A DNA stretch of 64,000 nucleotides, taken from contig JACOXH010000003.1 of NCBI GenBank assembly GCA_016176415.1, positions 12,419-76,418 on the forward strand, given 5' to 3'. This stretch comes from Candidatus Daviesbacteria bacterium. Lineage in GTDB: Bacteria > Patescibacteriota > Microgenomatia > Daviesbacterales > UBA10151. A program made the position numbers and the translations under genes. This document shows positions 1 to 64,000 of this stretch, in pieces. How positions within the stretch are numbered: the first letter of the stretch is position 1; each line of letters opens with the position of its first letter. The notes under the pieces are model-generated. The model did no database searches. It saw only the letters and a program-made list of their open reading frames with translations, and was not told where the DNA came from.

Positions 1-1025
1 AAACTTCAAAACTAAGAGAACAAAGAAGAATAATTGTGGAACTGCCGGGGATAAAAGATGCCTCCGTTGCAGCCAGTTTGGTGGGAAAAACAGCGCAGCT
101 GGATTTTAGGGAACTTTCCCCGGAGGCAGAACAATCTGAAGCGACTCTTTCTGGTGTTCCTCTCGCGGCTTTAACAAAGTCCACGGGATTAACAGGGGCA
201 GATTTGAAAAAAGCTGAGGTGACTTTCGGGTCAGGAGGAGGAAAAAGCGGGCCGCAGGTGGCAATAGAATTTACCTCTGAAGGCAGCAAAAAATTTGCAG
301 AAATTACCAAAAGAAACGTGGGCAAACCATTGTGCATATTTTTAGACGATATTCCTGTACAGGATGGGTGTCCTACAGTTGAGCAGGAAATTATCGGAGG
401 TAGCGCCGTAATAACAGGTCAATTTACTACCCAGCAAACAAAGGAGCTGGCAGTTCAGCTTAATGCAGGCGCTTTGCCTGTCCCAATTAAAATTATTGAA
501 CAGCACTCTATTGGACCAACATTGGGTCAGGAGTCGGTAAATAAAAGTTTAGTTGCAGGTATTATTGGTCTTGGGATAGTTGCCTTATATATGGCAGCTT
601 ATTATGGTTTGTTGGGACTAATTGCAGATGCAGCTTTAATTATCTATACGCTTTTGGTTTTGGCAATTTTTAAAACAGGTTTATTTTTACTTCCTCCTGT
701 AACTTTAACTTTGGCAGGAATTGCCGGATTTATTTTATCAATCGGAATGGCGGTTGATGCAAATATTTTAATTTTTGAAAGAATGAAAGAAGAGATCAGG
801 TGGGGTAAAAGTAAGCAGATGGCTTTAGAGTTAGGGTTTAAAAGGGCTTGGGTATCAATTTGGGCCTCCAATGTTTCATCTCTTATGACCGCTGCAATTT
901 TAATTGGGATGGGAACATCTTTGATCCGCGGATTTGCCATAACTTTAACGATAGGAGTATTGGTATCAATGTTTACAAGTTATATAGTAACCAGAACTTT
1001 TTTAAGATTGATAATAAAGTATTAG
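1..1025 (+). CDS. secD: Protein-export membrane protein SecD (5' end truncated by window edge)
   Basis: Open frame runs to nt 1. '...IVELPGIKDASVA...TAQLDFREL' matches SecD periplasmic motif (E. coli '...VQLPGVQD...ATLEFR'). C-terminal multi-TM region typical of SecD. Confidence 0.8.
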   Translation, partial: TSKLREQRRIIVELPGIKDASVAASLVGKTAQLDFRELSPEAEQSEATLSGVPLAALTKSTGLTGADLKKAEVTFGSGGGKSGPQVAIEFTSEGSKKFAEITKRNVGKPLCIFLDDIPVQDGCPTVEQEIIGGSAVITGQFTTQQTKELAVQLNAGALPVPIKIIEQHSIGPTLGQESVNKSLVAGIIGLGIVALYMAAYYGLLGLIADAALIIYTLLVLAIFKTGLFLLPPVTLTLAGIAGFILSIGMAVDANILIFERMKEEIRWGKSKQMALELGFKRAWVSIWASNVSSLMTAAILIGMGTSLIRGFAITLTIGVLVSMFTSYIVTRTFLRLIIKY

Positions 1026-1026
1026 T

Positions 1027-1899
1027 ATGAAATTTAAAATAAAAAAACCACACTTTGAATATTTAAAAAATAAATGGGAATTGCGTCATCAGGCTATTCA
1101 AAATAATTTTTGGGATAATCATGGTCAGTCTTTAAAGCATCTGGCAATTGGTTCTTTAGGAGGGTTAATGCTGTTGTCTTCACCGGTTCATAAAGAGTTG
1201 TCTCCTCCTCATTTGGCTGTCAGTCGTGATGATGTAATGAGGGGTTTTGATAAAAATGTGCTTTTGGCTCAAATTTTGGCAGAAACTGTGCCCACAGAAG
1301 TAAGACCTTTAACTTCTGATGAAGAGAAAGAAATAACTGAAGTTTTATCCAAAAATTTTGGCTTTAAAGTTACGGTAGAAATGGATGATATAAAGCTTAA
1401 CAGAAACTATGGTTTGATTGGAGGGGAGCAGCATTTATATAGATACCCCGGTGATAATTTATACGCTCACGCAGATACTACTTCTGATTGGGCAAAATAC
1501 GGGGGTTCTGGGATTGCGCCGGGATTGGGAGCATGGGGACATTTTGCTTATTCAAAAGAAAATTTTACTCCTCAGGATAAGCTTAGAGAGCGTTATTATC
1601 TGGCAATACAGACATTTTTAGCGCCGGGTTTTGCAGAAAATTTTGCCAAATACAGGGATTTTTTCAAATACAGAAAAATGCTGGTAGTCAACGCTAAAAC
1701 CGGTCAGGCAGTAGTGGCAGTAATAGGTGATGCAGGACCTGCAGAGTGGACGGGAAAACATCTGGGAGGGTCACCGGAAGTAATGGATTATTTAGGACTT
1801 GCCCAGGGACCAAGAAAAGGGGCAGTGCTATACTTTTTTATTGATGACCCAAAAGACGAAGTGCCTTTGGGTCCGGTGAAAGTGAGGAGCGAGGCCTGA
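1027..1899 (+). CDS. Hypothetical protein inserted between secD and secF; C-terminal 'VIGDAGPAEWTGKHLGGSPEVMDYLG' weakly resembles DPBB/3D-domain proteins
   Basis: 290-aa ORF starting 2 nt after secD stop. No confident family from sequence alone. Confidence 0.4.
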   Translation: MKFKIKKPHFEYLKNKWELRHQAIQNNFWDNHGQSLKHLAIGSLGGLMLLSSPVHKELSPPHLAVSRDDVMRGFDKNVLLAQILAETVPTEVRPLTSDEEKEITEVLSKNFGFKVTVEMDDIKLNRNYGLIGGEQHLYRYPGDNLYAHADTTSDWAKYGGSGIAPGLGAWGHFAYSKENFTPQDKLRERYYLAIQTFLAPGFAENFAKYRDFFKYRKMLVVNAKTGQAVVAVIGDAGPAEWTGKHLGGSPEVMDYLGLAQGPRKGAVLYFFIDDPKDEVPLGPVKVRSEA

Positions 1900-2237
1900 T
1901 GAAAAATATTTTCTTTTATACACATTTGATTGAAATAGAATCTGTAACCAGAGAACTTGATCAGTTGGATTTATCACAAGAAGAGCGCCATCATTTGGCC
2001 CACCTGGTTGACTCCAGTATCCATCACACTATTTTGGATGCAATCTTTTCTAAATTATCTGAAACTGATAAAAAAGTTTTTCTAAATTACTTAAAAGATG
2101 ATGATCATCAAAAAATTTGGAATTTTTTAAATGAAAAAACAGAAAATATTGAAAGTAGTATAAAAGAAGCAGCTCAGGAGTTAAAAGAACAGTTAAGAAA
2201 AGATATTAAAGAGGCAAAACTAAGAGGAAAAATATGA
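1899..2237 (+). CDS. Hypothetical acidic/coiled-coil protein
   Basis: 112-aa ORF, start overlaps previous stop (ATGA). Charged, helical composition. Confidence 0.35.
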   Translation: MKNIFFYTHLIEIESVTRELDQLDLSQEERHHLAHLVDSSIHHTILDAIFSKLSETDKKVFLNYLKDDDHQKIWNFLNEKTENIESSIKEAAQELKEQLRKDIKEAKLRGKI

Positions 2238-3121
2238 ATAATTTAATGCGGTACAAAACTTTATATTTTATTCTGTCTTTGCTAATTATTCTGCCGGGCC
2301 TTTATTATTTGGTAACTTCAGGAGTGAAGCTGGGAATAGATTTTACAGGTGGGGCATTGCTTGAATATCAGTTTGAAAAAAGCATAAATTCAGATGAGTT
2401 AAAAAAAGAGATATCAAATAGGGGTATTGAAGTAGGTCAGGTTACTTCTTCATCTGAGAATACTTATATTATCAGAACAAAACCTATGGAGCAGGAGAAG
2501 ATAGGTAAATTAAAGTCTGATCTTAGTGAAAAATTTGGCAAGATAGAGGAGAGAAGAATAGAATTTGTAGGGCCTGTGATCGGTTCAGAATTAAGACAAA
2601 AAGCAGTAATTGGTATTGTGCTGGCCTCAATAGTGATAGTTTTGTATATTGCTTACTCTTTCAGAAAAATACCCAGACCTCAATCATCATGGCGTTTTGG
2701 GGTAGCAGCTGTACTGGCTTTAGTTCATGATATTTTGGTAGTGGCAGGAGCTTTTGCAATTTTAGGGCATTTTGCAGGAGTAGAAGTTGATACTTTGTTT
2801 GTAACAGCGCTTTTAACAATAATTGGTTTTTCTGTTCATGACACAATTGTGGTGTTTGACAGAATCAGGGAGAATTTGACAAAACACATAGGCAGGAAAT
2901 TCGTGGATGTAGCAAATCTTTCTATAGTTCAAACTATTGGCAGATCTTTAAACACGTCCTTAACCGTAGTATTTGTACTTCTTGCCCTGCTTTTATTTGG
3001 AGGAGAAAGCTTAAGGTGGTTTGTGGTGGCTTTGCTTGTAGGTATCGTTTCGGGAACTTATTCTTCAATTTTTAACGCCACAGCAATGCTTGTCTGGTGG
3101 GAAGAGCGGTTGGGTCATTAA
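2234..3121 (+). CDS. secF: Protein-export membrane protein SecF
   Basis: 'GIDFTGGALLEYQF' and C-terminal 6-TM region with 'FDRIREN' typical of SecF. Start overlaps upstream stop. Confidence 0.85.
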   Translation: MNNLMRYKTLYFILSLLIILPGLYYLVTSGVKLGIDFTGGALLEYQFEKSINSDELKKEISNRGIEVGQVTSSSENTYIIRTKPMEQEKIGKLKSDLSEKFGKIEERRIEFVGPVIGSELRQKAVIGIVLASIVIVLYIAYSFRKIPRPQSSWRFGVAAVLALVHDILVVAGAFAILGHFAGVEVDTLFVTALLTIIGFSVHDTIVVFDRIRENLTKHIGRKFVDVANLSIVQTIGRSLNTSLTVVFVLLALLLFGGESLRWFVVALLVGIVSGTYSSIFNATAMLVWWEERLGH

Positions 3122-4539
3122 GCGAGCTCTTTTATTCTGTTTAATAAGTAATCTTTATTGTTTTTTTCAGCGTTTTCTAAAACTTCTTCAAAAAGTTTTT
3201 GTAAAATTTCACCAATTTTAGGACCGGATTTAATATTTAATACCTCCATTATATCATTACCGTTTACTTTTAAATCTGAAATAGAAAATGGTTTTTGTAA
3301 AACCTGTTTAATTCTTTCATTGAATTTTTCCATTCTCCAAGAGACCGCTCTTTGTGTGCCTCCCCCCAGTCTGTCACCTATTCTCACTGCCATCATATCC
3401 TCAATATTTTCCAGCCCCACGTTATTAATAAAACGCCTGATGGCAGAATCAGTTTGATTTTCATCTACTGTAAAAAGATGCCATCTGACTAATTTGTATA
3501 ATTTATCAGTTTGTTTTTTGGATAAATTAAATCTTTGGGCAATTTGTAAAACTAACCTTCCTCCGTAAACATCATGGTTGTAAAAGGTAACATTGCCATC
3601 GCTTTCAGTTTTGACAGTTTGCACTTTGCCGATATCGTGTAAAAGTGCAGCTAATCTGACTAGGGAATTTTTTGATGGAGTATGCTGTAAAGTCATCAGA
3701 GAGTGTTCTCCTATATCGTAAACTCTGTCATGCTTGGGTCCTTGCTGCACAATACCAAAACATCTTTCCAGCTCAGGTAAAATAATTTGCAATATTCCTG
3801 CCTCCCTTAATTTGTTGATACCCTCAAGAGGGTTCTCAGCTGATAAAATTTTAAATAACTCATTTCTTACCCTTTCTTTTGCAATTTCCTCAATAAGTCC
3901 TGCATTTTCTTTTATTGCTTCAAAAGTTTTAATTTCTATCTCAAACTTTAATTGAGTAGCAATCCTTATTGCTCTTATCAACCTTAAGGCATCTTCTTTA
4001 AACCGATCATTGGGATTTCCAACAGTGCGAATGATTTTATCATGTATGTCTTTTTCTCCATGATAAGGATCTATGAGAGTCAAGTCGCTAGAATCTAGAG
4101 TCAAAGAGTTTATTTTCCTAGACTCTTGACTCTTGACTCTTGACTCTATACCCAAAGCAATAGCATTAATAGTAAAATCCCGTCTGGCTAAATCCTCTTC
4201 AATTTTATCAGTCCAGCCAACCTGGGCAGGGTGACGGAAATCTTTATAGTCACCCTCCTTCCTCATGGTAGTGACTTCGAAAACTTCCACCTCGGGGGAG
4301 TCAAAGCCCACCCCCGAGGTGTTCTTCGTCGGTATTCCCACAGTGCCGAATTTATTGTCGTAAAAGCCTTCAGGGATAATTTTTAAAATTTCCTCTGGTT
4401 TGGCATCAGTAGTAAAGTCCCAGTCGTTAACTTCTTTACCCATTAAAATGTCTCTGACTGCCCCTCCGACAATGTAAATTTGAAAACCGGCTTTTTGAAA
4501 CTTATTTAAAATATCTTCTACTTCTTTAGGTAAGTGCAT
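3118..4539 (-). CDS. cca: CCA-adding tRNA nucleotidyltransferase / poly(A) polymerase family with HD domain
   Basis: N-terminal 'IYIVGGAVRDILMG...DWDFTT' is the pol-beta nucleotidyltransferase head. C-terminal 'LAALLHDIGK' is the HD domain. Contains in-frame repeat insertions (see repeats). Confidence 0.75.
   Translation of the reverse strand: MHLPKEVEDILNKFQKAGFQIYIVGGAVRDILMGKEVNDWDFTTDAKPEEILKIIPEGFYDNKFGTVGIPTKNTSGVGFDSPEVEVFEVTTMRKEGDYKDFRHPAQVGWTDKIEEDLARRDFTINAIALGIESRVKSQESRKINSLTLDSSDLTLIDPYHGEKDIHDKIIRTVGNPNDRFKEDALRLIRAIRIATQLKFEIEIKTFEAIKENAGLIEEIAKERVRNELFKILSAENPLEGINKLREAGILQIILPELERCFGIVQQGPKHDRVYDIGEHSLMTLQHTPSKNSLVRLAALLHDIGKVQTVKTESDGNVTFYNHDVYGGRLVLQIAQRFNLSKKQTDKLYKLVRWHLFTVDENQTDSAIRRFINNVGLENIEDMMAVRIGDRLGGGTQRAVSWRMEKFNERIKQVLQKPFSISDLKVNGNDIMEVLNIKSGPKIGEILQKLFEEVLENAEKNNKDYLLNRIKELA
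4078..4147. repeat. Low-complexity insertion inside cca: inverted 'gagtcaag/cttgactc' plus 4 tandem heptamers 'gactctt'
   Basis: Direct reading: 4121-4147 gactcttgactcttgactcttgactct. Translates in-frame as 'ESRVKSQESRK'. Confidence 0.6.
4284..4321. repeat. REP-like hairpin copy (CCACCTCGGGGG-AGTCAAAGCCCA-CCCCCGAGGTG) inserted in-frame in cca
   Basis: Perfect 11-bp inverted repeat with 12-nt loop. Shares core CCACCCCCGAGGTG with the IS200-like element ends at 59000/59716. Confidence 0.7.
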
Positions 4540-4605
4540 ATATTTATGGATCCCATAACGAGTATGGGATGACAGTTACACTGTCATTTTACCCCGTAGC
4601 TGTCT

Positions 4606-6282
4606 ATGATACAATGCAGCTTGCAAAGGAAACTAAAAGTGAAGTGGAGAATACTGCCAAAAAAGTCAGATAGTTTAACAGAGCAGCTTTTGATAAACCG
4701 CGGTATAAAGAGCGAAAAGGAAATAAAACAATTTTTTAACCCCAGGATTTCAGATTTTGAAAAAGATTTACAAATCCCCGGTACTTCAAAAGCGCATAAA
4801 AGAATTCTGGAGGCAATAAAAAAAGAGGAACTGATAGCAGTGTATGGAGATTATGATGTAGACGGGATTTGCGCCTCGGCAATTTTGTATAAGGGTTTAA
4901 CATCAATTGGGGCAAAAGTCCTACCGTATATTCCTCACAGAGATAAAGAAGGGTATGGACTTTCTGTTACCGGACTTGATTCCATTAAACTGTCAGGCGC
5001 AAAGTTGGTAATTACTGTAGATAACGGGATTGTAGCAGTAGAACAGGCAAAATATGCTAAAAGTTTAGGACTGGATTTAATTATTACAGATCATCATATC
5101 CCGGGTGATCAGGAGCCTGATGCTTATGCAATAGTTCATTCAACAAAAATGTGTGGGGCCTCTGTGGCATGGTGTTTAACCCGTGACCTTATTAAAGAAG
5201 ATTTATCAGAGGAGCTTTTACAATTTGCAGCCATAGCTACAGTTTGTGATCTTTTGCCTTTGGTGGGTTTAGGCAGGGGATTCGTCACAGAAGGTCTTAA
5301 GGTTTTAAGAAGCACCACTAATCCCGGGATATTGGCACTTTTGAATGAAGCGGGTGTATCGGTTGGAAATATCAGCTCTTTTGAAATAGGTTTTATACTA
5401 GGTCCAAGACTTAATGCTATGGGCAGAATGGAGCATGCCATAGATTCTCTGCGTCTGCTTTGCACCAAAGATCCGGTTAAGGCAAGAAGTTTGGCAAAGC
5501 TTTTGTGTAATACCAACGCCAGTCGTCAAAAATTAACAACAGAGGCTTTGGAAGAAGCTAAAGAGATGGTTAAAAAAGACAGCAAAATTCATATTTTATA
5601 CTCAAAAAACTGGTCAGCAGGAATCATAGGACTCGTGGCAGGGAGGGTTTGTGAAGAATACTCGCTACCTGCAATTGCCATTTCAGTAGGGGAAGAAATT
5701 TCCAAAGGTTCGGCCCGTTCTGTTGACGGTATCAATATTGTGGAAGTAATCAGGAAGCATGCTGATATTTTAATTGATGTAGGAGGACACAAAGGGGCAG
5801 CAGGATTTTCTATTTTAAGCAAACATTTAGAAACTTTTAAAAAAAGATTAGAGCAGATAGTTTTGACAGTGCCGGAAGAGAAGGTTTTGGAAATTGATGC
5901 TGAGGTTTATAGCAGTCAGTTAAATAAAACTTTAATAAAAGAGCTGGAGAAATTTGAGCCTTTTGGACTGGATAACAGAAGGCCTGTGTTTGTTTCATTT
6001 AACATGAAAGTATCAGATATCAGAACTGTGGGGAATGGAAAACATTTGAAATTTAAAATTTCTTCCTGTCATTCTGAGCACATTTGCTTCGCTCAGTGTA
6101 AACTCCGCGAAGAATCTAATTATATTGATGCTATAGCATTTGGCATGGGAGAGTGGGAAAAGCTGCTTAAGACAGGACAGATGATAGATTTAGCTTTCAA
6201 TATAGAACTTGATACTTATGGTGGATTTGAAAAAGTGCAATTAAAAGTTAAGGACTTGAGAGTGGGGCAGTTTGGAGTGTAG
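4606..6282 (+). CDS. recJ: Single-stranded-DNA-specific exonuclease RecJ
   Basis: DHH motifs 'VYGDYDVDGI' and 'ITDHHIPG'. DHHA1-like C-terminal region. Confidence 0.85.
   Translation: MIQCSLQRKLKVKWRILPKKSDSLTEQLLINRGIKSEKEIKQFFNPRISDFEKDLQIPGTSKAHKRILEAIKKEELIAVYGDYDVDGICASAILYKGLTSIGAKVLPYIPHRDKEGYGLSVTGLDSIKLSGAKLVITVDNGIVAVEQAKYAKSLGLDLIITDHHIPGDQEPDAYAIVHSTKMCGASVAWCLTRDLIKEDLSEELLQFAAIATVCDLLPLVGLGRGFVTEGLKVLRSTTNPGILALLNEAGVSVGNISSFEIGFILGPRLNAMGRMEHAIDSLRLLCTKDPVKARSLAKLLCNTNASRQKLTTEALEEAKEMVKKDSKIHILYSKNWSAGIIGLVAGRVCEEYSLPAIAISVGEEISKGSARSVDGINIVEVIRKHADILIDVGGHKGAAGFSILSKHLETFKKRLEQIVLTVPEEKVLEIDAEVYSSQLNKTLIKELEKFEPFGLDNRRPVFVSFNMKVSDIRTVGNGKHLKFKISSCHSEHICFAQCKLREESNYIDAIAFGMGEWEKLLKTGQMIDLAFNIELDTYGGFEKVQLKVKDLRVGQFGV
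6067..6117. repeat. Family-2 short repeat copy (TGTCATTCTGAGC-[insert]-GCGAAGAATCT) in-frame inside recJ
   Basis: Flanks identical to copy at 49731-49756. Contains hairpin CTGAGC...CGCTCAG. Encodes 'SCHSEHICFAQCKLREESN'. Confidence 0.6.
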
Positions 6283-7923
6283 TATGACAGTTTGTGCAAA
6301 AGCTGCTTCTTCAGGAGTTTGTGAAGACGCTGCTCTTTTGGGTAATCGCAGATCTAAAATAAGCGGACGGGGAGTTGAAAGCATTTCGTCGCAGGCGAGC
6401 GCTAAATCGTAGCAGGTACGCACCGTCCTTCCTTCTATGCCGTAAGTTGCCCCTAAAGCCGGAAAGTCAGGGTTTGTAAGGTCAGTTAACGAAGAATCAA
6501 CTCCAAATTCTCTGATCATGCCGTAGCCGCAGTCATTGTAGATTACTATTTTAACAGGTAGTTGGTATTGCATTATTGTGCCTAATTCCTGTATATTCAT
6601 CTGGAAGCCTCCGTCTCCCATTATCGCTATAATTCTTCTATCCGGAGAAGCAATTTGTGCACCTATGGCAGCCGGTAGAGCAAAGCCCATTGTTCCCATG
6701 CCTCCTGTGGTAATAAAGCTGCCGGGTCGTCTGAATCTGCCATACCGCGCAACTGACATTTGATGTGAGCCGGCATCGGATACAATGGTGTCGGTATCCA
6801 AAGTGTTTTCAAAAAGTAAGTTGGTTGCATCAGTTATTGTCAGATCATTATCTCCGGCTAACATTTTTCTGGTTTCCGTCATCGAAGAACTGTCGCTAAT
6901 ATAATTATCGAGCGGTTTTTCTATTGCCTGTTCTGCAAGGACAGGGAGTGCCAGTGCTAAATCTGCTCTGATCGTTAATCTGTCTCCCCTTCTTCTGTTA
7001 AGTCGGTTTGAGTCAATATCAATACGGATAATATCAGCCAGTCTGGTAGAATCAAGAATTTTTCCACTGACCCGATCGTCAAATTTCATACCAAGAGCTA
7101 AAATTACATCAGCTTCCTGCGCCAGTAAATTTGCTACCGGTCGTCCGTGTGTTCCTATCATGCCGACAAACAAAGGATGGTCAGAAGGTAAAGCAGATAA
7201 TCCATGAAGTGTGCTGGCTACACGAATTTGAGTTTTTTCAGTAAGCCTCCTAAGGTCAGAGACAGCTCCGGATAATAAGACTCCCTGACCTGTAATAATT
7301 AAAGGATTTTGGGCGTCATGCAGTATTTGGGCTGCTTCTTTCAGTTGTGCGTGTATTTCAGGAGTAAGTTCCGGTTTATCTGCTTTGGGAGGTATTTCTT
7401 TTTCAGGGAATAAAGTTTCGTGTATCTGCAGATCTTTTGGTATATCAATAAGTACCGGTCCCGGACGGCCATTGGTTGCAATTGTAAAAGCTTTATCCAA
7501 AACATAGGGAATTTCTTCCGGAATTTTAATCTGATAGCTCCATTTTGTGATATGACCTGACATTTCTACAATAGGAGCTTCCTGAAATGCTTCAGTTCCA
7601 AGTAACGATGTTGGTACCTGACCACAGATTACAATGATAGGTGTTGAGTCCCATTGTGCATCGGCAATTGCTGTTAGAGTATTAATTGCACCAGGACCTG
7701 AAGTTACCAATCCTACCCCCACTTTTCTTGCTTCTCGGGCATACCCTGAAAGGGCATGACCAAGTCCCTGCTCATGGCGGAATAAAAAACGATTTATCCT
7801 GTTGGATATCAAAGCCTCGCAGATAGGCAAATTTGCTGCTCCGGGTATCAGAAAAACATCTTTTATGTCGTGTTCCTTAAGAGTGTTTACTAAAGCTTCG
7901 GCTCCCGTTAGAGTGCGCCCCAA
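6241..7923 (-). CDS. Thiamine-pyrophosphate-dependent enzyme, acetolactate synthase large-subunit family
   Basis: N-terminal TPP-enzyme pyrimidine-binding domain 'GHALSGYAREARKVGVGLVTSGPGAINT'. C-terminal TPP-binding 'IMGDGGFQMNIQEL'. Confidence 0.75.
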   Translation of the reverse strand: MGRTLTGAEALVNTLKEHDIKDVFLIPGAANLPICEALISNRINRFLFRHEQGLGHALSGYAREARKVGVGLVTSGPGAINTLTAIADAQWDSTPIIVICGQVPTSLLGTEAFQEAPIVEMSGHITKWSYQIKIPEEIPYVLDKAFTIATNGRPGPVLIDIPKDLQIHETLFPEKEIPPKADKPELTPEIHAQLKEAAQILHDAQNPLIITGQGVLLSGAVSDLRRLTEKTQIRVASTLHGLSALPSDHPLFVGMIGTHGRPVANLLAQEADVILALGMKFDDRVSGKILDSTRLADIIRIDIDSNRLNRRRGDRLTIRADLALALPVLAEQAIEKPLDNYISDSSSMTETRKMLAGDNDLTITDATNLLFENTLDTDTIVSDAGSHQMSVARYGRFRRPGSFITTGGMGTMGFALPAAIGAQIASPDRRIIAIMGDGGFQMNIQELGTIMQYQLPVKIVIYNDCGYGMIREFGVDSSLTDLTNPDFPALGATYGIEGRTVRTCYDLALACDEMLSTPRPLILDLRLPKRAASSQTPEEAAFAQTVILHSKLPHSQVLNF

Positions 7924-8062
7924 TGTTTCTTGTGTAATATTAAACTCCTTAGCAGTTAGGACAAACGGGCATTAAAGCGGCAAAAGCGGAATCTCTTTTC
8001 TCGGCAAGATTAAGAAGAAAACAAAGTTTTTTGAACCTTGTAATATACATTCTACTTACAAA

Positions 8063-8086
8063 ATTATCTATTTGTCAATAGATAAT
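8063..8086. promoter_or_regulatory. Perfect 10-bp inverted repeat ATTATCTATT-tgtc-AATAGATAAT (operator-like) upstream of the TPP-enzyme gene
   Basis: Palindrome seen directly; about 140 nt upstream of the minus-strand start at 7923. Confidence 0.3.
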
Positions 8087-8233
8087 CTCACAAAAATTCT
8101 ATCTTGCTAGAGGTGTTACTGATGGGTTATTTAATGTCATAAGCAGCTAGTGTTTCCGGACTGTCAACGTGTATAGATGTACACCTATGGTACCTGGTCT
8201 TAGTTCTATGCTTTTCATTGTAAACAGCCCCTT

Positions 8234-8617
8234 TCAAATTAATGTATGTACATTATTAATTGGATTTATTGTATTAATAAAGCAACTAACAGCTTGCGCA
8301 GAATTAACACGATCTTCTAATTTAGCAATCATTTTTGATAAGGCTCTGCCTGTCTTTCTTGAAGGATTTTCTGTAACAGAAGCAGTTTTTATAGCAACTT
8401 TAGATACTAAATCAGGATTAACATGATAATTTTGTCTCTGATCTGCTACTAAGGTAGCGATGAGTTTGCCCAATTTTCGATCATGAAATCGCTCTATAGG
8501 GGATAGAGCAACAATATGAACTTCTTTGTGCGTTTCTTCCTTTTCAATAGCAGTAGGACAGGTTGTAACTACCTTTAAAGGTGAAACTGTTTCTCGTTCT
8601 AATGCTAAAACTGGCAT
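8234..8617 (-). CDS. Hypothetical protein
   Basis: 127-aa ORF, no recognisable family. Confidence 0.35.
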   Translation of the reverse strand: MPVLALERETVSPLKVVTTCPTAIEKEETHKEVHIVALSPIERFHDRKLGKLIATLVADQRQNYHVNPDLVSKVAIKTASVTENPSRKTGRALSKMIAKLEDRVNSAQAVSCFINTINPINNVHTLI

Positions 8618-8630
8618 ATTTTTTCCTCAA

Positions 8631-8660
8631 AAAAACCTCCCGTTTGGGAGGCTTAAAATT
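8631..8660 (-). terminator. Rho-independent terminator (CCTCCC-gttt-GGGAGG + U6 on minus strand)
   Basis: 6-bp GC stem followed by T-run on minus strand, downstream of the aroG / small-peptide transcription unit. Confidence 0.5.
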
Positions 8661-8680
8661 CCTTTCTTTTTAGATTAATT

Positions 8681-8785
8681 TTATCTAAAAAGGCCTCCCA
8701 GAGTTGCTCCTAAAAGGAGCACTGTAAGGAGGACTAAACCTAAATTTTCTACTCTTTTTAAATCAATACTAATTACTTTTGACAT
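8681..8785 (-). CDS. Small hydrophobic peptide (34 aa) MSKVISIDLKRVENLGLVLLTVLLLGATLGGLFR
   Basis: Below ORF-track length cutoff. ATG with weak SD (GGGGAA), single TM helix, followed by terminator. Confidence 0.25.
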   Translation of the reverse strand: MSKVISIDLKRVENLGLVLLTVLLLGATLGGLFR

Positions 8786-8851
8786 ATAATTTCCCCAAAG
8801 GGTTTAAGATTATTATTCTAAGTACAGTTTAACACTTTGTCAATGTTTATT

Positions 8852-9934
8852 TTAAGTTAATGCATATATTGGGAGTCTTATTGATCTTGCAAAATTTAAC
8901 AAAAGACGCTCTGTTTCTTTCCAACCAATACAACCATCTGTTAATGAAACTCCGCGTTTAGGAGTTTTGCCAGGAACGTAGCTTTGTTGACCTTCAACTA
9001 AATTACTTTCAATTAAAAGTCCCATTATCCGTCGTTGTCCGGTTTTGATTTGATCTAAAACATTTTCAGCAACACCTGATTGTTTTTTATAATCCTTTGA
9101 AGAATTTCCGTGCGAACAATCTATCATTATCGGGCGACTAGATTCAGTAAGCAATCCAGCTCCTTCGACTAAATTAACTGCATTACCGATAGATACTGCA
9201 TCGTAATTTGTACCCTTATTGCTACCTCTTAAAACAATATGAGTATCCGGATTGCCGTTTGTTTTTACTACTGCTACCCTGCCCGATGCGTCAATACCGT
9301 AAAAAGTATGACTACTAGCTGCTGATACCATAGCATCGGCGGCTACTTTGATATTACCTTCAGTAGAATTTTTAAATCCAACAGGCATTGATAATCCGCT
9401 GGCAAGCTGCCTATGAGTTTGACTTTCTGTAGTTCTGGCTCCAATGGCAGCCCATGAGACTAGCTCGTCAAAATATTGCGGTGTGAATGGGTCTAAAAAT
9501 TCAACAGCACAGGGTAATCCTAGTTTATTAACATCAGATAATACTTGACGTGAAATCGCGAGTCCTACACCTGGTGCCGCTGATCCATCCAAAGAGGGGT
9601 CGTATGCCAACCCCTTCCAGCCAACAGTTGTTCGAGGTTTTTCAAAGTAAGTTCGCATTACAATAACTAAATCGTCTTCAACTCTTTTTTTGATATCTAT
9701 TAGTGTCTCGGCATATTCAATTGCTTGCTCCGGGTCATGTATTGAGCATGGGCCAACAACCAATAGCAATCTTCTGCTATCTCGTCCATGCAGTATATCG
9801 CCGATTTCTCTCCGGGTCTTTACCACCAGATCATCGCTGCCATTTGTAATTCTTTTTTTTAGTTCAATAGGTGATTCAATTGGAGTGATTGAAGTAACCC
9901 GCGTATTTATAATATTGCTTTCTATTTTGTTCAT
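8852..9934 (-). CDS. aroG: 3-deoxy-7-phosphoheptulonate (DAHP) synthase, class I alpha (AroG/AroF type)
   Basis: Long collinear identity to E. coli AroG: 'LLVVGPCSIHDP', 'YFEKPRTTVGWKGL', 'GARTTESQ', 'DCSHGNS', 'DGCIGW'. Confidence 0.9.
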   Translation of the reverse strand: MNKIESNIINTRVTSITPIESPIELKKRITNGSDDLVVKTRREIGDILHGRDSRRLLLVVGPCSIHDPEQAIEYAETLIDIKKRVEDDLVIVMRTYFEKPRTTVGWKGLAYDPSLDGSAAPGVGLAISRQVLSDVNKLGLPCAVEFLDPFTPQYFDELVSWAAIGARTTESQTHRQLASGLSMPVGFKNSTEGNIKVAADAMVSAASSHTFYGIDASGRVAVVKTNGNPDTHIVLRGSNKGTNYDAVSIGNAVNLVEGAGLLTESSRPIMIDCSHGNSSKDYKKQSGVAENVLDQIKTGQRRIMGLLIESNLVEGQQSYVPGKTPKRGVSLTDGCIGWKETERLLLNFARSIRLPIYALT

Positions 9935-9960
9935 AAATTTATAACCTGTTAACCATAAAA

Positions 9961-9992
9961 AAACCTCCCAGTCCGGGAGGTTATAATTGGTT
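9961..9992 (-). terminator. Attenuator terminator between leader peptide and aroG start (AACCUCCC-ggacu-GGGAGGUU + U7)
   Basis: 8-bp stem plus 7 U on minus strand, about 27 nt upstream of aroG ATG. Confidence 0.45.
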
Positions 9993-10010
9993 GAAACCTT
10001 TAAAAGGTTT

Positions 10011-10079
10011 TTATCCCAACAAGCCTCCCTCCTTTCGGAAGGTAAAGCTAAACCAAAAATAATTCTTTACGAGATTCAT
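10011..10079 (-). CDS. Putative aromatic-rich leader peptide MNLVKNYFWFSFTFRKEGGLLG (22 aa)
   Basis: Codons UAU UUU UGG UUU AGC UUU ACC UUC in a row. Overlaps a 1:2 hairpin (CCUUCC-GAAA-GGAGGG) whose 3' arm can alternatively pair with the terminator 5' arm. Confidence 0.3.
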   Translation of the reverse strand: MNLVKNYFWFSFTFRKEGGLLG

Positions 10080-10148
10080 AAAAAGTACTTTACCATCGAA
10101 GATGGCATCTTGTCAATATTCTTACTCTGCTGATATGATGCAGAAAGT

Positions 10149-11492
10149 ATGGAGAGAACATTAATTTTAGACTGTAATGAGAAAATTGATCAAACAGTAC
10201 ATATTTGTGGTTTTGTGCAAGTCAGGCGCGATCACGGAAAAATTGTATTTTTAGACATAGCTGACAGATCTGCTGTTATTCAGGTGGTAATATCGTCAGA
10301 TGCAATCCACCTCGAAGGAGTCAAAGCCCACCTTCGAGGTGATATTAGGCCGCAGGATGTTGTCTGTATAACAGGAAAAGTTAATAAACGCCCCGAACAC
10401 TTAATAAATAAAAATATCCCTACAGGCGGTATTGAGATTTTTGCTGAGAGTATTGAAGTTTTGTCAAAAGCATCAGAATTACCTTTTGACATGGGCGGAA
10501 AGGATCTGGATCTGCAGCTTCCCACTTTGCTGGATTACCGTTCTTTAACTTTGCGTCACCCAAAAATAAAATCAATTTTTAAAGTGCAGTCTGCAATTTT
10601 AGAAGGTTTTAGAAAAGCAGTAAAAGAGATTGGGTGTACTGAAATTGTAGTGCCCACTATTGTGGCAGGTTCTACAGAAGGAGGGGCAGAAGTGTTTAAA
10701 GTAGATTATTTTGAACACAAAGCATATTTATCCCAAAGCCCGCAACTTTATAAACAAATGTTGATACCGGTATTGGAAAGAGTGTTTACCATTGCCAAAG
10801 CATACAGAGCAGAACCTTCAGTCACAACCAGACATTTAACAGAGGTAACTCAAATGGATGTGGAAATTGGATTTACCAACTTTGAGGAACTATTGGATAT
10901 TTTGGAAAATACTGCCACAAATATGTTGGAGTTTTGCCAAAAAGAATGCGAAGATATTTTATCTGAATTTGGAGTGGAAAAAATTAGTATTGGAAAAATT
11001 CCCAGACTTACTTTAAGAGAAGCACAAGAGTTAATTTTAAAAGAGTTTGGCCGTGACAACAGAAAAGAGAAAGATTTAACACCGCAAGATGAAATTGATC
11101 TTTGTAAGTGGGCCAAAGAAAAACACGACAGTGATTTTGTGACGGTGACTCATTTTCCAACTAATGCCAAGCCTTTTTATACTATGCCTGACCCCAAAAA
11201 TCCTGAATATTCTCTAAGTTATGATTTGCTTTTCAGGGGGGTTGAGGTAATGAGTGGTAGTCAAAGGATTAATGATTATGGGCAGCTGGTAGATTCTATT
11301 AAAGGAAGGGGCATGGATCCGGATAGTTTTGAGATGTATCTTCAGGCTTTTAAATACGGCATGCCTCCTGAAGGAGGATTTTCTTTCGGTTTGGAAAGAG
11401 TAACAATGCATGTATTAAATCTTGCTAATATCAGAGAAGCTTCACTTTTTCCCAGAGATATGGAAAGAGTAGATACTAGATTAAGTAAGTGA
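10149..11492 (+). CDS. aspS: Class IIb aspartyl/asparaginyl-tRNA synthetase (archaeal/type-2 AspRS-like)
   Basis: N-terminal OB anticodon-binding domain. Class II motifs 'FRAE', 'GGFSFGLERV', C-terminal 'FPRD'. Size ~447 aa fits type-2 AspRS/AsnRS. Confidence 0.75.
   Translation: MERTLILDCNEKIDQTVHICGFVQVRRDHGKIVFLDIADRSAVIQVVISSDAIHLEGVKAHLRGDIRPQDVVCITGKVNKRPEHLINKNIPTGGIEIFAESIEVLSKASELPFDMGGKDLDLQLPTLLDYRSLTLRHPKIKSIFKVQSAILEGFRKAVKEIGCTEIVVPTIVAGSTEGGAEVFKVDYFEHKAYLSQSPQLYKQMLIPVLERVFTIAKAYRAEPSVTTRHLTEVTQMDVEIGFTNFEELLDILENTATNMLEFCQKECEDILSEFGVEKISIGKIPRLTLREAQELILKEFGRDNRKEKDLTPQDEIDLCKWAKEKHDSDFVTVTHFPTNAKPFYTMPDPKNPEYSLSYDLLFRGVEVMSGSQRINDYGQLVDSIKGRGMDPDSFEMYLQAFKYGMPPEGGFSFGLERVTMHVLNLANIREASLFPRDMERVDTRLSK
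10307..10341. repeat. REP-like hairpin copy (CCACCTCGAAGG-AGTCAAAGCCCA-CCTTCGAGGTG) in-frame in aspS
   Basis: Same loop and outer stem as 4284-4321 copy. Inner stem GGGG/CCCC replaced by AAGG/CCTT (compensatory). Confidence 0.7.
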
Positions 11493-11498
11493 TTTTTC

Positions 11499-12413
11499 AT
11501 GAAGTATTATTTTTATTCCGTCGTTTTAATTCTGGCAGCAATTTTTATTGTAACTGCTTTTTCTTTTTCTGCTGATTTTGTTGATAATTTGATTGTTTCC
11601 TTACAGATTCCTCAGAATAATTCTCAGATTGCAGGTGTCCAAAAATACAATATTCCTCCCATAAGTAAAAACTTACCGGTCCCTTCTTTTTCTGCGAGGG
11701 CAGTTCTAATAAAAGATTTAGGAACGGGTAGCGCTCTTTTTCAAAAAGATGTTAATATTTCATATCCAATTGCTTCCACAACCAAGATTATTACAGCTTT
11801 AGTAGCAAATGAATATTTTAAACAGAATTCTGTTCTGACGGTTGGTAAAAGTGCTGCTATGCCCGGTTCAAAAGTCGGGCTTTATCAGGGAGAAGATTTA
11901 AGTTTCCGCTCCTTGCTTTACGGAATGTTGCTAAATTCCGGTAATGATGCTGCTTTTGCTTTGGCAGAAAACTATCCCGGGGGAGTATTGGGGTTTGTTT
12001 CTGCTATGAACAAAAAAGTTATGGATTTGGAGCTTAAAAACACGCATTTTGATAATCCTGCAGGTTTTGACAGTCCTAAACATTATTCTTCTGCTGCAGA
12101 TTTGGCAGTTATTACAGAGGAAGCTTTGAAAGATTCAACACTGGCCCGGATATTTGCCACCAAAGAGACAAATATTGTTTCTTTAGATAAAAAATATACT
12201 CACCAGCTATTTAATTTAAACAGGCTTTTGTCAGATGTTAAAGGGGTGTTGGGGGTTAAAACCGGTACCACAGAAGGAGCAAAAGAGAATCTGGTAACTT
12301 TGGTAGAAAGAGACGGTCATAAAGTGCTGTTGGTATTGTTGGGGAGTGACAGCAGGTTTGCAGAAACCACAAAATTAATTGATTGGACTTATTCTAATTT
12401 TGACTGGCCCTGA
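11499..12413 (+). CDS. D-alanyl-D-alanine carboxypeptidase (S11 serine peptidase, PBP5-like)
   Basis: SxxK 'ASTTK', SxN 'SGND', KTG 'KTGTT'. N-terminal signal/TM. Confidence 0.8.
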   Translation: MKYYFYSVVLILAAIFIVTAFSFSADFVDNLIVSLQIPQNNSQIAGVQKYNIPPISKNLPVPSFSARAVLIKDLGTGSALFQKDVNISYPIASTTKIITALVANEYFKQNSVLTVGKSAAMPGSKVGLYQGEDLSFRSLLYGMLLNSGNDAAFALAENYPGGVLGFVSAMNKKVMDLELKNTHFDNPAGFDSPKHYSSAADLAVITEEALKDSTLARIFATKETNIVSLDKKYTHQLFNLNRLLSDVKGVLGVKTGTTEGAKENLVTLVERDGHKVLLVLLGSDSRFAETTKLIDWTYSNFDWP

Positions 12414-13465
12414 TATTGGTCAGGAACAGCTGAAACATAAGCCATAAATTGAGGCCCTTCAAAGATAAAAATCGGCTGGAGGTAGGGACTGTAATTTTGA
12501 GGTAAGTAGTAGCCTAAGCTGACAGAAGAGATGGAAACCTGAGGCTTTTCCGGTTCAATAATAACTACCCCTTTACCGCTTTTTAAATCCTCAAACGCTA
12601 AGGCAGTATCTTTAAGAGGGTAGGTGGCAAAGGTAGAGGCGTCTATCGGATGATAGGTAAAATCCAGTGACAAATAATTGTCTATTTGAGAAGAGCTTCC
12701 CAAAACAACAGCAGTAACCAGGGATTCATCGGATCTGGCTGTTAGAACAGGCTTGCCGTCTACTGAATTTGGCCATAAAGAGATTTGAGCAGCCTGCGCT
12801 TCAGATCTGATTTGAGTAGGAATTAAAGCATTTTGAAATATTTTAAATAATACAACTTTATCTCTGCCTGCAGCCAGATCGTCTTTTATCATCCCCAAGG
12901 TAGCAAGAATAGATTTAAATCCTGAAACCAAACTGGTGTTATCGCTCAGACTTTCTTTAGCTGAAGGAGAAGATTCATTGGTATAGGAAAAATTCCCGTT
13001 ATCCAAATCTACAAAAAGGGTTTTATCGTTTTGAGAGAATTGATATTGTGTTTCACTTAAAATTTGCGGTTGTTCGGTTATGTCAAATTGCCGGGCTAAA
13101 TTTGTGGAACGGTCTGGTGAAAGCAGTGTGGCAAAAGACCGGGTAATAAAATAAACTTTGATCAGTTTTTCAAAACCCTCATCTTGTCCTATGCGCGGCA
13201 GGCCGCCTGTGACAGTATCCAAAGAATAGGAAAAGTTGGAGGAGGAAACAGAGACTTTGGGGAAGTCAATTGGAGGAAGTGTCCCGAATTTGAGATCAGG
13301 TTTTTCTTCAACAGGGGGCAAATTTGCCAGGTAGTATGCATGCCAAACGTTGTAGCCTATCAAACCCCCAATCAACAGCACCAAACCAATCACTGTAAAT
13401 ACAATGATTTGTCTTGTTAAAATGGCAGTTTGAGTCAGGGTCATGGGCGTACTGTTATTATACAA
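12389..13465 (-). CDS. Hypothetical membrane-anchored protein
   Basis: 358-aa ORF with N-terminal TM; no family recognised. Confidence 0.4.
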   Translation of the reverse strand: MYNNSTPMTLTQTAILTRQIIVFTVIGLVLLIGGLIGYNVWHAYYLANLPPVEEKPDLKFGTLPPIDFPKVSVSSSNFSYSLDTVTGGLPRIGQDEGFEKLIKVYFITRSFATLLSPDRSTNLARQFDITEQPQILSETQYQFSQNDKTLFVDLDNGNFSYTNESSPSAKESLSDNTSLVSGFKSILATLGMIKDDLAAGRDKVVLFKIFQNALIPTQIRSEAQAAQISLWPNSVDGKPVLTARSDESLVTAVVLGSSSQIDNYLSLDFTYHPIDASTFATYPLKDTALAFEDLKSGKGVVIIEPEKPQVSISSVSLGYYLPQNYSPYLQPIFIFEGPQFMAYVSAVPDQYQGQSKLE

Positions 13466-13488
13466 GAATGAGGGATATAATGATTGCT

Positions 13489-14802
13489 ATGAAAATAAAA
13501 ACAAGATTTGCTCCCTCTCCAACAGGCATGATGCATATCGGAGGAGTGAGAACTGCTCTATACGCCTGTCTGGTTGCCAGAAAAAATGGCGGGATGTTTT
13601 CCTTAAGAATAGAAGATACTGACAGATACAGGTTTGTGCCTGAAGCTCAGGAAGACATAATTGCCGGTCTTAAATGGCTGGGGTTGGAATTTGACGGAGA
13701 ACCTATTATTCAGTCAGAAAGAAAAGATTTGTATCAGAAATATGCAAAAGAATTAGTGGATAAAGGTTTGGCTTACGAGAGTGACGGGGCTGTCTGGTTT
13801 AAGATGCCAAAAGAGGGAGAGGTTAGGTTTAAGGATTTAATCGGTGAAAGGGAAGTGGTTTTTAATTTGGCAGATCAAAAGGATTTTGTACTTTTAAAAT
13901 CTGACGGTTTTCCCACATATCATCTGGCTCATGTGGTTGATGATCATTTGATGGAAACAAATCCGGTAATCAGGGGAGATGAGTGGCTGCCTTCAATTCC
14001 AAAACATATTTTAACTTTTAAAGCCTTTGATTGGGAGATTCCCTCTTATGCTCATCTGCCTTTGATTGTGGGAACTGACAGAGCAAAACTTTCCAAAAGA
14101 CACGGGGCCAAATCAGTGGGAGAATTCAGAAAAGACGGATTTTTGCCTGAAGCAATTTTAAATTACATGGCGCTTTTGGGCTGGACCCCACCAAATGATA
14201 AAGAAATTTTAAGTTTTGAAGAGATGGTGAAATTATTTGATTTAAAAGATGTGCACTGGGCTCCTGCTGTTTTTGATGTTACAAAACTGGAATGGATGAA
14301 TGGGGAGTATATCAGGAAATCTCAAAACTCAAATCTCAAAACTCAAATCTCAAATTATTTAAAAGATTTGTCAGGGGGAGCTTTGGAGCATCCTACAGAA
14401 GAAGAAATTGAGAAAGTAGTTCCTTTAGTTAAAGAAAGAATTAAAAAATTATCTGATTTTGTGCCTTTAACAGACTTTTTATGGGAAAAGCCGGAATATG
14501 ATCAGTCTCAATTTAAAAAATTAAATATTAAAAATGAAAAAGAAGTACTGGAAAAGGTTTTGGAAAAACTGGAAGAGATGGAAAAACCATGGGATGCTAA
14601 AATATTTGAAGAGACTTTCAGAAAACTGGCTGAGGATTTAGAGTTATCAGCTTCTCAGATGTTTCAGCTGATCAGAGTATCGGTTTCAGGACAAACTGTA
14701 ACTCCACCGCTTTTTGAAAGCATACAAATTTTAGGGGAAGAAGAAACTAAAATCAGGATAAGAGATGCTGTAGAGTTTGTGAAAAATTCCCCCGTTGCAT
14801 AG
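13489..14802 (+). CDS. gltX: Glutamate--tRNA ligase
   Basis: 'FAPSPTGMMHIGGVRTALY' (HIGH) and 'KLSKRHG' (KMSKS). Likely start MKIKTRF at 13489 (track ORF begins 13414). Confidence 0.85.
   Translation: MKIKTRFAPSPTGMMHIGGVRTALYACLVARKNGGMFSLRIEDTDRYRFVPEAQEDIIAGLKWLGLEFDGEPIIQSERKDLYQKYAKELVDKGLAYESDGAVWFKMPKEGEVRFKDLIGEREVVFNLADQKDFVLLKSDGFPTYHLAHVVDDHLMETNPVIRGDEWLPSIPKHILTFKAFDWEIPSYAHLPLIVGTDRAKLSKRHGAKSVGEFRKDGFLPEAILNYMALLGWTPPNDKEILSFEEMVKLFDLKDVHWAPAVFDVTKLEWMNGEYIRKSQNSNLKTQISNYLKDLSGGALEHPTEEEIEKVVPLVKERIKKLSDFVPLTDFLWEKPEYDQSQFKKLNIKNEKEVLEKVLEKLEEMEKPWDAKIFEETFRKLAEDLELSASQMFQLIRVSVSGQTVTPPLFESIQILGEEETKIRIRDAVEFVKNSPVA
14320..14356. repeat. 2.6 tandem copies of 14-mer TCTCAAAACTCAAA inside gltX
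   Basis: Seen directly. Translates 'KSQNSNLKTQISN'. Confidence 0.6.
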
Positions 14803-14832
14803 TTTAGGGCTTTCTGATAATATGCGGCCATA

Positions 14833-15180
14833 ATGGAAGACCCAAAGTGGCTAAGACTAGTGACTATTGGTTTAGTTCTGGCAGCAGTTGCTGTGGGGTA
14901 CTTTTTATTAAGCGGCAGATTTACTTCAGATACTAAAAAGCCTGCAACTCAAATCAGTCAGGCAAGTCCTACTCCAACCATGAGTCCTGTCCCCACTCAA
15001 ACACCAGCAACTCCTTCACCCGCTTCTGCTTATGACAGAATTGCCCAAAGGACAAACGGAGCAACTGGCGGACAGAATCTGCAAACACTTCCAAGGACAG
15101 GTTTTCCAATAGGGGCAGCAGCTGCTTTATCAGGATCTGCTATTTTAATTGGCTGGGGTCTTAAACGTTTTCCTCATTAG
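14833..15180 (+). CDS. Small putative sortase substrate: N-terminal TM/signal, Pro/Thr-rich linker, LPRTG + hydrophobic + KR tail
   Basis: '...QTLPRTGFPIGAAAALSGSAILIGWGLKRFPH' is a classic LPXTG cell-wall sorting signal architecture. Confidence 0.5.
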   Translation: MEDPKWLRLVTIGLVLAAVAVGYFLLSGRFTSDTKKPATQISQASPTPTMSPVPTQTPATPSPASAYDRIAQRTNGATGGQNLQTLPRTGFPIGAAAALSGSAILIGWGLKRFPH

Positions 15181-15216
15181 TTTATACAGGTAAAAATTGG
15201 TATAATTTCCATGCAT

Positions 15217-15287
15217 TGCGGGATCATCTAACGGTAGGATACATGCCTCTGGAGCATGGCATCTTGGTTCAAATCCAAGTCCCGCAA
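15217..15287 (+). tRNA. tRNA-Gln (anticodon CUG)
   Basis: Manual fold: acceptor TGCGGGA/TCCCGCA, D-loop with GG, anticodon stem CATGC/GCATG with loop CTCTGGA (U33, anticodon CTG), T-arm CTTGG-TTCAAAT-CCAAG, discriminator A. CCA not encoded. Confidence 0.75.
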
Positions 15288-15365
15288 CCCTTCGACTTTG
15301 GTTCGACTACTTCGACTCCGCTCAGTACAGGAACGCTCACCATCGCTCAGGGTTATAACCCTGAT
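15288..15365. repeat. Family-2 repeat cluster immediately 3' of tRNA-Gln (TTCGACT x3, CGCTCAG x2, palindrome CAGGGTTATAACCCTG)
   Basis: Direct reading; related copies at 22061-22106 (inverted), 40438-40457, 6067-6117, 49731-49756. Confidence 0.55.
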
Positions 15366-15385
15366 AAATGTACTATACTTACTTA

Positions 15386-15691
15386 ATGAGTAGGTCGAAG
15401 GGCTGTTATACTGTTTATATTCTTAGGACCTCTGCTAATACACTGTATATTGGTCAAACTAATAATTTAGAAAAAAGGCTAAAAGAACATCAAAATAAAT
15501 CTTCCAAATCTGCCAAATATATTAAATATTTTGATTCTTTTCGATTGGTTTACTCAGAACAATACCCTACCAGAATTGAAACAATGAGAAGAGAATATCA
15601 ACTTAAACATTGGTCAAAAGCTAAAAAAGAAGCATTAATTTCCGGTAACGTGCAATTAATAAAATTGCCAAAACTGCAACAGCCACAATAA
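15386..15691 (+). CDS. GIY-YIG nuclease-family small protein
   Basis: 'YTVYILRTSANTLYIGQTNNLEKRLKEH' is the GIY-YIG motif. Likely start MSRSKGCY (track ORF starts 15368). Confidence 0.7.
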   Translation: MSRSKGCYTVYILRTSANTLYIGQTNNLEKRLKEHQNKSSKSAKYIKYFDSFRLVYSEQYPTRIETMRREYQLKHWSKAKKEALISGNVQLIKLPKLQQPQ

Positions 15692-16046
15692 GCCAAACCA
15701 TATAACCATAATAGCAGATATAATAAATTGATTTGTGGCATGGCAGTGAGCACCCGTCCTGAACTTGCTGAAGGATGTTGAATGGGCTATAGTACTGAGT
15801 GAAATCGAAGTGCTAAAATAAGGCAAGAAAATATGGGATTAAATGAAGCAGATACAAGAATACAATTAATGACTCTAATTCTAATGCTTGTGATTGGTAT
15901 GAGTACCTTATTACAGTTTCTGGAAAATCAAAAGCTGGATGATGAACCTGTAAAAACACCATTCACGCCTATCTTTGCAACGACAAGTTCTAACTACAGT
16001 GGTACTGCTAGTGGCACAACTACCACTTTGTAGGTAAAATAAAAAA

Positions 16047-17714
16047 ATGGCACAACTACAATTTAAAGGAAAACAATTTGTACAAAATCATCATTTATCT
16101 GTTCCTTATCATGAGTTGATTCCCAAAAAGGATAAAAGTTTAACGGATAAAGTTAGCTTGCATGATAATTTAATTATTCATGGTGATAATCTAAAGGCAT
16201 TAAAAGCCTTACTCCCCACTTACGCTGGTAAAATCAAATGTATTTATATTGATCCTCCATATAACACAGGTAATGAGGGATGGGTTTACTCCGATAATGT
16301 TAATTCCCCAATGATTCAGGAATGGCTGAAGGCAAATAAACCAGTAGACAACGAAGACCTAACCCGTCATGACAAATGGCTTTGTATGATGACTCCACGA
16401 CTTAAACTTCTTAGAGAGCTACTAAAAGATGATGGTGTAATTTTTGTATCAATAGATGACAACGAAGTTCATCACTTACGAATGTTAATGGATGAAATTT
16501 TTGGAGCGGAAAACTTTATAGCCATACTTCCTACGATAATGAACCTAAAAGGAAATCAGGATCAATATGGTTTCGCTGGAACGCATGAATATATTGTTGT
16601 ATTTGCTAATTATAGAGATAAGTCTAAGGTAGGAGAGTTTAGTTTAAATAATTTAGAGGAAGAGGGGTGGGAGGAAGACGAGGTTAGTTATTTTAAAAAG
16701 GGCGCAAATCTAAAATCTTCAGGGGTTAATGCGCCTCGAGAGAAGAGACCCAACCTTTACTTTCCTATTTATATTACAAAGGATAACAATATTATCCTAA
16801 ATAGATCTTCTAAAGATGACTTAGAAATTTTCCCAGTTACTGACGGAAAAGAAATGTGTTGGCGATGGAGTAAAGAGAAAATGAAAAGCGAAACTTATGA
16901 TTTAATGGTTGCAAGAGAGGGGGATGTAGTTAGCATATACAAGAAACAGAGACCAGAATTAGGTGAGCTGCCCTCTAGAAAACCAAAATCACTATTTTAT
17001 AAACCGCAGTATAGTAGCGGTAATGGAACCAATCAAATAAAAACAATTTTTGGGGAGAAGGTTTTTGACAATCCTAAACCGCTTGAACTAATCAAAGATA
17101 TATTATCCATTTCAACTGACTCTGATTCAATAGTTTTGGATTCCTTCGCTGGCTCAGGAACTACAGCTCATGCTACGCTTGTCTTAAATAAAGAAGATGG
17201 TGGTAATCGTAAATTTATACTCGTTGAACTTGAAGATACTGTAGCAGATAAAATTACTGCTGAAAGAGTAAAAAAAGTTATCAAAGGTGTTCCAAGAGCG
17301 AGGAATGAGAATCTTAAAAATGGATTAGGTGGGACTTTTAGTTATTTTGAACTTGGGAAACCGATTGAGTTAGAAAGTATTCTTTCAGGAAGTAACTTAC
17401 CTACGTATAAAGAATTAGCTAGGTATGTATTTTATACTGCAACCGGTGAAGAATTTGACGAGAGTAAAGTTGATGAAGAGAAAAATTTTATTGGAGAAAG
17501 CAAAGATTATGAAGTCTACTTATTTTATAAACCGGATTTAGATTATCTTAAAAATACTGCATTAACTTTAGACCGTGCCAGATCTTTGGGTAAGCACAAC
17601 GGCAAAAAACGTCTTATTTTTGCTCCTGCAAAATATTTAGATCAAGATCATTTAGATGAACTAAGAATAGACTTTGCCCAGTTACCTTTTGAGATTTACA
17701 AACTAGCTAAATAA
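16047..17714 (+). CDS. mod: Type III restriction-modification system methyltransferase (Mod), N6-adenine/N4-cytosine beta-class
   Basis: Motif IV 'IYIDPPYNTG' precedes motif I 'DSFAGSGTTAHA'. 555 aa. Confidence 0.85.
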   Translation: MAQLQFKGKQFVQNHHLSVPYHELIPKKDKSLTDKVSLHDNLIIHGDNLKALKALLPTYAGKIKCIYIDPPYNTGNEGWVYSDNVNSPMIQEWLKANKPVDNEDLTRHDKWLCMMTPRLKLLRELLKDDGVIFVSIDDNEVHHLRMLMDEIFGAENFIAILPTIMNLKGNQDQYGFAGTHEYIVVFANYRDKSKVGEFSLNNLEEEGWEEDEVSYFKKGANLKSSGVNAPREKRPNLYFPIYITKDNNIILNRSSKDDLEIFPVTDGKEMCWRWSKEKMKSETYDLMVAREGDVVSIYKKQRPELGELPSRKPKSLFYKPQYSSGNGTNQIKTIFGEKVFDNPKPLELIKDILSISTDSDSIVLDSFAGSGTTAHATLVLNKEDGGNRKFILVELEDTVADKITAERVKKVIKGVPRARNENLKNGLGGTFSYFELGKPIELESILSGSNLPTYKELARYVFYTATGEEFDESKVDEEKNFIGESKDYEVYLFYKPDLDYLKNTALTLDRARSLGKHNGKKRLIFAPAKYLDQDHLDELRIDFAQLPFEIYKLAK

Positions 17715-17723
17715 CCAGATAAT

Positions 17724-17942
17724 ATGGCACGAGTAACTTTTAATTCAATTTTTATTCAACACCCTGATGGAAGCCTAGAACCGAGACAACGTATAAGAAT
17801 AAGTGGTATTGAATTGGGTCCTGGCGTCAGATTTACTAGAGGCGCATCCTTCGCTGGCATAGATTTTACTCAATTCATAGGTAGAGATTTGGATATTGGT
17901 ATTGGCGATGGAGGGATAGTTATTATTAAAGGAATTTATTAG
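17724..17942 (+). CDS. Hypothetical small protein between mod and res
   Basis: 72-aa ORF, tight spacing. Confidence 0.3.
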   Translation: MARVTFNSIFIQHPDGSLEPRQRIRISGIELGPGVRFTRGASFAGIDFTQFIGRDLDIGIGDGGIVIIKGIY

Positions 17943-17944
17943 AA

Positions 17945-18283
17945 ATGGCAAAGAGTAGACCAGAAATTGTTATATCTTCGGGTAAAAAAGATCAACCTGC
18001 AGTTAAATTACCACCAGACCCCAATCAAATTATAGCTGATAGATATGATTTTCAGACAAAGATAATACTTGCAATTTTTGTGATAGCTTTCATTACAATG
18101 ATAGTTATGGTTGCTACTCTTGTGATAGACTCATTTCATATAAATTCAACAATTTATAAAGAATATTCGGATAAAAATGATGTAATAAAAAGTCTACAAG
18201 AAAGCAATAAAATTCTTTTAGAAACCGTTCAGCAAAACCAAAAAATTATAGAAGAATTTATTAATAAAAATTCTAAACAATAA
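17945..18283 (+). CDS. Hypothetical membrane-anchored coiled-coil protein between mod and res
   Basis: 112 aa; TM 'ILAIFVIAFITMIVMVATLVI', C-terminal helical region. Confidence 0.35.
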   Translation: MAKSRPEIVISSGKKDQPAVKLPPDPNQIIADRYDFQTKIILAIFVIAFITMIVMVATLVIDSFHINSTIYKEYSDKNDVIKSLQESNKILLETVQQNQKIIEEFINKNSKQ

Positions 18284-18285
18284 AT

Positions 18286-20769
18286 ATGGAACTTAAGGAA
18301 TATCAGCAAAAAGCATTAAAGCAGGTTAGATCATTTTTGACTGTTTTATCAAATGAAGTTAAAGCAGGGAATTTAAAACATGCTTCTGAAGATGCATGGG
18401 AAGCTATTGAACTGAAAAGTTATACAGAAAGCAGAAACGGGCTAGATAAAGACCTTCCAAATTTTTGTTTAAAAATTCCAACGGGTGGAGGAAAAACGCT
18501 GCTTGCCGTTAGGGTTATTGACCTTGTTAATCAAATTTATTTGCAAAAAAGAAATGGTTTAGTGCTTTGGATTGTACCGACAACTCAAATCTATAACCAA
18601 ACCATTAAAAATTTAAGGAATAAGGAGCATCCCTACAGACAATATCTTGACATAGCCAGTGGCGGGAAAACTTTGATTATAGAAAAGACAGAAAAGTTTA
18701 CCCCTTTAGATATTGAGGAAAACTTAGTGGTTTTAATGTTAATGCTGCCTTCGGCTTCCAGAAGTAATAAAGAAGCACTGAAGGTTTTTAGGGATAGTGG
18801 TGGTTTTACCGACTTTTTTCCTGGGGAAGATGATAGAAAAGGTCAACAAGAACTTCTTGCAAAGGCACCTAATTTAGATGCCTTTGGAGATGATCAGGAT
18901 TTTTGGGGAAGGCAAATAAAAACTTCTTTAGGAAATGTAATTAGAGTACTTAACCCTTTAGTAATTTTAGATGAAAGCCACAAAGGTAAAAGTCCAATCG
19001 CAGAGGATACATTATCTAATCTTAACCCTTCAATGGTGGTTGAATTATCTGCTACACCACACGAAGAAAGTAATATTTTGGTGGATATTTTAGGGAAAGA
19101 ATTGAATCAGGAAGAAATGATTAAGTTGGACTTGCATGTAATTAACAAAGCAAGTACTGAGTGGAAAAATACCATGCTTGCCAGTAAAGATAAACTGGAT
19201 TTGCTGGACCAAAAGGCAAGAGAACATGAAGCAAATACAGGGGTTTATATAAGGCCTATTTGTTTAATTCAGGCGGAGAGAACCGGAAAAGATCAAAGAG
19301 ACGGCAGGTATATACATTCAGAAGATGTTAAGGAATATTTAATTAAAGGCCTGGGAATACCGGAGGAGGAAATAGCAATTAAAACCAGTGAAAAGGATGA
19401 GCTGAAACAAATTGATGATATTGGCGGTTTGATGTCTAAAGATGCCAAGATTCGCTATATTATTACAAAACAGGCGTTGCAAGAGGGATGGGATTGTGCA
19501 TTTGCTTATGTATTAACAATATTAACAAATCCATCCTCTAGAAATGCTTTAACTCAGCTGGTTGGAAGAATTTTGAGACAGCCTTATGCCAGAAAAACAA
19601 AAGTTGAGGCATTGGATGAGAGTTATGTTTTTTGTTTTCAGCAAAGAGGTACTATTTTACTGGACGAGATAAGAAAAGGTTTCGGTCAAGAAGGATTGGG
19701 AGATCTGCAAAGTAAGGTAACAATAAGCGAAGAAGCAGAAGCAAGGGATAAAGAAAAGAAAACTTATGCAGTTAGAGATAGGTTCAAAGGGTTAGTAGAT
19801 GATGTTATTCTGCCATTTTTTCTTACCAAAGATATGGATAATTGGAGATTAATTGAGTATGAAACAGATATTTTAATTAATGTGGACTGGAAAAAAGTCA
19901 ATCTTAAAGAGCTTTTCAATTTAAGTTTATCTACCTCAGAAGAACAGGATAAGGAGCATATAACCAATCTTTCAGAAGATGTTAAGGAGTTAATAGAGCA
20001 GAAACAGATAATCCGTTTAAAAGAGGGTGGTTTAGTCCTGGATCCTGTATTCATAGCCCGACAATTATTGGAAATAATACCTAACCCTTGGATGGCCTAT
20101 GAGATAGGAGAAAAAGTTTTGTCTAATTTGCATAAAAAGTATGATATCAAACGCATAATTAATAATTTAGTTTTTATTATTGAAGAGACGAAAAAACAAT
20201 TAGAACGGGAACGTGACAGATTAGCACAAGAGGAATTTATGAAACTACTTGTAGTAAAAAGGATTAAGTTTATGGTTGCCGGAAACAATATAGGGTTTAA
20301 GATAAAGAAGGAATACAAAGCTAATGTCAATGCAAGAAGGCTAAATAATCAGGATGGAGCGCCCCTGCAGAAAAGTCTGTTTGAATTTTTAGAAGAGGAT
20401 GAATTAAATGAGGATGAGAAGAGTGTGGCTTGGTATTTAGAGGAGCAAGAGAAATTGCTTTTTTGGTATAGGAATTTAGCAAGAACAGATTATCCAATAC
20501 AAGGCTGGAGAAAACAAAAAATTTATCCGGACTTTGTTTTTACAAGTTCAGAAGACCAGAAAGATATTGATGAAATCTTTGTGGTTGAAACTAAAGGTAT
20601 ACATTTGAAGGAAAGTGATGATACTAAGTATAAAAGGTCAGTCCTGGAGATATGTAATACCCAAGCAAAATCTGAAAGTTTTATAAAGTTGTTTGGAGAT
20701 AAAAAAATTCATTATGAATTAGTATACGGGGATGAATGGGAAAGAAAACTAAACGAGTTATTAAGCTGA
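18286..20769 (+). CDS. res: Type III restriction endonuclease Res subunit (SF2 helicase + nuclease)
   Basis: Walker A 'KIPTGGGKTLLA', motif II 'VILDESHKG', helicase C-terminal motifs. 827 aa. Confidence 0.85.
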   Translation: MELKEYQQKALKQVRSFLTVLSNEVKAGNLKHASEDAWEAIELKSYTESRNGLDKDLPNFCLKIPTGGGKTLLAVRVIDLVNQIYLQKRNGLVLWIVPTTQIYNQTIKNLRNKEHPYRQYLDIASGGKTLIIEKTEKFTPLDIEENLVVLMLMLPSASRSNKEALKVFRDSGGFTDFFPGEDDRKGQQELLAKAPNLDAFGDDQDFWGRQIKTSLGNVIRVLNPLVILDESHKGKSPIAEDTLSNLNPSMVVELSATPHEESNILVDILGKELNQEEMIKLDLHVINKASTEWKNTMLASKDKLDLLDQKAREHEANTGVYIRPICLIQAERTGKDQRDGRYIHSEDVKEYLIKGLGIPEEEIAIKTSEKDELKQIDDIGGLMSKDAKIRYIITKQALQEGWDCAFAYVLTILTNPSSRNALTQLVGRILRQPYARKTKVEALDESYVFCFQQRGTILLDEIRKGFGQEGLGDLQSKVTISEEAEARDKEKKTYAVRDRFKGLVDDVILPFFLTKDMDNWRLIEYETDILINVDWKKVNLKELFNLSLSTSEEQDKEHITNLSEDVKELIEQKQIIRLKEGGLVLDPVFIARQLLEIIPNPWMAYEIGEKVLSNLHKKYDIKRIINNLVFIIEETKKQLERERDRLAQEEFMKLLVVKRIKFMVAGNNIGFKIKKEYKANVNARRLNNQDGAPLQKSLFEFLEEDELNEDEKSVAWYLEEQEKLLFWYRNLARTDYPIQGWRKQKIYPDFVFTSSEDQKDIDEIFVVETKGIHLKESDDTKYKRSVLEICNTQAKSESFIKLFGDKKIHYELVYGDEWERKLNELLS

Positions 20770-20904
20770 TAAACTGTACGACCTAACGCCAGAGGAGATT
20801 AAAATTGTGGAGGTTAATACAAAATAACTTTTTATTTAAAGGCAAAACAAAGGGGAAATAAAGGAGAGGCTCTTGTTGAAAGTGTTTTATCTGAACATGC
20901 AATA

Positions 20905-21483
20905 GTGCATAAAATCGATGGTTCAAAAGATGTTGGTATTGACATGATTTGTGAGTGGGTTAATGGAGAAAAACCAACACAAATAATGTTCGGAGTTCAG
21001 GTTAAAACTTTAAACATAAAACTTACGCCCAGAAGGGAAAAAAGTAAAAGAAATTTCTTAGAGGAATACGAGGGAAATGTCTCAATCAAACAAACAACCC
21101 TAGGTTATTGGAAAGGCTTTGATTTTCCAGTTTTTGTATTTTTAGTAGATCTAAAAAATTCAAAAATTTATTTCAAAAGGTATACTTCAATTGTTCATAG
21201 TTTAATAAAACATACAAAGGAACCTTTTTATCTGGTAACAGAAAATGGTAAGTTTCAAGCTTATGTCCAAGGAAAAGAGCATACATTTGGATTTTGTCGG
21301 GATTTATTTTTTGATCACCTTCGTTGTCAACACAATAAAGGCATATTAAGCGGAATAGATCCTAATGATTTAGACTTAAGGGGTTGGACTAAAGAAGCTC
21401 TTTATAAAGGGGTGTTTGATCAATACAAAGACAAAATCCGCGCTACATATAGAAGGTATCAAAAATGGAGCAAGTTTTTTTAA
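20905..21483 (+). CDS. Hypothetical protein with putative PD-(D/E)xK nuclease-like motif (D..GID...VQVK)
   Basis: 'DVGIDMICEW...FGVQVKT' resembles a restriction-endonuclease-fold core. GTG start. No confident family. Confidence 0.4.
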   Translation: MHKIDGSKDVGIDMICEWVNGEKPTQIMFGVQVKTLNIKLTPRREKSKRNFLEEYEGNVSIKQTTLGYWKGFDFPVFVFLVDLKNSKIYFKRYTSIVHSLIKHTKEPFYLVTENGKFQAYVQGKEHTFGFCRDLFFDHLRCQHNKGILSGIDPNDLDLRGWTKEALYKGVFDQYKDKIRATYRRYQKWSKFF

Positions 21484-21543
21484 GTAAACTCTACGGCCTG
21501 AATTCAGAGAAAATTAAGATTCTAGAAAATAACATATAAAAAA

Positions 21544-21942
21544 ATGAACAATTCTGACAGGTCACAGCTCTACAAAGAAGAGATTAAATTTATTTTCAGC
21601 AGAAAAGGATCCGATGTAAGGCGTGCGACAGTGATCTCTGCATTTATAGAATGGCAGATATTCTCTTTAGCAAGTCATTTTCTAGAGAAACGGAAGGTCG
21701 CACATAAGCCAGAACCTAATCAAGAATACAATCAGTCGTTTAATGTTTTAAAAGTAAATAAAATACTTGCGTTGATAGAACTTGAAAAAATACAAAAATT
21801 CCGCAGAGAAAGAAATAAATCTATCCACAGCATATTTAAAGGTATGACACGTATTGAATGGGAAAGACAAAATAAACTCGTAATAGAACTCGGGAGACCT
21901 ATTGTGAAAGCACTTGATAAGAAACTATATTCGTTAACGTAA
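21544..21942 (+). CDS. Hypothetical protein (partner of preceding ORF)
   Basis: 132-aa ORF, RBS-spaced, no family recognised. Confidence 0.4.
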   Translation: MNNSDRSQLYKEEIKFIFSRKGSDVRRATVISAFIEWQIFSLASHFLEKRKVAHKPEPNQEYNQSFNVLKVNKILALIELEKIQKFRRERNKSIHSIFKGMTRIEWERQNKLVIELGRPIVKALDKKLYSLT

Positions 21943-22060
21943 TTATTTAGGAATGGCGTACAATTGGGATTGATTAATTTAGCTTCCCACCCTCCAGGTA
22001 TTATAACTTCACACCCGCCAAAGGCGGGCAAGCCTGGGGAGTTTTATTAATAGGACAACT

Positions 22061-22106
22061 CATTCGAGTCTGAGCGACGAGGTCGCTAGACCTCAGAGTC
22101 GAAGAC
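22061..22106. repeat. Family-2 repeat copy, inverted relative to the copy at 15288-15365
   Basis: CTGAGCG...AGTCGAAG core. Imperfect palindrome TCGAGTCTGAGCGAC / GTCGCTAGACCTCAGAGTCGAA. Confidence 0.5.
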
Positions 22107-22172
22107 CACCTGTCCCATTAGGCTGCTGTTGATGTTTACAATTTGTATTAAATCTGTAATGATGTATATAAA

Positions 22173-22673
22173 GTGAAACTGCCTGTAAATATCTTTAAAC
22201 TGGTTGCATCTATTGCCCTTTGCCAGTCTGCCGGGATAATAGGCTCTTTTTTTACTGTTTCTTCCATCTCAAACTGGTATAACTTACTAAATCAGCCCTC
22301 ATTTAGACCTCCAAACTTTCTTTTTGGTCCTGTTTGGATAACACTTTATACCCTTATGGGCATCTCCTTTTACTTAATCTGGATTAAATTAGGAGATAAA
22401 AAATACAGTAAAAAAGCAAAACTCATAAAGCTGTCCTTAGTAATTTTTTTAATACACCTCTTCTTTAATGCCACCTGGTCAATTGTCTTTTTTGGCTTAC
22501 ACAATATCTTTTTAGCTCTAATAAATATTCTGGTTATCTGGGTGTTTATAGTGATTTTGATTAGTAAGTTTTGGAGTTTAGATAAAAGAGCATCTGTTCT
22601 GCTGATTCCATACCTGGCTTGGGTAAGCTTCGCCACCATCTTAAACTACAGCATCTGGATTTTAAACAGATGA
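22173..22673 (+). CDS. tspO: TspO/MBR family tryptophan-rich sensory protein
   Basis: 5-TM protein with 'PSFRPPNFLFGPVWITLYTLMG' and 'LLIPYLAWVSFATILN'. Confidence 0.8.
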   Translation: MKLPVNIFKLVASIALCQSAGIIGSFFTVSSISNWYNLLNQPSFRPPNFLFGPVWITLYTLMGISFYLIWIKLGDKKYSKKAKLIKLSLVIFLIHLFFNATWSIVFFGLHNIFLALINILVIWVFIVILISKFWSLDKRASVLLIPYLAWVSFATILNYSIWILNR

Positions 22674-22703
22674 AACTTTAAAATTTTTAGCTTCATACTG
22701 AAA

Positions 22704-23264
22704 TTACTCGGTTTTGCCGGTGAGGAGAGCGTCAATAATATCATGAGGTAACGCGGCAGCATTAAGTAAAGCTTTTCGAACGATTCCACCTGTTTCTGAT
22801 CCTATTTCATCTGCTGCCCTAAGGGTTCCCATTACCGCGCTCCTGGCCAGTTCTCCTGAGTCTGCACCAATGTCGCCTGCTGCTTTAATTGCTCCCTGTA
22901 CAGAAGATATAGCCACTTCTCCTACATCTTCACCAACTTTAGAGGCTGTTCTAACAGCTTGTGAAGCTGCTTCTCCTGCCGCTTCCGTGGTATTTACACC
23001 TGTATCTTTTGCTCCATCAATAACTCCTCTTACCAAACCTGTAACTCCATCAGTCAGGGATGCTCCTGTTGAGGAGACAGCTTCTAAACCTTCACCTACT
23101 ACATCATCAACAGTTTGAAGGCCTGTGACAGCTACATCTCCCGCTCCAGATATAAGTTTGACAACATTTTTCCTGGCTACATCCTGAACAGTTGAGGCAA
23201 CATCACCGGCACCGGATACTACAGAAGAAAGAGCATTTTTTAAATCATCAGTCAAATTTGCCAT
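22704..23264 (-). CDS. Gly/Ala/Asp/Val-rich repetitive protein
   Basis: Repeats of 'GAGDVA.TG / GE.AS.AV / G.D.G' units; no TM. Confidence 0.5.
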   Translation of the reverse strand: MANLTDDLKNALSSVVSGAGDVASTVQDVARKNVVKLISGAGDVAVTGLQTVDDVVGEGLEAVSSTGASLTDGVTGLVRGVIDGAKDTGVNTTEAAGEAASQAVRTASKVGEDVGEVAISSVQGAIKAAGDIGADSGELARSAVMGTLRAADEIGSETGGIVRKALLNAAALPHDIIDALLTGKTE

Positions 23265-23563
23265 TATAATTACACTAACACAACAAAAACTTTCCTGTCA
23301 ACTAAAAACCATTTTTCATTTAACACATATGGTAAATTATTAGTATGAAGGAATTTATTTTTTTGCTATATTTTAAGCGGCTGATTTGTTTGCTGAAGTA
23401 AATCACAATAATAATTTGTAAAAGGGCAGCCATGTAAACCCCCAAAAGCGAGAAAAAATTTCGTTGTTGTCTCCTAAAAAAAGAGGTATCAAAACTACTG
23501 AATCATCCAGGTAAGTAATAAAAGAAATGACAAATGAACAATAGCTTTCAAATTTTGCAGGCT

Positions 23564-23821
23564 TTAAGCCTGCAAAAGTTTATAAACCCGCATAAAAATC
23601 CAGCCGATCACCCAGGCAGTAACACCTGATGAGATTAAACCGGTGATAACAGATGATGCGGTGATCTCTAGGGCAGCTGTTTTAGTCAATTCTATACCAT
23701 GAAACCATGACCGGGCTACGGCAAAAGAAGCGTCAGGGAATAAAGCTACCAAAATCAGACATGCCACATATACAATAGCAGTAGTTACGGCTAAAGCATT
23801 CGGAATTACGTACGCTTTCAT
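23564..23821 (-). CDS. Small membrane protein
   Basis: 85 aa, 2-3 TM. Confidence 0.4.
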   Translation of the reverse strand: MKAYVIPNALAVTTAIVYVACLILVALFPDASFAVARSWFHGIELTKTAALEITASSVITGLISSGVTAWVIGWIFMRVYKLLQA

Positions 23822-23825
23822 ATTC

Positions 23826-24497
23826 TCACCTCCTTACTGTTAATTTAATACCCAAAAGATATTCATAAATTGGCCCAAGTAGGGCTCCGACTCCAAATGC
23901 CCAGACAATCTCCTCAAGAGGAACACCTAAAATAATAAGTCCTGAAAGATTATTTATATTCCAATGCATGATAAAGTCAGGGATGAAGAAAGCAAATATT
24001 GAAAAGAACAGGAAATAAAAAAGCCCAAAGAGTAAGCCTGAATAAATAACTTTTTTTATAAGGTCTGGTCTGGTAACAGCGATAAGGGCAATATTTATTA
24101 TTATCCCGATATATACAGCATACATGAAGTTTATCTTAAATATTGTGTATGTCAGGAAGATAGCTATTACACCTGTCCCTAAAAGCAAGCCATGGAAAAT
24201 TCCTCCATTAAAACAATCACAAAGCCTTTGATGTTTAACCCTACCCTTCATAAATAGTTCATAAATTACTGCTACTATGCCGCCTACAGCAAAGGTAAAG
24301 ATAAAGTCTTCTATAGAAAGCTTGGGATTGCCAATAGTATCGGGAAGCCAGTAGCCGGGAACAAAGAAGACTTCGGATAAAGCGGCAGGAGTAACAATAA
24401 GGCTTGCTATGAGCATTTCTTTTCTTAATTTCTTTTGAGAAATAAAAATTAAAAGCCAAATGGCAAGTAGAAGCAGTGAGCCGAGCAGATAGTGCAT
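23826..24497 (-). CDS. Multi-TM protein, possibly lycopene-cyclase-domain (CrtYcd-like) family
   Basis: 'GVPLEEIVWAFGVGALLG' resembles the PxEE motif of the lycopene cyclase domain. Weak call. Confidence 0.35.
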   Translation of the reverse strand: MHYLLGSLLLLAIWLLIFISQKKLRKEMLIASLIVTPAALSEVFFVPGYWLPDTIGNPKLSIEDFIFTFAVGGIVAVIYELFMKGRVKHQRLCDCFNGGIFHGLLLGTGVIAIFLTYTIFKINFMYAVYIGIIINIALIAVTRPDLIKKVIYSGLLFGLFYFLFFSIFAFFIPDFIMHWNINNLSGLIILGVPLEEIVWAFGVGALLGPIYEYLLGIKLTVRR

Positions 24498-24522
24498 ATA
24501 TTTAGTGTATCATCATAATTTT

Positions 24523-25923
24523 TCAGATACAGCAACTTAATTTAGAGATATCCTTAGTAAAGGATAAGGCGGCAATTTTAATAGCCTCTGAAAGAGTCGG
24601 AAACATGGGTAAAGAATTTATCACATCATCAATTGTATTTTTGTTTTTAATTAGCATCATGGCTTCTGCAATAAGTTCTCCAGCATTGGGAGCTAAGATA
24701 TGCACACCCATAATCTGTTTTGTTTCAGGATGGATAGCCATTTTAATAAGTCCTTCTGTACGATTTAGGATTAATGCTTTTGGGACATCTTTGAAAGATA
24801 CAGTCTTGCACATACACGTACCAAATTTTTCCATTTGTTCATCTTCTGTAAAACCCACTCCTGCAAGCTGCGGATCAGTAAAAATAGTCCAGGGGGCACT
24901 TTTATAATCTATGCTATTTTGAGTATTCTTTAAAGCATTTTCTGTGGCCAGTGTTCCTTCCCGTCCGGCCGTTGTTTCAAGACGAAGCGGAGCATTCGTG
25001 ACATCTCCCACTGCATAAATATGAAGTTGTGAAGTTTGGAATTGTGCGTTTACTTTTATCGCCTGCTTCTCATCAATCTCAACGCCTGCCTTATTAAGAG
25101 CTAATCTTTCGGTATTTGGAGTTTTGCCTACAGCCAGTAAGATCTCCTGTCCTGATATTTCTTCCTGCTGATCGTGAGTTTTGTAAGTAACAATCTTTTT
25201 GTTTCCCTCTTTTCGGGCACTCTTTACCTGAATATCTGTTTTAATAGTAATTCCTTCGTTGGTAAGTATCTCGGTGAGTCTTGTTGTTAATTCTTCTTCT
25301 CCCCGGAAAATGGATGGTCCCCGATGAAGAATGGTAACTTTCGTTCCAAAACGGGCATACATCTGGGCAAACTCAAGTCCTACCGGACCAGCTCCTATAA
25401 CAATAAGTTCTTTGGGTTGCTGCTTCATTTTCAAAGCCTCAATATGCGTTACAAAACCGGTCTCCTTTATGCCTTCAATTGGCACAACAGTTGCAGTCGA
25501 ACCGGTCGCAACAATAAACTTTCCGGCAGTATACTTTTGTCCATTAACTTCTATCTCACTTGAAGAAACAAAGCTTGCTTTTCCTTCTACATAAGTAATA
25601 TTTTCTAACTGGCTTAATACTTTTTCGTATTTTTCATTCCTAAGTTTTGTTACTAAATCAAGTTCGTGTTGGATAACTGTAGCAAAATCAAAGTTTTTAA
25701 CCTTAATTTCTAATCCCGGAATACCATGATTTCTTGCCTGATGCATTACTTCGCCTGCCCAAAGAAGAGTTTTTGAAGGTACACAGCCTACATTTACACA
25801 AGTACCACCAAGAGGTAGGCCCTTATTCACCATTAAAGTTTTTGCACCAAGTTCATTTGCTTTGATAGCTGATGCAAAAGCTCCTGCACCCCCACCGATA
25901 ATAATTAAGTTATATTGCTCCAT
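24523..25923 (-). CDS. merA: Mercuric reductase MerA (core, no N-terminal HMA domain)
   Basis: FAD motif 'IIGGGAGAFASA', redox disulfide 'GGTCVNVGCVPSK', NAD motif 'VIGAGPVGLEFAQ', C-terminal vicinal Cys 'KLSCCI'. True start at MEQYN (25923); track ORF extends to 26070. Confidence 0.7.
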   Translation of the reverse strand: MEQYNLIIIGGGAGAFASAIKANELGAKTLMVNKGLPLGGTCVNVGCVPSKTLLWAGEVMHQARNHGIPGLEIKVKNFDFATVIQHELDLVTKLRNEKYEKVLSQLENITYVEGKASFVSSSEIEVNGQKYTAGKFIVATGSTATVVPIEGIKETGFVTHIEALKMKQQPKELIVIGAGPVGLEFAQMYARFGTKVTILHRGPSIFRGEEELTTRLTEILTNEGITIKTDIQVKSARKEGNKKIVTYKTHDQQEEISGQEILLAVGKTPNTERLALNKAGVEIDEKQAIKVNAQFQTSQLHIYAVGDVTNAPLRLETTAGREGTLATENALKNTQNSIDYKSAPWTIFTDPQLAGVGFTEDEQMEKFGTCMCKTVSFKDVPKALILNRTEGLIKMAIHPETKQIMGVHILAPNAGELIAEAMMLIKNKNTIDDVINSLPMFPTLSEAIKIAALSFTKDISKLSCCI

Positions 25924-25963
25924 CTTGACACATACCCCCCAGGGGTGTATATTAACAGAATAT

Positions 25964-26233
25964 ATGAAAAGCAGTATGGATGTCAAGCAAGAGGAGCGTA
26001 AGAGGATAAATATCATCAAAGGGCAGCTGGATGGCCTTTTGAAAATGATTGAAGAAGATAAATACTGCATTGATGTGTTAAATCAAAGCCTGGCTATTCA
26101 AAATTCCATCAAAAGTCTGGATTCTTTAATTTTGGAAAAACATTTAAAAACTCACGTTGCAGATCAGTTTAATAAAGAAAGAGAAAAAGCAGTTGAGGAA
26201 CTTTTAAAGCTTTTCGGGAGAATACACCAATAA
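25964..26233 (+). CDS. csoR: CsoR/RcnR-family metal-sensing transcriptional repressor
   Basis: '[37 protein letters not shown]...LEKHL' is the DUF156/CsoR fold with Cys ligand. Start MKSSMDV at 25964. Confidence 0.75.
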
Positions 26234-28326
26234 TGAAAATGTATACCTGTCCAATGGATCCGGATGTAATAAAAGATGAGCCCGGTAATTGCCCAAAGTG
26301 TGGAATGAAGCTGGTAGTAATGGGGGATCATGGCGCCCACGAGGGTCATGCTTCGATGGAATATGATTTTAGAAAGCGCTTTTTTATCACACTTCCTTTT
26401 GTAATTCTTTCAATCTTTCTTTCCCCGATGATCCGGATGTGGCTGGGGATTGATGTGGCGATTCCTTTTGGGGAAATGCTGCTTTTTGTAGTCGGCGCTT
26501 TTATCTTTTTCTACGGCGGTTGGCCTTTTTTCATTGCAGCCAAAGGTGAGATATCCACCCGCAACTACGGCATGATGACTTTAGTGGCTTTTGCCATTAC
26601 TGTAGGATTTACCTTTTCAGTGGCAGCCACGTTTCTATTCCCCGGTGAGTCTTTATATTGGGAAATTGCAACTTTAATTTCGGTATTTTTGCTGGGACAC
26701 TGGCTGGAAATGAGAGCGGTGAGAGGCGCTACCGGCGCTTTGGCAGAACTGGCTAAACTGATTCCTCCCTCAGCGCACCTTTTAAAGGATGGCAAGGTGA
26801 CTGATGTGCAGACAAGTGAACTTAAGATTAAAGACGTGGTTTTGGTCAAACCCGGTGAAAAAATCCCGGTTGACGGCATTGTGATTGATGGAGAAAGCTC
26901 TGTTAACGAATCAATGGTGACAGGGGAATCAAGACCAATCGGTAAAAAGAAAGGTGATAAAGTAATCGGAGGCACCATCAATCAGGATGGATCGTTGACA
27001 ATTGAGGTTGCCAAAACAGGCGCAGATACTGCCGTCTCACAAATTATGAAGCTGGTCAGGGAAGCTCAAGCCTCAAAGCCCAATGTCCAGCATTTGGCTG
27101 ATAAAGCGGCTAATGTTTTGACATTTGCGGCTATTATTGCCGGTGGTGGAGCATTTTTATTTTGGTTTTTCATTGAACCCAGGGGTGCTGTTTTTGCAGC
27201 CACTTTGGCAGTTTCAGCAATTGTAGTGGCTTGTCCTCATGCTTTGGGACTGGCTATTCCTACAGTTACAACTATAACTTCTATGCTCGGGGCAAAAAAC
27301 GGCATTTTGATAAAAGATATGAAGGGTTTGGAGATAGCCAGAAAAATAAGTTATGTAGTTTTTGATAAGACCGGCACTTTAACAAAAGGGGAATTTGGAG
27401 TTGTTGATGTTATTCTGAACGAAGTGAAGAATCTCAAAATTAAATCTAGAGATTCTTCGCTAATCACTCAGAATGACATATTAAAATTGGCGGCGGCTGT
27501 AGAGGTTCAATCACAACATTCGATTGCCCAGGGGATTGTTAATGAAGCTAAAAAGAAAAATCTGGAGATACCGCAAGTTAAAGAGTTCAAATCTTTTCCC
27601 GGTAAAGGAGCGCAAGGCAAAGTTGACGGCATGACTGTGGCTGTGGGCAACAAGGTCTTAATGGAAGAGTTGAAGGTCAAAATGGAAGATCTGAAAACAG
27701 GGAAAAAAGGCAATACCCCGATTTTTGCTGCCATTGACGGGAAGCTGGCGGGAATCATTCTGCTGGCTGATATTATCAGGGAAGAATCAAAAGAGGCGGT
27801 AAAAAGGCTTCATGATATGGGAATAAAAACAGCAATGTTAACAGGTGATGTTAAAGATGTAGCAGATGAAGTAGGGAAAGAACTTGATATGGATACTGTT
27901 TTTGCCCAGGTTTTACCTGAAGATAAGGTGAATAAAATAAAACAGCTGCAAGCGCAAGGTAATATAGTGGCAATGGTAGGGGACGGGGTGAATGATGCCC
28001 CTTCTTTGACTCAATCACATGTAGGAATTGCTATTGGCGCAGGAACTGATGTAGCAGTGGAATCTGCTGATATAGTGCTGATGAAAAACGACCCGATGGA
28101 TGTGGTTAAAGCCATATCTTTGAGCAGAAAAACCAACAGCAAAATGATTCAAAATTTAATTTGGGCCACAGGTTATAATGTATTTGCTATTCCCACTGCA
28201 GCAGGGGTTTTGTATTTGAATCTGGGAATACTTTTAAGACCTGAATGGGCAGCTTTGCTTATGAGCGCATCATCAATAATTGTGGTTTTTAATGCCTTGC
28301 TTTTAAGAAGAGCAAAGTTAGATTGA
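26233..28326 (+). CDS. copB: Copper-translocating P1B-type ATPase, CopB-like (CPH motif)
   Basis: N-terminal 'CPMDPDV...CPKCGM' metal-binding, TM 'CPH', 'DKTGTLT', 'GDGVNDAP'. Confidence 0.85.
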
Positions 28327-28342
28327 AAAGAAAGGAGGAAAT

Positions 28343-28534
28343 ATGTTTGGACTTTTCGGCGGAGTAAAAGACCCGGTTTGCGGGATGAAGGTGGATAAAA
28401 AAAGCCAGTTCTCGACAGAGTTTAAGGGCCAAAAGTATTACTTTTGTTCTGAAAATTGCTTAAATCAGTTTAAAGGAGCTCCGGAAAAATATGTCACTGT
28501 TCAAAGCAATCATTCCCAGAGTTGCTGCCACTAA
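28343..28534 (+). CDS. YHS/TRASH-domain metal-binding protein
   Basis: 'DPVCGMKV...YYFCSENC' is the YHS/TRASH signature. Confidence 0.7.
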   Translation: MFGLFGGVKDPVCGMKVDKKSQFSTEFKGQKYYFCSENCLNQFKGAPEKYVTVQSNHSQSCCH

Positions 28535-28560
28535 AGTATTTTTTTTGGTAAAATTAAGCA

Positions 28561-29475
28561 GTGAAAAGATTAATTTTTTTAATCCTGATACTTTTTCTTG
28601 GAGCCTTCTCTTATTTACAGGCACCTTTTTTAAAGGAAAATTATAAAAAACTAATGTATTATTCTCCCTGCGATAAGCCTTTGGGGTACACAATCGGAGA
28701 AGTAGATTCTGAATTTGGTATTTCCTCTGCTGATTTTGCTCAAATTGCAAATGAGACAGCCCGGGAGTGGAATGAAGCTTATGGGAAGCAATTACTAGCT
28801 CCGGATTTTAAAGCAGAACTGGATATTAATTTACTTTATGATGAAAGACAGTCTTCAAAAAGCAAAGTAACCAGCATTAAAGATGAGGTGCAGCAGGATA
28901 AAGCAAAGCTGACTCCGACAATTGGGGAATATGAAAAGAAAAAAGGAGAATTTGAAGCTCGTATAACCTCCTTAAATGAAACAGTCAAACGCTGGAATGA
29001 ACAGGGAGGAGCTCCTGAAGAGGAATATAATAAACTGATTGAAGAGCAAAAAGCCTTAAAGCAGGAGGCTGATCAGTTAAATGGGTTGGCCAGGTCTTTA
29101 AATAAATCAACCTCGCAGTACAATGCCAAAGTAGATACTTTAAGACAGGCAGCTTCTGATTACAACTCAACTATTCAGATCAAACCTGAAGGAGGGATTT
29201 ATAATCCTCAAACTCAAAAAATTGAAGTTTATTATGGAAATGATCAGGATGAGTTGAGACGGATTTTAACTCATGAATTTGGACATGCTTTAGGATTAGG
29301 TCACAGTCAAAGTCCTGATGATATTATGTATTTTGAATTTAGCGGCAGAGACAGCAGTATTTCCAAAGAAGATATTTACTCACTTGAAATAATTTGTCAG
29401 CAAAGAAGCAGGCTATTTTTACTTCAGGAAATTTTACAGGAACGCATACAGGTTCTCCTGCAAACGTTCCTGTAA
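28561..29475 (+). CDS. Secreted matrixin-like zinc metalloprotease with coiled-coil insert
   Basis: Signal peptide; 'HEFGHALGLGHS' (HExxHxxGxxH) followed by Met-turn 'DIMY'. Confidence 0.65.
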   Translation: MKRLIFLILILFLGAFSYLQAPFLKENYKKLMYYSPCDKPLGYTIGEVDSEFGISSADFAQIANETAREWNEAYGKQLLAPDFKAELDINLLYDERQSSKSKVTSIKDEVQQDKAKLTPTIGEYEKKKGEFEARITSLNETVKRWNEQGGAPEEEYNKLIEEQKALKQEADQLNGLARSLNKSTSQYNAKVDTLRQAASDYNSTIQIKPEGGIYNPQTQKIEVYYGNDQDELRRILTHEFGHALGLGHSQSPDDIMYFEFSGRDSSISKEDIYSLEIICQQRSRLFLLQEILQERIQVLLQTFL

Positions 29476-29476
29476 A

Positions 29477-30127
29477 TTAAATTTTTTCCAATTCTGCTGA
29501 AAGTTCACTGTTTCTGACTGCCATAGAAACATCATCTCTGACAAATCTTACAACACCTTCTTTATCAATTAGGACATAGCTGTGTCCGGGGTATTGCCCT
29601 TTATGCATAGATGAAGGGAGCGTTAAAACTCCGTAACTTTTGGAAACTTCTCCTGCGGTATCAAAAAGTACAGTAGCTTTGGCCAGTTCAGGCATTTTGT
29701 TTACAGCATAGTTCCAGTCTTTTTGCGGATCAACAGTAATACTTAATATCACTGCTTTTTTGCTGATTTCACTGTCTTTGCCAAAAGCTGCAATTTGATT
29801 CCAGCAGGATGGATAACACATTAGGCCCTCGTTAAAAAAGAGAATGACACTTTGCCCTTTTAACCCGCTTAAGGTAACCTTTTTTCCGTCATAGTTTTCC
29901 AAAGTAAAATCAGGTGCGCTTTTGTCGACTAGACTATCAAAAACAGCGGAATCGACAGCAGTTCCCCCTCCATGATGACTGTCCATTGAGTCTGCCTGCT
30001 GGCTTGCATTTTTTGTAGCCGAGCCATTGTTGTTAACATTGATTTCTATATTAAAGTTACTGACAATTAAAACGAGCGCTACTATAATACCGGTAGCTAC
30101 AATTGCAATCATTTTGGTTTTACTCAT
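29477..30127 (-). CDS. Thiol-disulfide oxidoreductase, TlpA/ResA-like redoxin
   Basis: N-terminal TM; thioredoxin fold with 'CYPSC'. Confidence 0.6.
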   Translation of the reverse strand: MSKTKMIAIVATGIIVALVLIVSNFNIEINVNNNGSATKNASQQADSMDSHHGGGTAVDSAVFDSLVDKSAPDFTLENYDGKKVTLSGLKGQSVILFFNEGLMCYPSCWNQIAAFGKDSEISKKAVILSITVDPQKDWNYAVNKMPELAKATVLFDTAGEVSKSYGVLTLPSSMHKGQYPGHSYVLIDKEGVVRFVRDDVSMAVRNSELSAELEKI

Positions 30128-30998
30128 TTATTTCACCCCCTTTTTTTAAATTAATAAATTGTTTTACAGCAAAATAAGTAATAGTTAAAGTAATGACACT
30201 GAAAATTGCTGCCCAGCCTATCTCAGGAATAACAGAAGTAAACTGACTGATGGATTTAATTAAGTTTGTCATATAAATATTTAAAGCCACCTGATATTGA
30301 GAATGAGAAGTAAGTTGGCTGGTTCTGGCAAGGTAAATAATAATTATTCCCAAAACCAAAAACATCAGTCCTGAAAATAGGTTGGCTAAAGTTAAAGATA
30401 TTTTTTGTCCCAAAATTGTGTAAGAAATACTTTTCCTGAAGGCAAAAAACTTCTTGGTAAAATCTACCTTGTCCAAAAACGCAGCAATAACAAAAAGAGG
30501 AATCACCATTCCCAATACATAAGCTAAGGTATAAATTCCTCCCAGCAAAACTGAACCAGGAAGAGCAGACAGGGCCAACACTCCTGCCAAAACAGGCGCG
30601 CAGCAGGTGGTAGCTATGGCAGAGAATATCCCTAGCACATAAACAGAGATGAAATCCTGCCTTTTAAGCTGAGGGTGGACACTGAAAGGCAGAGAGAATT
30701 GTTGTCCGGTAAGTAAAGTCATTCCAAGGAGAAGCAGGAATATTCCTCCTATTAAAAAGACAATGTCATGATACTGGCTGAAAATTTGAGTTAAAAATGA
30801 AACTCCAAGTCCAATGGGAAGGAAAATAGTTAGTATCCCCAAAAAGTAAACAAATGTCATCAAAAATACTGTGGATTTTTGTTTAAAAATAGAGGCAAAA
30901 TATGTCGGAAGAAGTACTGTGATACAGCAGGGAGCAAAAAGAGCAGCGATACCTGCAACGAATGAAGCTATAAATGATGCGCTTACTAAAAGATCCAC
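30120..30998 (-). CDS. ccdA: Cytochrome c-type biogenesis / disulfide-reductant transporter CcdA (DsbD TM domain)
   Basis: 6+ TM with TM cysteines 'LFAPCC' and 'TTCCAPVLAG'. Confidence 0.6.
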   Translation of the reverse strand: MDLLVSASFIASFVAGIAALFAPCCITVLLPTYFASIFKQKSTVFLMTFVYFLGILTIFLPIGLGVSFLTQIFSQYHDIVFLIGGIFLLLLGMTLLTGQQFSLPFSVHPQLKRQDFISVYVLGIFSAIATTCCAPVLAGVLALSALPGSVLLGGIYTLAYVLGMVIPLFVIAAFLDKVDFTKKFFAFRKSISYTILGQKISLTLANLFSGLMFLVLGIIIIYLARTSQLTSHSQYQVALNIYMTNLIKSISQFTSVIPEIGWAAIFSVITLTITYFAVKQFINLKKGGEINE

Positions 30999-31423
30999 TT
31001 AAAACTCCTTTCCACCCCTCCGATATTTTTAACTTTTAACTCTACTGATTTTGGTTTTGGGGAGATTGGGTTAAATTTCAAAGTTCCGTTACGGTGCTGG
31101 CCTCCGGGAGGGGCGCCTTCCCATGAGACAGCAGTGTATGATTTACCCTTATCATCAATTAGTTCAGAAACAGTTACCAGGTCCATATCCAATTCTTCAG
31201 AGTGGGTATTTAAACTGATTGCAAAATTCCAGGTGCCGGTAAAAGAGGGGGTAACAGCAATAGAAACCGGTCCTTGTGTATCCTCTTTTGTCTCAAAGCT
31301 TGTGGTTTGCGCTGTAGGAGCTGCCTCGTTTTTTGAGTTAATTTTAATGGAGAAGTTGTCTTTTAGGACAAAAGCCAAAACCGCAACTAAGGCAATAATG
31401 TAAACTGGCCAGATCTTTTTCAT
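30986..31423 (-). CDS. Hypothetical secreted protein
   Basis: Signal/TM then soluble domain; no family. Confidence 0.35.
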   Translation of the reverse strand: MKKIWPVYIIALVAVLAFVLKDNFSIKINSKNEAAPTAQTTSFETKEDTQGPVSIAVTPSFTGTWNFAISLNTHSEELDMDLVTVSELIDDKGKSYTAVSWEGAPPGGQHRNGTLKFNPISPKPKSVELKVKNIGGVERSFKWIF

Positions 31424-31848
31424 GATTGTTTAGAAAATTTTAGCACCTTGTTTCCCAAATATAAAATCCCCAAAAAATTAAACAATAAACCAAGCCAGAA
31501 AAATTTAACCTGATATTGACTGATAAAAGTTATTATTCCTGCAACTCCCAGTAGGGGAAGAATATTAGTCAGGTAATGGGCACAGCAGGAAATCATAGCA
31601 GCAGTGGAAGTGGTACCTGTGGCTGTCAAAACATGTCCGGTTTGAGCCCTTTCTTTGATGAGGTTTTTAAGGTGTGTATAAAGGCCAAACTGTATTGCAA
31701 AACCTAAAGCCAAGCCTGTTATGTAATACCAGAATTTTGAAAACTCCTCCAGGGCAAATGTCCACCCTGAAATAAGAGTCAAAAGGGAAAAATAAACGGT
31801 TAAGAGAGCAATAAAAGCTAAAAATCCTTTTAAAATTGGTTTGCCCAT
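31420..31848 (-). CDS. Small 4-TM membrane protein with vicinal-Cys motif (possible MerT/MerF-like metal transporter)
   Basis: 'AAMISCCAHYL' in TM3; context with merA. Low-confidence family. Confidence 0.3.
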   Translation of the reverse strand: MGKPILKGFLAFIALLTVYFSLLTLISGWTFALEEFSKFWYYITGLALGFAIQFGLYTHLKNLIKERAQTGHVLTATGTTSTAAMISCCAHYLTNILPLLGVAGIITFISQYQVKFFWLGLLFNFLGILYLGNKVLKFSKQS

Positions 31849-31887
31849 ATAATCAGTTTAGCATAAGTAATACTACAATGTGTAGTA

Positions 31888-33003
31888 TTACTTTCTGTTA
31901 AAAAATGCCGCAATCGCTGTAGTAATTGGTACTGCTGCAACCAGCCCTAAACTGCCTACAACAGTTCTTACAATTTCCGTTGCTATCATTTCCCGATTAA
32001 GCAGCACGTTAATAGGTTCTCCGCCGTTTAGAGTAAATAAAAGCAGGAGCGGCAAAGATGCTCCGGCATAAGCCAACACTAAAGTATTTACCAGTGAAGC
32101 AATATGCTCTCTTCCTATCCTTAAACCTCTTATGTACAACTCTTTCCATGAAAGATTCTTATTGGCATTCTTCAGTTCAAAAACACAGGCTGACTGACTG
32201 ATGGTAATATCGTCAAGCACCCCCAAAGAACCGATAATGATGCCTCCCAAAAGTATGCCTTGTAAATTTACCTGCATGCCGGGGAACATACTTAAAAAGC
32301 TGGCCTCTTCAGAACCAAAGCCTGAAAGTTTGCTGGCGCTGACAAAAAGAGAAGCCAAAAATGCTGTCAGTATTAAACTGAAAAAAGTGCCTAAAACTGC
32401 AGCTGTGGTTTTTTTACTGAAACCATGAGCAAGATATAAAGAGGCAATGAGAATCATTAAAGAGCCTGAAACGGCAATAAAAACAGGATCTCCTCCTGAA
32501 GCTATTTTTGGAATTATGTATTTAATTAAAACAATTAAGGAAATAACTAAACCTATAAACGAGCTTAGACCCCTTAATCCTCCAATTGCCACTACAGAGA
32601 CAAGAAAGGCAATCATCAGTAGATAGAGAGAGTCTGTCCTGATAAAATCTGCCACATAAAACTGCTCGCTGCCATCAATGTTTCTGATATGAGCTACTGA
32701 TATTTTGTCACCAACTTTAACTCTTTGATTGTCATTAGTTAAAACAAGGCCGCCCATTTGAGCTTCTACTTTTTGTCCTTTAAGCGGGCCTTCGGAGATT
32801 GCAGCTTCTACTTTTTGAAACGGTTGTTTAACTCCCGGTCCCACTTCATTTTCCCCTTCTTCCAAAATTGCAGTCACTTGCGCTTCGTGTCTTTCTTCAG
32901 GCGGAGGAGTTTCGGCCGGCATTTGGGCAAAAACAGTCTTAAAAGAAATAAAAAGTATAAATAGTGATCCGCCTAAAAAAATAATTTTTTTCATTGCAGA
33001 CAA
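31888..33003 (-). CDS. YibE/F-family-like membrane protein
   Basis: Signal peptide, periplasmic region, then about 6 TM; weak family resemblance. Confidence 0.4.
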   Translation of the reverse strand: MSAMKKIIFLGGSLFILFISFKTVFAQMPAETPPPEERHEAQVTAILEEGENEVGPGVKQPFQKVEAAISEGPLKGQKVEAQMGGLVLTNDNQRVKVGDKISVAHIRNIDGSEQFYVADFIRTDSLYLLMIAFLVSVVAIGGLRGLSSFIGLVISLIVLIKYIIPKIASGGDPVFIAVSGSLMILIASLYLAHGFSKKTTAAVLGTFFSLILTAFLASLFVSASKLSGFGSEEASFLSMFPGMQVNLQGILLGGIIIGSLGVLDDITISQSACVFELKNANKNLSWKELYIRGLRIGREHIASLVNTLVLAYAGASLPLLLLFTLNGGEPINVLLNREMIATEIVRTVVGSLGLVAAVPITTAIAAFFNRK

Positions 33004-33006
33004 AAA

Positions 33007-33561
33007 TTAAAGGGGAGCTTTTTCAGGACCTCTGTTTTCATTTGTTTCCATAAATGTTTTAATCTTATCTTCCTCTATGGTTTGAAGTTTTAAAAGTCTG
33101 CCCCATGAAGTTAAAACAATGGGCGCATCATCGAGGCTTTCCCGGGGAACCATGATTTTTTTGCTGACCGGTACAGAAGAAAAGATTCCTTTTAGTTTGT
33201 TAATTTCTTCTTTTGACAAACCCAATGTGCCTGATTGCGTTGACTCTCTGTACCAAAGAATAACTGCTCCGTGTTCCATGCTGTGAATTAAATTGCCGTC
33301 AGGTATGGCTTTTTCATAAATTCCAGCATCTGCAGACTGGGCATAATGAGGACCTGAAGTTGGAGGATTGGTATTATATGTGGCAGTTTCGTTACTGGGG
33401 ATATGTTGTGCTCCTTCATCAGGAATAACTTCCCCTAATTTAGGCTGAGTTAATTTTGCTTCCTCTTTTTGGGTCTGGCTGGTTAAAAACCAGACAGCTC
33501 CTCCCAAAATAAGGATGGTTACTACTATTACAGCAATGATAGTTTTTGAACCTGTGGTCAT
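33007..33561 (-). CDS. Membrane-anchored protein, DUF3105-like (GPH...SMEHG)
   Basis: 'TSGPHY...HSMEHGAVILWY' resembles DUF3105 metal-binding motifs. Confidence 0.35.
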   Translation of the reverse strand: MTTGSKTIIAVIVVTILILGGAVWFLTSQTQKEEAKLTQPKLGEVIPDEGAQHIPSNETATYNTNPPTSGPHYAQSADAGIYEKAIPDGNLIHSMEHGAVILWYRESTQSGTLGLSKEEINKLKGIFSSVPVSKKIMVPRESLDDAPIVLTSWGRLLKLQTIEEDKIKTFMETNENRGPEKAPL

Positions 33562-33775
33562 TTTTTGGTAACTACAATATTAACATTAAAAATTTTGAAA
33601 ATGTTGCTGAAGTAATCCGCCTTCCAAAGCAGGAACTGGTTTGTTAAAAATCCGGCAATAATTAAACCTATTAGAATTTTTTTAACAGGAACTTTGGGAA
33701 TGACTATTTTTAAATCCTCTTTTTCAGGTTGAAGCTTGTTAAGTTCCTCTTCAGATATAGAGCTAAATTTAATTT

Positions 33776-35020
33776 TCATCTTTTAAGTCCGTGCATACCG
33801 TCAGGTCCTGCTCCTCCGTGAGATTCGTGCGGCAGGGCGCTTTCATTGCCCGTTGCCAAAAGGTAATCTGAAAGCATACCTTTGGGATACCACAGCGCAT
33901 ACCAGCGGTGAGATTCTCCCACCATCTGTTCGTCTGTGTATTTATCACCATAATTTTGGATCATAAAACGGTAAAAACCTCTGACTGCTTTGGCATGGGC
34001 GCAGCCACAGTTTTTATTCATAGTCACTCTGTCAGCGCTGCCGCAACAATAGCTGCAGGTCATCATGGTAGAAATTAATTTTTGATATCTTGTTTCCTGA
34101 TCGCCGCTTAATTTTATAGAAGCTTCGTACGCTCCCCATTTGTTTTGAGCATTAATTGGGTCATCAAAGGAAACATCATCAGGAGCATAAAATGGTTTGC
34201 CTGTGGCAATCATTACTACCTTTGCATCAGTTAAAGCATTTGCGCTATTGGGGTTGGCTGGCACTTCAGTGATTGTGGGCCACTCATAAAGCACAGTTGT
34301 CCTCCCGTCAGGATTTACCTTTGGAGCAATAATAGTGAAAGACGATTTAGTTTGAATTCCCAAAAGACTGGCAACAATGCCTTTATGAGAAGTCATACCC
34401 ATATGGGCTGCAATTTGGGCCATTAAGATTTGATTTCCTAAAAATAATCCTGCAAGTAAGAAAACGAGAATATTTTTAACAGGAACAATAATGGTATGAG
34501 GTCCTTTTTGTTTTGCCACTTTGTGAGTTATATCGTTGCATTCTTTACAATGAAGGGCAGATTTTACCCTCGACAGACTGTAAAAAAGGGAACCTCCTAA
34601 AAGAACAAGACTTAAAATTTTAAGTTCCAGACCTTGTAGCGGGAATACAGATAATCCTCCGGCCACACCGATTGCAGAGAGTAAAAATGCTCCGCATACA
34701 GGGCAGCCCATACTGAAAGCAGATGCTACCAACCCCCCTAAATTAGCTGTCATGTTTTTAGTCTGACTTAAAACCGAGTGGTTAAAAAGCCAGACAACAG
34801 CAGAAACGCTGATTCCGGACAAAAAGATAATTATGATTGTGGCAGCAAAATAAATTATGCTGTATAAAAGAGTAGAATTTTCCAAAAATCTTTGGATACT
34901 GGTAGTCTGATAAAAAAGCCAGTATGAAATCAATGAAAAAACAACAGTGGTAAAAAGGGCAACATATTTGTAAAAAGGTTTTCGCAGTATTATTTTCAGT
35001 GCTGCAAACAGTTGCTTCAT
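33776..35020 (-). CDS. Multi-TM protein with TM CxxC ('GCPVCGAF') and Cys-rich C-terminal domain ('CSYCCGS...CGCAHAK')
   Basis: Seen in translation; family unknown. Confidence 0.4.
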   Translation of the reverse strand: MKQLFAALKIILRKPFYKYVALFTTVVFSLISYWLFYQTTSIQRFLENSTLLYSIIYFAATIIIIFLSGISVSAVVWLFNHSVLSQTKNMTANLGGLVASAFSMGCPVCGAFLLSAIGVAGGLSVFPLQGLELKILSLVLLGGSLFYSLSRVKSALHCKECNDITHKVAKQKGPHTIIVPVKNILVFLLAGLFLGNQILMAQIAAHMGMTSHKGIVASLLGIQTKSSFTIIAPKVNPDGRTTVLYEWPTITEVPANPNSANALTDAKVVMIATGKPFYAPDDVSFDDPINAQNKWGAYEASIKLSGDQETRYQKLISTMMTCSYCCGSADRVTMNKNCGCAHAKAVRGFYRFMIQNYGDKYTDEQMVGESHRWYALWYPKGMLSDYLLATGNESALPHESHGGAGPDGMHGLKR

Positions 35021-36150
35021 TTATTTTCTCCCTGTGGTGTTGGCGCTGCCTGACCTGTTATTTGATTGGTTACAAGATCCTTATATATCACTCCCTGAAG
35101 TTGCTGCATTTCCCTGAAAACATACCAGCCGTCGGCTTCCACAGTCCCTACGTTTTTCCAGACATTCTTTAAATTAGCATACTGATCTGCATCAGCGGAT
35201 AGTAATACAGTAGGAACTTTGGTTATATTATATCTGCTAATTAAGTTTTGTCCCTCAAAAGAGGAAATATCAACAGCCCGTTCATAATTTAATGCTATCC
35301 CATAACCTTGAGTTAAAATTGGTTTTTGCACCTGATCTGCTTTATAACAGGCAGGACAAGTTGAGTCTACAAGATATGTTAAATTAACAAGTCCCATTAT
35401 TTGATTTTTTTCTAAATCCCTGTAAGGTAAAAACAAATTCCTTGCTATATATGTTTTATCCTCTTCAATAGTGCCAATATTTGTCCAACTGGATTTAACG
35501 TTGTCATACAAATCTATATCAGAAGAAAAGAGGAAGGTTGGGATTTTGGTGATTTTATACTGATTAATAAGTTTAGTTCCTTCATAAGAATTATAACTGG
35601 CTTCTCTTTGATCAACTATTTTTATCCCTGCTTTTTTAAAATTCTCTATAGTTAGTTTAGGATCGATACATTTAGGGCAGGAAGGATCAGTTAAAATGGT
35701 GGCTACAACTTTGCCTTTTTCCTCGCGGCTATCAGCATCAACAAAAACAGGAAGGACTTTTTTAAAGACAAAAGTATCTGCTTTGATCTCTCCGTTATTT
35801 TTTACATAGCTTTCTAAATTACTTTTTGTAACCTCTCCTGTTACAAAGTAGGTAGGCACTTTTGTAATTCCCAATTGTTTTATAGAGGAGGCAGCTTCTT
35901 CCGAATCAAAGTTTAAGGTTTTTTCTTCCTCAACTTTAACATTTTGTTTTTTGAAATCACTGACAGCTTTTTCAACATCAAAACAATCAAGACAGGAATC
36001 GGTGGTGATTTTTACGATTTTTACATTGGCAGGGCGGGCTTCCTCTTTTGCGTCAGCAATATTTTTTTCAACCAAAGAAAGCGTTTTTGTTGAAAAAAAA
36101 GCGCCAGCTAAAGCCGCAACGAATGCAACAACCAAAAAGATTTTATTCAT
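35017..36150 (-). CDS. Secreted protein with three tandem thioredoxin-fold domains, each with a CxxC (CLDC, CPKC, CPAC) and a cis-Pro 'V/IPT' loop
   Basis: Three internal repeats '...C..C...K(V/I)PT(Y/F/V)...'. Confidence 0.5.
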   Translation of the reverse strand: MNKIFLVVAFVAALAGAFFSTKTLSLVEKNIADAKEEARPANVKIVKITTDSCLDCFDVEKAVSDFKKQNVKVEEEKTLNFDSEEAASSIKQLGITKVPTYFVTGEVTKSNLESYVKNNGEIKADTFVFKKVLPVFVDADSREEKGKVVATILTDPSCPKCIDPKLTIENFKKAGIKIVDQREASYNSYEGTKLINQYKITKIPTFLFSSDIDLYDNVKSSWTNIGTIEEDKTYIARNLFLPYRDLEKNQIMGLVNLTYLVDSTCPACYKADQVQKPILTQGYGIALNYERAVDISSFEGQNLISRYNITKVPTVLLSADADQYANLKNVWKNVGTVEADGWYVFREMQQLQGVIYKDLVTNQITGQAAPTPQGENK

Positions 36151-36157
36151 AGTTTAA

Positions 36158-36394
36158 TTAACAACCTCCTACCATTGATTCAGGTACATCGCTGTTGCCT
36201 CCCGTACCGGTTGTACCGGTATTAGAATTTGAAGCAGGCGCTGTTATAGCTTTAGTAGTAGCAGTTTTGGAATTTATCCTTACCAACTGGATGGTTTGAA
36301 AAACAGTGATTAGGGCAATAAGAGCTAAAACTATTGTCTGCAAATTAAGTTTTGGTACACGCAGTACGTAACTATTGTTATTCGTAAAAAACAC
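36158..36394 (-). CDS. Small TM protein
   Basis: 78 aa with one TM. Confidence 0.25.
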   Translation of the reverse strand: MFFTNNNSYVLRVPKLNLQTIVLALIALITVFQTIQLVRINSKTATTKAITAPASNSNTGTTGTGGNSDVPESMVGGC

Positions 36395-36412
36395 CCCCTT
36401 TCGTAATACTAC

Positions 36413-37375
36413 CTAGTGTAGTAGAAAATTTGAGCATTTGTCAACCGGAATATAATTTAGTTCCTTCTGTTTTGAAGGGTGGCATTGTTTTTGACAGGAT
36501 TGATTTTCTATGCATGCTGTTTGCAAATCTTGTTTTTGCATATGATCAGCCTTTGCCGGAGCATTTAGCATAACAAAGCTGACAATAATAAAAATAGAAG
36601 TAGTTGCTACACTAAAGAAGGAAAATCTTTTTTTAAGTTTTAAGTTGGGGTTAACCAAACGGTGAATTCTTATTTCAAAATAATCGGGATTTGAAGCATT
36701 GGAAACAAGCCCTAAGTTTTCAGAAGGTTTGCTCAAAACTTTTTTTAAAGCTTTTCTTAAATACCCTGATTTTTTCTGATATTTAATTGTCCACTGATCA
36801 GCCAAAAATTCTGCAGAGCTTTCTGCGTTTTTATGAAGTTCCTTAAAAATCGGCAGAAAGAAAAACATAGATGAAAGAGTTTTACCAATAAATACTTTTA
36901 ATGGATCTCTGTTTAAAAGATGAGATTGCTCATGAAGCAAAACAGCCTCAAGTTCTTTTTTAGTTAATGACTTTATCAGGGATGTGCTTATTACGATAAA
37001 AGGAAAGACAAATCCTGCGCAAAAGGAAAAAAGATTTTTGTCTTTAATTACCACTACTTTATTATTAATGCCTACATTTTGGAAAATTTTTTTCAAATCA
37101 GATGAGGGTGGCATTTTTTTTGAAAGCAGATTATTTAAAAACAGCTGTGTTTTAATTATTTGAATTAAAGCAGACAGCAGGCCTATCCCTAAAAGTGTAC
37201 CTGCGCCTAAAAGAAAAATGGTAGGGAAGGGAGAGGAGAAAAGCGCCGGTCCCATACAAGATAAGTTTTTTTCATCAAAGAGCGCAAAAGTTTTTTTGGG
37301 AATAAGGGTTAAAATAAAAGTTACAACAAGAGCGGAAATTACCAAAATTAAAAAGAATGTATTTACTTTTTTCAT
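36413..37375 (-). CDS. BlaR1/MecR1-like M56 peptidase sensor (antirepressor)
   Basis: 4-TM N-terminus, 'LLHEQSHLLNRD' HExxH, partnered with a BlaI/CopY-family repressor. Confidence 0.65.
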   Translation of the reverse strand: MKKVNTFFLILVISALVVTFILTLIPKKTFALFDEKNLSCMGPALFSSPFPTIFLLGAGTLLGIGLLSALIQIIKTQLFLNNLLSKKMPPSSDLKKIFQNVGINNKVVVIKDKNLFSFCAGFVFPFIVISTSLIKSLTKKELEAVLLHEQSHLLNRDPLKVFIGKTLSSMFFFLPIFKELHKNAESSAEFLADQWTIKYQKKSGYLRKALKKVLSKPSENLGLVSNASNPDYFEIRIHRLVNPNLKLKKRFSFFSVATTSIFIIVSFVMLNAPAKADHMQKQDLQTACIENQSCQKQCHPSKQKELNYIPVDKCSNFLLH

Positions 37376-37758
37376 TTATTGTCCAAAATCTTTAAAAGAT
37401 CCTGTCTTTTTTGCGGACTGACTTTTTGTATTTCTTTAACAAAATGAGTTAAAACTTCATCTCCCAAAGCAGAGATTGAAGAAGAGAAAATATTGTGGAC
37501 TGTTTTTGCAATAAATTTATCCTTGGAAACTTTGGGTTTATATAAGTAACTTGACCCGTTTAAACGTCTTATTAAAATACCTTTGCTAACAAGTCTTGCC
37601 ATTACAGTCATGACGGTAGTATAGGCAATTTTTCTCCTTATTTTTAAAATATCTGCAACTGTTTTTACTGAAACTGTTTCTTTATGGCCCCAGATGATGT
37701 CCATAATTTCAGATTCCAGTTCCCCCATCACCTTACCGTTTACCAATTTTTTATTCAT
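37372..37758 (-). CDS. BlaI/MecI/CopY-family transcriptional repressor
   Basis: Winged-helix 'ELESEIMDIIW...VSVKTVADIL...AYTTVMTVMARLVSKG'. Confidence 0.75.
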   Translation of the reverse strand: MNKKLVNGKVMGELESEIMDIIWGHKETVSVKTVADILKIRRKIAYTTVMTVMARLVSKGILIRRLNGSSYLYKPKVSKDKFIAKTVHNIFSSSISALGDEVLTHFVKEIQKVSPQKRQDLLKILDNK

Positions 37759-37788
37759 TACTATCTATTGTAGTACAAAAGGATTATT

Positions 37789-38784
37789 TTATACATAACC
37801 AATCGTTAAGATGTTGTCACCGAATTTTTTAAAGGATAAATTTTTTAAATAAATTGCTTTGCTGATGCTTTCCGCTCCATTTCCCTCAATGCTCACAGCA
37901 GTTTTACCTCCCAGAAGAATTGGGGCGTGAAAAGCGTATACCTCATCGATTATTTGGCAGTCAACAAATTTTCCTAAAGTTTTACCTCCGCCTTCAACCA
38001 GGATACTGATAATTCCTTTTTGTTTAAGCATTGATAACAGATCAGGGATGTTGTCGGTTGATGTAATAAGGATATTGGGGTCCCGTAAGATTTGAGAATG
38101 TTTTGGAATTTGCGTTTTAGAACCTAAGACCACCCGCAGGGGGTCTTTTTTTCCTTTTATGCGTGCTCCCAAATGCGGATTATCTTTGAGGATAGTATTT
38201 ATTCCTACTACTACTGCCTGATATTTGCTTCGTAAACCCCTTGCGTAAATTCTCGCCTTTTCATTAGTAATCCACTTTGAATTACCTGTGGAAGTAGCCA
38301 GTTTTCCGTCTAAAGAAGCTGCAAATTTTAAGGCAACAAACGGGCGTTTTTTTTCATGGAAAGTAAAAAATGTCCTGTTTAACAACCGGGCCTCATTTTC
38401 CAATATTCCAACGGAAGTTTCTATGCAGGCTTTTTTTAATGTTGCCAAACCCTTTCCGTTTACTTTTGGATTTGGATCTTTGGTTGCGCAAACGACCCTT
38501 TTTACCCCTGATGTAATAATTGCATCCGTGCAAGGCGGGGTTTTGCCGTAGTGAGAGCAGGGTTCAAGATTAACATAGAGCGTTGCTCCTCTTGGACTCC
38601 TCTTTACAGAATTTAATGCTTCAATTTCTGCGTGCGGAAGACCTGCCCTGCGGTGATACCCCTGCCCGATTATCTGGCCGTCTTTAACTATTACTGCTCC
38701 AACCATTGGGTTGGGGTTTGTCCAGCTTAAGCCTTTTTTAGCAAGTCTTAAGGTTTCTTTAAGGTATTTAATATCTTCGTCCAT
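37789..38784 (-). CDS. ribD: Bifunctional riboflavin biosynthesis deaminase/reductase RibD
   Basis: CMP/dCMP deaminase zinc motif 'HAEIEAL...EPCSHYGKTPPC' plus C-terminal reductase domain. Confidence 0.85.
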   Translation of the reverse strand: MDEDIKYLKETLRLAKKGLSWTNPNPMVGAVIVKDGQIIGQGYHRRAGLPHAEIEALNSVKRSPRGATLYVNLEPCSHYGKTPPCTDAIITSGVKRVVCATKDPNPKVNGKGLATLKKACIETSVGILENEARLLNRTFFTFHEKKRPFVALKFAASLDGKLATSTGNSKWITNEKARIYARGLRSKYQAVVVGINTILKDNPHLGARIKGKKDPLRVVLGSKTQIPKHSQILRDPNILITSTDNIPDLLSMLKQKGIISILVEGGGKTLGKFVDCQIIDEVYAFHAPILLGGKTAVSIEGNGAESISKAIYLKNLSFKKFGDNILTIGYV

Positions 38785-38786
38785 AG

Positions 38787-39365
38787 CTAAACCAGATTTA
38801 ATTTGTGGTTCATTTTATATTTTTTGGTTTTTAAATAAGTATTATTTGTTTTGTTTGGAGCAATTTCAAGAGAAAGACATTTTTTTATATTTACTCCAAG
38901 TTGTCTAAGTTGATTGACTTTATCAGGATTATTAGTGAGCAGGTTAATCTGATTAATATTTAATTTCTTTAAGATTTGGGCAGCTATTTTATAATTCCGC
39001 TGGTCAGCAGCAAATCCCAATTGTTCATTGGCAGTAACTGTATCCAGTCCATTCTCCTGTAAAGCGTAAGCTCTGATTTTATTAGTCAACCCGATACCTC
39101 TTCCTTCCTGGTTTAAATAAATTAAGACTCCATTTCGGGCCCGGCTGATTTTTTTCAAACTTTGTTGTAGTTGCTCACGGCAGTCGCATCTTAAGGAAGA
39201 GAATGTGTCGCCTGTTAAACATTGGGAATGGATTCTAACCAAAACTTCTTTGTCAAAATTTTTTCCTTTGATTAAAGCCGCATGTTCTAAATTATCCTTT
39301 GATTTAAAGATGCTGATTTGAAAAATTCCAAATTTTGTAGGTAAAGTAGCTTGTGCAATACTCAT
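38787..39365 (-). CDS. ribA: GTP cyclohydrolase II
   Basis: 'RIHSQCLTGDTFSSLRCDCREQL' zinc site and 'NQEGRGIGL'. Confidence 0.8.
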   Translation of the reverse strand: MSIAQATLPTKFGIFQISIFKSKDNLEHAALIKGKNFDKEVLVRIHSQCLTGDTFSSLRCDCREQLQQSLKKISRARNGVLIYLNQEGRGIGLTNKIRAYALQENGLDTVTANEQLGFAADQRNYKIAAQILKKLNINQINLLTNNPDKVNQLRQLGVNIKKCLSLEIAPNKTNNTYLKTKKYKMNHKLNLV

Positions 39366-39835
39366 ATTTTAGATAGTGTTTTAATCGTTTCCAGTAAAGT
39401 GCTGGCTGCTTCAATACCTTTATTATATTTGCCAATGCTTCTTTTTCTGGCTTGTTGCAAATTATAAACTGCCAATATTTCCAAAGTAACAGGAATGTTA
39501 AATTCTAAAGAAATTTTCATCAAAGCTCTGGTGCACTCATTGGCAATCATCTCAAAATGATAAGTTTCTCCCTTTAAGATAATGCCAAAAGCGATAATCC
39601 CGTCAAATTTTTCGCTAGCTGCAATATTTTTGGCAATAAGAGGGATTTCCCAGGAACCGGAAACTTCAAAAGTGGTTATATTATTTTCAGAAACGCCGGA
39701 AGCTGCTAAATGCTTTCTGCATGCTCTTTCCATGCTTTGAGTCAAATCTTTGTGATAATTACTTCTGATAATCGCAATTTTAAGTTTTTGATTTAGAGTA
39801 TCAAACCGGGTTAATTTTTGATGTTGTTTGATCAT
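39362..39835 (-). CDS. ribH: 6,7-dimethyl-8-ribityllumazine synthase
   Basis: 'KIAIIRSNYHKDLT', 'GSWEIP', 'FDGIIAFG'. Confidence 0.85.
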   Translation of the reverse strand: MIKQHQKLTRFDTLNQKLKIAIIRSNYHKDLTQSMERACRKHLAASGVSENNITTFEVSGSWEIPLIAKNIAASEKFDGIIAFGIILKGETYHFEMIANECTRALMKISLEFNIPVTLEILAVYNLQQARKRSIGKYNKGIEAASTLLETIKTLSKI

Positions 39836-40413
39836 TGTTTCAAAAGTCTTTCTGTGTATTTTGCCAAAATATCTGTTTCAATGTTGACTAAGTCGCCGGT
39901 TTTTAAGGTGTTTAGCATGGTATTGTTCCATGTATACGTGATAATTCCAACCGTAAAATGAGTTTTTCCTGCCTCAATTACGGTCAAAGAGATACCATTG
40001 ACAGTAATCGATCCTTTTTCTGCAATGTATCTGGTAAGACGGGAGGGAAGAGAGAATTTAAGAATAAAGCTATTTTTTTGTTTTGTAATGCTTAAAAGTT
40101 TAGCAACTCCGTCAACGTGGCCTTGTACTATATGCCCTGATAAAAAAGCTTGAGGGGTTAAAGGTAATTCCAAATTAACTATATCATTTACCTTAAGATA
40201 AGCCAGCATGGTTTTCTTTCGTGTCTCGGGCATCACTTCAACAGAAAAAGAATCTTTTGTAGGTTTTTTGAAAATAGTTAGGCAAACTCCATTTATGGCA
40301 ACACTGGTGCCGATTTTCAGTTTTTTGCAGAAAGATTGTTCAGCATTAAATGCCAGAACTGATCCGTTGCTACTATAAAGTTTCCCTAGATGGGTAATAA
40401 TTCCTGTAAACAT
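39832..40413 (-). CDS. ribE: Riboflavin synthase alpha subunit
   Basis: 'MFTGIITHLG' start and duplicated lumazine-binding halves. Confidence 0.85.
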   Translation of the reverse strand: MFTGIITHLGKLYSSNGSVLAFNAEQSFCKKLKIGTSVAINGVCLTIFKKPTKDSFSVEVMPETRKKTMLAYLKVNDIVNLELPLTPQAFLSGHIVQGHVDGVAKLLSITKQKNSFILKFSLPSRLTRYIAEKGSITVNGISLTVIEAGKTHFTVGIITYTWNNTMLNTLKTGDLVNIETDILAKYTERLLKQ

Positions 40414-40416
40414 ATT

Positions 40417-40586
40417 CTCTCTTTCATCCCGACTGTACCCTTCGACTACGCTCAGGGTCCTTCTCTGAAGGACGGTCGCTACCGGAGTTTCGCCGGTTCC
40501 TGCTTTTTAGGGCTCGTGGAGTTTACCACCGATCTTGACTTACACAACGTTGAAGTTGATTTACAACTTCAACCCCCGAAAGAATG
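40417..40586 (-). ncRNA. FMN riboswitch (RFN element)-like leader of the rib operon, with an extra ~38-nt insertion
   Basis: Minus-strand RNA read by eye: 'CUUUCGGGGG', 'GAUCGGUGGUA...GAGCCC', 'AACCGGCGAAACUCCGGUAGCGACC', 3' 'CAGUCGGGAUGAAAGAGAG'. Resembles RFN blocks (CUUCGGGGC / ACCGGCGGUA / GGAUUCGGUGAGAUUCCGGAGCCGAC / AGUCUGGAUGGGAGAAG). Extended -10 'TGaTATAAT' at ~40593-40603. Confidence 0.5.
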
Positions 40587-40736
40587 GCTACATTATATCA
40601 TTTTCCCTCAAAAAAACTCGCACAAAGCGAGTTTTCTTGAAAACTTACTTTTCAGTAAGCGTTAATATTTAATCAAAAACAAATTTGTTGGTCAAGTGGT
40701 ACAAAATAGATCATGAGGTGTGATATAGTATCTTCA

Positions 40737-41186
40737 ATGAAAGTATATCTCGCTACAGATCATGCAGGGTTTGAGTTAAAAGAAACAGTTAAAGAGTTTT
40801 TAATAAAAGAAGGGTATGAAGTAGAGGACTGCGGAGCTTACCAGTATGATAAAAACGATGATTACCCTGATTTTATCTCCAAGGCGGCAGAGATGGTTTC
40901 CAAAGATCCGGAAAATTCAAAAAGTATAATCTTTGGTGGTTCCGGACAAGGAGAAGCAATAGTAGCAAACAAGTTTCCAAAAGTAAGAGCAGCTGTTTAT
41001 TACGGAAAAGCTGAAGATATGCCTTCTTTAACCCGTCAGCATAATGATTCTAATATTTTGTCGCTGGGAGCAAGATTTTTAAATGAGGAAGAAGCAAATA
41101 ATGCTGTTAAATTATTCCTGGATACTCCATTCTCAGAAGATGAAAGACATATCAGAAGAATTAAAAAAATAGAAGAAATCAAATGA
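40737..41186 (+). CDS. rpiB: Ribose-5-phosphate isomerase B
   Basis: 'MKVYLATDHAGFELK', 'IIFGGSGQGEAIVANK'. Start taken at MKVYL (40737). Confidence 0.8.
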   Translation: MKVYLATDHAGFELKETVKEFLIKEGYEVEDCGAYQYDKNDDYPDFISKAAEMVSKDPENSKSIIFGGSGQGEAIVANKFPKVRAAVYYGKAEDMPSLTRQHNDSNILSLGARFLNEEEANNAVKLFLDTPFSEDERHIRRIKKIEEIK

Positions 41187-41830
41187 TTCAAATTCTTCCC
41201 GCAATACTTGATAAAACTCCCGAAGAGTTCGGGAAACATATTGATCAGTTAAGTCGCTCTGCTTCATTTCAGGAGGGTTGGGTACATATTGACTTCGCGG
41301 ACAATAAATTTGTTCTAAATGAGGCGATTGGCCCTGAAGAAGTAGCCAAATACCCCCTTAATCTTAATAAGGAAGCACATTTGATGGTGTCTCATCCTTT
41401 GCAGTGGATTGACAGGCTAAAAGAAGCAGGTTTCAAAAGAGTAGTTTTCCATTTTGAATCAGATGATGATCCTTTGGAAGTTATTAATAAAATAAAAGAG
41501 GCAGGAATGGAAGCAGGGATTGCTTTAAAAATGGAAACACCGATTGAAAAACTGGAACCATATAAAGATAAAATAGATTTAGTGTTACTCATGTCAATTG
41601 TGCCGGGTTTTCAGGGACAACCTTTTTTGCCTGAAGCGTTAGATAGGATTAAAAGTTTAAAGGAAAAAGGTTGGCCAGTCAGGATTTCTGTAGATGGTTC
41701 TGTACGTGACAGTAATGCCAGGCAAATAGTCCAAGCAGGAGCAGACCAGTTGTCTGTTGGATCTTTTTTGCTGACAGGAGATATTAATGAAAATATGGAA
41801 AAACTCTGGGAGGCTATAGGTGGATCTTAA
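41183..41830 (+). CDS. rpe: Ribulose-phosphate 3-epimerase-like (TIM barrel)
   Basis: 'ILPAIL...WVHIDFADNKFV', 'HLMV', 'VDGSV' resemble Rpe. Confidence 0.6.
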   Translation: MIQILPAILDKTPEEFGKHIDQLSRSASFQEGWVHIDFADNKFVLNEAIGPEEVAKYPLNLNKEAHLMVSHPLQWIDRLKEAGFKRVVFHFESDDDPLEVINKIKEAGMEAGIALKMETPIEKLEPYKDKIDLVLLMSIVPGFQGQPFLPEALDRIKSLKEKGWPVRISVDGSVRDSNARQIVQAGADQLSVGSFLLTGDINENMEKLWEAIGGS

Positions 41831-42449
41831 GGAAAAAAAGGCTAGAACAATTCAATATGTGGCAATTTTTGGTTATGCTGATGCTTCTGAAAAGGATGGA
41901 CTTTTCCAGTCTGTTGAGGGGGTCGCTAAAGAGTTGGCAGAGGCAGGCTACACAGTAGTAGACGGGGGAGGTCCCGGAGTGATGAGGGCTGCTACTATCG
42001 GGGCCAAAGAAGGCGGAGGCAAGGTGATTGGAGTGACTTTATATTCTGAAGATATTCCCAATTTTGAAGGACGGGATCCCAAAAATCTTTTTGATGAGGA
42101 AATAAAAACCACCAGTTACGTTGAAAGAACCCTGGCTTTGATGAAAATGGGGCAGGTTTACATTGTTTTTAACGGGGGAACAGGCACAATTTCAGAGTTT
42201 GGCATGGCCTGGGGTTTGGCTAAGTTGTATTTTGGCCATCACAAACCCTTAATTTTGTACGGTAAATTTTGGGAAGAAATTATAGAAGTTTTTAAGAAAA
42301 AAATGCTTCTTCGCCCTGAAGAGTTAAAAGTTTATAAAATAGTAAACAGTCCTTTACAGGTACTGGATGCTATAGCTGATTTTGAAAAGGAGTTGGAAAG
42401 AGGAGAACATGATCATGGCGTGCGTACAAGCAAAGATTACAGTTTGTAG
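41820..42449 (+). CDS. LOG-family protein (TIGR00730, cytokinin riboside 5'-monophosphate phosphoribohydrolase-like)
   Basis: 'VVDGGGPGVMRA' and 'FNGGTGTISEF' motifs. Confidence 0.7.
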   Translation: MDLKEKKARTIQYVAIFGYADASEKDGLFQSVEGVAKELAEAGYTVVDGGGPGVMRAATIGAKEGGGKVIGVTLYSEDIPNFEGRDPKNLFDEEIKTTSYVERTLALMKMGQVYIVFNGGTGTISEFGMAWGLAKLYFGHHKPLILYGKFWEEIIEVFKKKMLLRPEELKVYKIVNSPLQVLDAIADFEKELERGEHDHGVRTSKDYSL

Positions 42450-42605
42450 ATTATGAATTGTTATTTCTGTGGAGAGTTATTATCGCAACTTTTTGCCGCT
42501 TTTATAGCTTTGATAACCTTTTTAGTTGTACCAGTAATGCAGATTTTAGGAGCTACTATGAAATTAATTAGTGATAAAATTATATCTTTGAAAAAAGTTT
42601 AAACT

Positions 42606-43034
42606 ATGATTTCATCAAAACTTTCAAACAGACTGATTTTTATTTTCAGCTTACTGGGTTTTGCGGTGTCTGCTTTTTTGCTTTATGAATATTCTTTAAG
42701 CGGGCCAATGGTTTGTCCTGTAGGAAAAGGTTGTGATATTGTCCGGTCCAGTCCGTACGCTTCTTTTTTTGGTATTCCGATTCCTGCTTTTGGGATTGTT
42801 TTTTACCTTACTATGGCAGCGTTATCTGTTATCCATTCTCATGAAATACCTACAAAAATAATTAAAAGATTACAACTTTTACTTGCTTTAACAGGAGTTG
42901 GTTTTGGAGCGTATTTAACATACCTGGAAGCTTTTGTGATTAAAGCTTTTTGTTTTTGGTGTGTTTTATCTTTTATTATTTCAGTTATAATCTTAAAAGT
43001 TATACTTATCAGAAGAAATGAAAACAGAGACTAA
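42606..43034 (+). CDS. Vitamin K epoxide reductase (VKOR)-family disulfide oxidoreductase
   Basis: 4-TM with loop Cys 'CPVGKGC' and TM 'CFWC'. Confidence 0.7.
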   Translation: MISSKLSNRLIFIFSLLGFAVSAFLLYEYSLSGPMVCPVGKGCDIVRSSPYASFFGIPIPAFGIVFYLTMAALSVIHSHEIPTKIIKRLQLLLALTGVGFGAYLTYLEAFVIKAFCFWCVLSFIISVIILKVILIRRNENRD

Positions 43035-43668
43035 AGTACTGGGGATAATTTTACTTGTTACAGTGGCATTGCTTTTGGGTTTTGTATTTTTTTTAGGCAA
43101 AAGTTCAAATTCTTCCAATAATATAAGCAGTGAAGTTTTACAAATTGATTATTCCAAAGGGCAAAGAATAGGCAGTGACAGTGCTAAAGTAAGGCTGGTG
43201 GAATTTTCAGATTTTCAGTGTCCTGCCTGCAGATCAGCAGAACCATATATAAAGCAGGTGATTTCCTCTTATGGTGACAATGTGCAATTTATTTACCGCC
43301 ACTTCCCTCTTCCTCAACATCAGTTTGGTAAAAAAACAGCCTATCTGGCAGAAGCAGCAGGAGAGCAGGGTAAGTTTTGGCAGATGCATGAGAAGATTTT
43401 TGAAACCCAGGACAGTTGGTCTAAGATGTCAGGAAGTGATGCTGATTCATATTTCTTAAAATTAGCAAAAGAATTAGAAATTGATGAAAGTAAGGCAAAA
43501 GAGGCTATGGAGGGGGATGTTTACAAAACAAAAATAGATGAGGATATTGCTGAAGGCAGAAAATTGAGGATCAATTCAACCCCAACATTTTTCCTAAACG
43601 GAAAAAAATTAAACTTGCAAAGTTTTGCTGATTTAAATACTATAGTAGGAGAAGAGCTGAAAAAATGA
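43018..43668 (+). CDS. DsbA-like thioredoxin-domain protein
   Basis: TM anchor then 'FSDFQCPACRSAEP'. Confidence 0.7.
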   Translation: MKTETKVLGIILLVTVALLLGFVFFLGKSSNSSNNISSEVLQIDYSKGQRIGSDSAKVRLVEFSDFQCPACRSAEPYIKQVISSYGDNVQFIYRHFPLPQHQFGKKTAYLAEAAGEQGKFWQMHEKIFETQDSWSKMSGSDADSYFLKLAKELEIDESKAKEAMEGDVYKTKIDEDIAEGRKLRINSTPTFFLNGKKLNLQSFADLNTIVGEELKK

Positions 43669-44369
43669 ACATAGATTTATCAGATAAAGTAGCCATAGTT
43701 ACAGGAGGGGCGATGGGGATAGGTTTGGGGGTGGTAAAAAGATTAGAAGAAGCAGGAGCCAAAGTGAAAGTTGCTGATAAGACTTTGGGTACTGATGTGT
43801 CTTCAGAAGAAGACGTTAAAAGAATGGTTGAAGAAACTGTGGCGGAGTTTGGAGGGATAGATATTTTGGTAAATAACGCAGGAATCTATCCTGTGAAACC
43901 AGTAGAGCAGATGAGTGCAGAAGAGTTTGATAAAGTTATTGCCGTAAACTTAAAAGGTGTCTTTCTTTGTACAAAATATGTCTCTGAACAGATGATCAAA
44001 CAAGGAAGAGGGGGAAAAATTATCAATATTACCTCCATTGATGCCCTGCATCCCTCATCAGTGGGTTTAGCTCACTACGATGCTTCCAAACACGGAGTAT
44101 GGGGTTTTACTAAAAATGTAGCTTTAGAGTTGGCTCCACACAAAATTTGGGTTAATGCCATTGCTCCCGGGGCAATAGAAACACCGGGGGTCACTCAAGG
44201 GAAGCCTTTGGATACTGCTATTATGGAAAAATTCCTTGCCAAAATCCCCATGAAAAGAATGGGACAGCCTGATGAGATTGGTAAAGTAGCCCTCTTTTTA
44301 GCCTCTGATATGTCATCCTATATGACAGGCAGCCAGATAGTGGTTGATGGCGGGGTGCTGCTCTCCTGA
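43665..44369 (+). CDS. SDR-family oxidoreductase (FabG-like)
   Basis: 'VAIVTGGAMGIG', 'NNAG', 'YDASKHGV' (YxxxK). Confidence 0.8.
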   Translation: MNIDLSDKVAIVTGGAMGIGLGVVKRLEEAGAKVKVADKTLGTDVSSEEDVKRMVEETVAEFGGIDILVNNAGIYPVKPVEQMSAEEFDKVIAVNLKGVFLCTKYVSEQMIKQGRGGKIINITSIDALHPSSVGLAHYDASKHGVWGFTKNVALELAPHKIWVNAIAPGAIETPGVTQGKPLDTAIMEKFLAKIPMKRMGQPDEIGKVALFLASDMSSYMTGSQIVVDGGVLLS

Positions 44370-44372
44370 GCC

Positions 44373-45392
44373 TTATTCGTTTACAGATTTTGGTTTTTCA
44401 ATTAATCGTTCCCATTCTTTTTGTTTTTCCGGATCAGCTATTTTATTATCTGCATTCATCAGATTATTGACAGGACCTGGTTTATAACCTGCATTGATTA
44501 AAGCTCGCATATTGTCTGTTGTTTGCAGACCAGCATAATACTTGCCGTCAGGTCCTATAAAAGTAACAGCGCCGTCATTTCCTTGCATAGAGCCAATTAG
44601 TGCAAGTCTTTTTTCTGTTTGGGTTGGATCAAAAGCCGAAGGTACAACACTGCCTTCTTCATCAGCCCACGAGGTGATTCTCTGTCCGTCAAGGCATATA
44701 AAATCACCTTCAGGCATGGTAACACCTTTTTCATCAGCCTGTTTTTGATATCTGGTAAGAACCTCAACTTTTATTTGATCTTCAGTATCCACGCTAGATT
44801 CGGTTATTTCGACGTGCACTGGTTTTAAATTATCTAAGGGGATTCCTGTCAAACTGCCCTCAATCTGTACATATCTTCGGCCATCAGGCCCTATCCCCAG
44901 ATCGTCGATAACTCTAATAGGAATGTCGCCATCCTTGGCTTCCCAAAGATATTCTCCAAGGAGAGGCTTCGTTGCTTGAGGTGATGAGAGTGCTGGTTCT
45001 GTTTGAGGGGTTGCAGGAAAATTATACTTTTTCCTTAAGGCATTTATAAACGCCTGTTCTTCAGGTTTGATATCTATACCTAAGTCTTCCCTTAGTTTGA
45101 TACTACGTTGGATAGCACCTTCTTTATTATGATGGCGCTGATCTTCAATGTATAGTTTTTTTAATCTATCAATGAAAGATGTCTGCATTACTCCCTCAGG
45201 TGCTCTTCTCACAGCTTCCAAAAGAAACGGCTGGATTTGTTCCCTGCCTTGCTCGCCTGCTGCTTGAAATAATTTATCTGCATCATCTATTAGCTGGCTG
45301 GGTTTTATTTTGCCGGACAGAACTTGTTTGGTTATACGGTCAATAGCTTTGGATGCATTTCCGGAAGGTCGGTGTTCGGGTGAAGCAGGCAT
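44373..45392 (-). CDS. Hypothetical protein
   Basis: 339 aa, no signal peptide, no family recognised. Confidence 0.4.
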   Translation of the reverse strand: MPASPEHRPSGNASKAIDRITKQVLSGKIKPSQLIDDADKLFQAAGEQGREQIQPFLLEAVRRAPEGVMQTSFIDRLKKLYIEDQRHHNKEGAIQRSIKLREDLGIDIKPEEQAFINALRKKYNFPATPQTEPALSSPQATKPLLGEYLWEAKDGDIPIRVIDDLGIGPDGRRYVQIEGSLTGIPLDNLKPVHVEITESSVDTEDQIKVEVLTRYQKQADEKGVTMPEGDFICLDGQRITSWADEEGSVVPSAFDPTQTEKRLALIGSMQGNDGAVTFIGPDGKYYAGLQTTDNMRALINAGYKPGPVNNLMNADNKIADPEKQKEWERLIEKPKSVNE

Positions 45393-45471
45393 ATTTCTTA
45401 GTGTTATTTATAATATAGTACTATATTTGACACAAAGCAAATATTTAAAGTAAGATATAAAAAGTAAGAAT

Positions 45472-47382
45472 ATGGCAGTAGAAGATCCTATCTTGAAGTT
45501 AGCTGACGAAGCCCGTAGGGCTGTTGCCCCTAGTGGGGAAAATGTCTTTAAAAGAGGTTTAAATAAACTTGGAAATTTGGCAGGCGGGGTAGGCAGAAAG
45601 GCAGGAGGGGCTTTGGGAGGTGTGGGTAATGCAGCAGGCGGTGCCAGAGATATGGCAGGAAACATGGTAGGAGGAGTAGGTCATGGCTTGGGTGCAGGAG
45701 CCAGAGCAGTTGGTGATGGGACAGTGGGGGTTTTAGGCGGAGTAGCTCATTTAGGAATTGAGGGAGCCAAATTGCCTTTTAAGGGGGCAGGAAAAGGGGT
45801 AGAACTAGCTAAAAAATTAGGTACAGAAGCTGTAATTGGGAAAGCAGGAGATGTATTGAAAAATGTTCCTGCGTTTGGTAAGTCTATTGCCGGTTTTGCA
45901 ACGGGTAAAATAGGTGAAGTAGGGGCAGGTATGGCTTCCAGAGAATTAGCCAAAGGTGTACTTGCCTGGACTGCTACTACTGCAGGAATAGGAACAGGTA
46001 TAACAGGAACATGGGTAGGCGGAGCTTTTGTAGGCGCTATGGGTGGCGCTATGATTGAATGGGGCCGGCAGATAAATCAAAATCTTAAGGAGTCAGATCC
46101 TTCTATTGCCGGAAGAAGAGCGGCTTTTTTGCTGAAATTTAAAGAATTGCGTCATGCAGGAGTATTAAAACCCCGTGATTTGAAGAAGATCCGTAATGCA
46201 GCTATTTTTGGAGCTATCGCCGGCGCAGGCGCAGGAGCATTAGTTCAATTTGTTCCGGAAATTGCCCAATTCGTCGGCGAACATTCAGGGTTTTTGACAG
46301 GAACAGGTGATACAGCGGGAGCTGCAGCAGGTACTACAGCAGATGCTTTAGGAGGGGTAGGGGGTAGTATTGGTAATGCGGCAGGAGGAATCGGAGAAGG
46401 AATTGGTGGAGTATGGAGCGGAACGGGAGAGGCTATTGGGGGTATTGCCGGTGGAGCGGGCGAAATGACGCAAGGCGTTAGAGATATGGCTGGTAACCTT
46501 CCCGGAGTCAAAGGAACAGGAGATGTTTTAGGAGGTATAGGTAATGCTGCAGGAAATGTTTGGAGTGGAACAGGTGAAGTGGCAGGAGGAGCGCTGGCTA
46601 GAACAGGAGAAACAATAGGCGGAGCCACACAAACCACTGGAGATTTTGCCCGTAGTCTTCCCATGGGACAAGGAGCTGCTGATACTTTAGGAGGGGTGGG
46701 CGGTGCTATCGGCGGAGGGTTAGGACAAGCAGGAGAAGCAATAGGAAACGCCGCGCAAGCTGTGGGGTTAGGTGGTGCGCAAGAGGCAGCCCAGCAGGCG
46801 GGTCAGGAAACAGCCCAGGGAGCAGCAGAGCAGGCAGCCGGGGAAGCAGGAAATACAGGCTTGAGTGAGACTGTACAGGCAGCGGCAGATGAGGCCAATA
46901 GTACGGCTGCACTTGATGCAAGTAATGCAGCGGTCGGTGAAGCAGTCCAACAGACCGGTCAGGAAACGGTCCAGCAAGTAGGTCAGGAAGCGCTTGAGGA
47001 AGCAGGACAAGAGGTTGCTCAAGGTACAGAACCTATTGCCAATACAATGGTGCATGGTCATGAGGTTGCAGGGTCTGTGGTTGACCAGTCTTTAACTTAT
47101 GATGGTGCCCCCTGGGTACTGCTGGAAAACGGGACTAAAAACATTGGTAATGTTTTGGAGGCTGCAGGAATTGACGGCGCTCTTGAGGCTGTTGATAAAG
47201 GTGTGTTGGCCCAAAACTTACAGCAGGCAACCAATCTTTGGACACAGGGGCAGTTAACTCCTTCTGCCTATCCTGATCTTTATACTTTATTTCATTTGAG
47301 CAACGGCACTGCCAGTGTTTATAATGATCTTTTAAATGAAGATACTGTTGATATTCTTAAGAAGTTGAAAGTATTAAAGTAA
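45472..47382 (+). CDS. Large (636 aa) Gly/Ala-rich repetitive protein with central hydrophobic stretch and Gln/Glu/Ala-rich tail
   Basis: Dozens of 'G.(A/V)GG.(G/A)..G' units (e.g. GNLAGGVGRKAGGALGGVGNAAGGA), 'WTATTAGIGTGITGTWVGGAFVGAMGGAMI', then 'QQAGQETAQGAAEQAAGEAG'. Confidence 0.5.
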   Translation: MAVEDPILKLADEARRAVAPSGENVFKRGLNKLGNLAGGVGRKAGGALGGVGNAAGGARDMAGNMVGGVGHGLGAGARAVGDGTVGVLGGVAHLGIEGAKLPFKGAGKGVELAKKLGTEAVIGKAGDVLKNVPAFGKSIAGFATGKIGEVGAGMASRELAKGVLAWTATTAGIGTGITGTWVGGAFVGAMGGAMIEWGRQINQNLKESDPSIAGRRAAFLLKFKELRHAGVLKPRDLKKIRNAAIFGAIAGAGAGALVQFVPEIAQFVGEHSGFLTGTGDTAGAAAGTTADALGGVGGSIGNAAGGIGEGIGGVWSGTGEAIGGIAGGAGEMTQGVRDMAGNLPGVKGTGDVLGGIGNAAGNVWSGTGEVAGGALARTGETIGGATQTTGDFARSLPMGQGAADTLGGVGGAIGGGLGQAGEAIGNAAQAVGLGGAQEAAQQAGQETAQGAAEQAAGEAGNTGLSETVQAAADEANSTAALDASNAAVGEAVQQTGQETVQQVGQEALEEAGQEVAQGTEPIANTMVHGHEVAGSVVDQSLTYDGAPWVLLENGTKNIGNVLEAAGIDGALEAVDKGVLAQNLQQATNLWTQGQLTPSAYPDLYTLFHLSNGTASVYNDLLNEDTVDILKKLKVLK

Positions 47383-47383
47383 A

Positions 47384-47734
47384 ATGGATCCAATTACGCA
47401 GAATGTAAATGCAAATATTGAAGAATATATAAACAGTTTAGCTGCTGAATGTTTACAGGCACAGGGAATTGTTAACCTTACACAAGAGCAAAAGGATGCA
47501 TTTGCCGCTTCTGTGCAGGAATATCTTTCCCAAGCAGCTCTTGAGGTTTTGGTAAATAGACTTAATTCTGAACAATTAAGCCAGATTGAGAATCTTGATC
47601 CTGCAAGCGATGAGATGATGGAAAAAATACAGCAACTGGCAGCTCAGGTGCCAGGATTGGCAGACGAGATGGAGAAAAGATTCAGATCCGATGTAGAATA
47701 TATAAAACAGAATTCTAAAGTTCCTCAAGGTTAA
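47384..47734 (+). CDS. Hypothetical acidic Gln/Glu-rich helical protein
   Basis: 116 aa, starts 2 nt after previous stop. Confidence 0.4.
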   Translation: MDPITQNVNANIEEYINSLAAECLQAQGIVNLTQEQKDAFAASVQEYLSQAALEVLVNRLNSEQLSQIENLDPASDEMMEKIQQLAAQVPGLADEMEKRFRSDVEYIKQNSKVPQG

Positions 47735-47754
47735 AAACAGGAGGTGATTTTAAA

Positions 47755-47886
47755 ATGATGGGTGGGGGATATGGTGGAATGATGGGTGCAGGTTTTGGGT
47801 TTTTTGGAACAATCTTGTGGATAGTAATTGTAGCTGATCTTATTCTTCTGGGTGTGTGGCTTTTTAAACAAGTAAATAAGAAATAG
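47755..47886 (+). CDS. Small Gly-rich TM peptide MMGGGYGGMMGAGFGFFGTILWIVIVADLILLGVWLFKQVNKK
   Basis: Strong SD 'GGAGGTGA' 7 nt upstream of ATG; below track cutoff. Confidence 0.35.
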   Translation: MMGGGYGGMMGAGFGFFGTILWIVIVADLILLGVWLFKQVNKK

Positions 47887-47906
47887 GCTTCTGTTATACT
47901 AAAATA

Positions 47907-48896
47907 ATGACCTTTGATTTAATCTCCATTGGGGTTACTTTTGTTGATACTTTTATCCCTTTAATAGACGCCAAAATTTTAAAAGACGGGGAAGTGAATT
48001 ATTTGGGTGTACCATTTGGGTCTAAAGTTCCTGTGGGTCCTTCTACTTCTGCTATTGGAGGAAATGCTGCCAATAATGCTGTAGCTTCCTCAAGATTAGG
48101 ACTTAAAACTGCCATTTATACTCATGTAGGAAATAAAGATGAAGATCAGTGGGATAACAGGGTGCTGGCAAAATTTAAAAAAGAAAAGATAGATACAAGA
48201 TATGTCAAAGAAATACAGGAGCTGCCAACAGGGCACAATATAATTTTAGAGTTTAAAGGAGAAAGGACAATTTTGTCCCATCATCAACCGTGGGAGTACG
48301 GTTTGCCTGATCTGGAAAAAACAAAGTGGGTGTATTTAACTTCCCTTGCTCCCAGTTTTGAAAAGTCTAATTTAATAAATCAGCTGTTAAATTTTACAGA
48401 AAGATCAGGGGCAAGACTGGCTTATCAGCCGGGGACTTTTCAGATTAGTTTGGGTTATAAAAAAAACAGTAAAGTTTTAGTTTTGTCAGATATTTTTATT
48501 CTAAATTTAGAAGAGGCAAAAATTTTTTTAGGACTAGATATTACTGAAAAAATTCCTGTTAAAAAGCTATTATCAAAGCTTTATGATTTGGGCCCCAAAA
48601 AGGTAATAATTACTGACAGTATAAGGGGCTCTTTTGGATTTGATGGAAGTAATTTTTATCAGATGGGAATTTTTCCTGTGGATGCTATACAAGTTACAGG
48701 TTGCGGGGATGCTTATGCTTCGGCAGTAGCGGCAGGGTTGTTTTACGGGAAAGATTTGTCAGAGGCAATGAGGTGGGGAGCAGTAAACAGTGCTGCTGTA
48801 GCCCGGTCAGTGGGAGCCCAGGCAGGTCTTTTAACTTATGAAAAAATGCAGAGTATTTTAAAAGAAAACTCTAAAATTAAAGCTTTAGAAATTTAG
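47907..48896 (+). CDS. PfkB-family carbohydrate kinase (ribokinase-like)
   Basis: N-terminal 'GGNAANNAVA' and C-terminal 'VTGCGDAYASAVAAG'. Confidence 0.75.
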   Translation: MTFDLISIGVTFVDTFIPLIDAKILKDGEVNYLGVPFGSKVPVGPSTSAIGGNAANNAVASSRLGLKTAIYTHVGNKDEDQWDNRVLAKFKKEKIDTRYVKEIQELPTGHNIILEFKGERTILSHHQPWEYGLPDLEKTKWVYLTSLAPSFEKSNLINQLLNFTERSGARLAYQPGTFQISLGYKKNSKVLVLSDIFILNLEEAKIFLGLDITEKIPVKKLLSKLYDLGPKKVIITDSIRGSFGFDGSNFYQMGIFPVDAIQVTGCGDAYASAVAAGLFYGKDLSEAMRWGAVNSAAVARSVGAQAGLLTYEKMQSILKENSKIKALEI

Positions 48897-49774
48897 CGGA
48901 CTACTACTCTTGTCCCGGGGTTTTCAGGGGTGGCATGACCCACATTTTCCCCTGCAGGAACCACTGGTCCTGCCCATTCAAACAGTTTTGCCACAGAGGC
49001 CAGAGGGGAGTTGACGCAACCATGGCTCATTGGGTGACCAAAGTTGTTGTGCCAGTAAGCCCCGTGAATTGCATAGCCTTTATGAAAAAAAATGTTGTGG
49101 GGAACATTAGGCAGATAGTAGTAAGTTCCCAGCTCTTTTGAGCCTCCTGACATGGTTTGACTTCTGGTTTTGTGCCAGATATTAAAAGTGCCTTTTGGTG
49201 TAGGTGCCCAAAGGCCTGAAGAAATAGGAAATTCCATAACTAATTTATTTCCTTCCCATGCCCGTAGTTTTTGTTCTGCCAAAGAGACTTCTATCCACTT
49301 CTCTTCACCACTTTCAGTAGTGGTGCCTAACACTGCCTGATCTTGATTTGAAGATTTTGCCAAAGATTCCTTAAGATCGTCAGATCGCAAGCTTTGCTTA
49401 TAGCTGTAAGCAAGAGAGGTTTTTGGGTAATCAATTACCTTGCTGTTAAAAATAGCAGTAGCAGCTTCTTCGTCAAATTTACCATTAGCTTTTAAAACAT
49501 CTTCCTCGTTAAAGTCAGAATGGGTGATATCACCTGAAATATTTAACTTATATACTACAGTTCTTTTGATAGTTTGAAAATTCAAAGAAACAAATAAAAT
49601 AACGCCTATTAACAGTAAAAGAGGTATCAGACGGTGCAACATATCTTTAAGAGTGTGTCCGTCTTCCACACTAATTCCATTGTTGATTACTTTTAATATA
49701 GACGTCAAGGGCCAGTTTGCTCCCCCTCTGTCATTCTGAGCGAAGCGAAGAATCTGATATGATAGATAATTCAT
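48893..49774 (-). CDS. L,D-transpeptidase (YkuD domain)
   Basis: 'HGAYWHNNFGHPMSHGCVNS' catalytic motif. N-terminal 22 aa are encoded by a Family-2 repeat, so true start may be the internal MLHRLIP. Confidence 0.7.
   Translation of the reverse strand: MNYLSYQILRFAQNDRGGANWPLTSILKVINNGISVEDGHTLKDMLHRLIPLLLLIGVILFVSLNFQTIKRTVVYKLNISGDITHSDFNEEDVLKANGKFDEEAATAIFNSKVIDYPKTSLAYSYKQSLRSDDLKESLAKSSNQDQAVLGTTTESGEEKWIEVSLAEQKLRAWEGNKLVMEFPISSGLWAPTPKGTFNIWHKTRSQTMSGGSKELGTYYYLPNVPHNIFFHKGYAIHGAYWHNNFGHPMSHGCVNSPLASVAKLFEWAGPVVPAGENVGHATPENPGTRVVVR
49731..49756. repeat. Family-2 repeat copy GTCATTCTGAGCGAAGCGAAGAATCT at ldt N-terminus / dac junction
   Basis: Exact flank match to 6067-6117 copy. Confidence 0.6.
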
Positions 49775-50687
49775 GAGAAAACTCTTTCCCCTTGGTGTTT
49801 TTTTGACAATTTTTTTATTGTTTGGAATTTTTCATTTTAGTTTAAATACAAAACCATTTCAGTTAGTTTCACCACTTTTAAAGCAGGAAAGTGTGCTCGG
49901 AGTTAACCAGTGGTTTCCTGCCATGGCAACAGAGGGAGCAGAGGGTCCTCAAGTCAGCGCTAAAGCAGCTTTGTTTACTGATACAAAAGAGGGAAAAATG
50001 CTGTATGGAAAAAGTATCCATGAGAAATTACCAATAGCCTCTTTGGTGAAAGTGATGACAATATTGGTGGCTTTAGAGCACAAGAATATGGATGATGAGT
50101 TTATAGTGAGTTCCAGGGCTGCTGATATGGAGCCTGATAAAATGCTGCTTATTGCAGGAGAGAGGTTAACTTTAAGGGAGCTTTTGGACGGGATTTTTTT
50201 AATTTCTGCAAATGATGCAGCAGAGGTTTTAGCAGAAGGGGTTACAGGAAATAGAGAAGAATTTCTAAAACTCATGAATGCAAAAGCTCAACAGTTGGGA
50301 ATGAAAAATACTTATTACGCAAACCCAACAGGACTGGATGAAGATACTAATAACTCCCGCTCTTCAGCTTATGACCAGGCAATTTTAACAAGGTATTTAA
50401 TCAGAAATTTTCCTGAAGTAGTTAAAATTTCTTCACAGGAAAGAGTATACCTGCCTCAAACAGAAAAACACCAAGATTATGATATGTATTCAGGGATCAA
50501 TCTTTTAACAACTTACACGGGGGTAGTAGGTTTTAAAACAGGTTATACCCCAGAGGCAGGAATGACCCTTATAACTTTGGCCAGAAAAAACGGGTTTGAG
50601 GTAATAGGTGTGCTCTTGGGTTCAGCCAGCAGAAGAGATGAGGCAAGGGAGCTTTTGGATTATAGTTTTGAAAAGTTAGAAAATTAG
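49773..50687 (+). CDS. D-alanyl-D-alanine carboxypeptidase (S11), second paralog
   Basis: 'ASLVK', 'SAND', 'KTGYT'. Confidence 0.75.
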   Translation: MRKLFPLGVFLTIFLLFGIFHFSLNTKPFQLVSPLLKQESVLGVNQWFPAMATEGAEGPQVSAKAALFTDTKEGKMLYGKSIHEKLPIASLVKVMTILVALEHKNMDDEFIVSSRAADMEPDKMLLIAGERLTLRELLDGIFLISANDAAEVLAEGVTGNREEFLKLMNAKAQQLGMKNTYYANPTGLDEDTNNSRSSAYDQAILTRYLIRNFPEVVKISSQERVYLPQTEKHQDYDMYSGINLLTTYTGVVGFKTGYTPEAGMTLITLARKNGFEVIGVLLGSASRRDEARELLDYSFEKLEN

Positions 50688-51310
50688 AGGGAGATGTCAA
50701 TTTCACCTAAAAGATCATTAAATTTTTCCCGTTCTAATGTTTCCTGTTTTCTTTCATCATCTGTTAATTTAACAGGTAATCTATTTCCCACTTCAAAAAA
50801 TTTAAAGGTCCTTAACAGTGGAGGATAAGCTTCCAAAGTAGTGCGCGGTTCTACATCTCCCACCACTACCAGCCATACCCCAATTCTTAATTCCTTAATT
50901 CTTTCTAAAAATTCTTCCAATGTAGCAGGGGGTTTTAAAGAGCCCTTTTTAGAAAATCCTTGAGGGTAAATGGCAGATTTTGCTTTGTCTGGAAGGAAAG
51001 ACATAATAACTGCAGCATAGTCTGTAGCTTCTCTTGTTTCTAAATCAACTTCATGAACAGATTGTCCTTTTATCTGCTCGTAGTATGCAGGTGCACCGTC
51101 TGCAGCTGCTTTTAAATAGCCTAAAGTATAATCATGCAGGTATTCTTGCGCAGGTTCTGAGTTTCTGATTACTCCCTGATAATAAAGTCCAAGTAGGGTA
51201 TGGGTTTGTCTAACTACAACAGGTGGAGATTTCTCAACCTCTCTGTAACCAATAACAGATTGGAAGTTGAATTTATTAGGAACAAATAAGTCTCTTTCAG
51301 AATCAGCCAT
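50684..51310 (-). CDS. Hypothetical protein
   Basis: 208 aa, no family recognised. Confidence 0.4.
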   Translation of the reverse strand: MADSERDLFVPNKFNFQSVIGYREVEKSPPVVVRQTHTLLGLYYQGVIRNSEPAQEYLHDYTLGYLKAAADGAPAYYEQIKGQSVHEVDLETREATDYAAVIMSFLPDKAKSAIYPQGFSKKGSLKPPATLEEFLERIKELRIGVWLVVVGDVEPRTTLEAYPPLLRTFKFFEVGNRLPVKLTDDERKQETLEREKFNDLLGEIDISL

Positions 51311-51373
51311 AATAGGGTCAAAGTTTATAGGGTAAAATTTTTAATGTCAATGGTTAAGAAAAATTCTTGTAAA

Positions 51374-51410
51374 TATCACACCTCGGAGGTGTGATAGAGG
51401 TGTGATAAAA
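51374..51410. repeat. REP-like palindrome TATCACACCTCGGAGGTGTGATA plus partial direct repeat (intergenic)
   Basis: Perfect 23-nt palindrome containing CACCTCGG/CCGAGGTG core. Confidence 0.6.
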
Positions 51411-51722
51411 AGCAAGATGGAAAATAAACAAATAGTAAGGTATGCTGAAAGTATGTTGGGATTTACATTAAAAAGATTTTTAATTACTTTAGGGGCAAGT
51501 GTAGGGGTATGGATTATATCTGCTATTATTCAGGCGTACTTAACTTTTGGGAAATATATAGGCACATTTTCAAGCGGTTGTCAGGTGACTGGATATCCAA
51601 TAGATGTGTGCGCATTAAGAGGTCCAGATATTCCTGCAATTTTAATCATTATTATTAATATCGTTTTTTGGTTTTGGGTTTTACATTTTATATTTAATTT
51701 GTTTAACAAACGCGCTAAATAA
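51402..51722 (+). CDS. Small membrane protein
   Basis: 106 aa, 3 TM. Confidence 0.3.
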   Translation: MIKSKMENKQIVRYAESMLGFTLKRFLITLGASVGVWIISAIIQAYLTFGKYIGTFSSGCQVTGYPIDVCALRGPDIPAILIIIINIVFWFWVLHFIFNLFNKRAK

Positions 51723-54644
51723 ACTAAAAGAAGCAAAAGATGCTACGCTCCCTGAAACTATAAGCAGCCCTCCAAGAATTTCTTTATAAGAATAACCAGT
51801 ATTTTGGTTTATTGATAATTGTTTTTGTTGATCTAGAAATCCCTCTTTATTTATCTGATCAGAAATTTCATCAGGGTTTTTAAAAGTAATTCCCAAAATA
51901 TCAGATTGAGAAAGTATAGAATCAGGAGATTGGTTTGTTTTACTGCCAATGTTCACCCCGGAGGTGTTAACCTGGTTACTGCTTGCGCCCACCTCCGGGG
52001 TGGTGCTGATGGAAGATGGTGCCGGAGTAGGTGATAGAGCAATTTGAATAGTAAAGGTTTGAGGGATTTCCTCATTTCCTAATTTGTCTATTGCCTTAAT
52101 TTGTAATGTAGTAGTACCGGGAGTTGAGATGGTAAAAGGTTCTGAATAAGTTTGAACAGTTTGGCCGTTATCTAAACTGTATTCAATTTTTAATATTCCT
52201 GCTTCTGTATCGCTGGCAGTTAGAGTAATGGTAACGGGTCCTGTATAAATACCTGAAGAGTTTTTAGTACCGGAGATTTGTATAGAAGTAGAAGGAGGGG
52301 TTTGATCTGTAGCTGCAGAACCGGTTACTTCACTGGTAGAAATAATAGTGGTGGTAGTTGAGCCCTGATAAAGATTTAGAGAAGGAGAGGTATCTAAAGA
52401 TGGATCAAGGTCAAATTCTATTTTATCTGCAAAAGAAATACTCAGATCTTTATAAAGAGTAGTTTTGGAGATTTTATCTTCTCTGTAAGTTCTTTTTTTA
52501 AGATTGGTAGTTTTAGAGCTGTTTGAAGGGTTTTTCCGGGTAGCTTTAACTTTTACTTTGGAAGCTTTCTTTTTTACAAAAGCATGTTTGGTATTACCGG
52601 AAGTAGTACAAGTTACGTCAGGAATATTTTCTTCGATTTCGCCATTATCATTTAATCCACAGTGGCGGTTTTGATCGTCATATAAATCAAGTTCTCCGTC
52701 ATCCAAAGTTAATTGCTCGCCTTCCAAACTTATTTTTTCGCTCTTAACCTGAACAGGAATAGCTAAATTATCATCATTTAAGATTCCTCTTACAGCTGCC
52801 ATTGCAGGACCGCTGCTATTAACAAGATCACTGTGCTTTTGTTCTACATAGTAAATTTGAGAAGCTCCGGAAATATCTAAAGAATCATTTTTTAAAGAAG
52901 CGCTATAAAGGGGGACAGTGCCGTCACCGTTAATAAAAATTTCATCTCTTTTTGTAATGAGATTAATTGGCCATGTGATCCACCAAGTTTCGTGAATTTG
53001 TCCTAAGGTAGGTTGTGATGTGCCAACTATTTCATATGCAATAACACCATTTGCTTGGTTAAGGGTGACATCAAGACTGTGAAATTGTTCTGCGATCCCA
53101 AAAGTAGTCATGTTGTAATTAAGATTTGTTAAAAGTGTTTTTATCTGATTAAAATTTAGGGAACCTGTAACGTTGTTATTATCAATATCGCGATCATCTT
53201 TAAAAGGATATAATATTTCATTCCTTGAGTTATCATAAAAATCAAAGTATTTGTTTGACGGTAAAAGTTGAAAAGCGCTCGAAAAATTTTGGAAAAGATC
53301 TTTAACTTCTGATGATGGAATACCGAGATAAAAATCTCCCAATATTTGCCTACCTAGAGGCTTGCCATACATCAGAGCTTTTGTAGCATCTACTGCTCCC
53401 AAATGGGGAACACCTAGTTCAATTAATTTATTTACCTTTGTAGCCTTTGAAGAATCTGAAATATAATACCTGGCTACTAAACCGCCCATGGAGTGAACAA
53501 CTAAATTTACCTGTGATTGTCCGGAGGCAATCCTGGCTGATTCTATTAAAGCATCTAAGCTGTCTTTTGTGCTTCTGACATCTTTTCTCCAGTCGTATGG
53601 AAAAACAAAAAAGTTTGTGCCCTTGTTATATCCCATTTCAGCAAAAAAGGAATCAATTTGCGAATAACCATCAGAAACTAAAGCTCCTGTTAAAGATAAA
53701 TCTGCTTCTGAAGTTACCCCATCAGATTTTAATTTCAATACATCAAAATAATCATCATTACCCAAGGCAGCTGCCTCATTTGTGTTAACCCAAATTTTTT
53801 CATCAGCTGTATATGCATGAGAATATGTTCCCCCGTGTCCATTATCAGCAGACCACACAATATCTTGAGTAGCTTTCATTTCTGATCCACCAATTCCGGG
53901 GATAAAAATTACAGGAAGTCTGGGCGGAGATGGTGGAGGAGAGTTGTTGTTTAAAACAAAGTATAAATCATTTTTATAGTAACCAAAAATATTACAACCA
54001 AAACTTGCAGTTTGTGAGTTCCAAATATAAGAGGAGGCATTACACACTCCATTATCAAAAGCATATCTGACTCCTCCTCCGGTGAAATAATCATTAGAGG
54101 TGCCGCTATAATTTGCAGTAGCAAGCTTCATTCTTTTGCCTCCCCATTGAGCTGCATTTGCATTTGTTAAAAGAATTAAATATCTGTGACCGAAAATAAA
54201 TTCATAATTTCTGCAGGAAAAATCTATGGTAACGTCTTCATACCCTGCAGGAACACCTGTAGTGGTAAATGTTAGACCTGTCAGTGGATCTGAGGCATTT
54301 GAGACACAGGGAATAGTGTATGAATTATTGTTGTCTTTATCGTAAATTTTAGTATTTAAACCAGCGAAATCAAACTGATCTATATTTGAAGCAGAAGTTG
54401 AAACCCTGAAAGTAAAATTTTCCAGTGTTCCTGAAAGGTTGTTTCCGAGTTCTTGAATTGCCTGCCAGACATTTAAAGTGGAATCGTATCCTTGTGTTTG
54501 TTCTGCTACAGAAACTGCATAAGATGGATGGGTGAAAGTCACAAAAACTCCTCCCAAAAGGGCAAACCCGAAAATTAGGGCAATTGGCAGTTTTTGATTC
54601 ACTTTTACTAAAATGATTGTTGATCGTGAAAAAGGGAAGCGCAA
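51681..54644 (-). CDS. Large (987 aa) secreted alpha/beta-hydrolase (lipase/PGAP1-like GxSxG 'VHSMGG') with C-terminal Ig-like domain and hydrophobic anchor
   Basis: N-terminal signal/TM, 'VIFIPGIGGSE', 'LVVHSMGGLVARYY', Thr/Ser-rich linker, beta-rich domain, C-terminal hydrophobic + basic tail. Confidence 0.55.
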   Translation of the reverse strand: MRFPFSRSTIILVKVNQKLPIALIFGFALLGGVFVTFTHPSYAVSVAEQTQGYDSTLNVWQAIQELGNNLSGTLENFTFRVSTSASNIDQFDFAGLNTKIYDKDNNNSYTIPCVSNASDPLTGLTFTTTGVPAGYEDVTIDFSCRNYEFIFGHRYLILLTNANAAQWGGKRMKLATANYSGTSNDYFTGGGVRYAFDNGVCNASSYIWNSQTASFGCNIFGYYKNDLYFVLNNNSPPPSPPRLPVIFIPGIGGSEMKATQDIVWSADNGHGGTYSHAYTADEKIWVNTNEAAALGNDDYFDVLKLKSDGVTSEADLSLTGALVSDGYSQIDSFFAEMGYNKGTNFFVFPYDWRKDVRSTKDSLDALIESARIASGQSQVNLVVHSMGGLVARYYISDSSKATKVNKLIELGVPHLGAVDATKALMYGKPLGRQILGDFYLGIPSSEVKDLFQNFSSAFQLLPSNKYFDFYDNSRNEILYPFKDDRDIDNNNVTGSLNFNQIKTLLTNLNYNMTTFGIAEQFHSLDVTLNQANGVIAYEIVGTSQPTLGQIHETWWITWPINLITKRDEIFINGDGTVPLYSASLKNDSLDISGASQIYYVEQKHSDLVNSSGPAMAAVRGILNDDNLAIPVQVKSEKISLEGEQLTLDDGELDLYDDQNRHCGLNDNGEIEENIPDVTCTTSGNTKHAFVKKKASKVKVKATRKNPSNSSKTTNLKKRTYREDKISKTTLYKDLSISFADKIEFDLDPSLDTSPSLNLYQGSTTTTIISTSEVTGSAATDQTPPSTSIQISGTKNSSGIYTGPVTITLTASDTEAGILKIEYSLDNGQTVQTYSEPFTISTPGTTTLQIKAIDKLGNEEIPQTFTIQIALSPTPAPSSISTTPEVGASSNQVNTSGVNIGSKTNQSPDSILSQSDILGITFKNPDEISDQINKEGFLDQQKQLSINQNTGYSYKEILGGLLIVSGSVASFASFSLFSAFVKQIKYKM
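51954..52002. repeat. REP-like inverted repeat CACCCCGGAGGTG ...23 nt... CACCTCCGGGGTG inside the 987-aa hydrolase gene (in-frame)
   Basis: 13-bp arms are exact reverse complements. Confidence 0.6.
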
Positions 54645-54769
54645 GAGAGATTAAAGGTGATTTAAAGTAACAAACAAATACACAGGCCCACCTGGAAGGT
54701 GAGCTTTGGCTCCTTCCAGGTGAACGGGAAGTCTTGCAAAAGAGGTTTGGGAAGTGATATAAAAGGGCA

Positions 54770-55465
54770 GTGTTTACCAATCAAAAAGTTTTGGGATTAG
54801 TTTTAATTTTATTTCTTTTGGGAACCGGAATTTATTTTGCTGTTTCAAAATTAAAAGCAGATGTGGATAGCGCTACTGCTTCACCTACCCCTTCTCCCTC
54901 ACCCTCTGCGCAGCTTAATTTCTTTGCCAGTCCTACCCCTAATGCCCAACAAACTCAAACCCAGGAACTGCCTCTTTCTAAAAACAAAAGACTGGATAAA
55001 TTCCCGGGGGTTTTACAACCTGAAGTTTTAAATGGTAAGCAGGCAGTAATTCAAACTACTAAAGGTTTAATATCTTTGGAAATTTATCCTGAAGCCACGA
55101 TGGCTGCTTCTAATTTTATCCTGCTTTCTGCTAATGGTTTTTATGACGGGTTAAAGTTTCACAGGGTGGAAGATTGGGTGGTGCAGGGGGGAGATCCGCA
55201 GGGGACTGGCAGGGGTGGCCCCGGGTACCAATTTCCTGATGAGCCTGTAAACAGAGAGTATACGAAGGGAATAGTAGCAATGGCTAACTCAGGTCCTGAT
55301 ACCAACGGTAGCCAGTTTTTTATTTTGAAAAAAGATACTCCGTTGCCTCCTAATTACACAATCTTTGGGAAAGTAATAGCTGGTCAGGAAGTGGTGGATA
55401 AATTAAATACTGGAGATGTGATGCAAAAAGTTGTAATTGGGGATCTTCAGCAAACCTCTCACTAA
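54770..55465 (+). CDS. Cyclophilin-type peptidyl-prolyl cis-trans isomerase (secreted/anchored)
   Basis: 'FHRVEDWVVQGGDPQGTGRGGPGYQF', 'MANSGPDTNGSQFFI'. Confidence 0.8.
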   Translation: MFTNQKVLGLVLILFLLGTGIYFAVSKLKADVDSATASPTPSPSPSAQLNFFASPTPNAQQTQTQELPLSKNKRLDKFPGVLQPEVLNGKQAVIQTTKGLISLEIYPEATMAASNFILLSANGFYDGLKFHRVEDWVVQGGDPQGTGRGGPGYQFPDEPVNREYTKGIVAMANSGPDTNGSQFFILKKDTPLPPNYTIFGKVIAGQEVVDKLNTGDVMQKVVIGDLQQTSH

Positions 55466-55480
55466 AATCTTACTAAGATT

Positions 55481-55496
55481 ACACAATATATTGTAT
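55481..55496. promoter_or_regulatory. Putative NrdR box ACACAATATATTGTAT upstream of nrdR-nrdJ
   Basis: 16-bp near-palindrome (1 mismatch) resembling the NrdR box consensus acaCwAtATaTwGtgt; about 45 nt upstream of nrdR. Confidence 0.4.
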
Positions 55497-55541
55497 ATTG
55501 ACACTTTAAGATATCAATATGTTATGTTAGAATGGTTGTAA

Positions 55542-55982
55542 ATGAAATGCCCCTTTTGCAACAGTACTTTAAGTAAGGTTATCGATAAAAGGTCAGTGGA
55601 AAAACGCGGCCAAATCAGAAGAAGGAGAGAGTGTTTAAAGTGTTTTAAACGCTACACTACTTATGAGATGTGCGCACAGCTGGAAATTTTAGTTATCAAA
55701 AAAGACGGCAGCAAACAACCATATATAAGAGAAAAACTGGAAGTTGGGTTGACGAAAGCTTTGGAAAAAAGGCCGGGGATTGACAAGGTTTGCATACTGC
55801 TTGATAGAATAGAAAGCCGGATCAGGACACGGGGACTAAGTGAGGTTGCCTCGCAAATGTTGGGTAAGTGGGTCTTGTCGGAACTTAAAAAGTTGGACCC
55901 GGTTGCCTATTTGCGTTTTGCCAGCGTCTACCGGACTTTTTCTGACCCGAAAGACTTTAAAAAAGAATTGGAGACATTATGA
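55542..55982 (+). CDS. nrdR: Transcriptional repressor NrdR
   Basis: Zn-ribbon 'MKCPFCNSTLSKVIDKR...RRRECLKC' plus ATP-cone. Confidence 0.85.
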   Translation: MKCPFCNSTLSKVIDKRSVEKRGQIRRRRECLKCFKRYTTYEMCAQLEILVIKKDGSKQPYIREKLEVGLTKALEKRPGIDKVCILLDRIESRIRTRGLSEVASQMLGKWVLSELKKLDPVAYLRFASVYRTFSDPKDFKKELETL

Positions 55983-58555
55983 AAAAAACAAAAGCCACAT
56001 TACAAGTTGTAACAGCGCCAAGAATCCAAAGAGGCAAGAAAACTAATGGTCAGGTCAAGCCCAATGGTTTGGATCATAACAGCAGGACTTTTGAAACAAG
56101 GTTTATTCCCCGCTACAAAACTATTCCTCAGATGCCAGAGGGTTTGCCTGAACCTACTTTTTCTGAATCCTCCAATAAGATTTTATCTGAAAGATATCTT
56201 TTAAAGGGTGGCAATTTAGAAGTGGTAGAAAGCGTGGCTGAAAGATTTTGGCACATTGCTTATGATATTGCCTCCGGTGACTTTGACTTTAAAGTTTCTC
56301 AAAGCCAGGTTTTTGATATGGCCAAAGATTTTTATACCATGATGGTCAAACAGGAATTTTTACCCAATTCTCCTACAATCATGAATGCCGGTAAGCAAAA
56401 CGGTTTGCAGTATTCTGCCTGTTTTGTGTTGCCTGTTGGGGATTCTTTGCCGGAAATTTTTGATACCGTAAAGTATGCAGCCTTAATTCATCAAACAGGA
56501 GGAGGCACAGGTTTTTCTTTTTCCCGTCTTCGTTCTGCAGGCTCAATTGTTAACACAACCGGCGGCGTGGCTTCCGGGCCAGTTTCATTTTTACGGGTTT
56601 TTAATGCAGCCACTGAATCAATAAAGCAGGGGGGTACCAGAAGGGGGGCTAATATGGGTATTTTAAGAATAGACCACCCTGATGTTTTGGAATTTATCCG
56701 CTGTAAAGCAGAACTGGACGATTTAAACAAGCCAGTATACGAGAGAATTGCCCCGCTTTTATCTTCTGATGAAGCCAGGGATTTTGTAAAAACTTTGCTT
56801 TTGGACAAGCAAATATCCAATTTTAATATTTCTGTGGCTATAACTAATAAATTTATGGAAGCTTTGGCAAAGGAAGAAGATTATGAACTGATCAGTCCTC
56901 ATGATGGCAGCGTGGTTGGTAAATTAAATTCAAAAGAGGTATTTGATGAAATAGTGGAGAGGGCATGGAAAACAGGCGATCCTGGTTTGATTTTTATTGA
57001 CAGGATTAACAACTCCCCTGCCAATCCTGTACCTGGTTTAGAGCATATTGAAGCCACAAATCCATGTGGCGAACAGCCACTTGCACCTTGGGATGCCTGT
57101 AATTTGGGTTCTATAAATTTAGGAAAATTTGTGCTGGCAGACGGGATGGATGTGGACTGGGAAAAGTTAAGACAAATAACCCGTCAGGCTGTGCGCTTTT
57201 TGGATAATGTGGTACAAGCAAATCCTTTTACTCTAAAACAAATTTATGATCAAGTGCATAAAAACAGAAGGATTGGCTTAGGAGTAATGGGGTTTGCTGA
57301 TATGCTTTTTAAGTTAAAAATCCCTTACAACTCTGATGCTGCTTTGGAACTGGCTGCCAGAATAATGAAGTTTATTAATGAAGAAGGACACAAAAAATCA
57401 GAAGAGTTGGCTGAAGAAAAAGGCGCTTTTCCTAACTGGATTCACTCTATTTATGCCAAAGGCAACCCAATCAGAAATTCCACTATCACCACCATTGCTC
57501 CCACAGGTACTATTTCCATTATCGGTGATTGTTCTTCAGGGATTGAGCCTGTATTTGCTTTAGCTTACATCCACAGAGCCAAAGCTAAGGGTGACCAGTA
57601 CAGGACTTTAACTATTGCCAATCAGACATTTACAGATATTGCCAAAAGGGAAAGTTTTTATTCAGACGACCTGGCAGCTAAAGTATTGGAGCATGGTTCA
57701 GTCAGCGGGGTTGACGGCGTTCCCCAGGAATGGCAAAAGGTGTTTGTGACAGCTCCTGAAATTGATCCTGTTTGGCACGTTAAGATGCAGGCGGCTTTTC
57801 AACAATTTACTGATAACGGGGTTTCCAAAACCATTAACTTACCAAACAGCGCTACCCGTGACGATGTCAGAGATTCTTATATGCTGGCATGGGAAACAGG
57901 CTGTAATGGCATCACTATTTACCGTGATGGTTCCAAAAGTACTCAAGTATTAAATGTTTCTTCATCTTTGGATAGTCAGGTTGCTCAAGATGATTCGCAA
58001 GCGCCGGTAGCAGAAAGGCCAATGATTTTAAGAGGCAGGACTTATAAAATTTCTACCCCTGTAGGTGAAGCTTTTATTACTGTTAACCGTGATGAGCAGG
58101 ATCAGCCTTTTGAGGTATTCGTAACAGTGGGTCGGGCAGGAATGCACACTATGGCAGATGCAGAAGCCATGGGCAGGTTAGTTTCACTTTCTTTAAGACT
58201 GGCCAGAGGTGCCAAAGAAACAGATCCCAAAGCTGTGGCTTTGAAGATTGTAGACCAGCTCAAAGGAATAGGGGGAGCTTCATATGTGGGATTTGGTAAA
58301 AACAGGGTGATGAGTCTGGCTGACGCTATTGCCAAGGTTTTGGCAGAAGATTTGTCTTTAGGGTCTCAAGGGGAGATAATTGAAACAATACCTTTGAATT
58401 TAACTATGAACGGAAACAGTAATGATCCAGAGCCTTCAAGCTATGGTTCTCACTCCAAAACCAATGCTGATCTTTGTCCTGAATGCGGCAGCGCTTCCTT
58501 TGTAATGGAAGAAGGATGTAAGAAATGTCATAGCTGTGGATACAGCATGTGCTGA
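55979..58555 (+). CDS. nrdJ: Class II (adenosylcobalamin-dependent) ribonucleotide reductase NrdJ with C-terminal Zn-ribbon
   Basis: Active-site '[11 protein letters not shown]', 10-stranded barrel region, C-terminal 'CPECGS...CKKCHSCG'. Confidence 0.85.
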
Positions 58556-58950
58556 CATTTCTTGCGACAGCAGGCTGTCTTAAGAAGTGTCATTCGTGCG
58601 GGTACTCGATGTGTTAACCAAGAATTGGCAGGGGGAAACCTTTCCTTTAGAAACTTAAGGTAAATTTCAATATCTTCTCCGTGATCAAATGCCATTTCTT
58701 CTTTCGCGGGAAGATTGTCTAATTCAAACCATCTTAGCTCCTTTACTTCCCGTTTTACGGCTTGTTCCAGGTTTTCATCTCTGTCAAAAAAACCTCCAAG
58801 CAACGCCCATTTTCCTGATTCAAGAATAGGTTGACCATTCAGAGCCCCCCTTTTGCCTAAAAGTATTTTGCTATCTTTTATTACTATTGCATTAACGGTG
58901 ATATGTTTTGATGAGGCTTTATTTTTATTTTCAAAATGACATGTAATCAT
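58528..58950 (-). CDS. NUDIX-family hydrolase
   Basis: Nudix-box-like 'GGFFDRDENLEQAVKREVKEL'. Confidence 0.5.
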   Translation of the reverse strand: MITCHFENKNKASSKHITVNAIVIKDSKILLGKRGALNGQPILESGKWALLGGFFDRDENLEQAVKREVKELRWFELDNLPAKEEMAFDHGEDIEIYLKFLKERFPPANSWLTHRVPARMTLLKTACCRKKCQHMLYPQL

Positions 58951-58999
58951 AGATATATTTTATCACTCTCTACTGTTGACTAACCCGACGTGCAGCTAC

Positions 59000-59738
59000 A
59001 CTTCCACCCCCGAGGTGGAAGTTAGGTGGAAGTTAATCTTCGCCATCTAAGAGCTGGTGTTTAATTAATTCCAATTCCTGCGCATAGCTAATTTGGTCGT
59101 CAGTAAACTTTTTATAATCTGCAACAGATTTAAAAAAATTAAGTATTTCTTCCTTTGTACATACTCCTTTACCATTCAAATATTCATTGTAAGATGACCA
59201 TTCATAATCCTCTGGTTTCTTGGTCAGAAACGAAGAAACAGAATTTAAGTGGATATATCTTGATACATGGACTAATTGTTCGTCAGATTCTATTAAGACA
59301 GCTTTAAATTGTCCCTGCAATAGAGGGCCAACTCTATTAAATTTAGTATTATAAAATTTAGTATAGCTATTGGTAAGCTTGCTAATAAATTCGCTTATAC
59401 CACCTTCTTTCAGTTGTTTTATCAGGAAATGAAAATGGTTAGGCATTAAGCAGTAACAGACGATGTCAACTATTTTTTTATTAGGATCAGGCTCGAATGA
59501 TTTATATTGGATAAAGTTTGAAAATTTCGGTTTAGGCCCTTCTAAGCGATAATAATTAATTGCCTGTAAAAATCGTGTATATGTTCTTCTGTTTTCATAT
59601 ATTCTTCTTTTTTCCACTCCACGGTTGTAAATGTGATAAAACTGACCGTTAATTAAAGGAATAATTCTTGCTGGCATAGATTTAGAATAAATAAAAATTA
59701 CCGAGGTGTCAATACACTTTCACCCCCGAGGTGGAAGT
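59000..59738 (-). mobile_element. IS200/IS605-like element: Y1 HUH transposase flanked by same-orientation subterminal hairpins ACTT(C/T)CACC-CCCGA-GGTGGAAGT
   Basis: Hairpins at 59000-59022 and 59716-59738, gene between. About 740 bp is typical IS200 size. Confidence 0.55.
59033..59677 (-). CDS. tnpA: IS200-like / REP-associated tyrosine (Y1, HUH) transposase
   Basis: HUH motif 'CLMPNHFHFLI' and catalytic Tyr region 'VSRYIHLNSV'. 214 aa (longer than canonical IS200 TnpA, like RAYTs). Confidence 0.7.
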   Translation of the reverse strand: MPARIIPLINGQFYHIYNRGVEKRRIYENRRTYTRFLQAINYYRLEGPKPKFSNFIQYKSFEPDPNKKIVDIVCYCLMPNHFHFLIKQLKEGGISEFISKLTNSYTKFYNTKFNRVGPLLQGQFKAVLIESDEQLVHVSRYIHLNSVSSFLTKKPEDYEWSSYNEYLNGKGVCTKEEILNFFKSVADYKKFTDDQISYAQELELIKHQLLDGED

Positions 59739-59771
59739 ACAAATTCATAGATTCTCTGGTAAAATCAGCTC

Positions 59772-60305
59772 ATGAGCGAGGGCAAGGGTCTGATTATTTT
59801 ATATACTGGTGAAGGGAAAGGGAAAACTACAGCTGCTTTGGGATTGGTTTTAAGGGCTGTGGGCTATAAAAGAAAATGCTTAATTGTTCAATTTGGCAAA
59901 ATGTGGTTTACAGGTGAGGCTGAAGGGGTGAAAATGCTCTCCCCTTTTGTTAAATTTGTTCAAGGCGGAAAAGGATTTGTAAAAATTTTGGGGGATAAAC
60001 TGCCTTTAAAAGAACACAAAAAGGCAGCGAATAAGACCTTTGATCTATTATATAAGGAAGTAATGTCCGGTAAGTGGGATGTAATAGTGGCTGATGAAAT
60101 AGCGGGAGCGGTCTCTTCAAAAATACTTTCTCTTACAAAAGTATTACGCCTTTTGAAGGCTAAACCTCAAAGACTGGATTTAGTATTAACTGGTCACCAT
60201 GCACCTGAAAAATTAGTTCAACTGGCAGATTTGGTTACTGAAATGCAAGAAGTCAAACACCCCTACAAAACCGGAATTTTGGCAAAAAAGGGGGTTGACT
60301 TTTAG
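59772..60305 (+). CDS. cobO: ATP:cob(I)alamin adenosyltransferase (CobA/CobO/BtuR family)
   Basis: 'LYTGEGKGKTTAALGLVLRAVG' P-loop and 'VIVADEIAGAV'. Confidence 0.75.
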   Translation: MSEGKGLIILYTGEGKGKTTAALGLVLRAVGYKRKCLIVQFGKMWFTGEAEGVKMLSPFVKFVQGGKGFVKILGDKLPLKEHKKAANKTFDLLYKEVMSGKWDVIVADEIAGAVSSKILSLTKVLRLLKAKPQRLDLVLTGHHAPEKLVQLADLVTEMQEVKHPYKTGILAKKGVDF

Positions 60306-60329
60306 CACTCTGCATGGTAATCTGCTAAT

Positions 60330-60806
60330 ATGTCTGATTTTATTAAACCTTCTGCGCGCGAACCTTTGAAACTTAAACCTACTTTACCTGTGGGTCCTTT
60401 AAGAGATACAGTAATTTTTCCCGGTAATTCTGTCCCGATTGTTTCAGGCAGGCCCAAATCTAAAGCCGCTTTGGATATTGCCTGGAATTCTGATAAACTA
60501 ATTGTTTTTGTTACCCAAAAAAACTCCCGTATAGAAGACCCTGTTGAAAAAGATTTATATAAAGTAGGAACTGTCTGTTTAATCAGAAGAGTGGTTAAAA
60601 ACCCTGAAGGTGAGTATACACTGCAGGCAGAGGGGTTAAGCCGTGTATTTTTGAAAAACTTTACAAAAATAGAGCCATATCTGGAGGCAGGGGTAATCCT
60701 TTCTTTGATCAAAGCAATTTTGCCAACTGGTCACTTTTTACTTACAGTGATGATCCGAATCAGTTGGTTAATTCTGTTACTCAGGCCATTGATTTTAAAA
60801 CCATAG
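60330..60806 (+). CDS. lon: Lon protease N-terminal (LON substrate-binding) domain fragment, frame-shifted relative to the rest of lon
   Basis: '[25 protein letters not shown]...KLIVFVTQK' is the Lon N-domain. Frame 0 ends in a non-Lon tail after ~60695. Confidence 0.6.
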
Positions 60807-62650
60807 ATAAACAGCAGATTTTAGAAATGGTTTCTGCTGCAGACAGGCTACAAAGATTATCAGAGCTTTTAGCTAAAGAAATCAGGATTTTAGAGATTTC
60901 CCAAAAAATTTCTTCCCAAACACAGGAAAGAGTTTCCAAGATGACCAAAGAGGCAATCTTAAGAGAGCAGATGAAAAGTATTGAGGAGGAGTTGGGGGGA
61001 GCAGATACAGAACATCAGGAAATAAGGGAATTCGAGCTGAAGATCAAAAAAGCAGGCATGTCTAAAGAAGTGCTGGAAAGAGCCAGAAAAGAGTTGGCAA
61101 GGCTTGCCAAAATGTCCTCATACAACCCTGAAGCAGGCTATATAAGAAATTATTTAGAGTGGCTGACAGATTTGCCCTGGAGAAATGAAAAGAAAAGCAG
61201 CGTAGATCTTAAAAAAGCAGAAGGAATTTTAGAAGAAGATCATTATGGTTTAAAAAAGGTCAAAGAAAGAATTTTGGAATATCTGGCAGTTTATAAGCTG
61301 GCAGGTAAAATGAGAGGGCCAATCCTTTGTTTTGTGGGCCCTCCGGGTACAGGTAAAACTTCCATCGGTAAATCAATTGCCAGAGCATTGGGCAGAAAAT
61401 TCATAAAAGTCTCTTTAGGAGGGATCAGGGATGAGGCGGAGATAAGGGGTCACAGAAGAACTTATGTAGGTTCTATGCCGGGCAGAGTTGTGCAGGGAAT
61501 AAAACAGGCAGGCGCTACAAACCCTGTATTTATGCTGGATGAAATTGATAAAATTGGCGCAGACTACAGAGGTGACCCTTCAGCAGCATTACTGGAAGCT
61601 TTGGATCCTGAACAAAATGAAGGATTTTCAGACCACTATCTGGAGGTGCCTTATGATTTGTCTAATGTGATGTTTATCACTACAGCCAATATTTTAGACA
61701 CTATTCCCCCGGCTTTAAGAGACAGATTAGAAGTTATAAGATATCCAGGTTATACAGAGGATGAAAAATTCCACATTGCCAAAAAATTCTTAATCCCCAA
61801 ACAGATGGAAAACCATGGCTTAAAAGGCGATAAGATAGAGTTTGAAGACGAAAGCATCCGCGCAATTATCCGGGGATATACCAGAGAAGCAGGAGTGAGA
61901 AATCTGGAAAGAGAAGTTTCAGCAGTATTTAGAAAAGTGGCGAGAAAAATTGCAGAAGGTGAAACCAAAAAATTCACTATTACCGTAAAAGATATTCATG
62001 GATTTTTAGGTCCAATTAAATTTCTGCCGATTTTGGCTGAGAAAGAAGATGAGATAGGGATGGTGACTGGTTTGTCTGTTACAGAAGCAGGCGGAGAGGT
62101 GCTGTTTATTGAAGTGACTTTAATGCCGGGTAAAGGCAACTTAATTCTTACGGGTCAGCTGGGAGACGTGATGAAAGAATCAGGACAGGCAGCCATGTCT
62201 TATGTCAGGTCTCGCTGGGCAAGCTTGGGGCTAAAGGAGAATTTCTTTCAAAAAGTTGACGTGCATGTGCATGTGCCGGAAGGAGCTATTCCCAAAGACG
62301 GTCCTTCAGCAGGTATTGCCTTAACTACCGCCATTGTTTCAGCATTTACAAAAGTTTCTGTACATAAGGAAGTTGCTATGACAGGTGAGGTAACTTTAAG
62401 AGGCAGGGTGCTGGAAATAGGCGGACTTAAAGAAAAAGTTTTGGCAGCTCACCGGGCCGGAGTCAAAATAGTGATTTGTCCGGCTGACAATGAAAAAGAC
62501 ATGGAAGATATTCCTGATTATGTACAAAAAGATTTAAAATTCTTCTTTGTCAAACATATGGATGAGGTTTTAAAAGTGGCTCTTATCAGGCCTCCTCAAC
62601 CGGCATCCCGTAAAAGTGTCCCAATCCCCCCTCCGGCCTATATGGCTTGA
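60764..62650 (+). CDS. lon: ATP-dependent Lon protease (AAA+ and S16 protease domains); upstream in-frame sequence also Lon-like back to ~60695
   Basis: Walker A '[15 protein letters not shown]', 'FMLDEIDK', catalytic '[10 protein letters not shown]'. Track start is TTG at 60764. Confidence 0.8.
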
Positions 62651-62685
62651 TTGTCATACTAACCTTTTTGTGAAATAATTAGGGT

Positions 62686-63072
62686 ATGGATCAGCAGCAA
62701 CAGATGTCTCCTCAACAACCACAGCCTTCCGTACCCCAAGTCAATAGAACCTCTTTAGGCCTGGATGAAAATATTGAAGGATTGCTTTGCTATGTTTTCG
62801 GCTGGATTACAGGTCTGATTTTTCTGCTTCTTGAGAAAAATAGTAGATTTGTGAAATTTCATGCGATCCAATCTTTAATTGTTTCTGTTGCCGGTTTTAT
62901 TTTAATTATAGGAACAAATCTTCTGCCTATGGGGTTTTTAATACTCTTTGCGATAGGTCCAATCACTTTTATCCTTTGGATTGTGCTTATGGTAAAAGCT
63001 TATCAGGGAGAATGGTTTAAATTGCCTATAGCAGGAGAAATTGCTTTAAATCAAGTAAATAAGCAAGCTTGA
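62686..63072 (+). CDS. DUF4870-family small membrane protein
   Basis: Gln/Pro-rich N-terminus then 'LCYVFGWITGLIFLLLEKNSRFVKFHAIQS' typical of DUF4870. Confidence 0.55.
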   Translation: MDQQQQMSPQQPQPSVPQVNRTSLGLDENIEGLLCYVFGWITGLIFLLLEKNSRFVKFHAIQSLIVSVAGFILIIGTNLLPMGFLILFAIGPITFILWIVLMVKAYQGEWFKLPIAGEIALNQVNKQA

Positions 63073-63088
63073 TGTTTCATGATAAGAG

Positions 63089-63670
63089 TTAATTTTTAAC
63101 TGCGATATTAATCATCACAGCATTTTCAAACCTTTGGTCCTGGGAGATATTAATTGTTAATTGTACCTGGCGGGTACCCTTGGTATAAGCAAAAAGACTA
63201 CCTTGTGCCGTAGAGGCTGTAGATCCTTCTGTCCAACCATTTGCGACCATTTCATTTTTGTAAAAATCGGAAATTTGACTAAGATTTCCATTGTTAACAG
63301 CCCAGCTTACAATATCTACCCCTTCCTGGTTCAGTGCCATTACCAAAGTACTATTTGGATATTCTGGGATGTCAGTAGGAAAATTAGTAGGCAGCTTAAC
63401 TGTTTGGCCAACGCTTATAGTTTTACCTGGGGTTTTAATATTAATAGTATTGCCGGAAGTGTTAATTTGGGAATCAGGTCCAAGTTGGCTGCGGGCTTGA
63501 AATAAGCCAATCTGCATAATAATAAAAGGGATGCTTGAACCAATAGCCAGTATCACAGCACCAACAATAATTAAGATAATAACTAGTTTAGATTTGCTTT
63601 TAGTAGGGATAGGAGGTGGGGTAGTGGATTGAGGGAGGGGAGTAACAGAAATTGGATTTTGTGGGTCCAT
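63089..63670 (-). CDS. Hypothetical membrane-anchored protein
   Basis: Pro-rich N-terminus, one TM, soluble domain. Confidence 0.4.
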   Translation of the reverse strand: MDPQNPISVTPLPQSTTPPPIPTKSKSKLVIILIIVGAVILAIGSSIPFIIMQIGLFQARSQLGPDSQINTSGNTINIKTPGKTISVGQTVKLPTNFPTDIPEYPNSTLVMALNQEGVDIVSWAVNNGNLSQISDFYKNEMVANGWTEGSTASTAQGSLFAYTKGTRQVQLTINISQDQRFENAVMINIAVKN

Positions 63671-63773
63671 ATAAAAAACTATGACAGCTTATTCTTTTAC
63701 TGTCAAGTTGCCTTCTTGACTAAATAATATCTTCTAGTGTAAATTCTATTAAGTTACTGCTCCGAAAATTTTC

Positions 63774-64000
63774 ATGGATTTCATAGTAAATAACACAAAT
63801 TTAATTATCTGGCTCGCCGTGGCGAGTGCTTTAGGTTATGGTTTTTGGCTGGTTATTGATGTTTTAAAAAGAGACTCCGGTGACGAGAGAATGAAGGAGA
63901 TTGCTTCTGCTATACAACTGGGAGCTGCAGCATACTTACAAAGGCAGTACAAAGTAGTAGCTGTAGTAGCAATAGCTCTGGCCATAGGCATTTATTTTTT
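63774..64000 (+). CDS. hppA: Membrane-bound proton-translocating pyrophosphatase (H+-PPase), 3'-truncated by window edge
   Basis: 'MKEIASAIQLGAAAYLQRQYKVVAVV' matches the conserved H+-PPase N-terminus. Confidence 0.7.
   Translation, partial: MDFIVNNTNLIIWLAVASALGYGFWLVIDVLKRDSGDERMKEIASAIQLGAAAYLQRQYKVVAVVAIALAIGIYF

Follow-up and report, generated by a model that had tools for sequence, protein, structure and literature searches.

The window, a stretch of 64,000 nt of Candidatus Daviesbacteria DNA, contains cca (3118..4539, minus strand), an ORF whose 473-aa product is 100% identical to a Candidatus Daviesbacteria protein. Its Pfam domains comprise a PolyA_pol head (residues 21-132), PolyA_pol_RNAbd (199-259), HD (288-359) and tRNA_NucTran2_2, and the best PDB match by sequence is 1MIV, a Bacillus CCA-adding enzyme (E = 8e-42). 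The expected head motifs GGxVRD, DxD and RRD take the form of GGAVRD, DWD and RRDFTINA, which are invariant among CCA orthologues, and the head motifs, the neck/RNA-binding domain and the HD and C-terminal domains together agree with the layout of class II CCA-adding enzymes. Judged by domains, motifs and the alignment with 1MIV, cca encodes a class II CCA-adding enzyme (tRNA nucleotidyltransferase), its specificity as a CCA- versus a CC/A-adding enzyme being a prediction.

An inverted-repeat search, folding and a covariance model define a palindromic element of 34 nt within this gene, termed E1 (4288..4321). Its arms (4288-4298 and 4311-4321) form 11 bp with 100% complementarity and enclose a 12-nt loop (4299-4310) that reads AGTCAAAGCCCA on the plus strand; as RNA, the element folds at -26.4 kcal/mol (z = -3.7). 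The preliminary description had recorded a perfect hairpin of 38 nt at 4284-4321. The inverted repeat is indeed perfect, but its length is 34 nt, as 4284-4287 do not pair with 4322-4325. That the hairpin is in frame was correctly recognized: the peptide first reported, GVGFDSPEVEVF, corresponds to residues 76-87, and E1 itself is translated as NTSGVGFDSPEV (N73-V84). Its assignment to the region between the head and the HD domain was mistaken, since E1 lies inside the head (residues 21-132 in the Pfam match), in the turn that joins the FGTVG and EVTTMR strands. A comparison with CCA-enzyme structures, proposed at the time as a check for a surface loop, agrees with such a location: the E1 peptide falls into an 11-aa gap in the aligned 1MIV sequence, and the AF2 model gives pLDDT values below 50 for residues 74-83, between strands 66-70 and 86-91. 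In the model, E1 occupies a solvent-exposed β-hairpin turn of the head, where the 11-12 extra residues are predicted to be disordered and tolerated. A terminator or promoter reading of E1 was rejected, as no terminator-like site is present at 4288-4321 and a related locus (L119) does not preserve the run of U that follows the stem. No family was matched in an Rfam search with the hairpins.

E1 belongs to a repeat family with copies in coding and in intergenic DNA. The basic unit spans about 13 nt with the consensus CACC-N5-GGTG, and in cca two such units are joined in inverted orientation as a doublet (11-bp stem, conserved 12-nt loop). Units contain the strings GGAGGTG and CACCTCC, which resemble Shine-Dalgarno and anti-Shine-Dalgarno sequences. 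In the window, CACCTCGGGGG with at most one mismatch occurs eight times versus 0.22 expected, a count that none of 100 shuffles reaches, and four perfect hairpins with a stem of at least 9 bp and a G+C content of at least 60% are present versus 0.23 expected. Seven element or unit sites, singles and inverted doublets, are found in the 64 kb, and the covariance model scores three full 34-nt copies (cca, AspRS and a spacer) at 55-61 bits. The AspRS copy, E2 (10308..10341), is in frame in its gene (10149-11492, plus strand); it has the same loop as E1, a compensated GG>AA / CC>TT change in the stem and the opposite strand sense. The spacer copy, E3 (54689..54722), lies in opposite orientation between a divergent lipase-like ORF and a cyclophilin ORF, and the orthologous spacer of a related locus (L115) is without E3 and keeps only one arm-like piece. 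Another doublet, E4 (51954..52002), is 49 nt long and in frame in a 987-aa LCAT/lipase-like ORF (51681-54644, minus strand); its 13-bp arms CACCCCGGAGGTG and CACCTCCGGGGTG are separated by a 23-nt spacer, and the L115 orthologue of this ORF carries a 34-nt form in the same region. An intergenic single unit, CACCTCGGAGGTG (51374..51407), has an extended stem (TATCA.../...TGATA) and is accompanied by a tandem copy of its 3' arm. Three of the four doublets of the window thus lie inside ORFs and depart from the extragenic location of REPs. In 511 kb of Daviesbacteria DNA, 43 CACC-N5-GGTG units were counted versus 2.1 expected, and doublets among these loci span 34-55 nt; 32 of the 43 units are inside long ORFs, a share that is biased because the loci were chosen around cca. 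The idea that the hairpin mimics a tRNA minihelix and serves the autoregulation of tRNA enzymes was discarded, because the family also has members in the lipase-like gene and in spacers and its loop does not resemble a T-loop.

The essential cca gene harbors two in-frame palindromic inserts. The second (4076..4147) is a 72-nt imperfect palindrome of GAGTC-containing heptamers at approximately residues 132-155 (ESRVKSQESRKINSLTLDSSDLTL), whose arms (4076-4107 and 4116-4147) are 75% complementary and which folds as RNA at -31.9 kcal/mol (z = -4.0). A low-complexity heptamer array had initially been noticed at 4078-4147; GACTCTT is in fact repeated 3.9 times at 4121-4147, but these repeats are the homogenised arm of the palindromic insertion, which marks a second hotspot. 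This insert is located in the last β-hairpin turn of the head domain, where it equals a 20-aa gap in the aligned 1MIV sequence, and AF2 pLDDT values are below 50 at residues 134-148, between two β strands. Related inserts occupy the same site in L121/P0008, P0005 and P0037, and the 1.6 Mb examined contain no copy of the GAGTC-heptamer palindrome beyond cca site 2 of the window and of L121. The site-2 palindrome is unrelated to E1 and sits in the other tolerant turn of the head.

At a distance of 55 kb from E1, the window contains a gene for a RAYT-like Y1 (HUH) transposase of 214 aa (59033..59677, minus strand; Pfam Y1_Tnp, E = 3e-7). The HUH motif (H81-F-H83) and Tyr141 (RYIHLN) are invariant in homologues. 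The best NCBIfam match is REP_Tyr_transpos at 50.9 bits, under the cutoff of 80. A PDB sequence search with the protein yields no match, and the link to 4ER8, the E. coli RAYT bound to REP, comes from the fold search only, in which 4ER8 is the best match of the AF2 model (E = 3e-5, TM 0.44/0.55), followed by IS608 TnpA (2A6M). The gene is found beside CobA/BtuR-like and Lon genes in three of four other genomes (L115, L116 and L118; not L117), the window contains one copy of it, and homologues that are 60-89% identical are each located on one or a few contigs; this conserved position and distribution argue against an active IS.

The flanks of this gene connect it to the dispersed units. Just 3' of it lies the hairpin ACTTCCACC-CCCGA-GGTGGAAGT with a repeated arm (59000..59033), presenting the unit CACCTCGGGGGTG on the minus strand. 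Upstream (59701..59738) lies the hairpin ACTTTCACC-CCCGA-GGTGGAAGT (59716-59738) together with the half-unit CCGAGGTGTCAA (59701-59712) and, overlapping this half-unit, a TTGACA -35-like box; this arrangement is repeated in L115-L118. Flanks of approximately 40 nt (hairpin plus TGTATTGACACCTCGG) are in direct, not inverted, orientation in the window, L115 and L117. The 13-mer CACCTCGGGGGTG is shared by both flanks and the cca element, and a direct reading of the sequence reveals identity with a flanking hairpin over 17 nt (AACTTCCACCTCGGGGG, 4282..4298, plus strand). The same unit match exists in GCA_964551605.1 between RAYT flanks (L115) and cca (L119), and in CP066688 the intragenic doublet L116:16479-16520 is built of exactly the unit that flanks the RAYT-like gene, CACATCGGGAGTG. 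In the A3D83 genome, the flank unit (CACCCTTGGGGTG) and the intragenic units do not agree in their central 5 nt. The link between RAYT and unit is not general, as the RAYT homologue of another CPR lineage (L020) is flanked by a hairpin unlike the palindromes in the cca gene of the same genome.

For the comparison across relatives, a genome-contig scan with the CCA alignment relied on patterns that were too general and identified, among the matches listed, one Daviesbacteria locus (L023); other relatives were obtained by a metagenome scan and by exact-protein look-ups. The base state among 120 Daviesbacteria CCA orthologues is the absence of an insert. These enzymes range from 441 to 522 aa, and those of 441-444 aa are without both inserts. 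One orthologue is annotated with a wrong start codon, because the translation was extended into a spacer copy. Of the 120 sequences, 56 have an insert of 3 aa or more at one site and 48 at the other, and at most two have one elsewhere; about half of the orthologues carry a palindromic insert at site 1 and approximately 40% at site 2. Insert states are patchy on an NJ tree of the 120 orthologues, which is too weak to count gains and losses. The insertions are lineage-restricted: both segments are missing from 1MIV and from non-CPR orthologues, and a homologous segment in distant orthologues, named in advance as evidence against an insertion, is thus absent from Bacillus and the other non-CPR sequences. 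At site 1, the states form a graded series of empty sites, single units (L094, L097 and L110), 34-nt doublets and doublets of 49-55 nt. Conservation is at the nucleotide and not at the peptide level. Translation of the 34 nt, which occur in different reading frames, gives HLEGVKAHLRG for the AspRS genes of the window and L121, FTSKESKPTFEV for that of L120 and NTSGVGFDSPEV for cca, and different lineages have unrelated insert peptides at one and the same site. Within the element, the loop is best conserved and nearly invariant, and stem differences among six sequences are all double-sided Watson-Crick changes that affect four of the 11 pairs and leave 100% of cells paired. The element is identical at 34/34 positions between genomes whose genes share ~72% nucleotide identity and ~48% at third positions.

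Taken together, the cca hairpin is probably a copy of a REP/REPIN-like family of G+C-rich palindromes that is tolerated in surface loops and would have been mobilised by the RAYT-like protein. The latter may make or maintain copies by recognition and cleavage of single-stranded DNA hairpins, as in REP/RAYT and IS200/IS605 systems, and the two hotspots would mainly reflect selection, with only in-frame inserts at permissive turns surviving. The preliminary description had stated that cca appears to tolerate selfish elements. A lineage-restricted, multi-copy palindromic insertion is tolerated in frame, and its unit flanks a RAYT-like gene, whereas the mobility implied by the word selfish is something we infer. 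No transposition event, filled/empty pair in near-identical genomes or target-site signature is definable among the relatives, the closest of which has a CCA protein of ~77% identity. Several observations speak against the REP/REPIN-like reading: direct reading shows no GTAG/CGTC tag next to the units, whether in cca, in AspRS, in the spacer or beside the RAYT-like gene, the RAYT flanks are in direct orientation and the protein scores below the NCBIfam RAYT cutoff. The deviating flank unit of A3D83, the unrelated flanking hairpin of L020 and the lack of further GAGTC-heptamer palindromes in the 1.6 Mb count against it as well. Additionally, a young REPIN population derived from one master sequence would not usually have stems that vary within a genome, and the perfect identity of orthologous copies over deep divergence is not predicted for a neutral selfish insert.

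The last point leads to a possible, though doubtful, alternative in which the hairpin, as single-stranded DNA or in mRNA, is a structured element that selection retains for a role in the cell and that has ceased to be merely selfish or has never been so. Conceivable roles include the binding of proteins, replication or nucleoid organisation, mRNA stability and translational pausing, and such a function is compatible with a REP origin. There is room for a host-level role, given that the 34 nt are perfectly conserved across diverged genomes; the exclusively compensatory stem changes, the nearly invariant loop, the Shine-Dalgarno- and anti-Shine-Dalgarno-like strings of the units and the conservation of the syntenic RAYT-like gene, which is 86% versus 77% for cca between the two closest genomes, point in the same direction. 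However, many orthologues of the same essential genes manage without any insert, and position, loop, orientation and frame differ between lineages. Copies are also present in unrelated genes and in a spacer, neither an Rfam match nor a terminator-like context was found, and the absence of G-U intermediates, in six sequences only, speaks against a constraint that acts purely at the RNA level.

In-situ generation without transposition is improbable as a full account. Here, template switching, fold-back synthesis or slippage would perfect palindromes locally and interconvert single units and inverted doublets, so that similar hairpins reflect local mutation instead of a mobile copy. The graded series at site 1, the double-sided nature of every stem change, the arm-like piece that L115 retains at the E3 site of the window and the homogenisation of one site-2 arm into perfect heptamers are in line with such processes. 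Since units are near-palindromic, the halves of a doublet are near-direct repeats, which would allow for slippage, and P0028 and P0057 differ by exactly 9 aa. Nevertheless, local mutation cannot explain why unrelated genes and a spacer within a single genome have the 12-nt loop and the stems in common, nor the identity of units with RAYT-like flanks in three genomes, and it probably adds to turnover after insertion rather than replacing insertion. A protein-level adaptation, in which a CPR-specific functional loop of the CCA enzyme (e.g. for tRNA handling) is selected and the DNA palindrome is incidental, is highly improbable. Even though both hosts in the window, the CCA enzyme and AspRS, bind tRNA and many lineages have inserts at the same loops, a protein motif is rejected because of the frames, orientations and intergenic copies: depending on gene and genome, the same DNA encodes three unrelated peptides, different lineages share no related peptide at a given site, about half of the orthologues are without an insert and AF2 gives no confident structure for the inserts. 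Lastly, a chance inverted repeat or an assembly artefact, in favor of which nothing beyond the metagenome-assembled source can be cited, is refuted by the shuffle controls and by assemblies that were made independently from other samples and contain this element at this site (L091, L119 and L120).

If the REP/REPIN-like reading is correct, tiny and gene-dense CPR genomes would host a REP/REPIN-type family that is largely intragenic, includes essential translation genes among its sites and lengthens protein loops in frame. This would explain, at the level of DNA, some of the variation in length among CPR housekeeping proteins and would caution annotators and phylogeneticists that such segments are repeat-derived. 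The hundreds of independent insert states in two loops represent a natural experiment on the persistence of hairpin repeats with a domesticated transposase and on insertion-tolerant positions. A bolder and rather unlikely proposal is that REPIN-like hairpins in Daviesbacteria, together with other palindromes CPR-wide, are actively kept at the nucleotide level and directed to, or regenerated at, few sites by the RAYT-like enzyme; signs of such upkeep would be the compensated stems, the invariant loop and orthologous copies that have stayed identical although synonymous sites are saturated. A vertically inherited partnership of hairpin and enzyme in coding DNA would then continually remodel β-hairpin loops of housekeeping proteins. 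If the conservation reflects function, it also bears on the question whether REPIN-RAYT systems benefit their hosts.

Among known systems, REP/REPIN-RAYT shares with the Daviesbacteria elements short G+C-rich units that are dispersed in the genome as singles or inverted doublets (Nunvar 2010, PMC2817692; Bertels and Rainey 2011, PMC3116915; Messing 2012, PMC3479197). Further likenesses are a conserved Y1/HUH transposase-like gene, apparently single and syntenic in three of four other genomes as if vertically inherited, that is flanked by the same unit, and a genome-specific unit that matches the flanks of the genome's own RAYT. A GTAG or CGTC tetranucleotide marks the foot of REP hairpins (Di Nocera 2013, PMC3733652; Quentin 2018). 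The Daviesbacteria elements differ in that they are without this tag, have direct RAYT flanks and coexist with a 214-aa protein that scores below the NCBIfam RAYT cutoff. Moreover, most copies are in ORFs and in frame, stems vary by compensation with the loop as the most conserved part, and the host belongs to the CPR. With IS200/IS605 elements (IS608, ISDra2), they share the Y1 HUH fold (2A6M is the second-best match) and subterminal hairpins that flank the gene on either side in one orientation; in contrast, the RAYT-like gene is apparently single-copy at a conserved chromosomal place, and the short hairpin alone, not the gene, is dispersed. G+C-rich palindromic clusters and double-hairpin elements in fungal mitochondrial genes are short hairpins that have spread in A+T-rich genomes, also within coding sequence and at times in frame. 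Their hosts are organelle genomes, they are not known to be associated with a HUH transposase, and the likeness is an analogy only.

A further parallel is the in-frame occupation of genes. Ogata and co-workers reportedly described in 2000 Rickettsia palindromic elements (RPE) that lie in frame in protein-coding genes. Both RPEs and intragenic REPs, the latter also in tRNA synthetase genes, serve as precedent (Di Nocera 2013, PMC3733652). They resemble the Daviesbacteria elements as in-frame palindromes in housekeeping genes, including tRNA synthetases, that add 10-30 residues in presumed loops, that occur in single and dimer forms and that, in some genes, are inserted twice. GTAG/CGTC tags are part of the reported intragenic REPs and are missing from the Daviesbacteria elements. 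RPE-1 is 100-150 bp long and has no known transposase; the Daviesbacteria element, with 34 nt, an unrelated sequence and a host from the CPR and not the Rickettsiales, has only the in-frame behavior in common with RPEs. The published accounts of intragenic REPs and RPEs compared here describe neither repeated occupation of the same two loops (in ~100 orthologues), nor copies that are read in several frames and in both orientations, nor orthologous copies that are 100% conserved. Literature searches, whose coverage largely left out subscription journals, returned no account of such elements in CPR or Daviesbacteria. The Daviesbacteria elements are of a known kind, intragenic and REP/REPIN-like, in a new form.

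In this Candidatus Daviesbacteria genome (CPR/Patescibacteria), the cca open reading frame (3118-4539, minus strand) encodes a 473-aa product with 100% identity to a Daviesbacteria protein, and its PolyA_pol head (21-132), RNA-binding neck (199-259), HD (288-359) and tRNA_NucTran2_2 domains predict a class II CCA-adding enzyme. The gene contains a palindromic element, E1, whose 11-bp arms at 4288-4298 (CACCTCGGGGG) and 4311-4321 (CCCCCGAGGTG) are perfectly complementary and enclose a 12-nt loop. The preliminary description had given a perfect in-frame hairpin of 38 nt at 4284-4321; the hairpin is real and in frame, but measures 34 nt, as 4284-4287 are unpaired, and it encodes N73-V84 (NTSGVGFDSPEV), while the peptide originally assigned to it (GVGFDSPEVEVF) corresponds to residues 76-87. 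As RNA, E1 folds with -26.4 kcal/mol (z = -3.7). G+C-rich perfect hairpins of this size occur four times in the window (G+C ~38%) versus 0.23 times in shuffles, a ~17-fold excess.

Instead of separating the head and HD domains, as first proposed, E1 lies within the head domain. When 1MIV, the Bacillus CCA-adding enzyme, is aligned, it shows an 11-residue gap at this segment (site 1), between ...HGTVVVVHKG and KAYEVTTFK, and a gap of 20 residues at a second feature of the gene (site 2), between NAIAMDE and YGTIIDPFGG. In the AlphaFold2 model (mean pLDDT 81.5), confidence is lowest in three segments, 74-83, 134-148 and 393-398; the first is the site-1 insert, flanked by beta strands 66-70 and 86-91, and the second the site-2 insert, flanked by strands 128-131 and 153-156. 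Given the gaps in 1MIV and the low pLDDT between beta strands, both inserts extend beta-hairpin turns, so that the structural check proposed at the outset places the insertion in a turn between two beta strands.

Among 120 Daviesbacteria CCA enzymes (65-74% identical, 441-522 aa), the shortest read FGTVGLETNLGIFEITTMRKEG and RRDFTINAIALSxxxxIVDPF without any insert, and non-CPR orthologues are equally short. The peptide segment is thus not shared by distant orthologues, and the E1 and site-2 segments are, judging from these alignments, insertions. An extra stretch of 3 aa or more is present at site 1 in 56/120 enzymes and at site 2 in 48/120, while no other internal position has one in more than two, which marks the two loops as insertion hotspots. 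At the DNA level, the inserts are palindromes based on a ~13-nt unit, CACC-N5-GGTG, two inverted copies of which form a doublet. Four states are found at site 1 in the DNA loci compared (L numbers): empty, a single unit (L094, L097, L110), a 34-nt doublet (window, L119, L120, L091) and doublets measuring 37-55 nt whose loops differ (L083, L085, L093, L112, L114); such doublets are also present at site 2 of L084, L094 and L120. The peptides VIPxxAGIQ, VIASEAKQS and DSRFRGNDK, taken by themselves, suggest that unrelated palindromes also enter these sites. This was verified in DNA for AAAGGGTCGGACCCT...AGGGTCCGACCCTTT in L114 and for GTTTCACGTGAAAC-type units at cca site 1 of L020 (~7300-7800) and L024, both from other CPR lineages, where several such units encode DVSRET/DVPHET repeats. 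L018, likewise from another CPR lineage, holds a 31-nt perfect palindrome at site 1. Since other CPR lineages carry different palindromes there, the site-1 hotspot extends beyond Daviesbacteria and beyond one repeat family. At site 2 of the A3D83 genome (L114, 10391-10424), a perfect in-frame 34-nt palindrome of different sequence, AAAGGGTCGGACCCTC-TA-GAGGGTCCGACCCTTT, is present.

The low-complexity heptamer array that had been noted nearby in cca exists (GACTCTT x3.9 at 4121-4147; Tandem Repeats Finder), but it makes up one arm of an imperfect 72-nt palindrome (4076-4107/4116-4147, 75% complementary; -31.9 kcal/mol, z = -4.0). A related GAGTC/GAATC heptamer palindrome occupies the same site in the orthologues L121/P0008, P0005 and P0037; the window's copy has one arm homogenised to perfect heptamers, and no further copies were found in the 1.6 Mb examined. 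GAGTC/GACTC is rarer in the window than expected (48 versus ~84 in mononucleotide shuffles) and clusters within 4076-4306, densely in the site-2 palindrome; the 34-nt element also has it in its loop. The loops of the longer doublets in L083 and L112 are full of GAGTC-type strings, and the 9-mer GAGTCAAAG is common to 4098-4106 and 4298-4306.

E1 belongs to a dispersed family. With at most one mismatch, CACCTCGGGGG occurs eight times in the window versus 0.22 expected. E2 (10308-10341) keeps the frame of the AspRS open reading frame (10149-11492, plus strand), where it lies in the OB-fold loop of the enzyme; it shares the loop AGTCAAAGCCCA with E1, differs in its stem by GG>AA with CC>TT, and is translated in the other strand sense as HLEGVKAHLRG. 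E3 (54689-54722) lies between divergent genes in opposite orientation with a compensated C>G stem change, and E4 (51954-52002) is a 49-nt doublet with 13-bp arms, in frame in a 987-aa lipase-like open reading frame. A single unit forms the intergenic hairpin TATCACACCTC-G-GAGGTGTGATA at 51374-51407, followed by a tandem 3' arm (GAGGTGTGATA x2); it stands directly upstream of a small membrane-protein ORF, and its GAGGTG could also serve as a ribosome-binding site. When six distinct copies were used to build a covariance model, it matched exactly E1-E4 and the single unit in the window, with more copies in relatives. Across the six, four of 11 stem pairs vary, all by double-sided Watson-Crick changes, with no G-U intermediates and 100% of cells paired. 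In 511 kb of Daviesbacteria DNA, 43 units were counted versus 2.1 expected; unit load is lineage-specific, because several 21-kb loci lack any unit.

Turnover is also visible outside cca. The AspRS loop is empty in 10 of 13 aligned relatives and holds a different doublet in L114 and a single palindrome in L094; L120 and L121, outside the 13, carry exactly the window's 34 nt. L119 and L121 have a filled recJ-cca spacer, which in the window and L120 is empty. In L119, from the closest relative, the spacer doublet CACCTCCGAGGTG...CACCTCGGAGGTG lies at 3772-3810, and the public cca gene call (3788-5230) starts ~25 codons too early, translating the repeat as protein.

The cca element is identical at 34/34 positions between the window and L119, as is the AspRS element among the window, L120 and L121; host genes share ~72% nucleotide identity, ~48% at third positions. 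A conserved protein motif is excluded as the explanation, since the identical DNA is read in differing frames and orientations: the AspRS copy encodes FTSKESKPTFEV in L120 versus HLEGVKAHLRG in the window and L121, and some orthologues encode NTSKESKPTFKV at cca site 1, which corresponds to the element with a reversed loop. Conservation lies in the DNA and not in the peptide. Such identity is not expected of a decaying neutral insert; constraint, repeated re-insertion of a conserved master and homogenisation are possible causes.

A Y1/HUH transposase gene (59033-59677, minus strand; 214 aa; Pfam Y1_Tnp) resembles those of REP-associated tyrosine transposases (RAYTs). Its top NCBIfam match is REP_Tyr_transpos, with a score of 50.9 bits against a cutoff of 80 that it does not reach; the HUH motif (H81-F-H83) and Tyr141 are unchanged across 25 homologues, and the AlphaFold2 model best matches 4ER8, the E. 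coli RAYT in complex with a REP hairpin (E = 3e-5), followed by IS608 TnpA. Both flanks (59000-59033, 59701-59738) carry the hairpin (A)CTTCCACC-TCGGG-GGTGGAAG as direct repeats containing CACCTCGGGGGTG, the 13-nt unit also present in the cca element, with which a flank shares 17 identical nt (AACTTCCACCTCGGGGG, 4282-4298). The upstream flank runs on into TGTATTGACACCTCGG, the source of a -35-like TTGACA box, and the 3' flank (GGTGGAAGTTA x2, 59013-59035) mirrors the hairpin and duplicated-arm layout at 51374-51407. Homologues of 60-89% identity are common in Daviesbacteria, and the CobA/BtuR-like and Lon neighbours are kept in 3/4 other genomes. The unit sequence tracks the genome: GCA_964551605.1 has CACCTCGGGGGTG in the RAYT flanks (L115) and the cca element (L119), and CP066688 has CACATCGGGAGTG in a flank and, inside a DeoC-like gene, the doublet TACACTCCCGATGTG...CACATCGGGAGTGTA. 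Agreement is looser for the A3D83 genome (L114/L117), with only CACC...GGTG in common, and absent in L020, where a 33-nt hairpin, AGCCCTTTCGGGGG-TTGAA-CCCCCGAAAGGGCT, similar in style to the L114 site-2 palindrome, flanks the homologue.

An 11-bp A+T-rich inverted repeat (AAGAAATGTCA...TGACATTTCTT, 58520-58563) lies at the 3' end of the ribonucleotide reductase gene and overlaps the end of an opposite-strand NUDIX-like ORF. The reductase (55979-58555, 858 aa) lacks an intein; that of the closest relative (L115, 11110-14847, 1245 aa) contains one (Intein_splicing, LAGLIDADG). The window also holds a tandem repeat, AAATCTC(AAAACTC), at 14317-14355 (5.6 x 7 nt or 2.7 perfect x 14 nt), and a tRNA (15217-15287) as its sole Rfam match.

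These observations comprise a dispersed hairpin family, a Y1/HUH gene with the family's unit on both sides, rapid turnover between relatives and lineage-restricted in-frame copies in disordered turns. By analogy with the established mechanisms of E. coli RAYT/REP and IS608/ISDra2, the RAYT-like protein would recognise the hairpin in single-stranded DNA and nick and join beside it, making or removing copies. With spacer DNA so scarce in the genome, only frame-keeping copies landing in permissive turns would survive; as read from the sequence, five of the element's six frames are open, which would help such copies survive in frame. Turnover probably has a further source in local slippage and template switching: the inverted units of a doublet are also near-direct repeats, exactly 9 aa separate P0028 from P0057 in length, and L115 retains one arm-like remnant at the position of E3. 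The two hotspots may reflect either targeting or selection alone. The initial view of a palindromic selfish-type element tolerated in cca holds broadly, given the family, the RAYT-like link and the lineage-restricted copies, with mobility argued by analogy.

The literature searched contained no account of the hairpin family, nor of the CPR hotspot pattern. In the way it works, the family comes closest to REP/REPIN-RAYT, from whose defining features it nevertheless departs: the GTAG/CGTC tag is lacking, the flanks of the RAYT-like gene are direct repeats, the copies are mostly intragenic, and the protein scores under the curated RAYT cutoff. For the in-frame behaviour, intragenic in-frame REPs and the RPEs of Rickettsia are precedents (PMC3733652).

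Follow-up and report, generated by a model that had tools for sequence, protein, structure and literature searches.

Tandem-GA hairpin repeats and a single-domain GIY-YIG gene in Candidatus Daviesbacteria: a probable relative of the Ssn/SRM system

In the 64-kb stretch of Candidatus Daviesbacteria DNA analysed here (the window), the 3′ end of a tRNA-Gln(CTG) gene (15216–15290, plus strand) passes straight into a hairpin repeat, or arm, that starts at the CCA end of the tRNA (15287–15353, minus strand). This arm has the layout ACCCT-GA-GCG...GTC-GA-AGGGT, and other, partial arms are nested within the apical loop. A second arm, which we read directly from the sequence, probably follows on the plus strand (CCCT-GA...GTC-GA-AGGG, 4-bp stem; 15359–15402), and an ssn-like gene for a 101-residue, single-domain GIY-YIG nuclease (15386–15691, plus strand) has its start codon within the AT-rich apical part of this arm. 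Two more arms lie 3′ of the gene on the plus strand, a degenerate one recognised by eye only (GTCCT-GA-ACTTGCT-GA-AGGAT; 15756–15776) and one detected by a structure-based scan (GTACT-GA-GTGAAATC-GA-AGTGC; 15792–15813), giving four arms around the gene. An earlier, sequence-only reading of this DNA had overlooked the GIY-YIG gene between the 15.3-kb arms, on which identification of the element depends.

The arms fall into two related classes that have a CTGAGCG...CGAAG core in common. Class A arms have the layout GTC-ATTCT-GA-GC-loop-GC-GA-AGAAT-CT, and class B arms, which include those at 15287–15353, 15359–15402, and 15792–15813, have the layout variable stem-GA-GCG...GTC-GA-stem. Additional class B arms are present in the intergenic DNA upstream of a TspO gene (GTCT-GA-GCGACGAGGTCGCTAGACCTCAGAGTC-GA-AGAC, 4-bp stem; 22066–22105, plus strand) and in an FMN riboswitch, where the structure scan detected ACCCT-GA-GCGTAGTC-GA-AGGGT (40437–40458, minus strand). 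Class A is represented by an arm with a mosaic 27-nt apical insertion in the recJ gene (6068–6117, plus strand), by a complete inverted doublet of 69 nt in a copper P-type ATPase gene (27409–27477, with the 27409–27434 arm on the plus strand and the 27450–27477 arm on the minus strand), and by a single arm (GTCATTCTGAGCGAAGCGAAGAATCT; 49730–49755, plus strand) that probably lies in the divergent intergenic region between ldt and a dacA-like gene. The structure scan also returned a possible short arm inside a DNA methylase ORF (TTCCT-GA-GCCAGC-GA-AGGAA; 17141–17160, minus strand), which may be a chance match, as ~0.5 such matches are expected per window. The sequence-only reading had described five copies of a single family. 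All five exist at the positions given, but the count was incomplete, as it missed the 27409–27477 doublet, the 15756–15776 and 15792–15813 arms, and possibly the 17141–17160 arm; the single family stands with respect to the common core but splits into the two classes.

Multiple results support the reality of this repeat family. First, the window contains ~10 hairpin arms compared to 0.5 expected by chance. A scan for a 5-bp stem, GA, an inner stem, GA, and the complementary stem found 8 arms in the window and 0.47 in shuffled sequences; the 4-bp-stem arms at 15359–15402 and 22066–22105 fall outside this pattern and were found by eye. Second, CTTCGACTNCGCTCAG occurs at 15310 and 40440 with a chance expectation of 0.03 for the window, and a 16-mer occurs three times in the window compared to 0.03 expected. 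Third, the exact 26-nt class A core, GTCATTCTGAGCGNAGCGAAGAATCT, is present in at least 120 public genome stretches and, among the matches listed, in assemblies labelled as more than 15 bacterial phyla or candidate phyla plus viral contigs, with exact matches in 92 viral stretches. The 49730–49755 arm is the exact pan-bacterial consensus and is the same as the commonest form (35 of the 138 public matches listed). By contrast, a 12-nt word alone, with two mismatches allowed, was no more frequent in the window than expected by chance, a result that favors chance similarity of short low-complexity words; set against the full arms, the 16-mer, and the exact 26-mers, this explanation has a vanishingly small probability. 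The repeats are a genuine dispersed family with common boundaries and an internal hairpin module, as had been proposed. They are not confined to the window; such confinement, with no common boundaries, was an outcome that the earlier reading had named as its refutation.

Every arm forms a separate hairpin, in which a 5-bp stem is followed by a tandem GA/GA internal loop and then by a GC stem capped by an apical loop. Arm lengths range from 21 to 67 nt, with the variation restricted to the apical loop, where the stem is extended. In a set of 25 distinct arms gathered without constraint on the paired positions, 94.9% of cells were paired, compared to only 23–48% in slid controls, and compensatory changes were observed at four of four variable base pairs. 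Double-change cells numbered 25 in these arms versus 8.4 in shuffles, none of 500 of which scored as high. The 27409–27477 doublet folds with an energy of –17.4 kcal/mol (z –5.6), and single arms as naked DNA fold no better than shuffles (–1.9 kcal/mol, z ~0). Thus, the fold is supported by covariation rather than by folding energy, and pairing within each hairpin arm is under selection. Class A arms carry oriented GTC...C flanks (GTC-ATTCT...AGAAT-C). Class B arms mostly do not have the unpaired 5′ GTC and 3′ C; the arm at 40437 has GG...A, and GTC or GCC forms part of the stem of class B arms in related loci.

Some arms reside within functional sequences. The recJ copy encodes CHSEHICFAQCKLREES in the OB domain of RecJ, and the corresponding 19 residues are missing from eight orthologues, which provide empty sites. 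From these alignments, the copy is an insertion relative to the orthologues, in-frame within a functional gene, as the sequence-only reading had suggested. Its apical insertion has the sequence CTGAGC-acatttgcttc-GCTCAG-TGTAAACTCC. The copies at 6067–6117 and 49729–49755 have exactly TGTCATTCTGAGC and GCGAAGAATCT in common and differ only in the spacer (27 versus 3 nt), in agreement with the flanks described earlier. The inner module of the recJ copy, CTCAGGGTAAACTCCGCGA(A/G)GAATCT, also occurs in loci L026 and L076 (records labelled Terriglobia, within the Acidobacteriota), with a looser relative in L078 (record labelled Dehalococcoidia). The doublet in the copper ATPase (CopA) comprises 23 codons and is in-frame just after the DKTGTLT sequence, a position at which the window protein has 13 extra residues relative to Archaeoglobus fulgidus CopA (7r0g). 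The copy that had been assigned to the rib leader lies within the FMN riboswitch (40412–40587, minus strand; 45.6 bits, E 2.6e-9), where it belongs to 40 inserted nucleotides in the apical loop of P6. Together with 35 inserted nucleotides closer to the 5′ end of the aptamer, this insertion brings the riboswitch match below the gathering score. The copy placed earlier at the N-terminus of the L,D-transpeptidase is a different case. A promoter-like site and a methionine followed by a membrane anchor lie farther downstream, and the 49730 copy is therefore probably upstream of the true start, which would make the part of the ORF that runs across it an artefact. Peptides of the FAQND and SERSEES types do recur, as had been anticipated, with arm-derived peptides in terminal extensions of 12 of 149 GIY-YIG cluster representatives.

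The covariation of the arms, the abutment of one arm on a tRNA 3′ end, and the presence of one copy in a riboswitch loop would also fit an RNA-level role, in which stabilising or terminator-like hairpins or mimics of the tRNA T-arm are kept by a host RNA-binding factor. The earlier reading had pointed to a T-arm resemblance, but this similarity is weak, is confined to TTCGA, and does not define the element. Moreover, Rfam at gathering thresholds returned tRNA only, placing the arms in no RNA family; the arms have no following T-run; and copies are found in either orientation with respect to host genes, and also within coding regions. Conserved GTC...C flanks that stay unpaired, together with a tandem GA on a single strand, suit recognition of ssDNA by a protein, and the RNA version of the repeat recognised by the nuclease SsnA is not bound by this enzyme (Chenal et al., 2025; PMC11893778). 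We consider an RNA-level role very unlikely.

The GIY-YIG gene beside tRNA-Gln offers a candidate protein. Its product matches Pfam GIY-YIG over residues 7–81 (E 1.9e-17) as a single domain, orthologues have a 90-residue core, and none of the NCBIfam models scored above cut-off. An NCBI entry from Candidatus Daviesbacteria has the same protein sequence (100% identity). An exact-protein look-up with the 101-residue start led to two short contigs, and exact look-ups of a 107-residue ORF and of RecJ gave no match. The protein is 47% identical (E 2e-18) to P0167, a single-domain GIY-YIG homologue from a subfamily whose genes have class A arms at their flanks, and is almost as close to Escherichia coli YhbQ (34% identity over 95 residues, E 2e-16). 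In 73 unique related loci (the Microgenomates set), 46 of 64 arms fall within 150 nt upstream of the GIY-YIG gene, a zone that makes up 4% of the sequence, for an enrichment of roughly 80-fold. The upstream layout is stereotyped, with a (–) arm and then a (+) arm; the latter lies 0–30 nt before the ATG in related loci, in agreement with the position of 15359–15402, and nested arms like those of 15287–15353 are also found upstream of the gene. No class A arms occur in 285 kb around the Microgenomates-type gene. We regard the 101-residue protein as the probable partner enzyme of the class B arms. Of 63 related loci, 15 show the tRNA-Gln-to-arm junction. The idea that the unit integrates into tRNA-Gln and leaves an att-like duplication was considered and rejected: a few loci do carry tRNA-3′-like remnants downstream, but there is no consistent direct repeat.

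The association between arms and gene extends to other lineages. In all 10 further loci, a homologous gene has GTCAT-type arms within 150 nt, and each locus for which both flanks were examined has them on either side of the gene. These loci come from records labelled Gracilibacteria (L019) and Omnitrophota (L048), from a viral contig (L304), and from records with proteins named for Dehalococcoidia (L203), Oscillospiraceae (L206), Parcubacteria (L214), and Clostridia (L316), together with L317, L318, and L320. The layout [GA-strand arm]-gene-[TC-strand arm] is found across many lineages, and the arm doublet therefore looks like a gene-deleted, MITE-like form of this unit.

We think it likely that the arms are SRM-like oriented palindromes recognised as ssDNA hairpins by a small, single-domain GIY-YIG endonuclease of the Ssn type. 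Against this reading stand the failure of the published SRM search motif on every window arm, the mostly missing unpaired flanks of class B, the nearly equal closeness of the window protein to YhbQ, the absence of class A arms around the local gene type, the weak folding of single arms as naked DNA, and the fact that GIY-YIG enzymes are not known to carry out strand transfer. By analogy with the system of Chenal et al. (2025), the nuclease would bind only the single-stranded form of the arm and only one of its strands, would cut a few nucleotides 5′ of GTC, and would act on ssDNA intermediates such as incoming transforming DNA. The arm-gene unit may spread as a selfish element of the REP/RAYT or IS-like type, with new copies persisting only where the hairpin-encoded peptide or RNA loop is tolerated; such sites would include the OB-domain loop of RecJ, the CopA linker after the phosphorylation motif, the P6 loop of the riboswitch, and the apical loops of other arms. 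In this scheme, class B arms would pair with the local GIY-YIG gene, and class A arms would probably pair with a second Ssn gene elsewhere in the genome, from the subfamily flanked by class A arms.

Two transposon-based explanations assign the GIY-YIG gene a lesser role. The arms could be elements of the REP/REPIN type moved by an HUH Y1 transposase, with the GIY-YIG gene a bystander that attracts insertions. The anatomy fits this model, as the arms occur singly or as inverted doublets, are imperfect palindromes with a conserved 5′ foot, and nest in loops, but we nevertheless regard it as quite improbable. REPs have a 5′ foot of GTAG or GTGG and are species-specific, whereas the window arms begin GTCA and are near-identical in sequence across phyla. 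All-against-all clustering of 4602 ORFs from 120 loci showed no transposase or other family enriched in the 826 kb around the 138 listed arms, with only common housekeeping families such as ABC transporters and SDRs recurring; the gene that arms do flank is the GIY-YIG gene, both in the 10 further loci and in the Microgenomates set. The link to this gene came to light through the context of the window itself and not through the clustering. Alternatively, the arms could be non-autonomous MITEs of an unrelated transposon (DDE or other), with the GIY-YIG gene as passenger cargo or a landing pad and enzymatically unrelated. Most loci have arms far from any GIY-YIG gene, and class A arms are missing around the local gene type. 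In addition, GIY-YIG enzymes cut DNA but are not known to join it. We nonetheless judge the MITE model unlikely. Neither target-site duplications nor terminal inverted repeats extending beyond the arm were seen, the clustering around the arms again weighs against it, and the stereotyped arm position, which holds across phyla (0–45 nt before the ATG and directly behind the stop), is more in keeping with a functional unit than with random landing. The published work bears on both models: the Ssn authors themselves drew the REP/RAYT analogy, but they also reported direct and specific binding and cleavage of such hairpins by the Neisseria and Wolbachia Ssn enzymes (PMC11893778).

A bolder extension of the Ssn reading, which we advance tentatively and consider rather doubtful, is that the [arm]-ssn-[arm] unit and the gene-less doublets constitute an actively transposing element whose sole enzyme is a 90-residue GIY-YIG ssDNA nuclease. 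The tandem-GA class would then be a single lineage that crossed more than 15 phyla almost unchanged, possibly with help from phages, and that remodels proteins and riboswitches of reduced CPR genomes in the manner of Rickettsia palindromic elements. If so, its chemistry of transposition or homing would be new and distinct from the DDE, HUH, serine, tyrosine, and Cas1 classes.

If the Ssn-type reading is correct, the Ssn/SRM pairing extends to the CPR/Patescibacteria, where the nuclease belongs to a divergent subfamily tied to tRNA-Gln, and the window supplies candidate enzyme-substrate pairs for new ssDNA-nuclease specificities. The empty sites in RecJ orthologues, together with the insertions in CopA and the riboswitch, are direct signs that hairpins of the SRM type move and are tolerated inside essential genes, and thus bear on how they spread. 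For annotation, the VILSEAKNL, ILRFAQND, and SLRMT peptides that recur in hypothetical proteins stem from the tandem-GA class, and the arms produce spurious ORFs and false N- or C-terminal extensions.

Comparison with known systems places these elements closest to Ssn and its repeats. YhbQ (UPF0213), annotated as a DNA damage response nuclease, has the same size and single-domain build as the 101-residue protein. REP/REPIN-RAYT (TnpA_REP) systems and BIMEs are alike in having one enzyme gene between inverted hairpin repeats, singlets and inverted doublets, mosaic or nested organisation, and recognition of ssDNA hairpins, but their enzyme has the HUH Y1 fold and that of the window is GIY-YIG. 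Rickettsia palindromic elements occur in-frame in unrelated housekeeping genes at structurally tolerated places (PMC10969869). The window repeats are likewise in-frame in functional genes (RecJ, CopA), a likeness of behaviour rather than of membership. The Rickettsia elements are ~100–150 bp and those of the window are 21–69 nt. Rickettsia is also among the SRM-rich genera (PMC11893778).

The Ssn/SRM pairing, in which a site-specific ssDNA nuclease is matched with hairpin repeats, became known only recently, through RefSeq genomes (Chenal et al., 2025, Nat Commun 16:2388; PMC11893778). In the published system, a 94-residue GIY-YIG protein is encoded in an NTS-ssnA-NTS architecture, with NTS being CGTCATTCCCGCGMAVGCGGGAATCYRG and taking in the Neisseria dRS3 repeat (PMC11893778). 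Our literature searches by repeat sequence, by peptide, and by GIY-YIG with mobile-repeat terms found nothing relevant. As in Ssn, the window protein is a single GIY-YIG domain in the range of ~90–100 residues (101 versus ~94) with no extra DNA-binding domain. The window arms, like SRMs, are oriented inverted repeats that form hairpins (21–67 nt, with covariation, compared to 20–50 nt), border an ssn-type gene, in many cases on either side, start GTCAT and finish ...ATC(C/T) in class A, and occur as many dispersed singlets and inverted pairs over a wide range of phyla. There are also differences. The inner hairpin is TGAGC-loop-GCGAA with tandem GA/GA in the window and CCCGCG-loop-CGCGGG in the published repeats. 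The published SRM motif HGTCWYN(0-2)YYVSBRHN(0-5)WNVSBRGN(0-2)RNCYNB, a search pattern from 29 genomes rather than a functional definition, has no matches in the window and fails on class A, class B, L206, and L048 arms but passes canonical NTS. SRM abundance is therefore probably underestimated, as a widespread hairpin class escapes this motif. The window gene belongs to a divergent, tRNA-Gln-linked subfamily that is ~40–47% identical to the other, and at least one third of the window arms lie in genes or a riboswitch, compared to 2% of NTS in N. meningitidis genes. Four features are thus new relative to the published system: a CPR host, the uncultivated Candidatus Daviesbacteria, from a group absent from the text of that paper (PMC11893778); a tandem-GA arm class outside the published motif; a nuclease gene linked to tRNA-Gln; and arms inside RecJ, CopA, and the P6 loop of an FMN riboswitch.

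The repeats of the window are built from arms, short hairpin units that also occur as doublets of two arms in inverted orientation. Class A arms have the form GTC-ATNCT-GA-GC-(GNA or longer stem-loop)-GC-GA-AGN'AT-CT, and class B arms consist of a variable 4-5-bp stem, GA-GCG...(G)TC-GA, and the complementary stem. The core CTGAGCG...CGAAG is common to both, and its opposite strand, CTTCG...CGCTCAG, is the second consensus of an earlier sequence-only reading, which had claimed five dispersed copies of the family. All five sites were present at the places named. TGTCATTCTGAGC and GCGAAGAATCT are identical in the copies at 6067-6117 and 49729-49755, whose sole difference is the stretch between these two words (27 nt versus GAA). 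Word searches placed CTTCGACTNCGCTCAG at 15310 and 40440, with an inverted two-mismatch copy at 15795 (0.03 expected), and revealed an overlooked, perfect-looking inverted doublet at 27409-27477 within a 697-aa P-type ATPase ORF. A structure scan (5-bp stem, GA, inner stem, GA, complementary stem) returned 8 arms in the window versus 0.47 in shuffles, and inspection by eye added arms with 4-bp stems at 15359-15402 and 22066-22105 and a degenerate arm at 15756-15776. The original observation is confirmed and extended, and its interpretation was right in part. The window contains further repeats. Copies of a dispersed palindrome family of the TCCACCTCGGGGG...CCCCCGAGGTG type, presumably the 'first' family of the same reading, lie at 4286-4326, 10306-10346, 58985-59022, and 59701-59738 (84-85% identical), and a 69-nt GC-rich direct repeat (46783-46851 and 46939-47007; 71% identical, 156 nt apart) inside a 636-aa ORF at 45472-47382 resembles an internal repeat of the encoded protein.

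The hairpin fold of the arms is under selection. Among 25 distinct arms from public loci, whose paired positions were unconstrained and from which pattern-selected sequences were left out, 94.9% of cells were paired, versus 23-48% in slid controls. Compensatory changes occurred at all four variable pairs (UA/CG; CG/UA/GC; GC/AU; CG/UA), and the 25 double-change cells (8.4 ± 2.1 in shuffles) were reached by none of 500 shuffles. Arm length varies only in the apical loop, where the extra length itself extends the stem, and arms are often nested within loops of other arms. As naked DNA, a single arm folds weakly (-1.9 kcal/mol, z about 0), and the fold of the window doublet has -17.4 kcal/mol and z -5.6.

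Several copies interrupt functional elements. First, eight RecJ orthologues (47-68% identical) read GKHLKFK-ADx-IDAIAFGMG, and the window protein reads GKHLKFK-ISSCHSEHICFAQCKLREESNY-IDAIAFGMG, an insertion of 19 residues in the OB domain; at least one arm insertion is recent relative to these orthologues. Second, the 69-nt doublet lengthens CopA right after DKTGTLTKG, where the A. fulgidus protein has 13 residues fewer. Third, a complete FMN riboswitch 5' of the rib genes (40412-40587, minus strand; 45.6 bits, E 2.6e-9) scores below the Rfam gathering score of 66.2 because it carries two insertions, one of 40 nt in the P6 apical loop, holding a class B arm and a second hairpin, GTCCTTCAGAGAAGGAC, and one of 35 nt nearer the aptamer 5' end. 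Finally, the copy that had been assigned to the N-terminus of the L,D-transpeptidase gene exists but is more likely intergenic; a promoter-like site and a Met that precedes a membrane anchor both lie downstream of the arm at 49730. At 49773-49774, the longest ORFs of the divergently oriented L,D-transpeptidase (minus) and D-Ala-D-Ala carboxypeptidase (plus) abut with zero intergenic space, but this junction is an artefact that arises because the transpeptidase ORF runs on through the arm.

Across lineages, the arms are coupled to a small GIY-YIG gene. In the window, a 101-aa ORF with a single GIY-YIG domain (15386-15691, plus strand), hereafter the ssn-like gene, directly follows tRNA-Gln between the arms at 15.3 and 15.8 kb. 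Its product is 100% identical to an NCBI protein assigned to Candidatus Daviesbacteria, which places the window in a CPR/Patescibacteria genome, and 70-85% identical to Microgenomates homologues, in many of which the N-terminal 'extensions' are translated arms. At 73 unique metagenomic loci, 46 of 64 arms lay within 150 nt upstream of the gene start, a zone making up 4% of the sequence, so that enrichment is roughly 80-fold. Their order was fixed, with a (-) arm, GCCAT-GA-GCG...GAGTC-GA-ATGGC, 50-90 nt upstream and a (+) arm, GTCCT-GA-GCG...AGTC-GA-AGGAT, 0-30 nt upstream. A tRNA-Gln ended less than 200 nt upstream of the gene at 15 of 63 loci, the nearest tRNA was never of another kind, and the ...GCCA 3' end of tRNA-Gln runs directly into the first arm. 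This tRNA, with a CTG or TTG anticodon, stands just 5' of the gene in the window (15216-15353 with the first arm included) and at the related public loci L133, L134, L137, L140, L147, L185, L190, and L200; in Microgenomates the stem of the first arm overlaps its discriminator-CCA end (...GCCA-TTCGACTC...CGCTCATGGC), and other Microgenomates loci carry a tRNA-3'-like remnant, TCTAGACCGGNNTGCTCAGCC, at the same place. Old synteny, co-transcription, or targeting may lie behind this association. Directly 3' of the ssn-like gene is an N6/N4 DNA methylase ORF (16047-17714), in synteny with locus L001; a short arm-like hairpin within it, TTCCTGAGCCAGCGAAGGAA (17141-17160, minus strand), could be a chance match.

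In a second, more common subfamily (YYVYILTN...LYTGVTNN...), GTCAT-type arms bracket the gene at every readable locus. By the labels of the source record or protein, these are Gracilibacteria (L019), Omnitrophota (L048), Dehalococcoidia (L203), Oscillospiraceae (L206), Parcubacteria (L214), a viral contig (L304), and Clostridia (L316), together with L317, L318, and L320. The usual layout is a GA-strand arm, 15-45 nt, the ORF, and a TC-strand arm, so the gene-less doublet at 27409-27477 resembles a copy that has lost its interior. The GIY-YIG family comprises 27,151 clusters at 50% identity (E ≤ 1e-3); among the 149 best representatives, strict arm-derived peptides (FAQND, SLRMT, VILSEAK, and C-terminal DSSLRSE) adjoin the domain in 12. 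No other protein family was enriched near dispersed arms. In Oscillospiraceae (L206-L212) and L048, further GTCAT-type arm classes flank Ssn-type genes, for example GTCATTGCGAGG-GCGCTTCGCGC-CCGTGGCAATCCGT and GTCATCCCCG...CGGGGATCC / ...GCGGGAATGACA, which may give rise to other recurrent 'junk' peptides. A diversity-generating retroelement in Parcubacteria loci L214-L223 carries an Ssn-type GIY-YIG gene (1501-1800 in L214) in the spot, flanked by bAvd and the reverse-transcriptase gene, where the template repeat would be expected; a complete arm doublet precedes the ATG of this Ssn-type gene by 11 nt.

Class A is widespread. A one-genome-per-species scan for GTCATTCTGAGC-N(3-30)-GCGAAGAATCT gave at least 120 matching stretches, and the core occurred in 92 stretches of viral contigs. 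Source labels among the matches listed were Nitrospirota, Acidobacteriota, Chloroflexota, 'delta proteobacteria', Bacteroidota, Ignavibacteria, Nitrospinota, Gracilibacteria, Saccharimonadales, Helicobacter, Coxiellaceae, Clostridia, Planctomycetales, Verrucomicrobiia, Omnitrophota, Armatimonadota, Fibrobacter, and others. The commonest form among them is the 26-mer at window position 49730, usually followed after 20-60 nt by an inverted arm; of 138 listed arms, 19 fall within stop-free frames that are 250 codons or longer, 7 of them deep inside. Around the Microgenomates-type gene, 285 kb contained no class A arms, and the window has four. Against P0167, a single-domain homologue from the class-A-flanked common subfamily, the 101-aa protein shows 47% identity (E 2e-18), and against E. 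coli YhbQ it shows 34% (E 2e-16), which leaves it a candidate member of the Ssn family cd10448. Class B arms probably pair with the local ssn-like gene; for class A arms, the probable partner is a second Ssn that belongs to the common subfamily and is encoded at another place in the genome.

We propose that the arm-gene unit may be a selfish, REP/RAYT-like element whose copies would persist only in tolerated loops. No GIY-YIG enzyme is known to join DNA. By extension from published Ssn nucleases, the arms would be recognized strand-specifically as single-stranded DNA by a cognate nuclease, which would cleave 5' of the arm and act on single-stranded intermediates such as transforming DNA (Chenal et al., 2025; PMC11893778).

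The window arms and ssn-like gene have the architecture described in that study (PMC11893778). Ssn proteins are single-domain GIY-YIG nucleases of about 94 aa (cd10448) that bind an oriented hairpin repeat (NTS, CGTCATTCCCGCGMAVGCGGGAATCYRG; SRM in generalized form) only as single-stranded DNA and on one strand only, and that cleave a few nucleotides upstream of it; GTC 5' of the palindrome serves cleavage and C 3' of it serves binding. An SRM lies in the flanks of 71% of homologues, the system lowers transformation of N. meningitidis by NTS-bearing DNA, and the authors remarked on how the NTS-ssnA-NTS layout resembles an IS and on its analogy with REP/RAYT. The published SRM motif, which is degenerate, finds the canonical NTS but misses every arm in the window, the pan-bacterial class A consensus, and the L206 and L048 arms. 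Class A and NTS share the GTC-AT...AT-C frame but differ in the interior. In entering long frames, class A arms behave like Rickettsia palindromic elements, in contrast to N. meningitidis, where 2% of NTS lie within genes. Chenal et al. (2025) mention neither Patescibacteria nor tRNA; the kind of system was described there, and what is new here is the tandem-GA class, the CPR host, the tRNA-Gln linkage, and the intragenic copies.

Follow-up and report, generated by a model that had tools for sequence, protein, structure and literature searches.

The DAHP synthase gene (aroG) of an uncultured Candidatus Daviesbacteria bacterium (CPR/Patescibacteria), whose contig is present in groundwater samples such as SRR12113430 and SRR12113383, is in our assessment, with a probability of roughly 85%, under the control of a ribosome-mediated (leader-peptide) attenuator that would sense the charging of aromatic tRNAs, as judged from sequence comparison and modelled RNA folds. 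The element lies on the minus strand of the 64-kb stretch of DNA that we analyzed (64,000 nucleotides; termed the window), between aroG and the gene for a non-discriminating AspRS (Table 1). A previous sequence-only reading had recognized the geometry of ribosome-mediated attenuation in front of aroG, and this proposal is supported by the anatomy of the element, by its conservation in 16 leaders and by constrained folds. From these data we infer the transcription start, leader translation, ribosome stalling, ribosome–polymerase coupling and premature termination.

Table 1 Features of the aroG leader and its neighbourhood (window coordinates).
Feature	Sequence or content	Position	Strand	Remark
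aroG	type I-alpha DAHP synthase (aroF/G/H family), 360 aa	8852..9934	-	NCBIfam NF009395, TIGR00034
Mini-ORF	ATG GTT AAC AGG TTA TAA, 5 codons	9954..9937	-	begins right after the U tract; ends 2 nt before the aroG ATG
U7 tract (T7)	part of the intrinsic terminator	9961..9955	-	
Terminator hairpin C:D	DNA AACCTCCC-GGACT-GGGAGGTT; RNA AACCUCCC-GGACU-GGGAGGUU	9982..9962	-	-12.8 kcal/mol
Middle hairpin M	UUGG..AACCUUU/AAAGGUU..CCAA	9986..10020	-	5' strand includes the leader stop codon
Leader stop codon	TAA	10013..10011	-	10 nt past B's final G; 9 nt when B includes the next C
Segment B (2)	GGAGGGAGG, encoding K-E-G-G	10032..10024	-	pairs with A, or via GGGAGG with the terminator 5' arm C
Segment A (1)	CCUUCC (DNA CCTTCC), followed by loop GAAA	10042..10037	-	overlaps the last Phe codon; pairs with B
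Regulatory codon run	TAT TTT TGG TTT AGC TTT ACC TTC = Y F W F S F T F	10038..10061	-	codons 7–14
Leader ORF	MNLVKNYFWFSFTFRKEGGLLG	10079..10011	-	22 codons + TAA, ATG start; ORF list
-10 hexamer	TAAAGT	10092..10087	-	18-nt spacer from -35; consensus scan
-35 hexamer	TTGACA	10116..10111	-	leader promoter-like site; consensus scan
AspRS gene	non-discriminating AspRS	10149..11492	+	upstream gene, divergent

Anatomy of the aroG leader

The regulated gene was assigned by protein models NF009395 (466 bits) and TIGR00034 (438 bits), both scoring above their cut-offs, while the AroG- and AroH-specific models gave scores below theirs. NCBI lists an identical protein under the name Candidatus Daviesbacteria. 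The individual parts that the sequence-only reading had described in front of this gene are all present, namely the 22-codon minus-strand ORF, the six Tyr, Phe or Trp codons among eight consecutive ones (true of codons 7–14), the upstream TTGACA on the same strand, the 1:2 hairpin CCUUCC-GAAA-GGAGGG (10042..10024) and a terminator with an 8-bp stem and U7 about 27 nt before aroG (9982..9955). Its distance of 9 nt between segment 2 and the stop codon holds when the C following segment B is counted.

The -10 hexamer of the promoter-like site ends 7 nt before the leader ATG, with no Shine-Dalgarno sequence in between, pointing to a leader mRNA that would be leaderless or nearly leaderless. The attenuation model therefore needs leaderless or Shine-Dalgarno-independent initiation. 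TTGACA is found at the equivalent place in 15/16 homologous leaders, and in 15 of the 16 the -10 hexamer and the ATG are 6–14 nt apart.

Segments A, B, C and D are all mutually complementary, so that a nesting of A:D and B:C is also possible. In the antiterminator state B:C encloses the middle hairpin M, an additional conserved element that the earlier note had not described. The terminator stem comprises 8–9 bp, and this stem ends 27 nt before the aroG ATG at 9934; the terminator cannot belong to the AspRS gene, because that gene is divergent.

The terminator hairpin probably also hides a ribosome-binding site, since its D arm GGGAGG is located 8 nt upstream of the AUG that follows the U tract, a Shine-Dalgarno-like placing; in the window this AUG opens the mini-ORF, which may have a role of its own. 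The U tract is directly followed by ATG in 11/16 leaders and by GTG in two more, and this ATG is the regulated gene's own start in five (L083, L087, L088, L094, L100). The conserved GGGAGG-U7-AUG arrangement, together with the release of D in the antiterminator state, would also suit a purely translational control, in which C:D only sequesters the Shine-Dalgarno-like GGGAGG and the polymerase is not terminated. We consider this improbable, as an 8-bp GC-rich stem followed by at least seven U is a canonical intrinsic terminator and is kept in 16/16 leaders. Moreover, D is not aroG's own ribosome-binding site in the window, because aroG starts 20 nt further, after the mini-ORF. Both modes are compatible, and sequestration is more likely an added layer to transcriptional attenuation than an alternative to it.

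Immediately downstream of aroG there is a second element, which is Leu-rich and has the same terminator. Inspection for a third leader in front of the ALS-like gene (7923..8234) yielded nothing convincing.

Chance expectation

Aromatic-rich small ORFs are by themselves not significant in the AT-rich DNA of the window, with two observed versus 0.8 expected and at least two in 22 of 100 shuffles. Because the codon run alone is within chance, the case rests on the combination of features and on their conservation. The 151-nt leader fold has a z-score of -3.0 compared to dinucleotide shuffles, the word ACCTTCCNAAAGGAGGGNGG occurs once in the window versus 0.04 expected, and the GGGAGG+U terminator word GGGAGGTTTTT only twice in 64 kb versus 0.13 expected, both times within the terminators of attenuator-like elements.

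We also weighed a chance origin, with a small ORF that happens to adjoin a normal terminator, and an unrelated type of structured RNA (riboswitch, protein-binding leader). That such ORFs arise by chance in AT-rich DNA, and that no Rfam family matches the window element at the gathering threshold, would fit this explanation, yet we regard it as scarcely credible: the ORF, its frame, its codon bias and all helices are kept at loci with 63–70% identical DAHP synthases, the terminator faces aroG, not the divergent gene upstream, and the terminator word occurs nowhere in the 64 kb but in the two attenuator-like elements. Furthermore, at E-values up to 10 there was no match to a riboswitch or T-box family.

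Conservation in related CPR loci

We identified 15 further distinct leaders of the same design in related CPR contigs, giving 16 with the window. A metagenome pattern scan contributed nine of the 15. Ten of the 16 were obtained by means of a DNA pattern with the A–B sequence fixed, and the invariance of A–B is unbiased only in the seven leaders found without the DNA pattern. Six loci (L081, L083, L085, L097, L099 and L100) were fetched via DAHP synthase protein homologues only, and all six carry the leader, with the peptides MSLQKNYFWFYFTFQKEGGILG, MKINITSNWYFYFTFTFRKEGGLLG, MKILTNNWFYFYSFTFRKEGGV, MKSAVNVFWFRYFSFTFRKEGGLN, MNLVNNWNFYYFTFTFQKEGGLLG and MDKTNFEDYFYFTFTFRKEGGLLE, respectively. 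L097 has its leader in front of a pheA-aroG operon, and the other five are syntenic CPR loci. The leader ORF, A:B, the middle hairpin and the terminator recur before aroG-type genes whose proteins are 63–70% identical to that of the window.

A same-frame, ATG-initiated ORF is present in 16/16 leaders, with the other two frames closed by stop codons in 14/16 and 13/16. Upstream of the ACC codon, aromatic codons make up 41% in frame 0 versus 13% and 19% in the other frames across the 16 leaders. Conservation of the leader ORF, aromatic codons and hairpins before aroG in relatives, by which the sequence-only reading had proposed to judge its model, was thus found, and the 15 further leaders provide, at the level of sequence, the decisive evidence for the putative attenuator.

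Searching genome contigs with the DAHP synthase protein yielded, among the matches listed, homologues of at most 55% identity at 80 loci, none carrying the leader, and these 80 distant loci served as the negative set. In this set the covariance model R1, built from CPR leaders only, found no such leader upstream of aroF/G/H, detecting solely pheL beside pheA (enterics, Photobacterium) and a bare terminator in L034. In a further locus with a PDT-PDH-aroG operon (L102), no leader is located directly upstream of aroG; its sequence ends inside the gene preceding prephenate dehydratase.

Constraint on the RNA and covariation

The peptide tail FTF(R/Q)KEGG is nearly invariant across the 16 leaders, with F-T-F fully invariant. 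In the protein-fetched loci A–B is almost invariant also at synonymous sites, with ACC→ACT, CGA→CAA and GGA→GGG as the only changes, of which ACC→ACT retains a U-G pair and CGA→CAA falls in the hairpin loop. These near-frozen synonymous sites point to a constraint on the RNA. The nearly invariant tail might instead indicate a nascent-chain arrest or sensor peptide in the exit tunnel, TnaC-like, with the peptide rather than tRNA charging setting the ribosome position. We judge this very unlikely, since the tail conservation is explained at the RNA level: the same nucleotides build A:B and B:C with the few third-position changes keeping the pairing, the one common residue change, R to Q, sits in the hairpin loop, and Leu-rich and Ile-rich leaders with other tails use the same GGGAGG/CCUCCC platform.

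Across 36 family members, 86.4% of the cells of the terminator-state structure are paired versus 76.4% in shuffles, with 16 pairs changed on both sides (0/500 shuffles as high). The terminator helix (helix 4) is paired in 99% of cells and contains six pairs with changes on both sides. For the B:C helix of the same 36 elements, pairing amounts to 91.6%, versus 42–66% when slid by 1–3 columns, and 16 double-change cells were observed versus 5.0 ± 2.7 (1/500 shuffles as high). As the six core B:C pairs vary very little, the covariation support for the antiterminator is modest.

The outer stem of M (helix 2) covaries, UUGG/CCAA being replaced by UACUU/AAGUA and other pairs. Its inner stem has a locus-specific sequence, yet it forms in all leaders with a displayed structure; that it is only 58.7% paired in the model-based alignment A2 results from differing loop lengths. 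Because M was misaligned in the MAFFT alignment A1, on which RNAalifold gave only A:B and C:D, we relied for M on A2 and on folds of single sequences.

Folding energetics

In the window, the A:B hairpin with its AGCUU/AGGCU extension has a folding energy of -12.8 kcal/mol, and B:C closed around M amounts to -19.9 kcal/mol. As the latter value includes -7.1 kcal/mol for M alone, the 6 bp of B:C contribute about -12.8 kcal/mol, equal to the terminator C:D. The antiterminator is thus not energetically negligible, and the alternative pairing of the segment-2 GGGAGG with the terminator 5' arm, as previously proposed, is supported by folding and pairing statistics.

Folding in terminator and antiterminator conformations, an analysis that had been suggested along with the original proposal, was performed for the 16 leaders on the assumption that the ribosome covers -15 to +12 nt relative to the A site, and pointed to a switch set by the ribosome position. 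Without a ribosome the terminator state is favoured by 4.0–11.0 kcal/mol in 16/16 leaders, and with the ribosome at the stop codon by 7.6–14.3 kcal/mol, again in all 16. With the ribosome stalled on the aromatic codons, the difference antiterminator minus terminator ranges from -5.7 to +4.2 kcal/mol and is negative in 11/16. For a stalled ribosome masking A, the window antiterminator lies at +1.5 and +2.6 kcal/mol relative to the terminator. In the stalled state the terminator is still 0.7–4.2 kcal/mol more stable in the window, L081, L083 and L095, and by at most 1.3 kcal/mol in L093. In these leaders read-through would rely on kinetic priority of B:C, formed ahead of the transcription of D. 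A ribosome stalled at Y7–W9 falls short of segment A and at most opens the lower A:B extension, and in this model only the later aromatic codons appear well placed for masking A.

Relation to known attenuators

Rfam Phe_leader (RF01859) was the only family matching the element over its full length, with 26.8 bits versus a gathering score of 55; the relatives reach 28.8–39.5 bits, also below 55. A PyrR match of 23.4 bits (gathering score 54) rests mainly on two hairpins, one of which is the terminator. Conversely, genuine pheL-pheA attenuators (Yersinia, Citrobacter, Serratia, Photobacterium) are detected by model R1 with 28–41 bits.

The pheL-pheA attenuator of enterobacteria is thus the nearest counterpart of the element, both in design and in wording. 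Like pheL, the element would be a leader-peptide transcription attenuator; the peptide of both ends in F-T-F coded UUU/UUC ACC UUC C, and the element shares with Citrobacter, Yersinia and Serratia pheL the series (A)CCUUCC(C), GGGAGG(C) and (G)CCUCCC-loop-GGGAGG(C) with a U tract. They differ in their layout: pheL has its stop codon within the segment 1–2 loop, and its region after segment 2 pairs onto the Phe codons, whereas in the CPR leaders the ORF runs through segment 2 and stops 4–10 nt beyond, and the region after B forms a self-contained hairpin. Unlike pheL, with Phe codons only and chorismate mutase/prephenate dehydratase as its target, the window combines mixed Trp/Tyr/Phe codons with DAHP synthase, and the leader, in a CPR host, lacks a Shine-Dalgarno sequence. 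The likeness to pheL may reflect either common descent or a convergence forced by Phe codons (UUC) within segment 1.

In E. coli trpL and ilvL/thrL, a 1:2 hairpin, a 2:3 antiterminator and a 3:4 terminator compete, the ribosome position setting the fold, and multivalent leaders such as ilvL/thrL combine codons for several end products. The CPR element follows the same four-segment logic, but without sequence similarity, with an extra hairpin between segments 2 and 3 and with all segments mutually complementary; the Rfam families Trp_leader, Thr_leader and Leu_leader gave no match to it even at E-values up to 10.

An aromatic-codon leader in front of a DAHP synthase gene is also described for Corynebacterium glutamicum, where the aroR leader upstream of aroF is reported to contain Phe-Tyr-Phe and ribosome stalling under Phe limitation to raise read-through (PMC4046766; PMC11802643, citing Neshat et al. 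2014). Compared with this published description, the CPR leaders belong to a different phylum, contain 5–6 aromatic codons including Trp and share the GGGAGG/CCUCCC platform with other leaders of the same genomes.

Codon content and putatively sensed amino acids

The gene downstream of the leader encodes DAHP synthase in 10/16 cases and prephenate dehydratase in three. All ten DAHP-synthase-linked leaders contain Tyr and Phe codons, and nine of them exactly one Trp codon, L100 being the leader without Trp. Two of the three prephenate-dehydratase-linked leaders, L090 and L094, have Phe codons only (LFSFFF, AFGFFF), and the third, L093, has Trp and Tyr. Codon content thus tracks the regulated gene.

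A Phe-only attenuator of the pheL type, in which the Phe codons, including those of F-T-F, are regulatory and the single Trp and Tyr codons are passengers without three-way integration, is possible but in our view rather unlikely. Several observations are consistent with it: Phe codons prevail in all leaders, with F-T-F invariant, Phe_leader is the nearest Rfam family, and the codon rule is broken by L100 and L093. In addition, the Tyr and Trp codons (7 and 9) are furthest from A, where a stalled ribosome masks A least, and for the Phe-Tyr-Phe leader of C. glutamicum aroR no effect of Tyr availability on transcription is reported (PMC11802643). It is opposed by the retention of a single in-frame TGG in 9/10 and of Tyr in 10/10 DAHP-synthase-linked leaders despite differing neighbour codons, and by the absence of Trp and Tyr codons from two of the three leaders before the Phe-branch enzyme, a codon pattern expected from selection for multivalent sensing at a common-pathway step.

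Proposed mechanism

Under control by aromatic tRNA charging, and with the -10 hexamer ending 7 nt ahead of the leader AUG, transcription would start at this codon or slightly before it, and a ribosome would translate the 22-codon leader close behind the RNA polymerase. With an ample supply of charged Phe-, Tyr- and Trp-tRNAs, the ribosome would reach the stop codon and cover B and the 5' half of M, allowing C:D to form, and the GC-rich stem with U7 would terminate transcription 20 nt before aroG. If the leader remained untranslated, A:B would pair and C:D would form again. Under scarcity of aromatic aminoacyl-tRNA, the ribosome would stall in YFWFSF, most effectively at the last codons, its footprint masking A (CCUUCC) and leaving B free. 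The free B (GGGAGG) could then pair with C (CCUCCC) around the preformed M before D is made, blocking the terminator and letting the polymerase read into aroG.

A possible modular attenuator system in CPR bacteria

On balance we lean towards placing the aroG leader in a modular attenuator system specific to the lineage of Daviesbacteria-like CPR bacteria, in which a common platform with interchangeable sensor ORFs would govern biosynthetic genes and small proteins of unknown function. The platform would comprise the GGGAGG segment, the middle hairpin and the CCUCCC/GGGAGG+U7 terminator, the 3' arm of which may double as a Shine-Dalgarno sequence. The putative sensor ORFs would be of the types Trp+Tyr+Phe (DAHP synthase), Phe-only (prephenate dehydratase), Ile-rich and Leu/Val-rich, with the aromatic ones apparently translated from leaderless or nearly leaderless mRNAs. 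Such a system, if true, would represent direct genomic evidence for coupled transcription–translation in CPR bacteria, and would also point to tRNA-charging sensing and a hidden amino-acid-starvation regulon.

Leader-peptide attenuation is a textbook mechanism, and CPR bacteria are usually regarded as auxotrophic symbionts. A full-text literature search found no paper on attenuation or leader peptides that also named Patescibacteria or the "candidate phyla radiation", and a search for CPR or Daviesbacteria with attenuation or shikimate likewise returned nothing; a classical leader-peptide attenuator thus seems to be previously undescribed in CPR. Its presence would imply that at least some Daviesbacteria make their own aromatic amino acids and adjust the first committed step according to tRNA charging, and that their transcription–translation coupling is tight enough for attenuation. 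From the match between codons and genes it would seem that three end products can be integrated by a single short peptide at a step of the common pathway. The CPR covariance model can be used to annotate this leader family, which is currently missed by Rfam, and several small proteins without known function are marked by the shared platform as predicted amino-acid-responsive genes.

Architecture of the aroG leader

The region 9935..10148 (minus strand) is intergenic and separates two divergent genes. The encoded DAHP synthase scored 466 bits against NF009395 and 438 bits against TIGR00034, both above cut-off, and fell under the cut-offs of both the AroG- and the AroH-specific model. Its sequence matches that of an NCBI protein of "Candidatus Daviesbacteria bacterium" at 100% identity, and the G+C content of the window is 34–45%. 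Among the matches listed, the nearest homologues (58–70% identity) come from groundwater metagenomes and assemblies of Patescibacteria (CPR), and the best non-CPR relatives are Nitrospirota and Binatia at ~55%.

The sequence-only reading had described an aromatic-rich ORF, a hairpin, a terminator and a TTGACA box in this region, all of which are borne out on the minus strand. Four segments, A to D, define a leader hairpin (A:B), an antiterminator (B:C) and a terminator (C:D), with a middle hairpin M between B and C. Conservation of the leader in relatives and constrained folds of the two alternative states also support its interpretation as an attenuator. We put the probability of leader-peptide attenuation at roughly 0.85. 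Sequence and folding thus predict a new, Rfam-unlisted leader-peptide attenuator in a CPR bacterium.

Features of the aroG locus, the adjacent element and Ile-rich leaders of related loci (L085, L096, L099); R1, covariance model of 16 CPR leaders
Feature	Position	Strand	Remarks
Aspartyl-tRNA synthetase (AspRS) gene	10149..11492	+	Non-discriminating; upstream, divergent
-35 hexamer TTGACA	10116..10111	-	18-nt spacer to -10
-10 hexamer TAAAGT	10092..10087	-	7-nt gap to leader ATG, no Shine-Dalgarno in gap
Leader ORF MNLVKNYFWFSFTFRKEGGLLG*	10079..10011	-	
Segment A, CCTTCC	10042..10037	-	
Segment B, GGAGGGAGG	10032..10024	-	
Middle hairpin M	10020..9986	-	Contains leader TAA stop codon
Terminator C:D, AACCTCCC-GGACT-GGGAGGTT	9982..9962	-	
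U tract, T7	9961..9955	-	
Mini-ORF ATG GTT AAC AGG TTA TAA (MVNRL*)	9954..9937	-	5 codons; ends 2 nt before aroG ATG
aroG start ATG	9934	-	
Type I-alpha DAHP synthase gene (aroG)	9934..8852	-	360 aa; NF009395, TIGR00034
Second-element promoter-like site	TTGACA (8843) -17- TAGAAT (8815)	-	
Second attenuator-like element	8785..8629 (8629-8843 with promoter-like site)	-	R1 48.9 bits, E 6e-7; directly downstream of aroG
Second-element ORF MSKVISIDLKRVENLGLVLLTVLLLGATLGGLFR	8785..8681	-	Leu/Val-rich, 34 codons; run of 8 Leu, 2 Val
Ile-rich leader ORF MSHQSLIGIIITSLEGGLLA	L096 3433-3566	-	GGGAGG/CCUCCC terminator platform; downstream 85-aa protein
Ile-rich leader ORF MFSRISQIIEIIITSSKGGFLR	L099 4656-4790	+	GGGAGG/CCUCCC terminator platform
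Ile-rich leader ORF ..GVIIITRKFGRLFR	L085 1895-2024	+	GGGAGG/CCUCCC terminator platform

The aromatic codon run by itself is no more than chance: ATG-initiated small ORFs in which 6 or more of 8 codons are aromatic number two in the window, where 0.8 would be expected, and a count of two or higher arose in 22 of 100 dinucleotide shuffles. The only other one, at 41133-41267 (minus strand; ..FESFDFFYFFNSS..), lies antisense in the rpiB/rpe region without a terminator and was taken as chance. The combination of elements at aroG is more than chance. The A-loop-B word occurs once (0.04 expected), and the terminator word GGGAGGTTTTT has only two copies in 64 kb (0.13 expected), both in attenuator-like elements.

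Conservation of the leader

All six loci retrieved only via DAHP synthase homologues (L081, L083, L085, L097, L099, L100) carry a leader of the same kind, so that the conservation named as a check by the sequence-only reading is present throughout this set; L081, L083 and L099 also share the divergent AspRS neighbour. Scanning metagenomes with the A-B word yielded 11 contigs, nine of them new distinct leaders, for a total of 16. Each contains an ATG-initiated ORF of 21–25 codons ending in FTF(R/Q)KEGG, with its stop codon 4, 7 or 10 nt past B. Stop codons close the two alternative frames in 14 and 13 of the 16, and before the ACC codon aromatic codons make up 41% of frame 0 compared with 13% and 19% of the other frames. 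In the seven leaders that were found otherwise than by the DNA pattern, synonymous sites of the A-B stretch hardly vary, and its rare changes either keep pairing (ACC to ACT, giving U-G) or affect only loop positions (CGA to CAA). The pattern points to selection for RNA structure superimposed on a translated frame.

The codon content of the leader tracks its target gene. Tyr and Phe codons occur in all ten leaders linked to DAHP synthases (eight type I-alpha, one type I-beta and the pheA-aroG operon of L097), nine of which have exactly one Trp codon, whereas two of the three leaders before prephenate dehydratase genes contain Phe codons only (LFSFFF, AFGFFF). A further three leaders stand before genes for small proteins without Pfam match. 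That the aroG leader senses all three aromatic amino acids appears somewhat probable. L100 carries a second, diverged aromatic leader (3300-3437, plus strand; MQKVGFDFFWFYFKLLKGEVC) with an altered terminator, ACUCCC/GGGAGU, preceding a type I-beta DAHP synthase gene whose product starts MKIIKRDDLLKHKPLIIAGP. With two aromatic leaders on this contig, two DAHP synthase genes of a single genome appear to be under attenuation.

A TTGACA box, a 17–18-nt spacer and a TAnnnT-type -10 hexamer were found for 15 of the 16 leaders; likewise in 15, only 6–14 nt devoid of a Shine-Dalgarno sequence separate the -10 end from the ATG. Given this proximity, the leader mRNAs are probably leaderless or nearly so. 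The short gap, as opposed to the strong AAGGAGGTG sites preceding downstream genes in related loci, suggests leaderless translation of the sensor ORFs. Segment D (GGGAGG) lies 7–8 nt 5' of an ATG directly after the U tract in 11 leaders (GTG in two more), and the regulated gene starts at this ATG in L083, L087, L088, L094 and L100. The GGGAGG-U7-AUG motif recurs in L083-L100, its AUG opening either the regulated gene or a mini-ORF of 5–14 codons. At this Shine-Dalgarno distance, the terminator hairpin would additionally hide a ribosome-binding site.

Alternative RNA folds

The predicted fold of the 151-nt leader comprises A:B, M and C:D, with an energy of -44.6 kcal/mol (z = -3.0). On a model-based alignment of 36 family members, this terminator-state structure paired 86.4% of cells compared with 76.4% after shuffling and 39–63% in slid controls, and comprised 16 pairs with changes on both sides; none of 500 shuffles matched the observed values. 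The B:C helix paired 91.6% of cells (slid, 42–66%) and showed 16 double-change cells; shuffles gave 5.0 ± 2.7, one of 500 being as high. Covariation support for B:C is modest because its six core pairs are near-invariant.

In the window, predicted energies were -12.8 kcal/mol for A:B, -7.1 for M alone, -19.9 for B:C enclosing M and -12.8 for C:D. By these values the antiterminator is iso-energetic with the terminator and hence not negligible, as folding of both conformations had been proposed to check. Segments A, B, C and D are all mutually complementary, and for several homologues folding without constraints gave as its minimum a rod in which A:D and B:C are nested; this rod also places a stem beside the U tract.

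We then calculated constrained folds for the 16 leaders, assuming that the ribosome covers -15 to +12 nt relative to the A site. Differences are given as the advantage of the terminator state relative to the best fold that leaves D unpaired (positive, terminator favoured). The terminator was favoured in all 16 without a ribosome (+4.0 to +11.0 kcal/mol) and again when the ribosome occupied the stop codon (+7.6 to +14.3 kcal/mol). With the ribosome stalled on the last aromatic codons, the difference was -5.7 to +4.2 kcal/mol and the antiterminator was favoured in 11 of 16; the window gave +1.5 and +2.6 kcal/mol. The modelled folds show the expected three-state behaviour, consistent with classical ribosome-mediated attenuation in which the ribosome position on the leader ORF would choose the fold. 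Upon stalling, B:C would form ahead of D synthesis and polymerase would read through; with B:C able to pair this early, near-equal energies would suffice.

Comparison with known attenuators

No Rfam family reached its gathering score in 9935..10148. With permissive settings, Phe_leader (RF01859, the pheL-pheA attenuator) gave the top match and the only one that was meaningful, full length at 26.8 bits versus a threshold of 55, and it was again the sole family matched in relatives (28.8–39.5 bits). Conversely, R1, built from the 16 CPR leaders only, recovered bona fide pheL-pheA attenuators from Yersinia, Citrobacter, Serratia and Photobacterium (28–41 bits) in the flanks of previously retrieved aroF loci. 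Both groups share UUU-ACC-UUC-C, GGGAGG(C) and (G)CCUCCC...GGGAGG(C) plus U. However, the stop codon lies in the A:B loop in pheL and beyond B in CPR leaders, and in pheL the sequence after B folds back to pair with the Phe codons, whereas in CPR leaders it forms a self-contained hairpin; codon content, target gene and translation start differ as well. In these model comparisons the aroG leader is closest in design to pheL, is predicted to work like it, and stands outside Phe_leader by Rfam's own criterion. According to the published description, a Phe-Tyr-Phe leader attenuates the DAHP synthase gene in Corynebacterium glutamicum aroR-aroF (PMC4046766; PMC11802643, citing Neshat et al. 2014), a precedent for aromatic-leader control of such a gene. 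Full-text literature searches returned no work that addresses attenuation or leader peptides for Patescibacteria/CPR, nor any paper that mentions Daviesbacteria together with shikimate.

Related elements and neighbouring genes

Thirteen more CPR elements matched R1; they share the terminator platform but carry other sensor ORFs, which suggests a modular system of one platform with varied sensors. One of the 13, the second element of the window, has a CCUCCU...GGGAGG helix that encloses an inner hairpin, followed by a middle hairpin with the stop codon and by the terminator AGCCUCCC-AAAC-GGGAGGUU plus U tract, upstream of a 127-aa ORF (8617..8234) without Pfam or NCBIfam match. Counterparts are found in L081 (4167-4317), L083 (4867-5021), L099 (3163-3310), L094 (12-164), L096 (3841-3995), L086 (2236-2389) and L089 (1570-1721). 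This element may be a branched-chain or Leu-sensing attenuator. The genes after the Ile-rich leaders are uncharacterised.

Small proteins of 58–127 aa without family match follow several leaders, at L083 5390-5590, L081 4512-4709 and L096 3175-3432 (minus strand) and after the aromatic leaders of L086, L089 and L095; a C-terminal motif similar to WGPDAxxRYxQA is common to three of these proteins. Together, the small proteins could constitute an unrecognised amino-acid-starvation regulon.

Between the 127-aa ORF and recJ lies a gene for a 560-aa acetolactate-synthase-like TPP enzyme (6241-7923, minus strand; TIGR00118, 483 bits, below the 538-bit cut-off), absent there in L081, L083 and L085, with its own promoter-like site TTGACA-18-TAGAAT at 8078..8049. 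Beside this inserted gene, a 23-codon ORF at 8147-8218 (minus strand; MKSIELRPGTIGVHLYTLTVRKH), whose alternative frame ..IHVDSPETLAAYDIK* resembles the L081 small protein ..VIDSPEELAKSG.., may represent a frameshifted remnant.

Elsewhere, 37789-40713 (minus strand) holds a riboflavin operon (ribD, GTP cyclohydrolase II, lumazine synthase, riboflavin synthase), and no FMN riboswitch was found anywhere in the window at the Rfam gathering threshold. The segment 16047-21483 (plus strand), adjoining tRNA-Gln (15216-15290), groups an N6/N4 DNA methylase, a ResIII/DEAD helicase-like restriction subunit and a DUF4365 protein and looks like a restriction-modification island.
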